A stretch of 64,000 nt of DNA from Lytechinus pictus. Taxonomy: Eukaryota. The notes below the pieces were generated by a model that did no database searches, had not been told where the DNA came from, and saw nothing but the letters and a program-made list of their open reading frames with translations. Numbering within the stretch: position 1 is the first letter of the stretch; each line of letters starts with the position of its first letter. The stretch is taken from NCBI RefSeq assembly GCF_037042905.1, contig NC_087251.1, positions 37,016,001 to 37,080,000 on the forward strand. Reading direction: 5' to 3'. The position numbers and the translations under genes are program-made. Positions 1-64,000 of this stretch are shown piece by piece.

Positions 1-217
1 ATAAGTACTAAAGTAATGAGGGAGTTGTACGTGTGTGACATCACAGATCTTGGTCGCATTGCCAATGGGAGGATCTACATGGCATTAGTGATCTCAATAT
101 TCAAATGTCCATAACTTTCTTATTATTCAATCAATCTTCCTCAAACTTTAAACAATATGTTTCTTTGATTTTTCTCTTTGATATGGATTCAGCTGGTTTC
201 AAGGGTTTCATTCTCCT
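1..217. mobile_element. Right part of a Kolobok-like non-autonomous DNA transposon (full copy at 49882-50463)
   Basis: Near-identical to 50249-50463; ends GTTTCATTCTCCT followed by TTAA (218-221). Confidence 0.7.
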
Positions 218-1399
218 TTAATCAATACTTCTACAGGAAGTATAACAGGAAATCATATGTCATTGTTTACAACAATGATTCGGAAAATCAATGTCATGAA
301 AGGGAAAAAAATATTCAAATTCACTATCAATATATTACCTTGAAAAATCAATTTCATCAATTCAACAATCTAATTTAATTAATTTATCCAACTAGTACAT
401 GTATATCAACATACCTCTTTGGTCTTGCATGTTCTACATTTCGGTTTGGCAATGGGCTGCATTGGAATATAAGCCTGGAAATTAGAGAGAAGTTCAACAA
501 AATCAACATATTAAATCCTGGATGAACACGAATCTCACCACAAAAGAACAGGAACTCTATGTGATTGTGCACATAATCTCTAGGATTATAACCATACTTC
601 CTAGGCTTAACATGCAAATCTTAAGCAGTTCCTACATACATGTACATGTACTAGAGATGTACAGAGATGTAGCTTTGAGCTATTGAATGTAACAAACATT
701 TATGCATCTACTCTTATCATTCATATATATGCACAAAGACATCTAGATAACTGCAATAACACATACAGAGCCATACAGAAATAAAAAGAGGATCAGTAAT
801 AAACGTGATAATCCTAATAATATTCTGCTTTTATTTAGCGCTTTGATATATTGGAACAAAGTCTCTAGTGCTTTTTAAATATATCAACCTGGTAATCAGA
901 GTTTTGCTTCCCTGCAAACATGCATGTTGAAAAGAAGTTTATAAACAAATTTGATATTTCTGCACTCCATGGGGAGCATTCCACCAAGAAGTTTCCGAAC
1001 TCAATTGCTTGGTATTCAACATTGGCATACTAAAATATTGTGTTTTAATATCAGAAAATATTGTGTCTCTATCAGGAAATTCCTTTAATGCTTTATAAGC
1101 ACCTATATGGCAGCACATCTATTCCGATTGTTCCAATTGATGTACTTCAAATTTGACTATGTATTGTTTGATTTTGTTGTGCTTTGTAAACGGAAAATGA
1201 ATAAATCTAAATCTAAATCTAAATTTAAAAAAGCCGGGTAGCAGCGATTGGTATCCTCAGGCAAAAAGAGCTTAATAAATAAATCCAGCTATTATTATTA
1301 TCAAATTGCAGGATCTCAGACAGTAGACTATATTTCATAACTTAGCTTTATAACTTGCAAGGTATTGAAACAGAGCCCTGGTCACATTGTGATACATAC

Positions 1400-1493
1400 C
1401 CGAGGTTGGGCGGGACTCCTCTGCTGTGCCTCATAATACTCTTTCCGAGGGTCAACCCACTGGGTTTTCTTAGTCATATGGTTGATGTAGAAA
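1400..1493 (-). CDS. WW-domain protein, coding exon 2: (Y)FYINHMTKKTQWVDPRKEYYEAQQRSPAQPR; gene continues leftwards
   Basis: Minus strand has a tttcatttctccatAG acceptor and a CGG|GTATGT donor. Its 94 nt (1+31 codons) match the phase of exon 1. It encodes the second half of a WW domain (FY.NH....TQW.DPR). Confidence 0.88.
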
Positions 1494-2619
1494 CTATGGA
1501 GAAATGAAAAAAAAACAGTAATTCTATGAAATGTAGGAGTATGACTGCGTCCCCTACCAGAGACTTAAAACCTTAAAAAAGGCTATATTAACAGGTTCAT
1601 TGACTAATTCAAAACATTTTCAAATCTAGAAAAAACATGCAAGCTTCAGTCCCTGTACTAATGGGTGTTCTGCTTAATTATGATGCCAACATTGTAAATT
1701 TACCTTGTACATAGACTGAACAGATGGATGCCCATGCATAATGTAGAGACAGCATTGAAAAAAAAAGGGAAGATCATGACGCTCTAGACCGAGTGATCTT
1801 CCCAGTATTTAGCAAATCAGACATTAGCAAAAATGGCTCCATTATACGGCAAATATTATAATACTTCAAATATTCCTTGGACCACTGCTTGCAAAACATT
1901 CTTCAAGAACATTGATAATCCTTCACTCTTCACTCAAAATTGATGGTAGCCCCTAAGGGGCAATCTTGAATGACATCATCTTTCTACTAGACGTCTTTAT
2001 GAGTCACAGTATACATGTACTTGTGGATTGACTTCATATCACTTGTCTTTGTGTGAATGCATTCTGTAACAGGGGTAGCATATTTTTATCTGTATTTAAC
2101 AGTGCAATTATTTCAATTTTTTTCACATCCCTTTCTTTACTTTGCCCACTTTCTGTCTCTATTTCTCTATCCAGTTGACTTCTTTCTTTTCGCTTAAAAA
2201 CATAGTCTCTTCCATCCTTTCTCTTCATTTCGCTTCAGCTGTACATCATTCCTACCACTTTTCATTTTTTGCCTGTATGAGTAATTATTTGCCCATTCCT
2301 TATGTTGTATTGCATTACATGTTTATTTATATTCCTTCAATGTTTAAATACTTTCCAATTTATACATCTCTAGTGTTTATTTAAATACTTTATATTCTTA
2401 TTGTATGTAATGCCAGTGTAGGACAAATTTCTATGTATTTAATATGGGCCAATAATCGAGTCTCTTCAACAGCTTTAATTGCACTGCACTGGTTGAACAT
2501 CTAGCGTCGGTCAGAAAAGCGGCACCTACCGGTATGTCCTGCTTTGACAGCTACTTGTAGCGCGCTGCTACTGGAACTAACATTAGCTATGGTAGGTGAA
2601 ACAGAAATGATGAGGCACC

Positions 2620-2803
2620 TGGGGGCCATTTCAAAGCTGTTCGTAAGTTGAGAGCGATTTTAAGAATTACTGGTGATCCTTTCTTACGCGCTAAACCATC
2701 GCCAATGAACATTTTGGTATATACCATTTACCACAAGAAATGATCACCAGTTGTTCTTAAAGTCGCACTTAACTTACAAACAACTTTATGAAACACCCAC
2801 CTG
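2620..2803. mobile_element. Palindromic MITE (~180 bp)
   Basis: Imperfect inverted arms (gttcgtaagtt..ttaagaa..actggtgatc / gatcaccagt..ttcttaa..aacttacaaac). Confidence 0.55.
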
Positions 2804-3601
2804 GTTGGTGCCCTGGCCTAGTTATAAATTCCATTCCATCCCAGGCTACAATTACCAATAACTAATGCAGAAGCAAATGGCTGCTGCATCTTCAAGGTTG
2901 CAGATCACATGCGGTGCAGTGCGGCGCAATTTATTGGCTCTCCTGTGGATTGTCATTGACTTTTAAACGCGTGCACAATGCGCTATGTCAAACAGAGGGT
3001 GGGGGCTGTCGAATGCCGGGTGCAAAAGATGGCGATATATTTCAAGATTTTATAAAATATTGAGAATGAGATAGAACAAGAAAATATACATTGCAATTAC
3101 AAATGAACAAATATCTATTCTCAACATTGTCATTGATGCAAATTTCATTTTGTAAAAAGACATTTTAGATAAGAAATATTGCGAAAAGGTGAACATGTGA
3201 AATTCTGGGCAGCTAGGGGCCTAGCCCTAGGCCTACATAGATCTTCAAAAAAAAAGACGAACAAACAAACAAACTAACCTTTAAGCATGACAAATGTTTA
3301 CTATCATCTAAATTACTCATTCATTACATTCTTTCTGTACTGAACTGGGATAGAGATATATGCACTTCGAGCTCTAGTCGAGGGACTTGACAAAACTTGA
3401 ATAGACTCAAAATTTGTGTACTACTTGTACTTAGCAATGGGTAAGCCCGGCGATTCAGCTAGTGTGCAAATTGAATACCCAATCACAGAAACATGAGATC
3501 CCTGTGAGATATGCCTTGCATAAAACTCGCACGCACCGGCAATATTACTCCCCCTGTACTGTTCGAGCTGACTAAGTTACATGTAGATCTACGGTACTCA
3601 C

Positions 3602-3693
3602 TATCTCCCAATATTTGGTTCATATTTTGCTTCCCATCCCTGAGGAAAGGGCATTGAAGTCCAAGGAGCTGCACTGCCTGTTAAAGTCGTCAT
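3602..3693 (-). CDS. WW-domain protein, coding exon 1: MTTLTGSAAPWTSMPFPQGWEAKYEPNIGR(Y)
   Basis: ATG at 3693 (context GAAAATG), 30 codons + TA, donor GTGAGT. Joined to 1493..1400 it gives the complete WW domain FPQGWEAKYEPNIGRYFYINHMTKKTQWVDPR. The orthologue cannot be identified from this fragment. Confidence 0.88.
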
Positions 3694-3790
3694 TTTCGTT
3701 TCGTTTACACTAAATATTTGGTTTCGAATGGACTCAGCGGATTCGCCTGACTAGACTTCGCCCAAGTCAATCACAGAAGTAAACAGACGA

Positions 3791-3810
3791 GCGCAGGCGC
3801 GCGCATGCGT
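3791..3810. promoter_or_regulatory. Tandem NRF1/P3A2-type motifs about 100 bp upstream of the WW gene ATG
   Basis: GCGCAGGCGC followed directly by GCGCATGCGT (consensus GCGCANGCGC), in a short CpG-rich patch. Confidence 0.45.
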
Positions 3811-6195
3811 ATGCACGTACATGTTGATCTAATATTTGAGCTAAAAATAGCGATGATGAGATGGGGCCTATACATAGAGATGTATACTATCTCTATGGGC
3901 CTATACAACTGTAAGTCGGGTAAAAACGGGGTAACCATCATACTTGATTTTTTTTTACTTTAATGATATATCTACTGCATCATGAAAATATAATGAGTCA
4001 TTCATGATTTTCATAATTCCAACGAATTTTAAATAGCGGCATCCTTTTGGTACTTGAAACTTACAAGTCAGCTCGGCCCCTTAGAGACCCCTCATAGCAC
4101 CGTTGGAGAGGAAGTAATGCGTCAAGTTACAAATTTATCTTATCAATTTCATATCCAAACATAAATGATTGCAATCAAAGAAAATTAAAACTTTTCATTT
4201 TCCTTTTCATACAAACAAATTGACGCTTGTCACCATCTTCTCCTCTCCTGTGTCACTAGCCGAATTCAACCTTCATATTTTATGAAATATTTCCACTATT
4301 AGGAAGTTAATATTGAGGTCTGTGATGTCCCTTTCATTTCCACAACAATTAAAAGAATGTTCATCTTCATCCTCACTTGCTTGCTTTAACACTTCTATAT
4401 ACCTTTCTTCATTGTCAGTTCGTTACTACTTTCCTTTTATTGTTTTTCTACATTATTTTAGATAACTGAAATCAACTTTTTGAAGGCTTCCTCACTACGC
4501 CCGTTTGCAATGTCAGATTTAATTATACAATACCCCGTTCTCATGACCGCCCTAAAACTAGTTACTAGTATACTGGAAACTGACACCGTTCTCACTACCG
4601 TAACTAGTTTACTGGAAACTAGTTTAGTGGAAACTAAGGGTGTTTTTTCACTCTCTCATAATATACTTACACACTTTGAAAGGCTTGACACAAGCAATCT
4701 TCCAACTCTACCTTTGCTTGCTCGCTTCACTCACTCGAGAGTGATCTAGATCCAGGGTATTTGTAAGGACGTGCTACAATAAGTTTTGATTTGTTTTTTT
4801 ATGGCGCAACTAATGGATATAAGCCTACTAGTTTTTTTTATAGCTATCCCAATTACGTCATTGAATTTTACGGCTATCCGTCATATATTGTTTCAATTTA
4901 CGACCGAGGGACCACGAGACCGGCCGAGGGTCCACGAGGCTACGGTTTCAAAAGGCCCAATTTTGTCAAAGTCAATGGTATCGGCTTTCCGGCCGCCTAG
5001 ACCAGGGGTTCTCAAACTACGGCCCGCGGGCCTGATCCGGCCCACGGAGCTTCTCAATCCGGCCTGCGAGACTATCTGGGTTTTTAATCACTTTTAAGTC
5101 ACACTATGAAACATAGCTTAATATGATTACATTGTGTATCCATGTAGACATAACCGTATAATGGCAGTCAAATAAAAAGTTTAGTGGAGTCTTTTCTGTC
5201 TGTTCGATCTACTTTCTTATTAGTTGACCAGCGCTGTTCTTACCTGTTCTTACCATGTTTGGATCTATATACAGGTGCGAAAGTGCATTTTCCACAATGA
5301 ACATTATAAAGAACTAACTCATACTGAAGTACCTTGACAGGCTAGGGCCGCGGAACGGTTTTCAAAGTGGGGGAGGGGGGATTGGCCATGCAAAAAAATC
5401 ACAATCATATGGTCATTTTTACGTTTTTGTACATGGTTTTGGAAAAAAGTGGAGGGCTGCCCCCCCCCCCCCGCCCCTGCTTGACAAGTGAACATTTGCA
5501 CCAGTGCCTTCGTCTGGCAATTACACCTTTTGTGCCAAGGTTCAAGCAAATTGTTGCTGACAGACTGTCACTTTCCACATATTGAAAGTGACTAGGAGAC
5601 TATCCTTGTTAGAGTCTACAACATACATGCTCTATTATTCATTTTACTTTGACTACAAAAAAATATTGATACTTCAAGACATTATCTGTTACCCCAATAC
5701 CAGGTATGTATAGATACAATCTAGATTCCTTTTAACAAAGTACCACAATTTTGTAATCATTTATATTGAATCTCGCTGTATTTTGAAATCTTTTCTAATT
5801 TTACCTGCGTTCCATATGAAACTGTTATAAATTTGTTGGATTAAATGCTCCCAAAATAAGGGCCAGATTGCACAAGAGAGCATCTAGGACCCCGACCGCA
5901 AGGGTTTTTGCGCTTCGCGCACATTCTTTTCTAAGTATCCACTTCACCCTGGCCCTTTCAGGTTTACAAGGAGTCTCATCTGTCCCTTCAAAGAAAATGT
6001 TTAAGAACCCCTGGCCTAGACTTTTTGTCTTTATATAGGTTGAAATAAACATTAGACTTCTAAATAATTGGGAGTTGCAAGAAGATATTTGTAATCAGTT
6101 GCAATTTTTGTTGCAATCTTACAACTGAAGTATCAATTTTAGCTGATGATGAAGATTCACAGCATTTATATCGTGCCATATTTCTGTTAAAACAT

Positions 6196-6350
6196 TCACA
6201 GGCGCAGGCTCATACACATCTGCTGAAATAAGTGAGTTTTGAGAGATGATTTGAAGAGTTCAAAGTTGTCCATTTCACGAAAAGAAAAAGGTAGGGAGTT
6301 CCAGAGGCGTGGAGCAATCGATGAAAAGGCACGGTCTCCAACACATCCCT
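6196..6350 (-). mobile_element. 3' end fragment of an L2/CR1-type LINE
   Basis: Translates GDRAFSSIAPRLWNSLP...FKSSLKTHLF, the typical C-terminus of L2/CR1-like ORF2. Confidence 0.7.
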
Positions 6351-6355
6351 TTAAG

Positions 6356-6684
6356 CAGTGGCGGATCCAGGGGGGGGGGGGGGCACACATCCAGCCCATG
6401 CCCCCCCCCCTTTGATAGTCATAATTAAAATTTTTAATGTAAATATGCCCGTTCTTACATAAGTGTGACCCCCCCCCCCCCTGTTGAAAGTCACAGCATC
6501 TATTTCTAATTCAAATATGTCGTTCACTGACACAAGTGAGGACCTTTTTATTGGGGGGGGGGGGGCTTGTCAAATTTTACGTGGACGAAATGACCTTCAA
6601 TTGTAGATGATTTTTTTTTGCTTGTCAAATTTTCCTCGGGAAAAAGTGCCCCCCCCCCCTTGGAAAATCCTGGATCCGCCCCAA
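6356..6684. mobile_element. hAT-like MITE
   Basis: TIR CAGTGGCGGATCCAGG / CCTGGATCCGCCCCAA; flanks CCTTTAAG and CCTTTAGG resemble an 8-bp TSD. Confidence 0.6.
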
Positions 6685-9203
6685 CCTTTAGGTGTGTGAT
6701 GGGTACATGAAGAGTAGAGTGACATCAGTACCACATGAGCGCAAGCCGGGACGTAGACGGCGTTATTCTTATAATAGTCCAGGATAGAAGGGGTCGAACC
6801 TTGTTTTTTATATATATACAATGTTTTTTTATGGTTTCTTGTCAATTCGAGGGTGCTGATTCCGAATCTGAATGATGCCACTCGTGTAACCTTGAGCATT
6901 TTCTGCAAATTGGCAAAATCCAATATGGCCGCCAAAATATTCAAATTACCCATGAAAATCATAAAATTGTCCACACATTGGCTTTAAAGTACATGCAATT
7001 GTGCTGCCGGAGTGAAATAATATCTGAAAAAAATGATTTTTGTCAAAATATTTATTTTCTTGATATCAAAATGGCCGCCATCATAGACCCCTGTACAATA
7101 TGAATGGGGAAAATTAATTTTTACAAAATTGAGCACTGAAATGCAAGTAATTATGATCTATGAGTGAAGCAATGTCTGTAAACATGATTGCTAACGATAT
7201 ATATCATTTGTTATGTCAGTTATGTGATAAATCCTGTATTTTGATATTCAAAATGGCCTTCAAAAGCCCTAACACTATTATGTACAATGTGAATGGTGAC
7301 ACAAAAAAATCACAAGAGTGAGCACTAAAATGCATTTTGTTGAGATAAACGAGTGGAATACTGACTAAAAACATTTTTGTTAACGAAATTTATTATTTAA
7401 CATGCCATGTATGTGATAAACCCTGTATTTTGATATTTAATATGACCGCCAAAGGCCCTAAAATTATGATCTACGATGTGAGAGAGGACAAAAACAATCA
7501 CAAGGTGAGCACTAAAACGTATTTTTTGTGGTAAATTAGTGGAATACTGTCTTCAAATATAATTTGCAACGAAATATATTATTCGGGTTTCATATTTGTG
7601 TTAAATATTGTATTTTGACTTTCAAAATGGCCGCCAAAAGACGTTGACTGTATTATGTACAATCGATCTGGGAAACCAATTTTCACATGAGTCAGCACCA
7701 TAACATGCATATAATTGTGATTTAAGAATAAAATATTGTCTGAAAACATAATTCCTAACAAGATATATCATTCATTCTGCCAGGTAGGTGATAAATAATG
7801 TATTTTGAAAGTCAAAATGGCCGCTACAGGCCCTAACAGTAGGCCTATTATGTACTTTGTGAATGGGAACATATAATTTTAACAGAATTTGGCTTTGCTT
7901 GACTAAATGGTGTTGCATGTATGAGTGAAATATCGTCTGAAAATATGATTTTGTAACCAAATAGATAATTTCTTATGTTATTTAGGTGATAAATGCTATA
8001 TTTAAATTTCAAAATGGCTGCAATATGTTTCTTTGTGGAAATTATCTTTCCCCATTCAAATTTTACATATTAAGATAAGGGACTATGGCGGCCATTTTTC
8101 ATTTTTAAAAGGCTGCATTCATCACCTTTATGACACAAGCTATGATATATTTCGTTAGAAATCATTGGGTTTAGACAATACTTAACACTTACATCAAAAT
8201 TAAGCCATTTTCATAGTAAAAATTTTGTCAAAATTATCTGTCCCCAGTTACAATGTACATACTACTTTGGGCTATGGCAGCAATTTTGAATTTCAAAGTA
8301 TAAAGGCCTTTATTACCTTCTCAACCATTATGTGATGTATTTAGTCAGAAATCATGTTCAAGACCAAATTTTACCTATACATCACATAGTTACGTGCGTT
8401 TTTGGTTCTCATTCTGGTGATGATTAGTTTCCCTATACGCATGTTACAGAATTTGTAGGGGCTTGTGCGGCCGTTTTGAAAGTCAAAATACAGTATTTAT
8501 CACCTATGGGAGAGGAAATGTTATATTTCATTAAAAAAATCACGTTTTCAAACAATATTTTCCTTATACAACATAATTATATGGATTTCATAGTCAGGCA
8601 AATCCTAATTCTTTCAAAAGTATTTGTCCCCATTTACATTGTAGATAATACTGTAAGGGCCCATAGGGGCCATTTTGAATTTTACAATAGAGCATTTATC
8701 TCATGCATGAAAAATGAAATGATATGTTTCGCCAGAAATCATGTGTTTAGACAATATTTCACTCGTATAGATTACAATTACATTCATTTTATTGTTTTTA
8801 CTCTTGTGAAAATTAGTTTCTTCATTCGCTTTGTTCATAATACAGATAGGGCCTATGGCAGCCATTTTGAATGTCAACATGCAGCATAATTACCGAAATT
8901 GCAAGGGAAATGATATGTTTCGTTAGAAATCCTTGTTGTCAGACAGTGTTACACCAATATTTCGCAGTTATTGGCATTTTAAAGTCAAACAAATTCAAAG
9001 GTTGTGAAAATTATTTGTCCCCTTTTATATATTGTACACAGTATAAGGGGTCTATGTCAGCCATTTTGAATATCATAATACAGCATTTATCACATTAGAT
9101 AGTATACAAATGACATAGTTTTGTTAATAGCAAAAAGAAGCTGCTGAAAACTGCTTATCTAATAAAAGAGAGCCAATGGAGTAAATTATAAAGTCAAAAA
9201 GGG

Positions 9204-9242
9204 GCCTAAGCTTTCGATCCTAGCAGAATCTTCGTCGGAGGC
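9204..9242 (-). ncRNA. Minimal type I hammerhead ribozyme-like motif in the Penelope 3' region (element sense)
   Basis: Reads GCCU-CCGACGA-A-GAUUCU(GCU)AGGAUC-GAAA-GC-UU-AGGC: stem I GCCU/AGGC, a CUGANGA variant, 6-bp stem II, GAAA, and a palindromic AGCU at stem III. Confidence 0.65.
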
Positions 9243-10159
9243 AAAATGACAAACATATAAAGTGGAACAACCATAATATAGACCACAAACAAGCTACAGC
9301 AACACTAGAAACAAGGAGACAAAAGGGGCATTAGTGAGTAGAGAAGACCAATCAGGTTAGTGAAGGGGATGAAAGAAAAGGAGTAGGCAGACACAAAGGG
9401 AAGTTAGTGTAAGTAAGGCCAAGAGGGATTACGATAATGAGGCAGGCAACATCAAACAGGATCTGGAACAAAACAGTGATGGAGGGATGAATAACTAGAG
9501 AATTAGTGAGAGGTGGGTCAAACAGGTTACAAAGAAAGGCTTAATAAACTGGTGCATAAGAGTGGGGGGAAAAAATAAGAAAAAGAATGGGGAACAACTG
9601 ATAATGTGCAAAAGACATATAAGTATATATGATAAAGCATTAAACAAACTAAGAGAAGAAGGTAAGTGTAAATATGTATCTATAAGTGATATGTATATAA
9701 ATATATCCAAAAAAGAAATGTATATGAAAAAATATATAAATATATACACATATGGTGTAACTGATATGGTAATCCGCTAGGTGTGACGGGAAAAAACATA
9801 AGACTATATAGTAGGAAAGAAAAAAAATTCTGTATACATGTATGTGAAAAAGAGGAAGCAAATTGCCTAAAAAGGTAAAAGCAAATATAGAAGAGAGGGG
9901 GTGTATTATGAAGAAACCATAGTATACATGTAAATAAGCAAATGTGGTAAATCTAAAAGAGGTGAGTGGAGAAAAAACAAATATATATATATATATATAA
10001 TAATTATTATATCGCCTGAATAAGGAAGGAAAAATTGGAGCTGAGCTTGTATGAGATATGGGAGGAAAGTAGAGTAAGAAACTATAATGTAACTATTCAA
10101 AAGAGCTGAGGGGAAAAATTATATGTATATATAAATTGAAAGTGGATAGGAAAGAAAAA

Positions 10160-12115
10160 TCAGTCGTTCCCCTCTTGGATGTTCAGGCCATGAGGTTGGG
10201 TGGTGCGAAGTCGTCTCATCCAGAGCTTCTCCCTGCTAGTACGGACTGAGTCAGGACGGGTACCTAAAGATTCGATGCCCTGTAGCATCATGTCAGTGAT
10301 GGAGTGGTTGGGGAGGTTAAAATGGCGGCCAACTGGAGTGTCCAGCTTTGCTGTGTTGACGGTGGATCTGTGCCCGTAGAATCGTTTCTTGAGTGTGGTC
10401 TTGGTTTCCCCTATGTATTGTACCCTACAAACTCTGCAAGTGATGAGATATACAACATTAGTGGTAGTGCATGTGATATTGCCCTTGATTTGGTGAGACA
10501 GGCTGGTAGAGTTGCTGGTGAAAGTATCGCCCTCGTGAAGGTGTATTTCACATATGATGCACCTGTTGCTGGTGCATTTGAAGGTGCCATGCTGTATGGG
10601 AGAAGAATGGTTAGTGAGGGAGGGCACTTCAGCACGAACAATGAGGTCCCTGAGATTCGGTGGGCGTCGGTATGCTAGAAGGGGAGTATCGGGAACGGCC
10701 TGTTGGAGACGATCAGAAGTGTGTAAAATGTGGTGGTTATCAAACAGGATTTTGCGGAGAGGGGGTAGATTGGGATGGAAGGTGGTCACAAGCGGTATTC
10801 TGTCGGTGGTCTCCTTGTCACTTTTTGGTTTGAGAACTTCAGATCTGGGGAGAGAACGAACTTTGTTAATTGCCAGTTGGACTGCCCTGGCCCCGTGGCC
10901 CCTAGCACAGAGATGTTTCTGCAGATTCCTGGCATGGAAGGAAAAATCAGGGTCCTCGGAGCAGATACGGCGAAGTCTGAGGGCTTGACTGTAAGCGATG
11001 CCGGTTTTGCAGTGACGGGGGTGGCAGCTGGATGAGTGGAGGTACTGGTGGGTATCTGTGGGTTTAGAGTATAGGGTAGTGGTGATACCATTAGACTTTT
11101 TCTGGACTGTAACATCAAGGAAGTGGGTTTCCTGTTGGGAGAAATCAGAAGTGAATTGGATGGTCCTGTGGAAGGAATTGATGTGGTCAATGAATGTATG
11201 GAGGCTGTCTTCATCCCTGGTCCAGATGAAGAAAATGTCGTCTATGTAACGCCACCAAATCCATGGGCGACAGGGGGCTGAATCTAACATCTGCTGTTCC
11301 AGCTTCGTCATGAAGAGACAGGCGAATGAAGGAGCCATCCGGGTGCCCATTGCTGTACCGAATATCTGTAGGTAGTGCTTGCCCATGAATGTGAAGTTGT
11401 TTTTTGTTAGTACATGAGACATCAGAGATTTGATATCGGATATGGGGGGACTGGAATGGCCACTGGCGGCCAAGGCTTCACATGATGCTTGGATACCTTC
11501 GTCGTGGGGAATGCTGGTGTACAGTGAAGAAACATCGAAAGTGCCGATGATCGCAGTCTCGGGTATCTGGTCCTTGATGTCATTTAGTTTCCTGAGAAAG
11601 TCTGGAGTGTCGTGGATGTAAGAGGGTGCACGTGAGACAAGGGGCTTAATGTGGTAATCAACAAAAAGGGAGATGTTCTCTGTTGAGGATCCATTTCCTG
11701 AGAGGATGGGTCGACCGGGGTTGCCAGGTTTGTGGATCTTCGGGAGGAGATAGAAGCGGGCAGGTTTAGCATTAGTAGGGGAGAGAAATTTGTGGGCCTT
11801 CTCAGAGAGATACTCGCGTTCTTTCATGTCATTCAGTGTCGATTGGATCTGTAGGGAGAAATTACAAGTAGGGTCAGAATCGAGGAGTGCATAGTGAGAT
11901 CGATTATTGAGATGTTTCATGGCTTCATCGATGTACTGCTGGCGGTCCATAACAACGACGGCTGATCCTTTGTCTGCAGGCTTGATGATGATGTCGGACC
12001 TGTTTTTGAGTGATGAGAGAGCCTGGCGTTCTTCTCGAGGAAGGTTGTCATGTGCTCTGGTGTCGAGGGTATCTGTGGAGCGAACTTGGGATGAGACAGC
12101 TTGGATGTAAGCCTC
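10160..12115 (-). CDS. Penelope-like reverse transcriptase + GIY-YIG endonuclease (Neptune-like), 5'-truncated; first Met at 11950
   Basis: The frame is open from ~12115 and includes the IKPADKG motif. RT motifs FYLLPKIHK, FDVSSLYTSIP, GTAMG and RYIDD are present, then a Cys linker (CTSNRCIIC) and the GIY-YIG domain NVVYLITCRVCRVQYIGET...RFYGH...GLN. Confidence 0.93.
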   Translation of the reverse strand, partial: EAYIQAVSSQVRSTDTLDTRAHDNLPREERQALSSLKNRSDIIIKPADKGSAVVVMDRQQYIDEAMKHLNNRSHYALLDSDPTCNFSLQIQSTLNDMKEREYLSEKAHKFLSPTNAKPARFYLLPKIHKPGNPGRPILSGNGSSTENISLFVDYHIKPLVSRAPSYIHDTPDFLRKLNDIKDQIPETAIIGTFDVSSLYTSIPHDEGIQASCEALAASGHSSPPISDIKSLMSHVLTKNNFTFMGKHYLQIFGTAMGTRMAPSFACLFMTKLEQQMLDSAPCRPWIWWRYIDDIFFIWTRDEDSLHTFIDHINSFHRTIQFTSDFSQQETHFLDVTVQKKSNGITTTLYSKPTDTHQYLHSSSCHPRHCKTGIAYSQALRLRRICSEDPDFSFHARNLQKHLCARGHGARAVQLAINKVRSLPRSEVLKPKSDKETTDRIPLVTTFHPNLPPLRKILFDNHHILHTSDRLQQAVPDTPLLAYRRPPNLRDLIVRAEVPSLTNHSSPIQHGTFKCTSNRCIICEIHLHEGDTFTSNSTSLSHQIKGNITCTTTNVVYLITCRVCRVQYIGETKTTLKKRFYGHRSTVNTAKLDTPVGRHFNLPNHSITDMMLQGIESLGTRPDSVRTSREKLWMRRLRTTQPHGLNIQEGND

Positions 12116-12119
12116 TTTT

Positions 12120-12158
12120 GCCTCCGACGAAGATTCTGCTAGGATCGAAAGCTTAGGC
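12120..12158 (+). ncRNA. Second, inverted copy of the hammerhead-like motif
   Basis: Exact reverse complement of 9204-9242. Confidence 0.62.
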
Positions 12159-12774
12159 CCCTTTTTGACTTTATAGTTTTGTTAATAGTCATGTTTTCAG
12201 ACAGTAGTCCACTCGCAGGTCACAATCACATGCAATAATAGTGCTCTTGTTTGAAAAAATATTTTCCCCATTCATATTCTACATAATAAAGTATACAGGG
12301 GTTATGGCGGCCATTTTGAATATCAATAAAATAAATATTTTGTCAAATATCGCTTTTCCAATTGGTATTTCACTTCTGCACAACAACTACATGCATTTTA
12401 TAGCTAATGTGTTGGCAATTTTATGATTTTCATGGGTAATTTGCATATTTTGGCGGCCATATTGGATTTTGCCAATTTGCGGAAAATGCTCAAGGTTGCA
12501 AGAGTGGCATCATTCAGATTCGGAATCAGCACCCTCGAATTGACAAGAAACCATAAAAAAACATTGTATATCTAAAAAAACAAGGTTCGACCCCTTGTCT
12601 ATGGGGCCTATCCTGGACTATAAGTCACATAACCTAGAGCTAAACCATGGATAGCCTTGAAAGTCAGGAGAAGGATTTTGAATTCGATACTGTACAGGGG
12701 TGATGTGGCCATTATGTCGTTGTACCAGTATAAGCAGGCGAATGTTCTCAAGTTTCTTGCAATTCACCATTTAA

Positions 12775-13332
12775 AGGTCAAGTCCATCCCAGAAAAATGT
12801 TGATTTGAATAAAAAGAGAAAAATCAAACTCGCAAAACACTGAAAATTTCATCAAAATCGGATGTAAATTAAGAAAGTTATGACACTTTAAAGTTTTGCT
12901 TATTTTTTACAAAAGGTGATATGTACAAACTATGATGAGAAGTTGATGATGTCCCTCACTCACTATTTCTTTTGTTTTATAAATTTGACAATGAGGACCA
13001 ACTTGACTGAATCATATTGTATTCAACAATGCTCATTCCACATGTTGAGGGAGGAATTAATTCCTGTTTCACTTGACAATGATGAGAAAAATAGAATATT
13101 CCCTATTTCATATAATAAAATACAAAAGAAATAGTGAGTGGATGACGTCATAGTCTCCTCATTTGCATACCCACCAGGATGTTCATATAACTGTTTTGTG
13201 GAATTAAGCAAAACTTTGAAATGTCATAACTTTCTTATTTTACATCCGATTTTGATGAAATTTTCAGTGTTATGTTTGTTGGATTTTTCTCTTTTGATTC
13301 AAATCAACTTTTTGTTGGGGTGGACTTGTCCT
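12775..13332. mobile_element. Kolobok-like MITE
   Basis: TTAA|AGGTCAAGTCCA... ...TGGACTTGTCCT|TTAG, with long imperfect TIRs. A related element lies at ~40200-40682. Confidence 0.65.
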
Positions 13333-14487
13333 TTAGATGATGTAGGCCGACATTGTCGCATTATGTACTGCAATAATTTGAAATTAAATTGTGGTTGATT
13401 CTGTATAGAACAATATGAATTACTGATTGGCAAGCTTCTGTATAGAAACGCCTTTAATCGGTTTTGCATCATAAAGGAATCAAAATGAGAGAAAATGTAG
13501 TAAGAAAAAAATAAATCAAAGTGGGAGAAATTTTTCCAATGGGACAGAACACCACCACCCCTTGACGATAATCGTTGAATCTTTGACTTTTAAAAGACAC
13601 ACTTACTTTTATATATTCCACTAACCAAGTTGAACGTTGCTGCATAAAGAAAATGTCACAATGATGAATATCAGGTAAAGCGGTAAACGGATTTGATTTT
13701 TTTTTCAATTTGGCTTGTTAGACGTATTTCTAATTTGTAAAAAAAAAGAAGCAATTTCGTAAGTTTTTTTTTCCTTTCCACCCACGTTAAAGGTTTCATC
13801 TCCCATTATTCCCTCTTCCGGTTGATTTGTGCTAACCTGGACTGGGCGGGGGTTGATACGACTGCTACGTACTCCTACTGAGTATTTTAACCACCTATAT
13901 ATCATACTTTTAAAAAAAAACCTTTAATTCTAATTTCATCAAAACCGCATCACACCGTCTTACCATTTTTATATTGTTTTCTAAAAAAAAAAAAATCAGT
14001 GGTAGGCCTACTTACTGAAAATATAGAATTGCTGCAACTGTTAAGGGACAATCCATAAGCCCATGAAGAAAACAAATATGGACAGACCTCAAGCCCCGTT
14101 CGTTCTCACACACCAAAATCACCTCCTCCCCCCCGTCGTCATCTCCCTTTATTTATATCAACAACACAACAGTATAGTGTGCAATTGTTTTATGTTTTGT
14201 TGCGCTCTGTGATAACCACCTAATCCCCCATCATTTCCCCCTCCCTATCACATTCTCTTTCTCTCATTTTCCATCCCATATATTTTCTCTACCATAGAGA
14301 TGTTCTCCACCTATCTACTGCAGATGTAGATAATTATGTCCTTACGCGTACGGCTTGAGCGTATGAGTGAGTGTGTGATACACATTGGTAGGCAAATACA
14401 CAAATACACGGTTCTCACCGTACAGTATGTTTGCCATCACGATGCGGGAGCGAGCTCGGCCGCTCCGAATATGGATAATTAATGCGA

Positions 14488-14495
14488 TGACGTCA
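14488..14495. promoter_or_regulatory. Perfect CRE (TGACGTCA) in the putative 7B2 promoter
   Basis: Palindromic CRE in a CpG-rich patch about 230 bp upstream of a consensus splice donor. Confidence 0.5.
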
Positions 14496-14549
14496 GCGGT
14501 CGTCTTGGATGATAGTGGTCTTTCCGCATCAGCAAGACTAAGGATAAAT

Positions 14550-14725
14550 TAGTGCCGTGTGCAATGTTTCGTCTATGCTCCTGATCGGTATTACATCGAC
14601 TGCTTTTTTTCATCACGATTATCTTTTATTCGGAGATAACCTGTTTTCAATCATATTAACTCGTAACTCATCTTGACTGTTAAATACATCTCTAACACTT
14701 CCTCTATTTCATCACCTATATCCAG
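14550..14725 (+). other. SCG5: Putative non-coding first exon (5' UTR) of the 7B2 gene; start position approximate
   Basis: Perfect donor CAG|GTAAGT at 14725/14726. The ATG-bearing exon has an acceptor just before its ATG, so an upstream exon is expected. Confidence 0.5.
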
Positions 14726-17403
14726 GTAAGTAAATCCTCTTTTTTTACAATTATTCCTTCGAGAAACGTCCATGTTTATCGCCTTACGTTAGCAATGACA
14801 TAATAATGTTCCAAATTGTGTCTTTCATTTCTTGTGTAAACATTTACTCATTACCAAATACATATTGTATGTATGTACGTATGTATGTATCTGGAGAAAA
14901 GGTTTAATACCACAAGTACGACATATTATATCGTTTTGATTTAACATTATAATCGGTCTTTGAGAAGCATGTTCAATTTGTATGGTCCATCCAGAGCGGA
15001 CTCGGTGGTTGCTAAATCATATGGCGACGTCATCTTTGATGCACGCTATCGGGGCAATATTTGCAACACTTATAAAGAGCACAAGATGGCGGATACACAG
15101 CACATCTGGTGCATTCGCCATCATGAAAAAGGAACGCAAATTAAAGCAAACTTCACAGTGTTCTCGAATATTTGCCCCTTGACGTCCATGTAAAAAATAT
15201 AATATCTCACAATTTTGAAAATACGAATGCTACAATCCCGTAAATGTATATGGGATTTATTATGTATATGTACACGTATAAAGGGCCTAATCTATAATGA
15301 AAATGCCAGCATACGCTACAATACATTTTTTCTCCTACAACCACTTTTAATAACTATTTCTGAATCAGTGTTCATTAATGATAATTTTATGGGATGTAGA
15401 TGTCAACATGTAATTTCGTAATTAAAACTAGCGTGAGTTATTTAGTAATATTGTTCAGCCATTAATATATCAAAAGCCATTCATTAATGATAATTTCATA
15501 CGGCGTCATAGATGTCCACGTTAAAACCATCATCGTATTTTATTTTTATCTCATACAGCCATTTTCAATAACTATTTCAGTATCAGTTCATTAACGGTAA
15601 TTTATGGGGTGAATATAATTGTATATGTTCACCTTTATAATTTATTTATAAAAAAAAAACAGCATAAGCTATATTTATAGTCAATCATTTTCCCCCAAAT
15701 ATTCAGCCCATCTGGTATTTTGTTTTGATAGCCCATATCCACTTATCCACACTATGCTTCACATTATAATAATAGCCGAATTATTGAATCTATTTTGGGG
15801 GTTCTCTCTTCTGTCTTCCTTTATGTAAAATACTACGTTATTATGTATAATAATTATTGTTACCATAACGGATGTACGGAATGCTCCATTGTTGATGTCA
15901 TGTTTGATGTACCTTTGCTCATTGTAAGCAAGTCCATATTTAAAGCCGATTCTTTTTAATGTTAATGCAAATTTACCTATTCAGTTCTATTGTATAATTG
16001 CTTTTTGTTTGCAACCAATGTCCTATGTCTTTGTAATTTCATTTTTTATGTACGTTTCAACCTGCCTTGAACCAGTATAGGTTCATCGACCTGGTTTTGG
16101 TTGTTACTTTTTCATTTTTTCACATTGTTCATTTGTATTATGCTTTTCTTTGAATAAAGAAATGATTACAACCAAATGACTATTTAAGTATCCATTCATT
16201 CATACTCAACTTTATAGATTAAAATATTTATAAAAAGTAAAAATGTCTGTTTTGGCTATGAATTAGAATATTTTCTTCAACATGCAATGTTCCTATAGTG
16301 ATAAGGATATGTCTTTGAGGAAAAAACAGATGATGGATGCACCCCTACCCCCCATTTTTAATTTTAGTAGCCATGCATTTATTTTTTTGTGTGTACATGT
16401 TCACATGTAATTTTGTAATGAAAAAAAAACCCACCTGAGGTATGATGTTTTCTCTCATTGTTTTAATAACTATTTCAGTACTCGTTCTTTCAGAATCATC
16501 TTTATAGATGAATATATATATATACTATATAAACGTGAAAATGTCTGAGTTATAATATTTTCTTCAACATGCAACGCTCTTATGATCAGGATTATTTTGA
16601 TCTTTAAGGAAAAGCAGATGATGGATGTAATTGCCCATGCAGTAATTATTACCCACGCTATAATCTAACCGGGTGTTATAAGAAATGTCAGAAGGAGAGC
16701 TCACATTAATATCGGCGTAATATCTGTACGATAAAACACGACAGCTGGTCATGGTGATGATGTCATAAAGCGTATACTAATTTAGTGGCATACTGACCAA
16801 GACAAAGGCAATTGTGAGCTTCGATGATGCTGAAATGATCTGGTTTTTCACATTGTAACAATGAAATTAAGTATAGGCCTACTTAGTGCTGAGTGCAGAC
16901 AATAAAACTACAACGTCGCGTCGGGCGAGCCCAGAGAGACAAACTTTATTGAATGAAATATTTTATCACCTATCTTCACAATTAAATATCTATAACATGG
17001 CAGAACTTGAACACTTTCAAATATATTCATTTTCTGGTGGGGTTTGCTAACTTTTTAGCACCACTGTATTTTTCAAACTTGCCTGTGGAAAGGGAAACAA
17101 AAATAAAATAAAATAAACTTTATGGAGTTCCGAAGGATTTTTGACGAAAATATCTTCTCTTCCTTTTTTTTCAGGAAACCATTTCAGCTGTTATGTTTAT
17201 CAATGAAATTAGAGCACCCCGCGCTCATCCTATGCTAATCTTGAGATCTGTTCCCATTTAAGCAACAACAAAAAAATGAGGAAGGCGTGGTCCATATTGC
17301 GATAAAATTATTATTGATTCGAAACTGGTATGAATGTGGAATAATGTAATAATGAGTGTTTCTGCAGAATAATCGTGCATGTCTTTATAGTTTGGGGCAT
17401 ATA

Positions 17404-17931
17404 TAACCCAGAGAGCTCCCGCCCGCGCAGCGGGCGGGAGCCCAGAAGCTTACCGTGTATTTTACCATTGTCACCGGACTAGGGTGATTTATGGTCTAAA
17501 TATTTCTCCAAATGAATTGTGAAAACGGAAAGGATACAATTACCACGATTATATGGATGAAGGTCTAACGAGTGGCAGATTCCTGACATCTGGGCACAGT
17601 CTGGAACCTCAAAAAAACGAAAAGTTATCTCCTTCTACCCAGTCTCGATCGGCCATTTTGTTACGATTTTTAACAAAAATGGCCGATCGAGACGGGGTAG
17701 AAGGAGAGAACTTTTCGTTTTTTTGAGGTTCCAGACTGTGCCCAGATGTCAGGAATCTGCCACTCGTTAGACCTTCATCCATATAATCGTGGTAATTGTA
17801 TACTTTCCGTTTTCACAATTCATTTGGAGAAATATTTAGACCATAAATCACCCTAGTCCGGTGACAATGGTAAAATACACGGTAAGCTTCTGGGCTCCCG
17901 CCCGCTGCGCGGGCGGGAGCTCTCTGGGTTA
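17404..17931. mobile_element. 528-bp near-perfect palindromic foldback element (Mutator/MULE-like)
   Basis: Arms TAACCCAGAGAGCTCCC... / ...GGGAGCTCTCTGGGTTA pair almost to the centre (~17667); 9-bp TSD GGGCATATA on both sides. Confidence 0.85.
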
Positions 17932-17955
17932 GGGCATATACTGATCTATAGTATA

Positions 17956-18774
17956 CAGTGCGTCCCAGAAAAAACGAAACCGAGATTTAGCGATGATTTA
18001 TCATAACTTAATCATAAATAAAATAGACAAATGACCTACCAATGTAAAGCTTAGAATCTCCTCTTTCATCTGGTATTACTTAGATTATTTCTCACTCACG
18101 CATGATTGAGCAAAAACAATTCGAAGAAAGGATGCCAAAAACTCATTTGGCGGGGGGTATCTGAATTTCAAAAAGAAAATCACATGACTAAAAAGTTCAA
18201 TATCTTCTCTTTTTTTTTATACCTAAATCACAGAAAATGGTCAAGTAATAAAAAAGTTATGATCCCTCGAAACAATGCTTGTATTTCCATAATTTCATTA
18301 AATAAACGTGTTTTCACCGGTTTCCCACTGAAGCTATCGCACGGTAACAAAAGACTTAATGCATGGCTGATCGTCAACAAAACGGAGTGTCGAGTGAGTT
18401 TGATCGCTAGCCTGTAAAACCTCTTCATTTTATGAAATTATTGAAATTCAAGCCTTATTTCAAATAACCAGAACTTTGTTATTTCTTGACCATTTTCTGT
18501 AATTGAGGTATCAAATTAAAGAGCAGATATTGAACTTTTTAAAAATGTGGTTTTCTTTTTAAAACCCAGATACGGCCCGCCAAGTGACTTTTTGGTATCC
18601 CCTTTTCAAATTGTTTTTGCTCACTCATGCGTGAATGAGAAATATTATAAGAAATTTTAGATGAAAGAGGAGATTCTAAGCTTTAAAATGGTAGGTCATT
18701 TGTCTATTGTATTTGCGATTAAGTTATGATAAATCATCGATAAACATCGGTTTCGTTTTTTGTGGGACGCACTG
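17956..18774. mobile_element. Tc1/mariner-type non-autonomous element
   Basis: TA|CAGTGCGTCCCA...TGGGACGCACTG|TA; long imperfect TIRs. Confidence 0.85.
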
Positions 18775-19275
18775 TACATATCGTATCTGTGATTTGATGG
18801 AAGCGATGGTTTAATTCAAATTAAACCATCAAATTCTTAAATACATTTAATTTCATGTTCGCTATTCGAATATATACGCCGAATGAGTGTATGAAGAGCA
18901 CAATACCCTAGAATATACAACTGCGAATAATGCCCCTACAATAAGAACCAAAATCCTCAGAAATTCCAATTCTATATACAATCTAAAGATATTGGGTAAA
19001 AATGCTCCATGATGGTAATTATGTTAAACAAGGGTTTAAAAAATTTAGCTGATCTCAATGTAAAGTTGAATTACAATTAGCTTTAATTAAAACTCAAGTA
19101 TGTTTCATTCCTGTTAACACATAGAGCAAAAAGAAATCAAGGACCCGTCTCAAAAAGATTTCCAATCAAACGCATTTCCATTAACGAAGTACAACTTGAC
19201 GTTCAATCAATCAAAATGGCGTACTATACGGATTTGGGCTTGATTCTTAATTTGAGTTGCGATTATCCACCTCTA

Positions 19276-19532
19276 CGCTCTAAAAAATATTGGGTAAAAA
19301 TGCTCTGTGAGGGTAATTATGATTGTGTCCAACCAACATTGGGCATTTCTTTTGGACATTTTTATCTATCCAGTGTGATAAAAATTTTGCCCATTCTAAA
19401 GTAATTGCTGCTTATCTTTTTGACCTTACTGGACAATATGCTTCCCACATTGGGTAAAATACTGCCCAAATTTGGTTGGACACATAATTACCCTCGTGCT
19501 GGTTAAAATTTTACCCAATATTTTTTACAGTG
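19276..19532. mobile_element. MITE with CAC..GTG-type ends; related copies at ~45301-45555 and ~41106-41300
   Basis: Shared sequence ttgggtaa..gtgtccaaccaacattgggc..atccagtgtgat..aaaattttgcccattctaaag..ttttacagtg. Confidence 0.6.
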
Positions 19533-20238
19533 TATTTCCGATTCTTATCAAATACATTTCCCTTTTTTCATTTCCTAAACATTTTCTTAATGCATCTGTT
19601 TCTTTTTTTTTTTTTTTTATAGAAAACGAAACACTTATAACTTTTAGTTTGTTTTGTTTTGAGGGGCGGGGGGTATTTTTGTAGAATTTGAAAGCTCAGT
19701 CATTTTCGGGAGCATAATATTGATACGGTGAATTTTAACCCTGAAACGGAAGTAGCTCTTCCACGAGAATTGGAAACGAAGAATGTTTTCATTAAGATAG
19801 GCCTATTTACTGTGAAAGAAAACAATGCTCCCTCACAAAATGAATTATCAGTTGGTAATGGATCAAAGTGGTTTTTGAAGTGAACGTATTATTAAAAGTG
19901 CTCACATGGCCAACTTTGATTAGAATGTTATTTTGGTAGTCAGCATTGGATCTGTTCTTCCGGTCAAAGTATAAATTTTGGATTTTTTTTATCAGAATTT
20001 ATTGATTGGTATTATTTCTTTACATTCCACTCGCCTAAAGAAGGGGGATCATGACCCCAACGATCAAGACAAAAAAAAAGAGGAAAAAAAGGAAATGGAT
20101 GTGAAATTTATACATTATTTTTTTAATCTATCGCAGAATTAGACATTTGTATTAAACAGGTTAAATTTTGCCACATACGGCATGACAGCCCCCCCCCATT
20201 TTATTTTATTTTTATCAATAATGTTTGAGGGGCTTGTT

Positions 20239-20510
20239 ATGCTACTGCTACATTCTCGTGCCAGTTCGCCATTCAGAACAATACTCTCGAGTACATCGAA
20301 TTAATTTTTATTTCTGAGACACGATAAGTCATAAAGGCAAAATCAATGTAGAAAAAAAGCCCTAAGAAACTGATATGCTACTGCTACATTCTCGTGCCAG
20401 TTCGCCATTCAGAACAATACTCTCGAGTACATCGAATTAGTTTTTATTTCTGAGACACGATAAGTCATAAAGGCAAAATTAATGTAGAAAAAAATCCCTA
20501 AGAAACCGAT
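20239..20510 (+). repeat. Direct tandem duplication, 2 x 136 bp
   Basis: ATGCTACTGCTACATTCTCGTGCCAG... starts at 20239 and again at 20375. Confidence 0.9.
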
Positions 20511-20612
20511 ATTTATATGTTGGGTGACAGATTCTTGCAATGATTGTTAATATTGTATGAAAACGAATCAGACGAGCTTCCTTATTGTGAAATGCCAGTG
20601 TGTGTATGGTAA

Positions 20613-23560
20613 TACCCCGGTCACATTTGCTCTGCGGCGGCCATACGGCGAGTCGAAAACAGCCGTTTTATTCATTTTTATTCAAACCACCTTTATGTAG
20701 CTGGTACAATAGTCCAGGATAGAAGGGGTCGAACCTTGTTTTTTTATATTTACAATGTTTTTTTATGGTTTCTTGTCAATTCGAGGGTGCTGATTCCGAA
20801 TCTGAATGATGCCACTCGTGTAACCTTGAGCATTTTCTGCAAATTGGCAAAATCCAATATGGCCGCCAAATTACCCATGAAAATCATAAAATTGCATCCA
20901 CACATTGGCTTTAAAGTACATGCAATTGTGCTGCCAGAGTGAAATAATATCTGAAAAATGATTTTTGTCAAAATATTTATTTTCTTGATATCAAAATGGC
21001 CGCCATCATAGACCCCTGTACAATATGAATGGGGAAAATTAATTTTTACAAAATTGAGCAATGAAATGCAAGTAATTATGATCTATGAGTGAAGCAATGT
21101 CTGTAAACATGATTGCTAACGATATATATCATTTGTTATGTCAGTTATGTGATAAATCCTGTATTTTGATATTCAAAATGGCCTTCAAAAGCCCTAACAC
21201 TATTATGTACAATGTGAATGGTGACACAAAAAAATCACAAGAGTGAGCACTAAAATGCATTTTGTTGAGATAAACGAGTGGAATACTGACTAAAAACATT
21301 TTTGTTAACGAAATTTATTATTTAACATGCCATGTATGTGATAAACCCTGTATTTTGATATTTAATATGACCGCCAAAGGCCCTAAAAATATGATCTACG
21401 ATGTGAGAGAGGACAAAAACAATCCCAAGGTGAGCACTAAAACGTATTTTTTGTGGTAAATTAGTGGAATACTGTCTTCAAATATAATTTGCAACGAAAT
21501 ATATTATTCGGGTTTCATATTTGTGTTAAATATTGTATTTTGACTTTCAAAATGGCCGCCAAAAGACATTGACTGTATTATGTACAATCGATCTGGGAAA
21601 CCAATTTTCACATGAGTCAGCACCATAACATGCATATAATTGTGATTAAAGAGTAAAATATTGTCTGAAAACATAATTCCTAACAAGATATATCATTCAT
21701 TCTGCCAGGTAGGTGATAAATAATGTATTTTGAAAGTCAAAATGACCGCTACAGGCCATAACAGTAGGCCTATTATGTACTTTGTGAATGGGAACATATA
21801 ATTTTAACAGAATTTGGCTTTGCTTGACTAAATGGTGTTGCATGTATGAGTGAAATATCGTCTGAAAATATGATTTTGTAACCAAATAGATAATTTCTTA
21901 TGTTATTTAGGTGATAAATGCTATATTTAAATTTCAAAATGGCTGCAATATGTTTCTTTGTGGAAATTATCTTTCCCCATTCAAATTTTACATATTAAGA
22001 TAAGGGACTATGGCGGCCATTTTTCATTTTTAAAAGGCTGCATTCATCACCTTTATGACACAAGCTATGATATATTTCGTTAGAAATCATTGGGTTTAGA
22101 CAATACTTAACACTTACATCAAAATTAAGCCATTTTCATAGTAAAAAAATTGTCAAAATTATCTGTCCCCAGTTACAATGTACATACTACTTTGGGCTAT
22201 GGCAGCAATTTTGAATTTCAAAGTAAGGCCTTTATTACCTTCTCAACCATTATGTGATGTATTTAGTCAGAAATCATGTTCAAGACCAAATTTTACCTAT
22301 ACATCACATAGTTACGTGCGTTTTTGGTTCTCATTCTGGTGATGATTAGTTTCCCTATACGCATGTTACAGAATTTGTAGGGGCTTGTGCGGCCGTTTTG
22401 AAAGTCAAAATACAGTATTTATCACCTATGGGAGAGGAAATGTTATATTTCATTAAAAAAATCACGTTTTCAAACAATATTTTCCTTATACAACAGAATT
22501 ATATGGATTTCATAGTCAGGCAAATCCTAATTCTTTCAAAAGTATTTGTCCCCATTTACATTGTAGATAATACTGTAAGGGCCCATAGGGGCCATTTTGA
22601 ATTTTACAATACAGCATTTATCTCATGCATGAAAAATTAAATGATATGTTTCGCCAGAAATCATGTGTTTAGACAATATTTCACTCGTATAGATTACAAT
22701 TACATTCATTTTATTGTTTTTACTCTTGTGAAAATTAGTTTCTTCATTCGCTTTGTTCATAATACAGATAGGGCCTATGGCAGCCATTTTGAATGTCAAC
22801 ATGCAGCATAATTACCGAAATTGCAAGGGAAATGATATGTTTCGTTAGAAATCCTTGTTGTCAGACAGTGTTACACCAATATTTCGCAGTTATTGGCATT
22901 TTAAAGTCAAACAAATTCAAAGGTTGTGAAAATTATTTGTCCCCTTTTATATATTGTACACAGTATAAGGGGTCTATAATGACAGCCATTTTGAATATCA
23001 TAATACAGCATTTATCACATTAGATAGTATACAAATGACATAGTTTTGTTAATAGTCATGTTTTCAGACAGTAGTCCACTCGCAGGTCACAATCACATGC
23101 AATAATAGTGTTCTTGTTTGAAAAAATATTTTCCCCATTCATATTCTACATAATAAAGTATACAGGGGTTATGGCGGCCATTTTGAATATCAATAAAATG
23201 AATATTTTGTCAAATATCGCTTTTCCAATTGGTATTTCACTTCTGCACAACAACTACATGCATTTTATAGCTAATGTGTTGGCAATTTTATGATTTTCAT
23301 GGGTAATTTGCATATTTTGGCGGCCATATTGGATTTTGCCAATTTGCGGAAAATGCTCAAGGTTACAAGAGTGGCATCATTCAGATTCGGAATCAGCACC
23401 CTCGAATTGACAAGAAACCATAAAAAAACATTGTATATCTAAAAAAACAAGGTTCGACCCCTTGTCTATGGGGCCTATCCTGGACTACAATAAAAGTTAA
23501 CACGGCCGTTTTCAACTCGCCGCGCCGTACGGCCGCCGTAAAGCAAATGTGACCGAGGTA
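20613..23560. mobile_element. Small PIF/Harbinger-like MITE (~170 bp) split by the Academ-like copy 2
   Basis: TAA|TACCCCGGTCACATTTGCT ... AGCAAATGTGACCGAGGTA|TAA; 3-bp TAA TSD. Confidence 0.7.
20710..23487. mobile_element. Non-autonomous TIR DNA transposon (Academ-like), copy 2, uninterrupted, 2778 bp
   Basis: TAGTCCAGGATAG...CTATCCTGGACTA TIRs, 3-bp TSD CAA, no long ORF, near-identical to copy 1. Confidence 0.85.
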
Positions 23561-24270
23561 TAACTGTGGTGCTGTCAGATTCGTAAGATTTTGCCAAGTG
23601 AGGTAACATTTACAGCCTTCTTGATTACATGCAATAACCTTATCCCACCATAGCCTTGCTGAGATTCATCCGAGCATTATCAAAACAATGTGATGTTTGA
23701 AACGCATTTCCAACATAGTTCATATTACAGGTCATTTGTACCCAACCATGCATCAACACACGTCACACTACGTCACTAACGGTCATGGCATGGAGGATTT
23801 TTTTTGGGGGGGGGCACTCTCTCTATTCTTCTGCATGAATATACCAATCACTGTCGATTCCCCTCTTTAAATATCAAGCTGAAGATAATTTTGTTTAAAA
23901 TAGAATTTAATTCTATTGAATTCTTTATTTATTTCATTTCCTTTCAAACATAACACAAACTAATGTGAATCATATACAAATTAACAGATTGACATTTTAA
24001 AAAAGCAGCATAAAATAGAGCATATGGAAATGAGAATTTATTAACAAGCAAAATTTCTGAACACATTGATATCAGGTGTAAAATAGCAAAAATGTCATAT
24101 TTTTAGTTTGTTGAGATGAATGAACCAGTATCTGAAAAAAGGTAAAGTACTTTAACATGTGCGCGTGCTTGTGTGGGGTGTATTGGGTGTATGTATATGT
24201 GTTTGAAAAAAAATGTGTTAAGGTACCTGGGTGGGTGGGTGTGTTTACGCGAACGCACGCAGATGACACT

Positions 24271-24605
24271 GGCCCGTATTCTGAAGTCGGGTTTAACCAT
24301 AGAGATGTATACGGGTTTAACTTCAACTCAGGTTTAAAGTTGTGGTTTAAGTATAGATAGCCAATTGTTACATAAATCACTAACAGTAGAGATATCATAT
24401 TTCAGCTCATTTGGCTCTCAAATCATTCATAATTGTCTAGAAAGTATATATAGATGATTGTCTTCACCATCGATGAATCAGGAAAGGGCACAGTAAACAT
24501 AAGAAACATACAACTTAATAAAAATTTTGACACTTTTGGCTTCCCATAATTTTAGCACAGAGTTAGACCATGGTATAAGTTAAACCTGACTTCAGAATAC
24601 GGGCC
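24271..24605. mobile_element. MITE
   Basis: TIR GGCCCGTATTCTGAAGTC / GACTTCAGAATACGGGCC. Confidence 0.75.
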
Positions 24606-24733
24606 TATGTGTGTAAACTTTGCAATTGATGATCTTGAATTTGATATTTTTCATTCATTATATCTTTTATCTATCCATTTCAGTGTTTCATGTTATTAAC
24701 TGTATTCTTTTTATTTTTTATAGAGAAAACGAC

Positions 24734-24941
24734 ATGTTGTACGTGATTCTGAACGTGTTGCTCCTTGGAGCCTTGGCAAGTAGCGAGTACTCAGGAATGT
24801 CTCTGAGGGATCGAATTGCCTTGAGGAACCTCCTCATGAACAGCAACTACTACGACTTTCCTCTAGCCCCGTCACAACGCGACCTAGAGAACACAGCCAT
24901 CAACTCAAAGGTCGTCATTCCACCTTTGACATTCATCCAAG
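24734..24941 (+). CDS. SCG5: 7B2 coding exon 1 (signal peptide; MLYVILNVLLLGALASSEYSG...PPLTFIQ)
   Basis: Acceptor tttttataG at 24723, ATG at 24734, phase-1 donor at 24942. Confidence 0.88.
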
Positions 24942-27900
24942 GTATACCACTTAGCATTATTTAATCTTTATTCTCTTGGTATATGTCTCGCCTGCATGCA
25001 GAGCGAGAGTATAGGTGCCGCTTTTCCGATGGCGGCCGTCGTCGTCAACATTGAAATCTTAACCTAAGGTTAAGTTTTTGAAATGTTAAAGTATATAGAC
25101 CTAGTTCATAAAAATTGGGTATAAGGGTAACATCCTGCCTGAGTTTCAGGTTACATGACCAAGGTTAAAGGTCATTCGGGGTCAATGAACTTAGACCATG
25201 TTGGGGGGAATCAACATCGAAATCTTAATCTAACGTTAAGTTTTTGAAATGTCATAACTTAAAAATGATATGAACCTAGTTTATGAAACTTGGGTATAAG
25301 GGTAATCAAGTATTATTGAACACCCTGCATGAGTTTCAGGTAACATGATCATTGTCAAATGTAATTTAGGGTCAATGAACTTTGGCCATGTCAGAGTTAT
25401 TTGTTGAATTGCCATAATAACTTTGAAAGTTCATGGATCTAGTTCATGAAACTTGGACATAAAAGAAATCAATATTAATGAGCATTACATGCAAGTTTCA
25501 GGTCACATGATCAAGGTCAAAGGTCATCTAGAGGCAATGAACTTAGACTATGTTAGGTGACTCAAAACAAAATTTTAACTAATGTTAATCTTTTTAATGT
25601 CAAAACTTTGCAAGTATGATATGGATCTAGTTCATAAAACGTAAGTGTAACCAAGTATCAGTGAATATCCTGTATGAGTTTCAGGTCACATGACCAAGGT
25701 CAAAGATCATTTAAGGTCAATGAACTTTAGCCATCATAATTTGAAAGTTTATGGATATAATGTAGTTCATGAAATGTGGACATATGGGTAATCACGTATC
25801 ACTGATCATCTTGCACAATTATTAGGTTACATGATCAAGGTCTAACATCATTTAGGGTCAATGAACATAGCATTTTATTATCATATGAATGGTGTTTTTG
25901 TGAATAATTATTATATATAGTTGTTTTCAAAATCAGCACTGCTGCTAATATTGAATCGCGTAATGCAGGCGAGACTGCCAGAGGCACTCCACACGTTTAA
26001 ATTCATATTACTCCAATGAAACAAGTACTTTTATCTCGTGGATAATGATAATTGCTTCCTTATCATCATTTAATATGGATAGATTATTATGATTGTGTTC
26101 AAGGCAACGGTGTGTCTGAATTATTATGAGTTAACCATCTTTACTTCATATTGCACATTCAACATGTTCTAATTCACATAATGGTAATCTTTTTTATTTT
26201 TTAAATTCTAAATGCTCACTGTTCTGTTAGATGTCTGTCTGTCACCTTTCTATTCAGACACCACTGGGTGTACTCAGTAAGCGTCTGTAAGGAAAGACTA
26301 TGTGTGAGTGTGGGTGTCTGTGTATCTGTATCGCTCTCTCTGTGACTGTATGTGGTTATCTATATGTATCTATCTCTCTGAGTGTGTGAGGGATGTCTGG
26401 GTGGATGTGTGGTGGATATGTGGGTGAATGTGGGTGTCTATGTGTCCTTGTAACTGTCTGTGAGTGTGTGAGGGTAAGTGTAGGGGTACGTGTGGGTTTC
26501 TTGTATTTGTATCTCTCTGTCTGTGAGGGTATGTATGTGTGGAGGTGCAGTGGCCACCAAAAATTTCACTACCAAAAAAAATTGAAGAAAAAAAAGAAAA
26601 GGAAAGGGAAACAGTGAAATATGATAGAATTTTCAGATTGAGACAGTCTACATAATAGCTTTAATCCGCACTTCTTTCTTTATTTATTTTCCTATTAAGC
26701 GCATAGAGACGCCCATGAGCAGTGATATGCGCTATACAAGCAACGTCGTATTATACTGGTTGTTATTATTATTATTATTAAATCTACCACAAATTCAATT
26801 TTGTTGTTTAAAAGGTCATATGTTTGCTCGCTCGCTAGCTTGCAGCTATTTGGACATTTGCCCAATACGCCATGTCCGGCTCCCTCAAAGTCCATTACAC
26901 CATTATACCTTTTTACATCGATCGGCATGTGATCCTTTTTACACCTTTTTACCCTCTTTACTATTCAGGAGGCACCGGTGAGGGCGTCCAACACCTCGGC
27001 GCTGAAGGAGACATCCCCAACAGACAGAACCCGATCCCTGAGGTATCCAGTCAGTATGACAATCCTCCCAACCCTTGCCCTCCCGGTGGAGATCTCGCAG
27101 GTATTTATCAATTCAATATTTTTTTTCCTAAATACGGTATTAGGTACAGGCCTTAGTACCATCACCTGCCATATACAGTGCTGGAATAAATCTATTAAAG
27201 TCCATGGCTCCCGATGTCCTCAGAATTGGCCTTGATGGCCTTCCACATATACGTACGTAGACTTTTACAGGCCAAAAGTGCATGCCATTTTTGCATGTGG
27301 CCTGCAGTAATCCAGTGCATGAGTCACATTTAAAAGTACATTAATTTTTATGTGATGAAAATAAACTTATATGTTACTGCTGTAAATACGTTAGACTGTC
27401 ATTATTATTTTCATCTTTTGGACAATGCGCTCATGTCAAGGGAATGAAGTTTATTAATAATATTAAATTCACTACACTAGTGAGCACCGCATTCCGTTTC
27501 CTTTATGCACTTCGGTGCCCTTTCTAAAAAAAAATAGCATTACCCCTTTTAATTCTTCATTCGGGCTCTGCATATTATCGTTGATTTTTGGTAAATTAAC
27601 GTTCTTTGTTGCTGCGTTTTGTCCTGAATCATCCAAATGTGGACGTAGGATGTCGGTATAAAGGGCGGTTGCTTCTGTCTACTTTTTCAAAATCATGTAC
27701 CTTTAAGTCAAATAAAAACTCAATTCATTACGTGCCATAAAATAGGAGGATATAGGCCTAAGCGAGGGTATACAATATTCGTGTTTTGGTTCTATACGTG
27801 TAATGTATTCACATCTACTATAGATGTTTAGATTGCTATTGATACAAGTGGATAAATTCCCGGACAGGGTTAATGTTACTTTATTTTATTTCATGAAAGC

Positions 27901-30900
27901 AAACGGTGAATCAATCACGAGTAAAACGAATATCAAGTCCGATTCCTCATAACATAGACATGTGCGTGTTTACTTACGTTCAAACAGAGCGTGGGCCCAG
28001 TCTTTTTTTTTCTTTCTTTTTTTAGATGGTAGGGTGAGGCCGAAATCTCCTATCCCTCCCCTTACCCTTTTGAATTTGATTGTGGATAAATTACACTGTA
28101 GATTTACAATTTAACCCCAGAGACGATACCATGATTAGCATACCTTATAATAAAACATTTGTTGTGACATTGTTCTACATTGATAACACGGAAAAGGGTA
28201 TATGGTGTAACAAATTAATACATGGGTATTGTTTTGAGTCATATTTTCTCCATTTTCAGGAAAGAAACCGGTGGAGTCTAAGGTTCATGATCTGATCTGT
28301 GCTTGCGAGGAGGGGTGGGATCTCAAAGAACGCCGAGATTGTTCTGCAGGTATAAACAAAACATTACTCGATATAATATCTTAGGAGGTGTTGCAAGAAA
28401 ATGTTTGCAATCAATCTGCAAATATTCTGTTCCAATTTTACAATTGATAGATCAATTCTAACTGTGGCAAAATCAGATTACAAGAAGCAGATTAAAAATC
28501 AATCGCAATTTCGCAATTAATTTCAAAACTTATGATTGATTTAGGGACCGAAAATAGACTTACAATTGATCACAAATTTCTTGCAACGCCCCATTAGTCA
28601 GATTTGATTTACCTCATATACACCAACGAAACCGACTCCCAATCGATCGACGATCTGCCATTCGATATAACGTTATAGCTTTGATCTGTTTGGGGTCGGT
28701 TCCCGCTGAAGACAGAATGAGCCAACATTAATTAATATCTAAAGGAAAGAAAAAGTTTTAAAAAAATAAAGTTTCAGAAAAGGGCATTCTAAGGTCGGGT
28801 ACACTTTATCAGACGCTTTTTGTCTCGCCTGCATAGCAGAGCGAGACTATATGCGCCGCTTTTCCGACGGCGACGGCGGCGGCGACGTCGTCAACATAGA
28901 AATCTTAACCAAGGTTAAGTTTTTGAAAGGTCATCATAACTTAGAAAGTTATGGACCTAGTTCATGAAACTTGGACATAAGGGTAATCAAATATTACTGA
29001 ACATCCTGCCTGAGTTTCAGGTCACATGACCAAGGTCAAAGGTCATTTAAGGTCAATGAACTTAGACCATGTTGGGGGAATCAATATCAAAATCTTAACC
29101 AAGGTTAAGTTTTTTAAATGTTGTCATAACTTAAAAAGTTTATGGACCTAGTTCATAAAACTTAGACATAAGGGTAATAGTGTCTCACCATATATCCTGC
29201 TTGAGTTTCACGTCACATGATTAATGTCAAAGGTCACTTAGGGTCAACAAACTTTGGCCATGTTGGGGTTATTTGAGGAATTGTCATTATAACTTTACAA
29301 TTTTAAGGATCTAGTTCATGACACTTGGACTTAAGAGCAACCATGTATCCCTGAATATCATGTGCGAGTGTCAGGTCACATGACCAAGATCAAAGGTCAC
29401 TTAGGGTCAACAAACTTTGGCCATATTGGGGGTATATGAGGAATAGTCATCATAACTTTGAAATTTTATGGATCTAGTTCATGACACTTGGACATAAGAG
29501 CAATCAAGTATCCTTGAATATCCTGTGCTAATTTCAGGTCACATGACCAAGGTTAAAGGTCATTTAGGGTCAACAAACTTTGGTAATTTTGGGGGTATTT
29601 GTGGAATTGTCATCATAACTTTAAAAGTCTATGGATTTAGTTCATGAAACTTGGACATAAGAGCAGCAGTGTATCCCTGAATACCCTGTGTGTGTTTCAG
29701 GAACATGGCCAAGGTCAAAGGTCATTTAAAGGTCAATTAACTCTGGCCGTGTTGGGAGTATGTGTTGAATTGGCATCATAACTTAGGAAGTTTATGGTAC
29801 TTGCTCATGAAACATCGACATAAGGGTAATCAAGTATGAATGATAGTTTTGCACAATCCTTAGGTCACATGATCATGGTCAAAGTTCATTTTGGGTCAAT
29901 GGACATAACATTTTATTATCTTATTAATGTTTTCTTCTGTGAATAATTATTCATTAGCTGTTTTTTCAAAGGAAGCACTGCTGCTATATCGAATTGCGTA
30001 ATGCAGGCGAGACTGCCAGAGGCATTCCACTTGTTTAATATTCCCAGTCAAATATAAGCATGATCGGGTCCAATAATTGACCCGATGTTTAGTGAAAACT
30101 GTAAGCCAAATATACGAAGGGTCGGGATAAGTGGACTCGACCTTTCGATAATTTGGGAGACCCTTTTCTCGAATGGTCGGGTTTAAAAGATTGCCCGGCC
30201 TGACACGATATACCGATGTGACGGAACAAGCCGATATGATTTCTTTCACTAAAAAAAAAATGATCTCAACTTGAACTAAAGATAGACTTCGTATTTAATA
30301 ATGTATGGAAAACATACAGCTTTAATCGATTTACTGTAGGGAGGACGTTTCTTAAACAAAATCTCGAAAAGTAAAAAAAATAAATAAAAAAGTTTCAATT
30401 CATCGATAGATTTTAGTTTTAAATGTTATGCATCATTCAAAAATTCAAGAATAAAATCCTTCACATAATATTAGGGTGTAATACCGAAACTCTTGAATAA
30501 TTTTTGGACGCATTTGAGACCTATATGGAAGAGTATGAATAAGTTTTCGGAAATGTAAGAGATAAAACAGTTATGTTACTAATCTAACGTAAATAACAAT
30601 TAATTAATTTTGTTCACTGATTTGGTTTCTTGATTATACTAGCTCCAAAGTGTTGCATGCCAAACATGCCGAATGATTCGGAGTTTGTGAACCAATATCA
30701 GCTGACTGAACGGGCCATAAAGAACCAACAACTCTACTCTCAAACAAGGGTATGTGATTATAAAGATGATGACGATGATGATGATAACCATAGGCGGCGG
30801 AAGCGGGGGGACGGGGGGTCCTGTCCCCCCTGAATTTGAGGTGGGGACGCCCCCCTACAATTTCTGTTGATTTTTTTTTTGGCTTGTCAATTTTGTTTCC

Positions 30901-33900
30901 TGCGTCCCCACCAAATTCAGGTGGACCCCCCTAAAATTGTTGTGGCCCCCCCCCTAAATTTGTTTTGCTTGTCCAATTTTTATACTGTGTCCATCCCTAA
31001 ATTTCAGGTGGACCCCCCCCTAATTTTTTTGGCTTCCGCCGCCAATGATGATAACAGTGTCGAGGTGAAGACAATGATAACTGATGATAACTAACAACAA
31101 TGATCATGATGCTATCGATAAGGACGATTATGAACATAATATTAACTGTGATATTTTAGATGAATGTCTTGATAATTTGTAGATGAATAACAACACGAAA
31201 AAGTAAATTCCCTTAAATCAAAATGGAAAAAAATTCCCAACGAAAATGTGTTGATTAAAACGGTGCGGAATTACTTGATCGTCTAATTTCATTTTTTGGC
31301 AGTCGTTATTAGATAAATTTTGCTAAGAAACCTTAGCTGAGAAGTTACGCCATTTTGATCTGAGAACTTTCATTTTGTGTTTAAACATGAAAGGTTTATT
31401 TAGTACATATTATATCTATAGAAATAAAGCCCTTTATAAAATGGATCCTAATCAAATGATTTGCTAAGATCTGTCGCGTAAGTTGGCGTAACCGATCATT
31501 TATTTTAGCGAAAATGAAAAGTTGCTTATGACCGGTCATCGTTTTGGGCTGAAAATTGTTTATCATATTACAAGGAGAGTTATGAATTACAATTTACTAA
31601 CTAACTTATAAAACAAATAAAACACATAATTTTGTTTGGGAATAAAAATATTTAAACAAATTTGTTACCTTTGAAACAGTCTAACTCGGTTTTGCCTTGG
31701 GCGTGTTAGAACAGGTCTCGAAGTACCTCGTTAATTTACTTTGTCTATTTCGTACTAATGCCCTCGATGATGTGTATTATTAATTTATTATTCCATCTTT
31801 GTTTGTCCGAAAGTTATCTCAATGTCGTCATACCCCAATCTTTATCCGGGCATTAGTTGATTTATCTAGCTAATCGGATGGTCCTTCACGTCATGACAGA
31901 TTCAAAGTGTAATTAAACCGGCAAAAAGACATTGATTTTCGATGTTTTTTTTTCATTTTTCAGAATAAGTATTCTACGGGAGTTAAGCGCTCAGACCATA
32001 TGGCTAAGAAGAGTCCAGTATACAAGAGGGTAGGTATAATTCTGTCAGATAGTATCAAAGATGTTATCAATGGACTTTTATAGTAATCAAAATTTACCAT
32101 CATTAATATTATGATTTGTTAAGTATAGGTAGGTATAATTCCTTCAGATTATTATCAAAGGTGTTATCAATAGACTGCAAGTAATATATTATGATCATTA
32201 TCATTATTATGATTTGTTAGGTATAGGTATATATGTATAATTCCTTCATATACTATCAAAGATGTTATAAATAGACTATTAGTAATCAAATATTATCATC
32301 ATTATCATTATTATTATGTTACTATCACGATCGATATTACTACTATAGCTGTTATTGTTGTGTTTGTTATTAATTATTATTAAAATTAAAGCTATTCAAT
32401 CACTATTATTAATATTGTAATTACAATTAGTAGTAGTAGTAAATAATAATAATAATAATACATGAAATTTGTATAGCGCACTTTCCATCTTGATTAGATG
32501 CTCAAGGCGCTTCAGAGCAGAACAACAAAAACTATATACATATAATACATGTCTGAACAATAAGTCAATGTCTATTAAAAACACTCTTATACAGGTATGT
32601 AAAAGTGTTTTATGATCCTAATTATCACATTTACTACTACTACTATCATCATCATTACTATTAGGAGTGGGCTATATACATGGGTCAAAAATACTTTTTT
32701 GTCAATTTAATATGGCAACAGTTTTTAACTATTCCTTGTAATGTATCTCAACATGAAATGACAATATTTTTTTTCTCGGGTCCGAGAAAAAAGTGTGCCG
32801 GGCCAAAATCCAAAATGGCCGCCAAACCCCCCCCCCCAAATCACAGTTTTGGCCACAACTTCTTTATTTGGTGGTCGTTTTCTCTGGTTTTGGTGTCTAT
32901 TCATATGTTTTTGGGGGCAGGCAATCTGTTTTACCTGAAATTAATACTTAAAAAACATTATTTGTAGTGTTAAAGGGTTATTTTACCTAAATTTACACAT
33001 TTTTAGACCCATTTTTTGTATGAGGCGCCGAATGTACCAATATTATATAGAACAATTATTTGTTATATAATCATTATTTATTAAATAATAACTATTATTT
33101 ATATATAATTTACATTTTATTTGTAAATAACTACTATTATATAAAATATCATTTCTAATTATTTATATATAATTCCAAGTAATACTTCATTATTTGTAAA
33201 TAATAATAGTTCGACATTCCATTATTTATAAATAATGATTATTTGTTTTTCATTATTTATAAATAATGATTATTTGTTTTTCATTATTTACAAATAATGA
33301 TCTTTTGTTTTTCATTATTTATAAATAATGATAATTTGTTTTTCATTATTTATAAATAATGATTATTTGTTTTTCATTATTTACAAATAATGATTATTTG
33401 TTTTTCATTATTTATAAATAATGATTATTTGTTTTTCATTATTTATAAATAATGATTATTTGTTTTTCATTATTTATAAATAATGATAATTTGTTTTTCA
33501 TTATTTACAAATAATTTGTTGAGTTTTCCATTATTTATAAATAATGATTATTTGTTTTTCATTATTTATAAATAATGATTATTTGTTTTTCATTATTTAC
33601 AAATAATGATTATTTGTTTTTCATTATTTATAAATAATGATTATTTGTTTTTCATTATTTATAAATAATTTGTTGAGTTTTCCATTATTTATAAATAATG
33701 ATTATTTGTTAAATAATGAAAACGTCTACTTCATTATTTATAAATAATTTTTTCGAGTGCACCATTATTCTCATTATTTATAAATAATCATTATTTAATG
33801 TTCGAGTTTTCCATTATTTATAAATAAAGATTATTTGTTAAATAATGAAATATCTACTTCATTATTTATAAATAATAATTTTGTTTCAATATCCCATTAT

Positions 33901-36900
33901 TTATAAATAATCATTATTTATAAACAATTTTTACAGTTTGCCATTATATACAAATAATCATTATTTATATACAAATAACCATTATTTATTAAATAATGCC
34001 ATTATTTATTAAATAATGCCATTATTTATTAAATAATGCCATTATTTATTAAATAATGCCATTATTTATTAAATAATGCCATTATTTATTAAATAATGGA
34101 AAACTCGCTATAACATGCAAATGTGGGACCGCCCATGATATGAATATTCATGATGCGATTTCCTTTTTCGTGATTTTTCTTCACAAATTTTTGTCCATTT
34201 CCTCTTCATAATGACATTTCTTGAAGCAATTTTCTAGGGATATGGTCTGATTGTAATATTCTTCATTTTCTATAAACTTCGTCTTCGTAGAAATATCAAA
34301 AAGTGTAATTTTATACGATTTTTCCTACAGTTCACAATCCCCATAGGCGCGCGTGTACGGTAGGGACAACCGGTGAATCGACGGAGTGCTCTTCATCGAA
34401 ATACTACGTTGGTTGGTCCCCGGAAGTGGCGGGCGGAATTTAGCCCGAATCCTCGATGGAAGTCGATCAAGTGCATATGAGCTGAGAGAGTGAAATATCA
34501 GTGTACTTGTACAGGCCCTTCTACTTTTTATAAATATTTCTTGTTGCTTTTTTTGTTAAGTTAATTTTTCCTGGTGTAATGATAAGTTTCAGTTCTAATA
34601 ATGCACTTCAAATACATTTTGGAGTGTCTGTTTGAGGCGTTTGGGGCGATTTCACCCTGGCCCCAAAATGCTCGCAACGACAATACGGGGGCATGATGAC
34701 CCCTAATTTTTTAAAAACTTATTTTTCTATTGAAAATTATCACAAAATTCACCAAAAGTGTGCACGAAAGCCTTCGTATTTGACTTTTAAAACTCCAAAA
34801 AGTGCCCAAATGACAAGCTTGGTCGCTTCGCTGTGTCGCTTTCAACTTGAGAACGTTTACGCGTCTGCTTCCCCCCCCCCCCCCCCCTCCTCCGAAAGAA
34901 ATTCTGTATACGGCCATGCTCTAAAGAGCCTGGCACATTGATTTATGTATACTTTCATTTTCATTATTTTTATCTCATTATCAATATGGCCTTACGCAGA
35001 ATTTTTTCCAGGGGGGCCGGGGCCGGAGCATATGACGCGCGTAAACTTTCTCAAAAAAATCTAGTTGAAAGCGAGACAGCCACGGGACCAAGCCCAAATG
35101 ACAAGCTTATGGTCGCTTCGCTGTCTCGATCGCTTTCAACTTGAGAACGTTTACGCGCGTCTGCCCCCACCCCCCGAAAGAAATTCTGTGAACGGCCATG
35201 CTCAAGAGAGCATATGGCACATTGATTTATATGTACTTTTCATTTTCATTATTTTTATCACATTATCATCATGGCCTTACACAGAATTTTTACCGGGGGG
35301 GGGGGGGAGCAGCTAGGACGCGCATAAAGTTTCTCAAAAAAATCTTGAAAGCGAGACAGCGACGCGACCAAGCTCAAATGACAAGCTTGGTCGCTTCGCT
35401 TTTTCAAGATTTTTATGAGAAAGTTTACGCGCGTCCTGCTCCCCCCACCCCCCCCCCCGGAAAAAATTCTGCGTAAGGCCATGATGATAATGAGATAAAA
35501 ATAATGAAAATGAAGTATACATAAATCAATGTGCCATATGCTCTTTTGAGCATGGCCGTTCACAGAATTTCTTTCGGGGGGTGGGGGCAGACGCGCGTAA
35601 ACGTTCTCAAGTTGAAAGCGATCGAGACAGCGAAGCGACCATAAGCTTGTCATTTGGGCTTGGTCCCGTGGCTGTCTCGCTTTCAACTAGATTTTTTTGA
35701 GAAAGTTTACGCGCGTCCTGCTCCCCCCACCCCCCCCCCCCCCGGAAAAAATTCTGCGTAAGGCCATGATGATAATGAGATAAAAATAATGAAAATGAAG
35801 TATACATAAATCAATGTGCCATATGCTCTTTTGAGCATGGCCGTTCACAGAATTTCTTTCGGGGGGTGGGGGCAGACGCGCGTAAACGTTCTCAAGTTGA
35901 AAGCGAGACAGCGAAGCGACCAATTAAGCTTGTCATTTGGGCTTGGTCCCGTGGCTGTCTCGCTTTCAAGATTTTTTTGAGAAAGTTTACGCGCGTCATG
36001 CTCCAGCCCCGGCCCCCCGGGAAAAAATTCTGCGTAAGGCCATATTGATAATGAGATAAAAATAATGAAAATGAAAGTATACATAAATCAATGTGCCAGG
36101 CTCTTTAGAGCATGGCCGTATACAGAATTTCTTTCGGAGGAGGGGGGGGGGGGAAGCAGACGCGTAAACGTTCTCAAGTTGAAAGCGACACAGCGAAGCG
36201 ACCAAGCTTGTCATTTGGGCACTTTTTGGAGTTTTAAAAGTGAAATACGAAGGCTTTCGTGCACACTTTTGGTGAATTTTGTGATAATTTTCAATAGAAA
36301 AATAAGTTTTTAAAAAATTAGGGGTCATCATGCCCCCGTATTGTCGTTGCGAGCATTTTGGGGCCAGGGTGAAATCGCCCCAAACGCCTCAAACAGACAC
36401 TCCAAAATGTATTTGAAGTGCATTATTAGAACTGAAACTTATCATTACACCAGGAAAAATTAACTTAACAAAAAAAGCAACAAGAAATATTTATAAAAAG
36501 TAGAAGGGCCTGTACAAGTACACTGATATTTCACTCTCTCAGCTCATATGCACTTGATCGACTTCCATCGAGGATTCGGGCTAAATTCCGCCCGCCACTT
36601 CCAGGGACCAACCAACGTAGTATTTCGATGAAGAGCACTCCGTCGATTCACCGGTTGTCCCTACCGTACACGCGCGCCTATGGGGATTGTGAACTGTAGG
36701 AAAAATCGTATAAAATTACACTTTTTGATATTTCTACGAAGACGAAGTTTATAGAAAATGAAGAATATTACAATCAGACCATATCCCTAGAAAATTGCTT
36801 CAAGAAATGTCATTATGAAGAGGAAATGGACAAAAATTTGTGAAGAAAAATCACGAAAAAGGAAATCGCATCATGAATATTCATATCATGGGCGGTCCCA

Positions 36901-39900
36901 CATTTGCATGTTATAGCGAGTTTTCCATTATTTAATAAATAATGGCATTATTTAATAAATAATGGCATTATTTAATAAATAATGGCATTATTTAATAAAT
37001 AATGGTTATTTGTATATAAATAATGATTATTTGTATATAATGGCAAACTGTAAAAATTGTTTATAAATAATGATTATTTATAAATAATGGGATATTGAAA
37101 CAAAATTATTATTTATAAATAATGAAGTAGATATTTCATTATTTAACAAATAATCTTTATTTATAGATAATGGAAAACTCGAACATTAAATAATGATTAT
37201 TTATAAATAATGAGAATAATGGTGCACTCGAAAAAATTATTTATAAATAATGAAGTAGACGTTTTCATTATTTAACAAATAATCATTATTTATAAATAAT
37301 GGAAAACTCAACAAATTATTTATAAATAATGAAAAACAAATAATCATTATTTATAAATAATGAAAAACAAATAATCATTATTTGTAAATAATGAAAAACA
37401 AATTATCATTATTTATAAATAATGAAAAACAAATAATCATTATTTATAAATAATGAAAAACAAATAATCATTATTTATAAATAATGAAAAACAAATAATC
37501 ATTATTTGTAAATAATGAAAAACAAATAATCATTATTTATAAATAATGAAAAACAAATTATCATTATTTATAAATAATGAAAAACAAAAGATCATTATTT
37601 GTAAATAATGAAAAACAAATAATCATTATTTATAAATAATGAAAAACAAATAATCATTATTTATAAATAATGGAATGTCGAACTATTATTATTTACAAAT
37701 AATGAAGTATTACTTGGAATTGTATATAAATAATTAGAAATGATATTTTATATAATAGTAGTTATTTACAAATAAAATGTAAATTATATATAAATAATAG
37801 TTATTATTTAATAAATAATGATTATATAACAAATAATTGTTCTATATAATATTGGTACATTCGGCGCCTCATATTTTTCAGCCAAAAGTTAGGTTTCACT
37901 GTCTTGTGAATCTTGGATATTGGACGATACGAGTTCCACAATAGCAAGTAGTTTCATATAGTTATATTGCTCTTATTCCTCTACTTTGGGTTCTACGGAT
38001 ATTTTCGAAATATATCTTATTAAATACAGAAATGTTATTTATCCATAGGGGCCATACAGTATATGCAATGTATTTTACATACTGCACTGCATACATGTAT
38101 ATCCATACATTGACCACCATGGCAAGGTCTACAGGTAGATCTATATAAACTATAGTGTCATAGAAATGACCTCTTGAATTAGATGCCTCAGAAATTGAAG
38201 ATACTGCATGTTTTGTCTCAGAAATTGAAGACATGTTTTGTCAAATATGCTCATTCAGGGGGCGGAGAGGGGAAAACATCATTGACAATGGAAATATAGT
38301 CAACCCCACATTATGGCATTTACACTGGTTATTCTGCTACCATTATGGTAACTTTGCCATTCAATTGTAAATTGCATGGAATCCTTGATTCTGATTGGCC
38401 GTTGATCAGCGTTACCATGGTAGTTAACTGACAACATAAACATTGGGTTAGACACAACCAGGTAAAAACAAGCCTCCAAATGAAGAAGATACATGTATGG
38501 CTAAACAGATGTGCGTACACGTACATGATGTTTACACTGTATGTGCAATTTATGTTTATCATCGGGTTACATATTTCCATCATGTATATCAGGTAACAAG
38601 CAATCAAAGTCACAAGTCACAATCTAATTCTAAACCTCATGAGCTCACTTCTATGACACTAGTTTATATACAGGACTTGTTATATGTCATGGTGGTCAAT
38701 GCATGGATATATGCAGTGTAGTATGTACAGTACATTGTATACCATACAGCCCCTATGGAAAAATGACATTTTCTTTTATTTGATAAGATATATTTCGCAA
38801 ATATCCGTCAACCCCAATTTAAAGATATAAAAGCTCTATATCTATATGAAGCGTCTTACTACTGGTCAACTGGTATCGTCTAAAGAACCATGACACAATG
38901 AAACCTAATTTTTGGCTGAAAAAGCTACGGTCTAAAAATTAGTAAATTTAAGTAAAATCACATTATAACTCTACAAATAATGGTTTAAAAGTACTAATTT
39001 TAGGAAAAACAAATTGCATGCCCCCAAAACATATGAATAGACACCAAAACCAGAGAAAAGGACCACCAAATAAAGAAGTTGTGGCCAAAACTGTAATTTT
39101 GGGGGTTTTGGCGGCCATTTTGGATTTTGGCCCGGCACACTTTTTCTCGGACCCGAGACAAAAAATATTATCATTTCATGTTGAGATAAGGTAAAAGAAA
39201 TACAAAAAAATTGTTGGCACAGTAAAACCCAAAAACGCCCATTTATAGCCCACTCTTTACTATCAATGTTATAATAATAATAATAATATAGAGTATTTAT
39301 ATTGCGCACATATCCACCTTGTTAGGTGCTCAAGGCGCTCCTATATTATTATTATTCTCATCATCATCATCACTATTTTGGAAACTTGCCCCCTAAATTA
39401 ATAAGCTGAGTTCACAATTTATTTGTACATTTTGTGCAGAAACATTTTAAGTAACACCGGAGAAGTGTTTGCAAGACACGACTGATTTCCTTCAGTGAGT
39501 TCATCAACATTTCTGTCCGACCAACATGTCAGACCTGGCAACTTTCCTTGAGTTTGCTTTGCCGAAAAGCACTGTTACTATGGTAACTGTCGGATAAAAC
39601 AGCACTTGTCGGATAAAACGTCTGACAGGTCTTTCATGAAACGCTCCCTATATGGGTTTCAATCTGTCTTTTCATTTCTTTTCACAGAGCATCAATTCTT
39701 ATCTTCCTGGCAATATGGTGCGACACGTGTCTAAGAAATCTGCCTATCCCATTAGGGTAAGATCATAATGAAATAAGAGATTGGCCATTACATCGGATGA
39801 AATATTGGTTCTAATATTGGAAAGGGGGATTTCCAGCGATGTCTTTGTTTAATGACTTTGTTTTCTACGTATGTAACATATCGGATGATGTCTTTATAGA

Positions 39901-42051
39901 TATTGCCTTTTCCCTCAAGCATAAAGGAAACAATGGAGCAGTATTCAAAATCAAGGTCATTGACCTATTTTGTTCTCTATATCTCTCCAGTTTGGTTTTG
40001 TAAAATTGATTTGTGTATTTCTTTTCATTTATCTATCTACCTAATATTTTTATTATGATCATTATTTTCTGTTCATTTATTATTATAAGTGTTTATTCTA
40101 ATCATCATCATAACTATTAATTTTATTATTATTATTACTATTATCATTATTATAATTTCATTCATTCATTTATTTATTTGTCCTTTTTATTGTAATCAAA
40201 GGGGTACTCCAGGCTGAAAATCATGGCTTGAACATATGAAGTAAAATCAAACAAACAAAATACCGAAAAAAATTATCAAAATCAGATAAGGAATGAAAAA
40301 GTTATGACAATGAAAATCTTTGCATTATTAACAGGTCTTTGCATTCGTCATGAATATTCGATGAGCTAGCTCATGCTGTCATATACTCACTTATTATATG
40401 CTTTATTATATGAAATTATCTTTTTTATTGAATCTTGCCAACAATAATGAACACGAGTTTGGATTGACAACCGACTTAACCCATATTTCATTGCTGCCAC
40501 TTATTTTGTTACAAGGTAGACATATCACAGGTATGAAAATATCAAACAATTATGATTTCATGTACTATAACATGACTTCGTTAATTGTTATCAGAATGTG
40601 ATGAAATTTTCAGCGTCTTACTTGGTGAAATTTAACTCCATTTATTCATATATCATAATTATTTTCAGCCCGGAGTGCCCCTCTAAGAGACTCTTGCAGG
40701 GAACCCGTGAATAAACATTTTTTTAGACCCGCCCCCATCCCCTCGCCCCTCGGTACGGAAAATCTCGTTAAGGCATTCAAGAGCTAAAACGCACTAATTG
40801 CATGGACCAAATTGTCACTATATTTTATTTGTTGTAAACCACATTATTTCAAACCACATTATTTCGCCTACATTCGATTTCAATACAGTATATCTGAAAA
40901 ACACATTTTTATGCCATCATCAAAGGAAAGTTCAAGATTCAGGCCCCTATTAACAGATCTGCATGGAAATTACTAAATAAATAAATACAAATACAGGTGC
41001 ATAGCATGTACAATCTTTTTCAATAGCGCCACCTTTTGACAAAATATCAGTAACCTCATCTGGGGGCCGGAGGCGAAGAAAGACTTGTGTTCAATCCTTT
41101 AGTATACACTTTTAGAAATTCCTATGTAAAATTTTAACCAGTATGAGAGTAATAATGTGTCCAATCAATTTTGGGCAGTAGTTTACACAATGCGGGAAGC
41201 ATATTGTCAAGTCAAAGGTTAAAAAGTAGCATGGGCAAAATTTTCATCACACTGGATAAATAAAAATACCCCAAAGAAATGCCCAATGTTGGTTGGACAC
41301 ATTGGAAATCTTTCTGAGACAGGTCCTTGATTTTTCTTTGCTTTATGTGTTAACAGGAATGAGACATACTTGAGTTTTAATTTAAGCTAATTGTCATTGC
41401 AAATTTACATTGAGATAAGCAAAATTCTTTACACCCTTATTCAACTGGGGGGGGGGGGGGTCAGTTTGACCCCGCCCCCCCCCCCCACGTCAAATTCGTC
41501 ACTAAGCCGCCGCGCGAAATTTTTTGACCGCGCCACTCGCCGACTTTTTAAAGTCTTGTGCATCTTTTGAGACCAAGCTTGCGACGCCCGGATAGCGACT
41601 TCCCCCCAAACCAAATACCTATGGCAAAGATTTAGAGCAATCCGATTGGTTGAAGAAACAGCTACGGGTCACGCCCATGGACAATAACAACGCCTACAAT
41701 TGGAAATCATCACGTTACTCGACAAAAAAAAGGCTTTACAATACATCACGTGACAAATAAATTGAACTAAATCAGGTATATCGGATACATTTCCCATCAT
41801 GATGATCGAGCACGCCCAGTTATAAATTAAAATATTCCACTTGCATTAGAAGTGACAACAGCATGACTTGATAGAATATTAATCTTTCAACTTCACAAAT
41901 AGGCCTACATGTATATAATTTGTTATTATATCACTTTTATTTTCTTCCCCCGCAGACCTACGTTAACCCATACACCTACAACCAGCCGCATTTGAATTCT
42001 GTGGTGGCAAAGAAGGCCCCTCTTTATTCTGGCGCCAAGCTCAACATGTGA
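24734..42051 (+). CDS. SCG5: Neuroendocrine protein 7B2 (secretogranin V) homologue, 7 coding exons, 255 aa: join(24734..24941,26969..27100,28260..28349,30643..30749,31964..32029,39688..39756,41956..42051)
   Basis: All introns are GT-AG and phase-consistent (768 nt in total). It has a signal peptide MLYVILNVLLLGALAS and the 7B2 signatures GGTGEGVQHLGAEGDIPN, PPNPCP and VNPY...LNSVVAKK. Confidence 0.92.
24984..25997 (+). mobile_element. Helentron-associated (HINE/DINE-1/pearl-like) element with internal tandem repeats, copy A
   Basis: SubTIR TGTCTCGCCTGCAT / ATGCAGGCGAGAC, short GC microsatellite, ~170-190-bp core repeats (caggtcacatgaccaaggtcaaaggtcatt), T-rich ends. Confidence 0.75.
26969..27100 (+). 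CDS. SCG5: 7B2 coding exon 2 (GGTGEGVQHLGAEGDIPNRQNPIPEVSSQYDNPPNPCPPGGDLA)
   Basis: Pyrimidine tract + CAG, donor CAG|GTATTT; contains the hallmark PPNPCP. Confidence 0.95.
28260..28349 (+). CDS. SCG5: 7B2 coding exon 3, Cys-rich (GKKPVESKVHDLICACEEGWDLKERRDCSA)
   Basis: ttttctccattttcAG acceptor, CAG|GTATAA donor; 90 nt, open, symmetric phase 1-1. Confidence 0.75.
28821..30036 (+). mobile_element. HINE-like element, copy B
   Basis: Same terminal blocks and core repeats as copy A. Confidence 0.78.
30643..30749 (+). CDS. SCG5: 7B2 coding exon 4 (APKCCMPNMPNDSEFVNQYQLTERAIKNQQLYSQTR)
   Basis: TAG acceptor, AGG|GTATGT donor; resembles the vertebrate CLENTPDTAEFSREFQ segment. Confidence 0.88.
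30789..31047. mobile_element. hAT-like MITE (relative at 52573-52893)
   Basis: CATAGGCGGCGGAAGC...GCTTCCGCCGCCAATG, 8-bp TSD ATGATAAC. Confidence 0.8.
31964..32029 (+). CDS. SCG5: 7B2 coding exon 5 (NKYSTGVKRSDHMAKKSPVYKR)
   Basis: Strong acceptor tttcatttttcAG, donor AGG|GTAGGT; 66 nt, phase 0-0. Confidence 0.82.
32662..39256. mobile_element. ~1.7-kb non-autonomous element with long imperfect TIRs, split by the giant palindrome
   Basis: GAGTGGGCTATA / TATAGCCCACTC ends. 32776-33010 plus 37874-38150 mirror 38650-39160. TTACTAT occurs on both flanks. Confidence 0.75.
33019..37873. mobile_element. 4.85-kb palindromic foldback element
   Basis: TATGAGGCGCCGAATGTACC / GGTACATTCGGCGCCTCATA. The mirrored arms contain 30-bp and 20-bp AT-rich tandem repeats, a ~700-bp unique block and ~285-bp units meeting near 35380. 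Confidence 0.9.
39688..39756 (+). CDS. SCG5: 7B2 coding exon 6 (SINSYLPGNMVRHVSKKSAYPIR)
   Basis: Strong acceptor tttcttttcacAG, donor AGG|GTAAGA; 69 nt, phase 0-0; CT-peptide-like. Confidence 0.87.
40200..40682. mobile_element. Kolobok-like MITE (diverged)
   Basis: AGGGGTACTCCAGGCTGAAAA / TTTTCAGCCCGGAGTGCCCCT. Confidence 0.55.
41956..42051 (+). CDS. SCG5: 7B2 last coding exon (TYVNPYTYNQPHLNSVVAKKAPLYSGAKLNM*)
   Basis: Acceptor tttcttcccccgcAG; VNPY..VVAKK motif; TGA at 42049-42051. Confidence 0.92.
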   Translation, partial: TYVNPYTYNQPHLNSVVAKKAPLYSGAKLNM

Positions 42052-44646
42052 AAACATCAATCTTTATCTCTCTCTCTCTCTCTCTCTTCGTCTCACCCCC
42101 CCCCCTTCCACGCCCTCTTTCCTCTCATCCTATTTCTCTAATTCCAGTCCCCACTACCCCTACTAACTAACCCAACTTAAAAGACTGGTATTTCGTGTAT
42201 TGTTAATCATGGTGTGTTTACTTGATTCCATATTTCCGAATGAAAAAAAAACTGTTCCTTTAACAAAGTTCAATTTGGATCATAGTCATACAGGCAGATA
42301 AGCGTTGGATTTGGTAAAATAAATCGAATGAATAATTATTGATTCTTTCTAGAATTGTCAAAAAGAAAGTGATGTGCGAAAACATAATGCTTAAATGTTA
42401 AATATCTTAAATATCTTACATTTAATTTTGAGGTATTATGTATCTGCCCACGCTGTATTTTCAAAATGTACTTGAAGTGATATTATCAAAGACGCGTGGA
42501 TTACTGGAGATAACGGATGTTAAAATCGATAAATCCAATAAGCTCTGACTAGGATCAGCTGAGAAAGGTTAGTGATCATTTTTAAAATCTTCTTTCTCAA
42601 AATTATATCTTTTTAAAATATGAGTCTGCAATATATGAATTCATCTTTATATAGTATGTTTTCTCTCTAAATTTTTTCTTTCTATCTATCTTTCTTTTTC
42701 TTTCTTTCTTCTTTTCTTTCTTCCCTCCTTCCATCCTTACTCCCTTCCTTCCATGCATCTTTCTTTCTTTCCTTCCTCCCTTTCTTTCTTTGTTTCTTTT
42801 TCTTTCTTTCTTTCTTCCTTTCTTTTTGTTCTCCTGCGTTTCTTTTATATCATTTTCTCCTATTCTGTAATTACCCTATGTATTCATTATATTCCGTTCA
42901 TTATTACTCCCCCCCTTATCTGCTCCTTTGTTTCTACGATTTACTTTTTTTCTTCTTTCTTAAATGTTTCTTTTTATTTCTTAAAATTACATTTACTCAC
43001 ATTTCTATCTTCTCTTTCCCCTAATACATCTCTTTCTTGTCACATACATTAATGCTTATTTGGGGGTGATAATATTCATAATAGTTATACGATTTAATTT
43101 GAATTAAGCCACTGAAATCGTTTAATCTTTTAAACGTTCTGCAAATTCTGCTATCAATTTAATTTTACTCGGGCTGTGTACATAGAAGTGCATTGATTAT
43201 TGCTATAATAATTGCATTATTTTTCATTTCTAGTAAATACGACGCCTTATGAGTGACATAAATGTGTAGAAAATATCACGATTAATTCAAGGTTTCTTAG
43301 ATTGATATCAACTTTAATGCTATGATGACGTTGATGATTTGTTGCTATAATTTCAATACTGCACCTATATAGGGCTTTTGGATAAAACGAAATATTGTCG
43401 CCCTGAAACTTCGTTTCAACATTTTGGTAAATTTCATCTGCTGTAAATGAGCATGCAATATATAAATCTTGTTCATAGTGAGTGAAGTACACATTAATGT
43501 GAGTAATATTCGGTATTTTTACAATAACTCATAGACGTTTACTCTGGTAGTTTGACCAAACAGTTGAATTCTCTTTCGACAAACACGGTTTGCACACGCA
43601 GCGGCTATCATAGAAATATAGAAAAGTATGATTCATATTTCGCATAAATTTGTAAAGTTAATATAATCAAGTTGAAATATCATATCACAATAAGTCGTGT
43701 GTATCTTGACTGCAGTATGTCTTTTATTTGCACATGTAAATAAAATTATATTGTGAAGAGTATCATAGAATTAAGATGTAATTATGAAATGTACATAATA
43801 TTATTGTAGAGATATTTATGGGTATAATAAATCACACTAATTCATTAACGTAATTGTTATTTATACGACTCGAGTATTCTCCCGACCAAGAAAGTGCAAT
43901 ACGCGAAATAGCCTTGTAAAATAAGCAATTTCTGTTAATACAATGCCAGATAAATTGATTGGATTCGATTTCATCTTCATATACTATAATATTATATTGT
44001 TATAAGAAGTCATGTTTCATAGAGTTCTGAAAAGAAAGTTCCCTTGATGCGACCTCATCTTTGTAATCGTAAAGGCCGTACATCACCAACAGGGATGTCG
44101 CCGCGCGACGCATCCAATTATTTTCATTTCAATAATTACTGTCAAGGGCAAATCTGCGACAAAAATGTTCTCATAAAGGTGCGAATTTTAGGAGATTAAT
44201 CGGAGTCGTCACGAGTCGGGTGTCAATCAATATCCGCGTGAAAGTAGCGGACACGTCTATGTGACGTCACTGGGACGTCTTGACAATCGCAACGACGCGT
44301 CGCGACGTCTTTAGGACGTTTCCAGGATGTCTCAGAAACAAAATAATCTCTAAAAATGGTGAGAAATCTTGCAAATTTTCTTTGTGGCGGATACAGAATA
44401 GATTTTGATTGAGTAAAACATGACAGTTTTTCACATTCACACCATTTAATTGTTCAAGAATTTATGATATCATACTGTCAGATGATCCTTAAGGTTTTTT
44501 AAATAAAAATGGCCATGATTCGCGAATGTTCCTGGTCACCCTACTGGTGGACACGTTGCTCTAACTGATCAAATCTAGACACCTGAATTTTTCTTACTCT
44601 CAACACAAGACTGAACCGATTGGTCTCTTTAATGGCAGAGACAGAG

Positions 44647-44797
44647 CAGGGGCCCGTTGCAGAAAGAGTTGCAATCAATCGCAACTCTAAAAATCATGCG
44701 CAACTTGATTTTCAACCAATCAACAGCGCGCATTTGGGACTTGCGATTGATTTTTTGACTTGCGTTTAAACGCAACTCTTTCTGCAACGGACCCCTG
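44647..44797. mobile_element. Small MITE
   Basis: CCGTTGCAGAAAGAGTTGC / GCAACTCTTTCTGCAACGG TIR. Confidence 0.7.
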
Positions 44798-45849
44798 AGC
44801 TGTTCTTGATCCAGCCATCCAAGCTGGATAATTACACATGCATCATCACATGGACCTATCCACGGAGGATTATCTGTTGTTACTGGGGGTGCTGTGACAA
44901 TGCTCAGCACCCCCAGTAACAATAGAATAATCCTCCGTGGATAGGTCCATGCATCGTCATCGTCAAAAAGATATTCTTCTTCGTATGTTGTCATAAATTG
45001 AGAAAACCATGATTGTTAATTGGTATTTTAAGTATTAAATCCAAATGTAAAATGCTTGTAGTAAACTATATTTTGAAAATTAAAAACTAATAATGTATGT
45101 TTATGATTTATCGAGATACTGGCAAAATCAATAAATTCCCTCACAGTAATTGCTTCTGCTGCATGTCGTTTTGCATTTTCTTAAACGTTGTGATGAGTTT
45201 CTGTATGTAAATAATTATGTTGGGGGAAATGATATAAATTTCTGCAGAAGAAATTGGCATCTAACCATCACCTGCCAGTAGCATATATAGTATAGGCCTA
45301 CACTCTAAAAAAAAATGGGTAATAGTGCTCAATGAGGGTAGTTATGTGTCCAACCAACATTGGGCGTTTCTTTTGGGCATTTTTTTATTTATCCAGTGTG
45401 ATGAAAATTTTGCCCATTCTAAAGTAATTGCAGCTTATTTTTTAAACCTTACTGGATAGTATGCTTCCCGCATCGGGTAAAATACTGCCCCAAATTGGTT
45501 GGACACATAATCACCCTTGTGGTAGTAAAAATTTTACCCAAAATATTTTACAGTGCAATAAACCTAATTTATCTAACATTTTTTTTTGCGAAATGTATGA
45601 TATTATAGTTTACATATGTGCTGTTTCGAGAATAAATGAACACATTGTTATGATGGGTGAAATTAGGCACTGCTGAAAAAAAAACATTCACATGTCTCGA
45701 AAGGTGCGGTACAATTCTGTAATGTAACCAACATCTCAATGGCCTCAGGAAATCAAAGGGAATTGGGAGCAGTTTTATGATTCCGGACTTTTCGCATTTC
45801 CTCGGAGGAAACTCTCCAACGCGCCAATTCCTTTGAAAATGCAAGTCAA

Positions 45850-46026
45850 ATCACAATGGAGAGCTGAGAGGCTTTTGTCGAAAGTTGATGGACCGGAACA
45901 GCATCGGAATCTCTTGATTCTGGACAATATCATTTTTATCATTTTTCTTCCTTGGCGAATCTTCGGATGATCTGCTGTCCCAGTCCAACAACTTTCGACA
46001 AAAGCCTCTCAGCTCTCCATTGTGAT
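45850..46026. mobile_element. Hairpin/MITE with ~40-50-bp arms
   Basis: ATCACAATGGAGAGCTGAGAGGCTTTTGTCGAAAGTTG and its exact reverse complement. Confidence 0.7.
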
Positions 46027-46732
46027 ATTGCTAACAATATATAATTTATATGCACTGACATAGCAACGCACCTTGCTCATTGCACAACAAAATGAAAAAA
46101 TTATTGCTCTTCTTTTTCTTCTTTTGAAGCCCCTCTCTCCTGTCTTAATTGAATTAATTACTGTTGGATTTGACTTAATCGACAAAATGATCTGGGCCCT
46201 GTTGCATAAAAGTTTATGTATTGATTTATGTCATGATTTATGTCACGATTTATGTCATACAGCATAAATCACGCTATAAAATCATGACATAAATCCATTT
46301 GAATGACATAAATTTATGTTGTGATTAAAATCAAGACATAAGCGGCGGCTTTCCGCAAGAAGTGACTGAAGGGTAATTTCACGATTATTTTTTTTTATTA
46401 TGCCCTCTGTAATTTGATGATATTTTGAGTTTTACTTGGACTTTCGAAATAATTTTTGTGTCATTGGATAGCGTATGATGTATTCTTTCAATATTTGAAA
46501 AACTAACAATCATAAATATTTCCCTTATTTTTATAACCAAAACTAGGCCTAAGCTTTAATAGTTAATGTGTTTACTTCGTTGAGGATAGGACATTTTCCT
46601 TAGAATAATATCATAATTTAAATATCAACGTCACATATTTTACAAGCACCACCCCTCCCTCCCAAAATAATGCTAATAACTCTGACTTTCAGTCTAGAAT
46701 CGCCCCTTTTGTGCTTAATTCAGATGTGATTA

Positions 46733-47422
46733 AACAAGAAGTTTGCTACACACATTGGCTGATTTCAAGTCCGGTGTTGGCGTTGATGTTGGAAGTTGGA
46801 TATTCCCCCTAGCTCCAAAACATATTTTGTGTGTTGGAAATCATGTTACCATGGTAACGGCATACTATATGACAAAAAATGGTAAAACATTTTCAGGTTT
46901 AATTACTTCATCAATTTTCAACCAATTCTCATGAAATTTGGTTCACACATTAAGTTAGAAGTAAAGGTGTGACAGACACATATTTTGTGTGTGTCGAAAA
47001 TTGTGTTGCCATGGTTACAACATATTATAGGCCCCAAATTAGGTTTAAAAAATCTATTGGTTCCAACTACTTGATTAGTTTTCAACCAATTCTCATGAAA
47101 TTTTGCTCACACATTTGCCTCGAGGTAAAGATGTACAAGACATATTTTTGCATGTGTCTGAAATCGTGTTGCCATGGTAACATTATACAATATGTCCAAA
47201 ATTAGGCAAAAATCTTGAGGTTCAAACTACTTCATCAGCAATTCTCATGACTTGATCACACATACTGTACATGTAGGTCTTGGGTAAAGATGGGCAATAA
47301 ATATATTTTTTCCATGTGTTGGAAACTGTTGCCATGATAACGGCGTAGGGCAGGGGTATTAATCACCTTCATTGATAGTTCTAGTTTAAGTTACCCCAAA
47401 ATTTTGCTTGCTCGCAGTTTTT
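46733..47422. repeat. Interspersed element with ~160-bp degenerate internal repeats (possibly a second HINE-like family)
   Basis: Recurring caaccaattctcatgaaatt...tgttgccatggtaac blocks. Confidence 0.45.
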
Positions 47423-49881
47423 TGAAATTTTGCCCTTTACACCATGTCTGCCCTATAAAAATTTAAATTCCTGAAGCCACCCCTTTAAACTAAAAGAAAA
47501 CTCCTTTGCAGAGAACAATATTTATATCAGTCATCCCCAAACCATTAACTCCGATTGACAACTATGCATATATCCCTGTAATAATTTATTCATTATTTTT
47601 CTAATTCTATATAATTTCAGTTGTCTATTTTATAAGCGTGTCATGGAACCCTCTTGCCTGAGCAGTTTGGGCGAGGGTCACACATTTGGAAGCACAGTGG
47701 GGCAATTTCGTCAAGAAAATATTTGACATAAAATATAAATAAATAAATAAATAAATGAATAAATAAATAAATAAATAAATAGGCCTAAATAAAAATGTTC
47801 CTCACTTCAGAACAATGGTCTAATCCAATGGTTTGGTTTATTGTTTTTTGCTAAGAAAAAAATAAAAGAGATACGGTTTTCCTTGCCCAAAACTGGCCAA
47901 GATGGGGCGATGGGGGGGGGGGGCACTTAAAAAAAAAATGCCCACTTATTGTCCAAATTTCAAGAGGAGTGCATATGAGGGGCCACTACTCATCACAGCT
48001 TTGTGCCTAAATTGGGACACATTCATGCCACCTGTATCCCTTGATCCATGCCTCTGTCACCCATCATTTATATTTTTTTCATCTTTAAGCACCTGGCCAT
48101 TTTCTTTCTATCTCTCATCAAATGTAACCAACCCCCTCCCCAAAAAATGCTTTATCATATTTTTACATTTCATTATCTTCCACCCTCCGAGGTTGGCCCA
48201 CTATCATTCTCGAAATTTATCTCTTTAATTCTCTATACATCTCTCTAACTCTGTTAATGACTTCTTCACATTTCTACTTTTTTCCTCTCCCTTCTCCCAT
48301 TCTAATTCACCTCGCCTCTCTCTCTCTCTTTCTCTCATTATTCCTTATACAGTGTAATTTTTGCATATCTGGATCTTTCAAATTTTTTCATGATATTTCC
48401 TTTTCATTTCTCGCCCTTGCTAATTCAAATCTTCATCTCAATCAATTATTTTTCTAATTTGACAATTCATGGGACAACTATTGGTTTTAACTGGTATCAA
48501 TTGGTTTGATATTCCAGTATGGTTAATGGGTTTAAGATGGCATTAACTGGTATATGCACCCATTGAGTTTCTATGGGTTCCAACTGGCATCAAATGGTCC
48601 AGTTTGGCTTATGGGTTTTAAACTGGAATATATTGGTAGATAAACCAGCAAGGCCTATTGGTTTTAACTGGTATTAACTGGTGTACTAATTTATACCAGT
48701 ATAGTTAATTGGTTTCAACTGGAATCAACTTGTATGTTTTCAGCATGTCCAGTTGGGAAAATTGGTTTCAACTGGAATATACTGGTATGATGGGAGTTTA
48801 CCAGTTGTGCCAATTGGTTTCAACTGGTCCCAGTTAAATCCAGTTGAAACCAGTTAAAATTTCAACTGGTTTCAACTGTTTTTTTTTACCTGGGTTCAGA
48901 GTTTATAAAAAAATAATCCTACAATTTTCTACAAATATTAATTACTATTTCTAGTAGGGAAACGTGTGTTCTGAGGGGCAAATCATATTTTAACCCCACC
49001 CCTCTTCCTCCCGATTCATTGAAAGCAACAAAACAAAGAGATGAAGCAAAAAGAATGACATTTTGTGTAAATTTATTACTTTTAAAATAAATACACACCA
49101 AAATTTGTAAAACAATATAATCTTTTCACCTGTCCCATGTCCTTTAATCATGACTGTATAAACATGATTAAAAGAGGTACATACACATACAAAAATATTT
49201 CATTATCAGTTGTTAACACTTAATGTATAAAATATAAGAAAAAATTATAATTCATAATTATTTTTTGCTTTTTTAAAGTAGTTTCAACTTGTCTTTTAAT
49301 TTACTTGATTTATTTGGGTTCAATATACATTTAAGAATATTCACGTACTGCTAGCTTGCTTCAATTGAGTGAATCTAACTTAATTAGGCAAAGATGATTA
49401 TTACTTATAAAATCATGTTGAATGTACTTATATTTTCAATTAACGCCTTATTGAAATAATGCATGAATATTCATTAGAGCAAGTCATTTTTTTTTTACTG
49501 TCATAGGCCTATCTATTTGTGTTTGAAATTGTTTTGGATAAGGGTGTGCATTTTATTCTTTTGTTGAATTAAAGATTGAGCAACATTAAATTTAGCAGAA
49601 AATTTCAGATTTCTTTTTAGGTTTTCGGAAAATGCTTATATTTTTCTCATTGTTTTATTTGTAAGAATGAAACGATCGCGTATAAATATCTGTCAGTACC
49701 TATACATGTACAGGCAAGTGACAATGCACAAAGTCTAATATTTGGATAAAAGATGTTTAAGATGAAAATGATGCCACTAAAAGTGGGACGATGGGGGGAG
49801 CGGACTTTTTAATCACGAAAGTCCACTCCCCCATTTGATTTTTTCAAATATTTTAGTGATTGTTTTACTTAATTGAATTAA

Positions 49882-50463
49882 AGGAGAATGAAACTCTTGG
49901 AGCAAGTTAGCTTTTGTGAAAGCAGAAAAATCAAAGAATAAGATCAACAAAAGTTTGACTAAAAAAGGACTAGCAATAGAAGAGTTGAGCATTTGAATGT
50001 CGAGATCACTAATGCTATGGAGATCCTCCTTTTGGCAATGCGACCAAGATCTATGATGTCACAGATGAACAACTCTCCCCTTTTGGACACTGAAAATATA
50101 CCCCAAAACATCTCTTTTTGCTCATTCTAATCATTATGACAAACGATTCATCAATGATATAATGTTGTGAAACCTCTGTACTTGTCCTCTCATAAAGAGA
50201 ATACCTCACCTTGTGATAGACTCTATAAAAGTGAGAATATAAGTGAAATAAGTACTAAAGTAATGAGGGAGTTGTACGTGTGTGACATCACAGATCTTGG
50301 TCACATTGCCAATGGGAGGATCTACATGGCATTAGTGATCTCAATATTCAAATGCTCATAACTTTCTTATTATTCATTCAATCTTCCTCAAACTTTCAAC
50401 AATATGTTTCTTTGATTTTTCTCTTTGATATGGATTCAGCTGGTTTCAAGGGTTTCATTCTCC
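49882..50463. mobile_element. Kolobok-like MITE, full copy
   Basis: TTAA|AGGAGAATGAAAC...GTTTCATTCTCC|TTAA. Confidence 0.75.
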
Positions 50464-50743
50464 TTAAGTTATTGTAACTTAATTTTCTTGAGTAAAAATG
50501 GATGCAAAGAAAAAAAAGTAAATTTTACTTAAAACTGCCAAACTCATAAATACTGGAAAAAATTTAAGTAATTTTTTGCCACAATTTTATACAGTCATTT
50601 CAACAATTTTTTTTTTACAGTGTCGATTCAAATGAAATATATTATTCATATCCTAAATGAATACAATACCTAAATCAAGTGTACAACTACAAACATGACA
50701 TAATACATTAAAAAAAAAACATGAATAACTATATCGCATTTGT

Positions 50744-51903
50744 ATGCTTAATAGACTTACTGATTATTTTTCGGACAACAATTTATTTGATCCCTTTCAA
50801 TCTGCATATCGTCCCAAACATAGTGTGGAAACTCTCCTGGTCAATGTGTCCAACTCTATTCTTCAGGGTATGGACAAAGGAAATATCTCAGCCATGTTCT
50901 TACTCGACTTGTCTTCTGCTTTCGATACCGTCAACCATACTGTTCTACTTAATACACTCAGTTCATTTGGTGTTAGGGGTCAGGCATATGAATGGTTTCA
51001 GTCATATCTTTCCTGTCACTCGCAGATTGTCTGTATTAACGACTGCAAATCTAGTAGTATGCCTCTCTCTCACGGTGTACCGCAGGGTTCTGTGGGCGGG
51101 CCCACTTTGTTTTTGATTTACCTGATTAGTTTGGGACATATCTTACAATGCCATAACATCAATTATCATATCTATGCCGATGACATCCAACTCTATCTCT
51201 CCTTCAAACCAAACCAGGCTGATGCAACAAATGCAATCGCCCTTCTTGAGAATTGTTTAGCTGACATTCACTCCTGGCTGGATAGTCATTCATTGAAATT
51301 GAATCCGTCCAAAACTGAGTTTCTTTTATTTGGTTCAAGGGCTCAACTTAGTAAGGTCAAGTTGTCATCGGTCTCTTTTTCGGGATGTACCATTAATGTG
51401 TCCCAGACGTGTCGTAACCTAGGGGTCATGTTTGATTGTGGAATGTCTATGTCAAATCAAATAACCACCATTTGTAGGTCTGTAAGGTATCAGCTACGTA
51501 ATATTGGGTTCATCAGGAAATATTTGTCAAAATCTGCTACTGAAAAATTGGTCCATGCTCTGATTTCTTCACGACTTGATTTCGGGAATGCCTTACTCTA
51601 CAATTTACACAACACCTAAACTCCAAAAGCTCCAGAACGCTGCAGCACGTTTGGTCACCTATCTAACAAACATGTTCATATCACACCCATTCTGAAATCT
51701 CTTCATTGGTTAAAGGTTAACGATCGCATCATCTTCAAAATCCTTCTCCTTGTATTCCATGCAATTAATGGCTCTGCTCCACAGTACAATATTAATCTAA
51801 TCAGCAAATACACTCCAGTCAGGTCCCTACGTTCATCCAACTCTGGTTCCCTAGTTATTCCTAAATCCGTTAAGACATGGGGGGTTCGGGCTATTGCTCA
51901 CGC
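50744..51903 (+). pseudogene. 5'-truncated L2/CR1-type LINE reverse transcriptase, left part (open 50744-51619, then frameshifted)
   Basis: Motifs QSAYRPKHSVET, LLDLSSAFDTVNH, GVPQGS, YADDIQLY, LKLNPSKTE and SRLDFGN; degenerate LHWL..RI.FKILLL downstream. Confidence 0.9.
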
Positions 51904-53115
51904 GGTTACAGCCCGATAGACCGCGGGTCCGATAGACCGCGGGTCCGATAGCCCGCGGGTCCGATAGTCCGCGGGTCCGATAGACCGCGGGTCCGATAGA
52001 CCGCGGGTCCGATAGACCGCGGGTCCGATAGTCCGCGGGTCCGATAGACCGCGGGTCCGATAGCCCGCGGTGTGTGTAAAATTATGGTCAGGATATAGTG
52101 AGATCCAATGCCATCAAGAGGTCAAAAGGCCAATGATAAGGCGAGTCCATTGGGGTTCTATAACGATGACCCAAAGGACAATCGCCCCCTGACATCTACT
52201 TCAAGGAAAATATTATCCCCATATTTTATCGTCAGGGACTGTTACCTCCCCCCCGGAAATTTACCCTCTAGACGCCATACGGAGCCATCGACTTGACGAC
52301 ATGGCGAGATACTTTATCTTGCAATGTCGACTAAATAATGGCGCGATACGTTATCCTGCCAAGTCAGTCCACTTATAAAAAGTTATATGTCAACATGGCG
52401 AGATATTTTATCTTGCCAAGTCGACTTAAATAATTTACATGTCAACATAGCGATATACAGTGTGTATCGGGATTCTCGCCGGGGCTTGTACACTTCATAT
52501 CTCGCCATGTGGACATATCGACTTGACAAGATAGAATATATCGCTATGTCAAAATAATAAGCGTATTAATTACTTAGGCGGCGGAAGCGGGGGGGGGGGA
52601 CCTTTCCTCCTAAATTTGAGGTGGGGGACGGTCCCCCCTAGATTTTTAGTTGAGAACCTTTTTTTTGCTTGTCAATTTGTTTTCTACGTCCCCCCTAAAT
52701 TGAGGTGGACCCCCCCTAAAATCTTTTTGTCCCCCTAATTTTGGTTTATAACCTTTTTTCTTGTCAAACATTTTTCAAAATTGGTGGTCCTTCCTATAAA
52801 TTTTGGTTGATTTGCTTGTCAATTTTTTTACCTGTGTCCATCCCAAAATTTCAGGTGGACCCCCCTAAATTTTTTTGCCTTCCGCCGCCAATGATTAATC
52901 AAGACATGGCAAGATAAAGTACCACGCCATGTCGTCACGTTAATGGCATTTTCAAGGCTCCATACTAGGGGTAATTATCCGGGGTAATTATCTGGAGGGT
53001 AAATTTCCGGGGGGGGGGGGGTATCAGTCCCCGCCGGTAAAAATATGGGGATAATATTTTCCTTGAAGTAGTTGTCAGGGGGTGATTGCCCTAATTGGGT
53101 TATTGTTATAGAACC

Positions 53116-56100
53116 CAGGCGCGGATCCAGGATTTCGTGGGGAGGGAGGGGGGGGGGCAAATTTGACCTGATTTTTGGCGCCCATATGTGTACTTTTCGA
53201 AAAATGGCGCCCACTCCCTCCCGGCCAGGCTAACTAAAGTGCCTTAAATGGATTTTGAATTATCTTATAATCACATTTTAAAAAAACCAAAGACCACTTT
53301 TTCATGTGTTCTTGAAAAAAAAAATCCATGAATATATAATGTAATATCAATGGGAGCGCAAAGCACGAGCGATTTTTTTTTTTTTTGGGGGGGGGGGTTC
53401 AATTTGGTTTAACTTCTTACCAGAGTAGGCCCTACTAGAATATTCTGTGAATGGGAGCTGTAGTTTCTGTACTGTTGTGTTAGAATACCCTTCAATAATA
53501 TTAATGATAACCTCTTGGGAATAATGCGACCTCGAAGCAATCGACTAATTCTCCTCATCAGTGGCGTATTTATTCAGCATGGGTGCACGGGGGGGGGGGG
53601 GGGGGGGTGGGTGGCGAGGGCACCAAGTTAAAAAAAATAAATGAAATGAGGGGGTAGACGTCAAAGAAAATCTGATATTTCATTCTTAAAAACAAATTGA
53701 GGTATCTCACAAGGCCTAAATAAATAATGAGAACGCGAAGCGCGATCTGATTTTTTTTTAAATAGATTTATCATGTATTATATCCTGAAAGCCTAAGTCA
53801 GGGGCGGACCCAGCTTCCGCCATTAGGGGGAGGGGCCATTTTTTCACCCATATTTTCCCCGATCGGCCGCTCAAAGTTGATTTTTTTTTTGTTTCTTTGA
53901 AGGGGTTGTCCCAGTGCCGTAATGAGCCAACAATTTCGAGGGGGCTCGATATGGTGTATCGAATAAAATTAATAAGAAGTTGCCAGTGAGCGAAGCGAGC
54001 AAGCAAATATGCTGACATTTTTATTACAAAAATACAAGGTTGTGATAGATTTTGACATAATATTTGGAAAATAATATTATATTTCATCCTTATCCCTTTC
54101 CTTTTCTCTCTATTTTTTCTTAGTCTTGATTCTCTCTTCTTCTTCTTTTTTTTTTTTTTGGGGGGGGGCAAAACACCCATGTCCTAACAGTCATTTCCTA
54201 GCTTTACTTTATAAGCAACATAAATGTGTAATAATCTCTTAAGCCCTATGTAATCTAAAAATGAAATTTCATGTATTTTGTCCTGAAAATTGAACATTTT
54301 GGGCAATGTTTGTGAACCTGAACAGCGTATATAACTAGATAATTACCACGAGCGCGAAGCCGAGCAGAAATGTTAAATATTCGTTCTGGCCTGGTCGAAA
54401 AGGGACATGTTAAGGATGTTTTGCAGTTAGCCATTAAGACGATACATATTTCAACGATTAAATAATGCGAGCGCGAAGCGCGAGCTGAACTTTTTTGATA
54501 TTCCAACCTAAAAAGATGAGAATTCAAATCCCCCAATGGGACATTCGATTCATGTTTGTCAATCATGAAAAAGGATGGGTAATTTTTGGTATCTTCCTAC
54601 AATAATAATGCGAGCGCAAAGCGCGAGCAAAATTTTTTTGATATTCTGATTCGAAACTGGATAATTTTAGCACGTTTTGAATAAGATCAAGCTTTGTATC
54701 CTAAAAACATGCGTGCGCGTGTTTTAGAGTTAGACAGAATCCTGGCAATCTGAATACATTTCATTTTTCATCATAAAAATCAATAATGCGAGCGCAGAGC
54801 CCGAGCTGAAAATAATATTTGAAATTCCGATATGAAAAGGGTCAATTTAAGCACTGTTTACAGCACTGTGTATATAGGGAAATTTGAAAGCACTATATAA
54901 ATAATGCGAGCGCGAAGCGCGAGCTGATATTTTTTTATTTATTTGACCTAGGATCGAGACATTTTAGGCCTAAGGACATTTTGTCATCATATAAGAATGA
55001 TGACTATCTTCTCTTTGTTTTCCTAAAAATTTATTTCTGAAAAAGGGACAATTTAGTTATAATGAATTTATACAAATTTTATTTCATATTTATTAATCTG
55101 TTAAGCCTAATGAGTGTGTGAAATTTGTTGACAGTGCATGAGGCCTGAGAACTGGATACTTTAAGTATTTTTGTAATCATGAATAGGATTCATTGGTTGA
55201 TATATTTTTAGCAAATAATGCGAGCGCAAATCGCGATCCGGATTTTTCTTTTAATGGGGGGATTTAAGTAGTTTGTTATAAAATTAATATATAGGTATAC
55301 ATAACTCACCAATCAAAACGCGAGCGCACAGCGCTAGCTCATAGGCCTTTATTATTTTTTTTTTATAATCGAGACACCTGAAAAGGTATATTTAGAGAAT
55401 CTTATATGAAATATAAAAAGACAATACATAGGCCTACTTGGCATATAGTGCGAGCGCACAAAATGTTGCAAATGTTGATTCAAACCATAAAACGGACATT
55501 TTCCAGAGCACTTAAAACATAAATTGGTAAATAAAACAAAATAATGAAAGATCGATGTCCGAGCTGAATTATGTTTTGTATATTGATATCAAAACTTGAT
55601 ATTTTAAACTACATATCAGCCTATTGAGCTGTATTTATATACTGACTTAAGAAGGACTAAGGTATAATTCCTATTCTAATTGCTTGTCCTTTTCTCTTCC
55701 TTTTTTCTGCTTCTTACCCCTTTTTGCGCCACCATGGGGGGGGGGGGGGGCAAAATATTTGCCCCCTGGATCGACCTATGTATGTTGACTTGAAAAACAC
55801 TAACACTTACATGTGGGATTGAAGCAGAGGATGCAACCTCATTAATCAAATATTGCGAGCGCGTTGACAATAACCCTTTTTTGTGACCCTGAACAGGGTA
55901 TCTATCTCGCTAAACAGACTTAAAACTCGAAAACATTTTTTTTCTGTTATCGTAAAAACGGGATATTTTAATTCAGCCGCATTAATTGAAGTTTTTTGGC
56001 AGGACATATATTTTACTATAAACAGGCAATGTTGCGTCCCCGGTCGAAAATGAATTTGCATGAAGCCCTCTAAGTTCAAGGTCAATTTGGCGCCCTCGGT

Positions 56101-57083
56101 TGAACATAAACTTGGCGCCCCCATCATGTGAAATATAACTTTGCCCTCCCTCCCCTCTCTGAAACATGTATTTGTCGCATTATGGTCAAAATTCAAATTA
56201 GCGCTCCCCTAGTTCGAACATCGATTTGGTGCCCCGCTAGATCGAACATCAATTCGGCGCCCCATAGTTCGAACGTCATTTTGGCGCCATCAAATCGACG
56301 TCCAGGTCAACATCTCCCTCTTCCGTTTCCCATCTCCTTTTCTTTCTTTTTTCTTTCTTTTATCCTCATTCCCCTTCCTTCCTTTCTCTTTCTTTCTCTC
56401 TTTCTTTCCCCCTCTTCTTTCCCCCCTTTCTTCTCTTTCCCCCATCTTTTCTTTCCCCCTTTTCTTCTCTTTTTGCTGTCTTTTCTTTCCCTCTTTTCTC
56501 GTTTTTCCTCTCTTCCCACTTACTCTCGCTCTTTTTTCTTCTTCTTTTCCCCCTTTTCCTTACTCCGTTCTTTTCTTTTCCCTCTTCCACTTTTTTCTCT
56601 TTTCCCCTTTACTTCTCCCTTTTTCTTTTCTTTCCTTCTCCCTTTTTTCTCTTTTAATATTTTTTCTTCTCTCTCTCCCCTTCCTCCCTCTCTCTCTTTC
56701 TTCTCGTCTTCCTCTCTCTCTCTTTTTTCTTATCTTTCTTCCCATCTTCCTCTCTATTTAAATATTCTTCTCTTCGTTCCTCTTTTTTTTCTTCTTTTTC
56801 CTCATTTTCCTTCCTTTCTTTTCTTCTCTTCCTTTTCCCTCCTCTTTTTTCCCTCTTCTTTCCCCTTTTCTTCTCCCTTTTTTCTTTGTCTTTCATTTCC
56901 CCTTTTTCTTCTCTTCCTTTCTCCTTCTTACTCTCTTTCCTATTCTCTTCTTTTCCCATCTTCCTCTTTCTTTTTTTATTCTCTCCCTTTTCCCCTCTCC
57001 CCGGCCCCCCCTCTTTTTTTTGGAGCTGGGGGTGGGGGGGGGGTGAGGCAGTTCCCCCTCGGCCCTCCATGGATCCGCACCTG
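53116..57083. mobile_element. ~4-kb non-coding hAT-like element nested in the foldback
   Basis: CAGGCGCGGATCCA / TGGATCCGCACCTG, 8-bp TSD ATAGAACC (53108-53115, 57084-57091). Confidence 0.82.
56310..57020 (+). repeat. Polypyrimidine low-complexity tract
   Basis: About 700 bp almost entirely C/T on the + strand. Confidence 0.9.
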
Positions 57084-57283
57084 ATAGAACCCCATGGCCT
57101 CGTATCATTTGACCTTTGGACCTCTCGATGACATTTGATATATCTGATCATAATTTTACACACACTGCGGACTATCGGACCCGCGGTCTATCGGACCCGC
57201 GGACTATCGGACCCGCGGACTATCGGACCCGCGGTCTAACGGACCCGCGGTCTATCGGACCCGCGGTCTATCGGGATGTCCCC

Positions 57284-57530
57284 GCTCACGCTGGCCCTGT
57301 TCTCTGGAACGATCTTCCCCTGACAATCCGTGAATGCACGTCCATTGATACATTTAAACGTTACCTCAAGACTCGTCTATTCAATGCCTCTTACTCTTAA
57401 TTGTTCCTGAATCTATTACTATTATATTTGTACTTTTTCTCTTTCTTTCTTTCTTCTTTCACTGCGCCTTGGGCACTCTGCCGAGTGGATTTGGCGCATT
57501 AAAAATCACATATATTATTATTATTATTAA
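57284..57530 (+). pseudogene. 3' end of the interrupted L2/CR1-type LINE with (ATT)n tail
   Basis: AHAGPVLWNDLPLTIRECTSIDTFKRYLKTRLF continues WGVRAI-AH from before the insertion; ends in attattattatt. Confidence 0.85.
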
Positions 57531-58103
57531 TAAATATTTCCATTTAAAAGAGAAAGATTTCTGTAAGATTTCATGAAGAGGAACTCACAGTGATGTAATA
57601 TATTCTTATTCTCCTTTTCTCCTCTTCCACCCCTCCTCTTCTATTTCTTCATAATCTTCTTCTCCTCTTCCTTCTTTGTCGCCTTCTTTTCTACTTATTG
57701 TTCCTTTGTATTATGACTTATCATCATTATCATTATAATAATTTTATGATAAAAATCATAAAAAGGTATCCACAATATCAATATAATGATTATTATCTTT
57801 GAAAAATGAAAATGAGTACTTTTGTTAATTTTACAAAGCGTTTAGAGAATACTTAAGTCAGTGAACAGTCATCATGGTCATATAGTTCCCTTGCCTGGTG
57901 CAACCAGGTCCATGGCGTCACGTCTTCAAAAGTCTTGACTCTTGAACAATCTGAAATAAGAAGAATCAGTGCAAACCACGTTAGCAGCTCAACTTGATAA
58001 TAGCAGAGTGTTCACATTCATGTACAGTATGTATGATTTATGGAAGAGCCTTATGATGTTGCAATCACGGGCTTAAATTAAAAAAAAGATAGAATGTGAA
58101 ATT

Positions 58104-58893
58104 AAAACAAGTGGAATGCCTCTGGCCGTCTCACCTGCATCACGCGATTCAATATAGCAGCAGTGCTGATTTTGAAAACTACTATAACTCGCACAAGATG
58201 TTCAGTGATACTTGGTTACTCTTATTTCCACGTTTTATGAACTAAACCCATACACTTATAATAGAGATATGATGGCAATTCAACAAATACCCCAAACGTG
58301 GCCAAAGTTCTTTGACCTTACATGACCTTTGACCTTGATCATGTGACCTGAAACTTGCACAGGATGTTCAGTAATACTTGATTACTATTATGTCCAAGTT
58401 TCATGAATCAGATCCATAAACTTTCAAAGTTATGATGGTAATTCAACAGATACCCCCAATTCGGCCAAAGTTCATTGACCCTAAATGACCTTTGACCTTG
58501 GTCATGTGACGTGAAACTCATGCAGTATGTTTAGTGATACTTGATTAACTTTATGTATAAGTTTCATGAACTAGGTCTATATATTTTCTAAGTTATGATG
58601 ACATTTCAAAAACTTAACCTTAGGATAAGATTTTGATGTTGATTCCCCAACATGGTCTAAGTTCATTGACCCTAAATGACCTTTGACCTTGATCCTGTGA
58701 CCTGAAACTTGCACAGGATGTTCAGTAATACTTGATTAACCTTATGGCCAAGTTTCATGAACTAGGTCCATATACTTTCTAAGTTATGCTGTCATTTCAA
58801 AAACTTAACCTCAGGTTAAGATTTGGTGTAGCCGCCGCCGCCGCCGTCGGAAAAGCGGCGCCTATAGTCTCACTCTGCAATGCAGGTGAGACA
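58104..58893 (-). mobile_element. HINE-like element, copy C
   Basis: Reverse complement of the copy A/B terminal blocks and core repeats. Confidence 0.78.
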
Positions 58894-59552
58894 AAAAATG
58901 GGTTAATAGTCTCCGAATATTATTTTTGATACCCGTATATTGAAGTCAGAAAATATATTTCATTTCAATCATATCATTGGAGAAAATGTTCATGTGTGGT
59001 GTAAGGAGGGCAAGGGTGCAGGGTAGGCGACTCACCTCTAGTAGTGGGGGAAATAAGAGAACTTTAGAAGAGGGGAAGAACAAGAAATGGGGGGAAAATA
59101 CATGAACACAAAATTGAGGTCAAGGTCATGTTTATGTTACCAACTTACCACCTATCTCTACTACTACTATTTTATTCATAAATGCACTTATATTGTGTTT
59201 ATGCTTGTAAGCTCACATTGTTAGTCTCTTTGTTGAGATTCTAATAAAAAATAAAATCAACTGAATCTGAATCTCTTGCAAAAGTTAAGTGGAAAATAAT
59301 TGTTACAATAGTATGGATCCAATAGTCTACCTAGATTTTGTTTTCATTTTGACGAGTTACATTGTTCTTGCTCTTACATATTTTTGAGAATGCATTCCAT
59401 AATTATATTGTCATTGATTGAAATATTAAGAAGGCTCAGATGTCAATTCAAACTTGACATTCTATAAAAATTCATGAGATTGATATTATCCATGAATTAA
59501 ATAGATATAACAGTACATCACATTTACAACCGCTCTTAAGAGTAAAATAAAT

Positions 59553-60460
59553 AAAACAAGTGGAATGCCTCTGGCCGTCTCACCTGCATCACGCGATTCA
59601 ATATAGCAGCAGTGCTGATTTTGAAAACTACTATAACTCGCACAAGATGTTTAGTAATTGGTTACTCTTATTTCCACGTTTTATGAACTAAACCCATACA
59701 CTTATAGAGATATGATGGTAATTCAACAAATACCCCCAACGTGGCCAAAGTTCATTGACCTTACATGACCTTTGACCTTGATCATGTGACCTGAAACTCG
59801 CACAGGATGTTCAGTGATACTTTATTAGTCTTGTGTCCAAGTTTCAAGAGTCAGATCCATCAACTTTCAAAGTTATGATGGTAATTCAACAGATACCCCC
59901 ATTATGGCCAAAGTTCATTGACCTTTGACCTTGGTCATGTGACCTAAAATGCGCACAGGATGTTCAGTGATACTTGATTACTCTTATGTCCAAGTTTTAT
60001 GAACTAGACCAACACATTTTCAAAGTTATGGCAGTAATTCAACAAATACCCCAATTTGACCAAAGTTCATTGACCCTAAATGACCTTTGACCTTGATCAT
60101 GTGACCTGAAACTTGCACAGGATGTTCAGTAATACTTGATTACTATTATGTCCAAGTTTCATGAATCAGATCTATAAACTTTTAAAGTTATGATGGTAAT
60201 TCAACAGATACCCCCAATTCGGCCAAAGTTCATTGACCCTAAATGACCTTTGACCTTGGTCATGTGACATGAAACTCAGGCAGGATGTTTAATAATACTT
60301 GATTAACATTATGGCCAAGTTTCATGAACTAGGTCCATATACTTTCTAAGTTATGCTGTCATTTCAAAAACTTAACCTCAGGTTAAGATTTGGTGTTGAC
60401 GCCGCCGCCGCCGTCGGAAAAGCGGCGCCTATAGTCTCACTCTGCTATGCAGGTGAGACA
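59553..60460 (-). mobile_element. HINE-like element, copy D
   Basis: Closely similar to copy C, with an extra core repeat. Confidence 0.78.
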
Positions 60461-61358
60461 AAAATAAATATTACCCTACAGTATACTTGTATTTACAAGT
60501 AGAATGTTCAATAAATACAACTTTATATACAAACTCACCTTCATACTAGAAGCTTGACCCCCTTATCCAAAGAGAGATTTCTTGTTCAATGGCACACAGT
60601 GGCAGAGTGTCTGGACTTCCATCTCCTTCCAGTTGCTGTCCCCCTCTTTCTTTCTACCTCTTCTCACCGTTTGTGTGGTTCACCTGTTAGAAAAGTGAAT
60701 ACCAAATTTTTCCATAGTAACAGATGAGAATGAATTCATATGTACATTTTGTATCAACAACAACAACTGAAGTCCCTTCTTTAAAAAATATTGTTATCAT
60801 TACAGATTTTGTCAAATATATTTGACAGGGGTGTTGGACTTTTGGTACAGTTTCACTGGCTATTATAAGAACTGTGTAAAAATGAATTCTATCCATGAGT
60901 GCATTGTGAATGAGGTCTAGTCATTCAACCTTGAAATGGTTTGATGAACACACTAAGAATCAGGGTTCAAATTTGAGCCTTAGGGGTTGGTACAGTAAGG
61001 GGTGCTAGAGAGAGCAATGCTCATTTGTGCACCTTCACTGGTGTAACATAAGCTACATTAAGCACCATATAGGGTGCAGATTTGAACCATGTAATGAAAG
61101 TTCATTTTTTTAAAACATTTTTAATGTTTAAGTATTATACACCTTAAAAGGTAAAATGTTGCCCCTTTTATTGTGCAAACGAACATTTATGGGTGCAAAC
61201 AATAATAAGGACAATTTCACCTTTTATCACTTAGGGTGCAATATTATAAGGAGAGTACAAGTGTTTCATTTAGGCTTCAAATTTTTTAACTTAGAAAAAT
61301 ATGTTAGAAAAATGATTTACAAACGCAATATATGAATACTACAAATGAAGATACATGT

Positions 61359-61593
61359 AGCATCCTAACCGATTATTACAGCGAGAATCAAGAGGATCCA
61401 GGGAGTTTGAATTTTCGACCCCCTCGCGCCCCACCCGCGAAATGGAAAATTTGCCAAAATTGGCCAAACTTGAGCAAATAATTTTTGTTTAATATAGCCC
61501 CCCAAACCCCCACCCCCCCAAATCAGCCGTCTTTGCTCCCTGGGATGTTTTAGCATCCTAACCGATTATTACAGCGAGAATCAAGAAGATCCA
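61359..61593 (+). repeat. Edge monomer(s) of the 186-bp satellite, separated from the array by a ~380-bp insertion
   Basis: Same monomer sequence as 61977-64000. Confidence 0.85.
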
Positions 61594-61976
61594 GTGCCAT
61601 TTGATGTTATTTGTATTGTGACCTTTGTTGTATTAATATATTAGTTTAATATTCAACTCGTTATGATACATTGGTGTCTATATTTATTAGAGTCTTACAC
61701 CAACGGAGGTCTAACCCTTTTATTTAATAGTGAGCTAGTTACGAATCATCATGATTTTGTTATTCAGATGATATTGTAAAAGAGGAGAGAAAAGTAAAAG
61801 GCAGTTACACCAGTATGTTGTATTAGTATTATGATGATTCGATGTTGCAACCGCAAATTGTAAGCGCGGCATCTAGTGTTGGTCTCTTGGCCATGGTCAT
61901 TAAAGACAGTCACACTTAACCTCAAAGTTGTCTAGTTTATTTACTTACGTCTTATATATTATTAACCCTTGGCGCA

Positions 61977-64000
61977 GGGAGTTTGAATTTTCGACCCCCT
62001 CGCCCCACCCGCGACATGGAAAATTGGCCAAAATTGGCCAAATTTGAGCAAAATAATATTTGTTCAATATTTCCCCCGAAACCCCCCCAAATCAGCCGTC
62101 TTCGCTCCCTGGGATGTTTTAGCATCCTAACCGATTATTACAGCGAGAATCAAGAGAATCAAGAGGATCCAGGGAGTTTGAATTTTCGACCCCCTCGCCC
62201 CACCCGCGACATGGAAAATTTGGCAAAATTGGCCAAAATTGAGCAAAATAATATTTGTTCAATATTTCCCCCGAAACCCCCCCAAATCAGCCGTCTTCGC
62301 TCCCTGGGATGTTTTAGCATCCTAACCGATTATTACAGCGAGAATCAAGAGGATCAAGGGAGTTTGAATTTTCGACCCCCTCACCCCACCTGGAACAAGG
62401 AAAATTGGGCAAAATAGAGCAAAATAATATTGGTTCAATATTTCCCCCAAAACCCCCCCAAATCAGCCGTCTTCGCTCCCTAGGATGTTTTAGCATCCTA
62501 ACCGATTATTACAACGAGAATCAAGAGGATCCAGGGAGTTTGAATTTTCGACCCCCTCGCCCCACCCGCGACATGGAAAATTGGCCAAAATTGCCCCACC
62601 CGCGACATGGAAAATTGGGCAAAATTTGCCAAAATTGAGCAAAATAATAATTGTTCAATATTTCCCCCGAAACCCCTCCAAATCAGCCGTCTTTGCTCCC
62701 TGGGATGTTTTAGCATCCTAACCGATTATTAAAGCGAGAATCAAGAGGATCCAGGGAGTTTGAATTTTCGACCCCCTCGCCCCACCCGCAACATGGAAAA
62801 TTTGGCAAAATTTGCCAAAATTGAGCAAAATAATAATTGTTCAATATTTCCCCCGAAACCCCTCCAAATCAGCCGTCTTCGCTCCCTGGGATGTTTTAGC
62901 ATCCTAACCGATTATTACAGCGAGAATCAAGAGAATCAAGAGGATCCAGGGAGTTTGAATTTTCGACCCCCTCGCCCCACCCGCGACATGGAAAATTGGG
63001 CAAAATTGGCCAAAATTGAGCAAAATAATATTTGTTCAATATTTCCCCCGAAACCCCCTCAAATCAGCCGTCTTTGCTCCCTGGGATGTTTTAGCATCCT
63101 AACCGATTATTACAGCGAGAATCAAGAGGATCCAGAGAGTTTGAATTTTTGACCCTCTCGCCCCACCCGCGACATGGAAAATTGGGCAAAATTGAGCAAA
63201 ATAATATTTGTTCAATATTTCCCCCGAAACCCCCCCAAATCAGCCGTCTTCGCTCCCTGGGATGTTTTAGCATCCTAACCGATTATTACAGCGAGAATCA
63301 AGAGGATCCAGGGAGTTTGAATTTTCGACCCCCTCGCCCCACCCGCGACATGGAAAATTGGCCAAAATTCGCCAAATTTGAGCAAAATAATATTTGTTCA
63401 ATATTTCCCCCGAAACCCCCCCAAATCAGCCGTCTTCACTCCCTGGGATGTATTAGCATCCTAACCAATTATTATAGCGAGAATCAAGAGGATCCAGGGA
63501 GTTTGAATTTTCGACCCCCTCGCCCCACCCGCGACATGGAAAATTGGCCAAAATTCGCCAAATTTGAGCAAAATAATATTTGTTCAATATTTCCCCCGAA
63601 ACCCCCCCAAATCAGCCGTCTTCACTCCCTGGGATGTTTTAGCATCCTAACCAATTATTACAGCGAGAATCAAGAGGATCCAGGGAGTTTGAATTTTCGA
63701 CCCCCTCGCCCCACCCGCGACATGGAAAATTGGGCAAAATTGGCCAAAATTGAGCAAAATAATATTTGTTCAATATTTCCCCCGAAACCCCCCCAAATCA
63801 GCCGTCTTTGCTCCCTGGGATGTTTTAGCATCCTAACCGATTATTACAGCGAGAATCAAGAGGATCAAGGGAGTTTGAATTTTCGACCCCATTGCCCCAC
63901 CCGCGACATGGAAAATTTGGCAAAATTTGCCAAAATTGAGCAAAATAATAATTGTTCAATATTTCCCCCGAAACCCCTCAAAATCAGCCGTCTTCGCTCC
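61977..64000 (+). repeat. Satellite array, ~186-bp monomer, about 11 copies, continuing past the window end
   Basis: GGGAGTTTGAATTTTCGACCCC recurs, e.g. at 63311, 63497 and 63683 (period 186); length variants involve 9-10-bp subrepeats. Confidence 0.95.

What the first reader, a model, noticed from the sequence alone, without database searches (positions are those of the whole stretch)
31964..42051. 7B2 with three tandem PC2-inhibitor-like C-terminal peptides, one per exon
Seen: three consecutive small exons encode NKYSTGVKRSDHMAKKS, SINSYLPGNMVRHVSKKS and YVNPYTYNQPHLNSVVAKKA. All begin in phase 0, each follows an AGG|GT junction (Arg or Lys-Arg), and all share N-x-Y...[AS]KK[SA]. Established: vertebrate 7B2 has one CT peptide (SVNPYLQGQRLDNVVAKKS...) whose Lys-Lys pair is needed to inhibit prohormone convertase 2; from memory, some invertebrate 7B2s carry two. 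Inference: exon duplication built a three-module cassette. The two internal modules are symmetric and could be skipped, tuning convertase inhibition or releasing distinct neuropeptides.
Basis: partly seen in the sequence, partly recalled or inferred. Interest (0 to 1): 0.72.

Follow-up and report, generated by a model that had tools for sequence, protein, structure and literature searches.

The report
Sea-urchin 7B2 with extra inhibitor-like peptide
This is the known sea-urchin gene for 7B2, the helper protein of a hormone-cutting enzyme, and it carries three tail peptides where the other animals compared carry one or two; the extra one likely came from a duplication in sea urchins and likely adds another brake on the enzyme, which is a modest variation on a known protein.

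Summary
Three consecutive exons (31964-32029, 39688-39756, 41956-42051), all starting in phase 0, each encode an N-x-Y...KK module at the end of a seven-exon 7B2/SCG5 gene. Its protein is identical to Lytechinus pictus XP_063958675.1. The three modules are the top three of 280 KK windows in the 64 kb.

The interpretation needs correcting. Two modules is the usual invertebrate state: 27 of 49 non-urchin sequences have two and none has three, while 5 of 5 urchin sequences have three. Module 1 is the old first module. Only the middle one is new, and it resembles the second type.

No skipped isoform turned up for urchins, and my RNA test was uninformative. However, RefSeq isoforms of a starfish and a brittle star each lack exactly module 1, so that exon is probably a real cassette exon in echinoderms.

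PC2 inhibition by these peptides is untested. The S. purpuratus sequence is already printed, without comment on the triple, in a published alignment. Verdict: new variant of a known family, interest 0.33.

The parts
24734..24941 (+). Coding exon 1: ATG, hydrophobic signal-peptide-like start, N-terminal region (ends in phase 1)
   Evidence: lies on spliced contig X15 record 4 with 0 other letters
26969..27100 (+). Exon 2: GGxGEG...PPNPCP core of 7B2 (phase 1-1)
   Evidence: Pfam PF05281 E 0.0027 for this piece; on X15 record 4
28260..28349 (+). Exon 3: cysteine-rich insert shared by echinoderms and Saccoglossus (phase 1-1)
   Evidence: about 91 contig letters between exons 2 and 4 and bin depth 20.5 as expected
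30643..30749 (+). Exon 4: CC...EFVNQYQ segment, ends in Arg (AGG|GT, phase 1-0)
   Evidence: on X15 record 4
31964..32029 (+). Exon 5: module 1, the old first-type CT module (N-x-Y..G-x-KR....AKK), phase 0-0; the same segment is absent from isoform X2 in starfish and brittle star
   Evidence: 22.3 bits first type, 13.3 second type
39688..39756 (+). Exon 6: module 2, the urchin-specific extra CT module, second type, phase 0-0
   Evidence: (11.2 bits second type against 5.8; Diadema 33.7 against 13.0)
41956..42051 (+). Exon 7 coding part: module 3, the terminal second-type CT module, then the stop; the 3' UTR follows
   Evidence: 23.1 bits second type, 18.1 first type

Best explanation
This is the sea-urchin 7B2 (SCG5/SecV) gene, whose tail holds three Lys-Lys modules on three exons; it likely chaperones prohormone convertase 2 through its PPNPCP core and likely restrains the enzyme through the tail modules until they are cut at their basic pairs, and the middle module is likely an urchin-lineage duplicate of the terminal module added to an ancient pair. 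Shown: the gene structure, the three modules, their profile types and their distribution. Inferred from vertebrate 7B2: the chaperone role, the inhibition, and its end by cleavage at Lys-Lys. Inferred from the records: the urchin mRNA normally keeps all three exons, while the module-1 exon is an old cassette exon that some echinoderms skip. The likeliest effect of the third module is one more copy of the pseudo-substrate per precursor, so a longer or tighter hold on PC2. Module 3 is the safest inhibitor. Module 2 is probable in Diadema and doubtful in Lytechinus and Strongylocentrotus, where it has drifted. Module 1 carries an internal Lys-Arg that would shorten it if cut.
For: CDS identical to L. 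pictus XP_063958675.1; the S. purpuratus orthologue is named neuroendocrine protein 7B2; 10 of the 10 best named Atlas clusters are PF05281. Module counts by profile: 5 of 5 urchin sequences have three; of 49 others 27 have two, 13 one, 9 none (all short or truncated), 0 three. The published alignment shows two modules in Saccoglossus, amphioxus, Xenoturbella, Drosophila, Platynereis and Aplysia, one in human and three in S. purpuratus. Module 2 scores as second type, follows the Lys-Arg that is invariant in 10 of 10 aligned ambulacrarian sequences, and is 22 of 23 identical between L. pictus and S. purpuratus. In module 1 the spacing from Asn to Lys-Lys equals that of the vertebrate CT peptide (read). 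Every full-length urchin record carries all three modules, including one from a Logan contig (P0002). Sp-SecV is expressed in larval neurosecretory neurons (PMC6209648). The vertebrate CT peptide inhibits PC2 and is then cut by it (PMC2141705, PMC8401130).
Against: No assay of any urchin peptide was found. The full protein scores below Pfam's cut-off (20.2-24.2 bits against 25). Module 2 of L. pictus is the weakest match (11.2 bits), has NS for NP and SKK for AKK, and is only 10 of 23 identical to Diadema. The hexapeptide ending in Lys-Lys does not inhibit PC2 on its own and about 14 residues are needed (PMC3579927), so the motif alone does not make an inhibitor. Exon shape points the other way on origin: exons 5 and 6 are both phase 0-0, 66 and 69 nt, with KK six codons before the donor, and theirs is the only pair with any DNA likeness (p 0.04). 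No R-x-x-R furin site precedes the modules (read from the sequence), unlike vertebrates. Only four named urchin species in three genera were seen; no cidaroid or irregular urchin.
Confidence: 0.65

Rival explanations
1. Regulated cassette splicing: urchin neurons skip exon 5 and/or exon 6 to make 7B2 forms with one, two or three inhibitory modules.
For: Both exons are phase 0-0 and multiples of three. Acanthaster planci isoform X2 (220 aa against 244) and Amphiura filiformis isoform X2 (227 against 249) each lack exactly the module-1 segment, with borders that match window exon 5. That is 2 of the 4 non-urchin echinoderm species named.
Against: No shortened urchin form: the core-region search gave 3 hits among 69 candidates of 140-448 aa, all full length, and their 5 cluster members are 255-256 aa; two L. 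pictus and four listed Diadema accessions share one protein each. The X15 contig depth in the exon-5 bin (17.9) fits inclusion (14.9 expected). Both exons have the strongest acceptors of the gene by my simple score (9.7 and 11.0). The starfish and brittle-star forms are computed models whose read support I could not see. Nothing supports skipping of exon 6.
Confidence: 0.2
2. The middle module came from tandem duplication of exon 5 (first type) and later converged on the second type.
For: Same phases, nearly the same length, KK six codons before the donor in both, both end in AGG|GT; DNA alignment p 0.04; an internal exon duplicates with both splice sites already in place.
Against: Module 2 lacks the G-x-KR mark of the first type and scores better on the second-type profile in 5 of 5 urchin sequences, by 20 bits in Diadema. 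The DNA likeness is marginal, one of three tests, and partly due to the shared KK codons.
Confidence: 0.25
3. Module 2 is no longer a convertase inhibitor in Lytechinus and Strongylocentrotus; it is cut out between Lys-Arg and Lys-Lys and acts as a secreted peptide, or is an inert processing product.
For: It has drifted from the CT consensus yet is 22-23 of 23 identical across three species; it is flanked by KR and KK; Sp-SecV was first seen in proteomic work (PMC6209648).
Against: In Diadema the same module is a near-canonical CT sequence (33.7 bits). The neighbouring exons are about as conserved (20 of 22, 27 of 31 to S. purpuratus). It has no Gly for amidation. A review notes one early report of neuropeptide-like action of the 7B2 C-terminal peptide and no known receptor (PMC7481362).
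Confidence: 0.2

Closest known systems
S. purpuratus 7B2 / Sp-SecV (XP_799858.1, W4YJ38)
   Same: Orthologue, 87% identical, same three modules; sequence printed in eLife 94948 Supplementary file 7; expression mapped in larvae
   Different: Nothing of substance; the passages and legend I saw do not remark on the triple module
Two-module invertebrate 7B2 (Acanthaster, Apostichopus, Anneissia, Amphiura, Saccoglossus, amphioxus, Xenoturbella, Platynereis, Aplysia, Drosophila)
   Same: PPNPCP core, first-type and terminal second-type KK modules; echinoderms and Saccoglossus also share the cysteine-rich insert. That both Lymnaea peptides inhibit PC2 is recalled (Spijker et al. 1997) and comes from no call
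   Different: A short linker without KK lies where urchins have module 2; starfish and brittle star have modelled isoforms without module 1
Vertebrate 7B2 (SCG5, P05408)
   Same: Signal peptide, GG.EG.QHLG and PPNPCP core, C-terminal N-P-Y...VVAKK module
   Different: One module only, released at a polybasic furin site; two cysteines from the PPNPC motif onward against six; no exon-3 insert

Membership tests
7B2 / secretogranin V (PF05281) | PPNPCP motif in a proline-rich core | tested here: met
   exon 2; P102-C106 invariant in 18 of 18 aligned sequences
7B2 / secretogranin V (PF05281) | Profile match to PF05281 above the curated cut-off | tested here: inconclusive
   E 3e-5 to 5e-4 over profile positions 62-228 but 20.2-24.2 bits against a cut-off of 25 for three urchin orthologues; Atlas feature search gives PF05281 clusters at 0.92-0.94; an urchin profile retrieves named 7B2 proteins
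7B2 / secretogranin V (PF05281) | N-terminal signal peptide | tested here: inconclusive
   hydrophobic start read by eye, predicted helix 2-16; no signal-peptide predictor run; the starfish orthologue is SignalP-positive in a supplement
7B2 / secretogranin V (PF05281) | Neuroendocrine expression | not testable with these tools
   shown for the S. purpuratus orthologue (PMC6209648 passages); the runs laid here had almost no exon reads
7B2 CT inhibitory peptide | N-x-Y...V/M-A-K-K sequence with about 14 residues before the Lys-Lys | tested here: met
   all three modules beat 500 of 500 shuffles on the better-fitting profile; module 2 weakest
7B2 CT inhibitory peptide | Release from the N-terminal domain at a furin-type R-x-x-R site | tested here: not met
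   no R-x-x-R in the tail of P0005 (read); only single Arg, internal KR and the KR between modules 1 and 2
7B2 CT inhibitory peptide | Potent, selective inhibition of PC2 | not testable with these tools
   needs an enzyme assay; none found in the paper searches
Alternatively spliced cassette exon | Frame-preserving exon | tested here: met
   66 and 69 nt, phase 0-0
Alternatively spliced cassette exon | Skipping junctions in transcripts of this species | tested here: inconclusive

The most novel reading that the evidence does not exclude
Echinoderms set the number of PC2-inhibitory modules in 7B2 by splicing: an ancient cassette exon for module 1 is skipped in starfish and brittle stars and perhaps in urchin neurons, and urchins added a further module exon, so that one gene yields 7B2 forms with one to three brakes and cell types could tune when neuropeptide processing starts.
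Probability: 0.2. Interest if true: 0.55.

Novelty: new variant of a known kind. Interest (0 to 1): 0.33.

Why it matters
The role of the 7B2 CT peptide in cells is still unclear, and animals differ in how many copies they carry. Echinoderms offer a natural series in one phylum: one module (skipped isoforms), two (most classes) and three (urchins), with modules on their own exons in urchins. That makes it simple to test whether module number changes the timing or strength of PC2 inhibition. The comparison also suggests that the single vertebrate peptide is what remains of an older pair. It is a lineage-level refinement of a known protein, not a new system.

Tried and rejected
No whole genome is held, so no genome-wide paralogue search was possible.

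RNA: no run on record as RNA was listed as a holder. Three raw RNA runs of the same species label, about 6% of each read, gave depth near 0 on exons 1-5, and nearly all laid reads fell on intronic repeats; no splice joint was among the 15 joints shown (377 not shown). This is no evidence for or against skipping. The lay covered exons 1-5 only. The length of the X15 contig does not tell inclusion from skipping of exon 6: the implied ends, 44474 and 44543, lie either side of an AATAAA at 44502.

Crude [AS]KK counts gave three for two non-urchin proteins (P0036, P0053); both fall to two under the profile count.

Exon 3 looked like half an EGF module by eye. Pfam gave no hit, PDB sequence hits were all E > 0.6, Foldseek gave nothing at E <= 0.001, and VIA-align's best Z was 5.1 on the N-terminal helices, leaving the cysteine region barely tested. 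The idea is unsupported and not excluded.

The AlphaFold model is low-confidence overall (mean pLDDT 57.6, 18 sequences); the tail is mostly under 50, as expected for linear peptides, and was not used further.

No complex with PC2 was predicted, as no PC2 sequence was on hand.

Five short peptide strings gave 0 papers. Earlier scan findings: nothing.

Full report
Observation. A motif scan found the 7B2 core PPNPCP at 27064. A homologue search with that exon returned three sea-urchin proteins, and tblastn of the best one placed seven coding exons between 24734 and 42051. Their joint reading frame equals Lytechinus pictus XP_063958675.1 letter for letter. One contig of run X15 (record 4, 3230 nt, depth 64) carries exons 1, 2 and 4 without introns and with no other letters; about 91 letters between exons 2 and 4 fit exon 3. 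Exon 5 is not among the 8 pieces listed, but its bin depth (17.9) is close to the 14.9 expected if it is included.

Are the modules real? From 29 non-urchin proteins of the profile search and their cluster members I cut 22 first-type and 26 second-type segments and built two HMMs, leaving all urchins out. L. pictus modules 1, 2 and 3 score 22.3/13.3, 5.8/11.2 and 18.1/23.1 bits (first/second type); each beats 500 of 500 KK-fixed shuffles on its better profile. Among 280 open KK windows in the six frames of the window they rank first to third. Pairwise likeness between the modules is weak, so the event is old or module 2 has drifted.

Distribution. Of 58 stored proteins I dropped four N-terminal fragments without the core (P0004, P0007, P0008, P0051). 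Of the other 54, all 5 urchin sequences have three modules; of 49 others 27 have two, 13 have one, 9 have none and 0 have three. Limits: the 49 include near-duplicates and truncated pieces, many supplied the profiles, and only ten clusters were looked up for names. Named two-module cases are Apostichopus, Acanthaster, Anneissia, Amphiura, Saccoglossus, Branchiostoma and Urechis. Supplementary file 7 of PMC11521371 adds Xenoturbella, Drosophila, Platynereis and Aplysia with two and human with one, and prints the S. purpuratus sequence with all three; its legend mentions only PPNPCP. So a pair is the likely bilaterian starting point (inference), vertebrates kept one, and urchins gained one, before the split of Diadema from Lytechinus and Strongylocentrotus.

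Which module is new? Module 1 keeps the G-x-KR mark of first modules from annelids to amphioxus. Module 3 aligns with the terminal module of other echinoderms, including the tail after KK. Module 2 sits where other echinoderms have a short linker, straight after a Lys-Arg invariant in 10 of 10 ambulacrarian sequences, and is second-type, strongly so in Diadema (33.7 against 13.0 bits). Against that, exons 5 and 6 share phase, length and the distance from KK to the donor, so descent from exon 5 stays possible.

Skipping. For urchins the records show none: the core-region search gave 3 hits of 69 candidates, all full length, and their 5 cluster members are 255-256 aa. These are computed RefSeq models; I saw neither their DNA nor their read counts. 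That two classes show the same deletion at borders matching window exon 5 makes a conserved cassette exon likely (inference).

Mechanism. By analogy with vertebrates, the N-terminal part binds and matures proPC2 through the proline-rich core, the CT peptide inhibits PC2, and mature PC2 then cuts it (PMC2141705, PMC8401130, PMC7481362). That the Lys-Lys pair is the needed and cleaved site, and that both Lymnaea peptides inhibit PC2, is recalled and comes from no call. The urchin tail has no R-x-x-R furin site, so it probably stays attached until convertases cut at KR and KK in the granule (inference). About 14 residues are needed for inhibition (PMC3579927); module 1 has an internal KR five residues before its KK, so it could be the weakest or shortest-lived. 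The Arg between modules 2 and 3 is missing in Diadema, so those two may act as one tandem piece. The S. purpuratus orthologue is expressed in apical-organ serotonergic neurons and lateral ganglia (PMC6209648). I put about 0.65 on this reading.

Literature seen. Passages only: PMC3890597 (supplement hits, five files not searched), PMC8557429, PMC6209648 (supplement unreadable), PMC9971248 (supplement rows 55), PMC2141705, PMC13419460, PMC8401130, PMC9759900, PMC3579927, PMC7481362. PMC11521371: passages and Supplementary file 7 whole. The Mbikay 2001 review was not held. Ten searches turned up no paper that describes a three-module 7B2 or skipping of a CT exon, judged from listings and the passages above. 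The library lacks most subscription papers, including the urchin peptidomics studies and the older 7B2 biochemistry, so the triple may be noted there.

Verdict. A real feature of a known gene: one extra CT-like module in sea urchins, on its own exon, plus a probable older cassette exon. New variant of a known kind; interest 0.33. The boldest reading, splice-tuned convertase inhibition, has probability about 0.2 and would merit about 0.55.

Noticed in passing
window 28260-28349: Exon 3 is a symmetric phase 1-1 exon with C-x-C...C that is inserted between PPNPCP and the next cysteine in echinoderms and Saccoglossus only. These proteins lack the C-x-C-D..H..C stretch that protostome-type 7B2 carries after the EF..YQ segment. 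Residues 101-170 are the only part of the model with block pLDDT 70-83, so this may be a small disulfide domain rebuilt in ambulacrarians; it may explain the sub-threshold Pfam score.
   Followed up: partly
P0010 and P0012 (Acanthaster XP_022104832.1, Amphiura XP_072031274.1): RefSeq isoform X2 in each species lacks exactly the first CT module, the counterpart of window exon 31964-32029.
   Followed up: partly
P0014 (WP_411025588.1): A record labelled Salmonella sp. on a 371-nt contig is a two-module 7B2 tail most like the sea-cucumber protein; probably a mislabelled or contaminating sequence.
   Followed up: no
window 33186-33710 and 37274-37706: Intron 5 holds a 31-nt AT-rich tandem array (17 copies) and what looks like its reverse complement (14 copies), with 20-nt and 129-nt arrays likewise paired, around a 285-nt repeat at 35402-36220: a large inverted-repeat element (foldback-like) between module exons 5 and 6.
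   Followed up: no
window 28817-30035 and 24968-26103: Intronic repeat elements attract thousands of RNA reads, mostly on one strand and 90-95% alike, so they come from other copies in the genome.
   Followed up: no
window 50729-51916 (+) and about 10286-11900: Reading frames that look like reverse-transcriptase (LINE-like) remnants, judged by eye from the frame listing.
   Followed up: no
window 1-220 and 50260-50474; 61900-64000: The first 220 bases recur nearly identically near 50.3 kb, and the window ends in a tandem array of about 186 nt.
   Followed up: no
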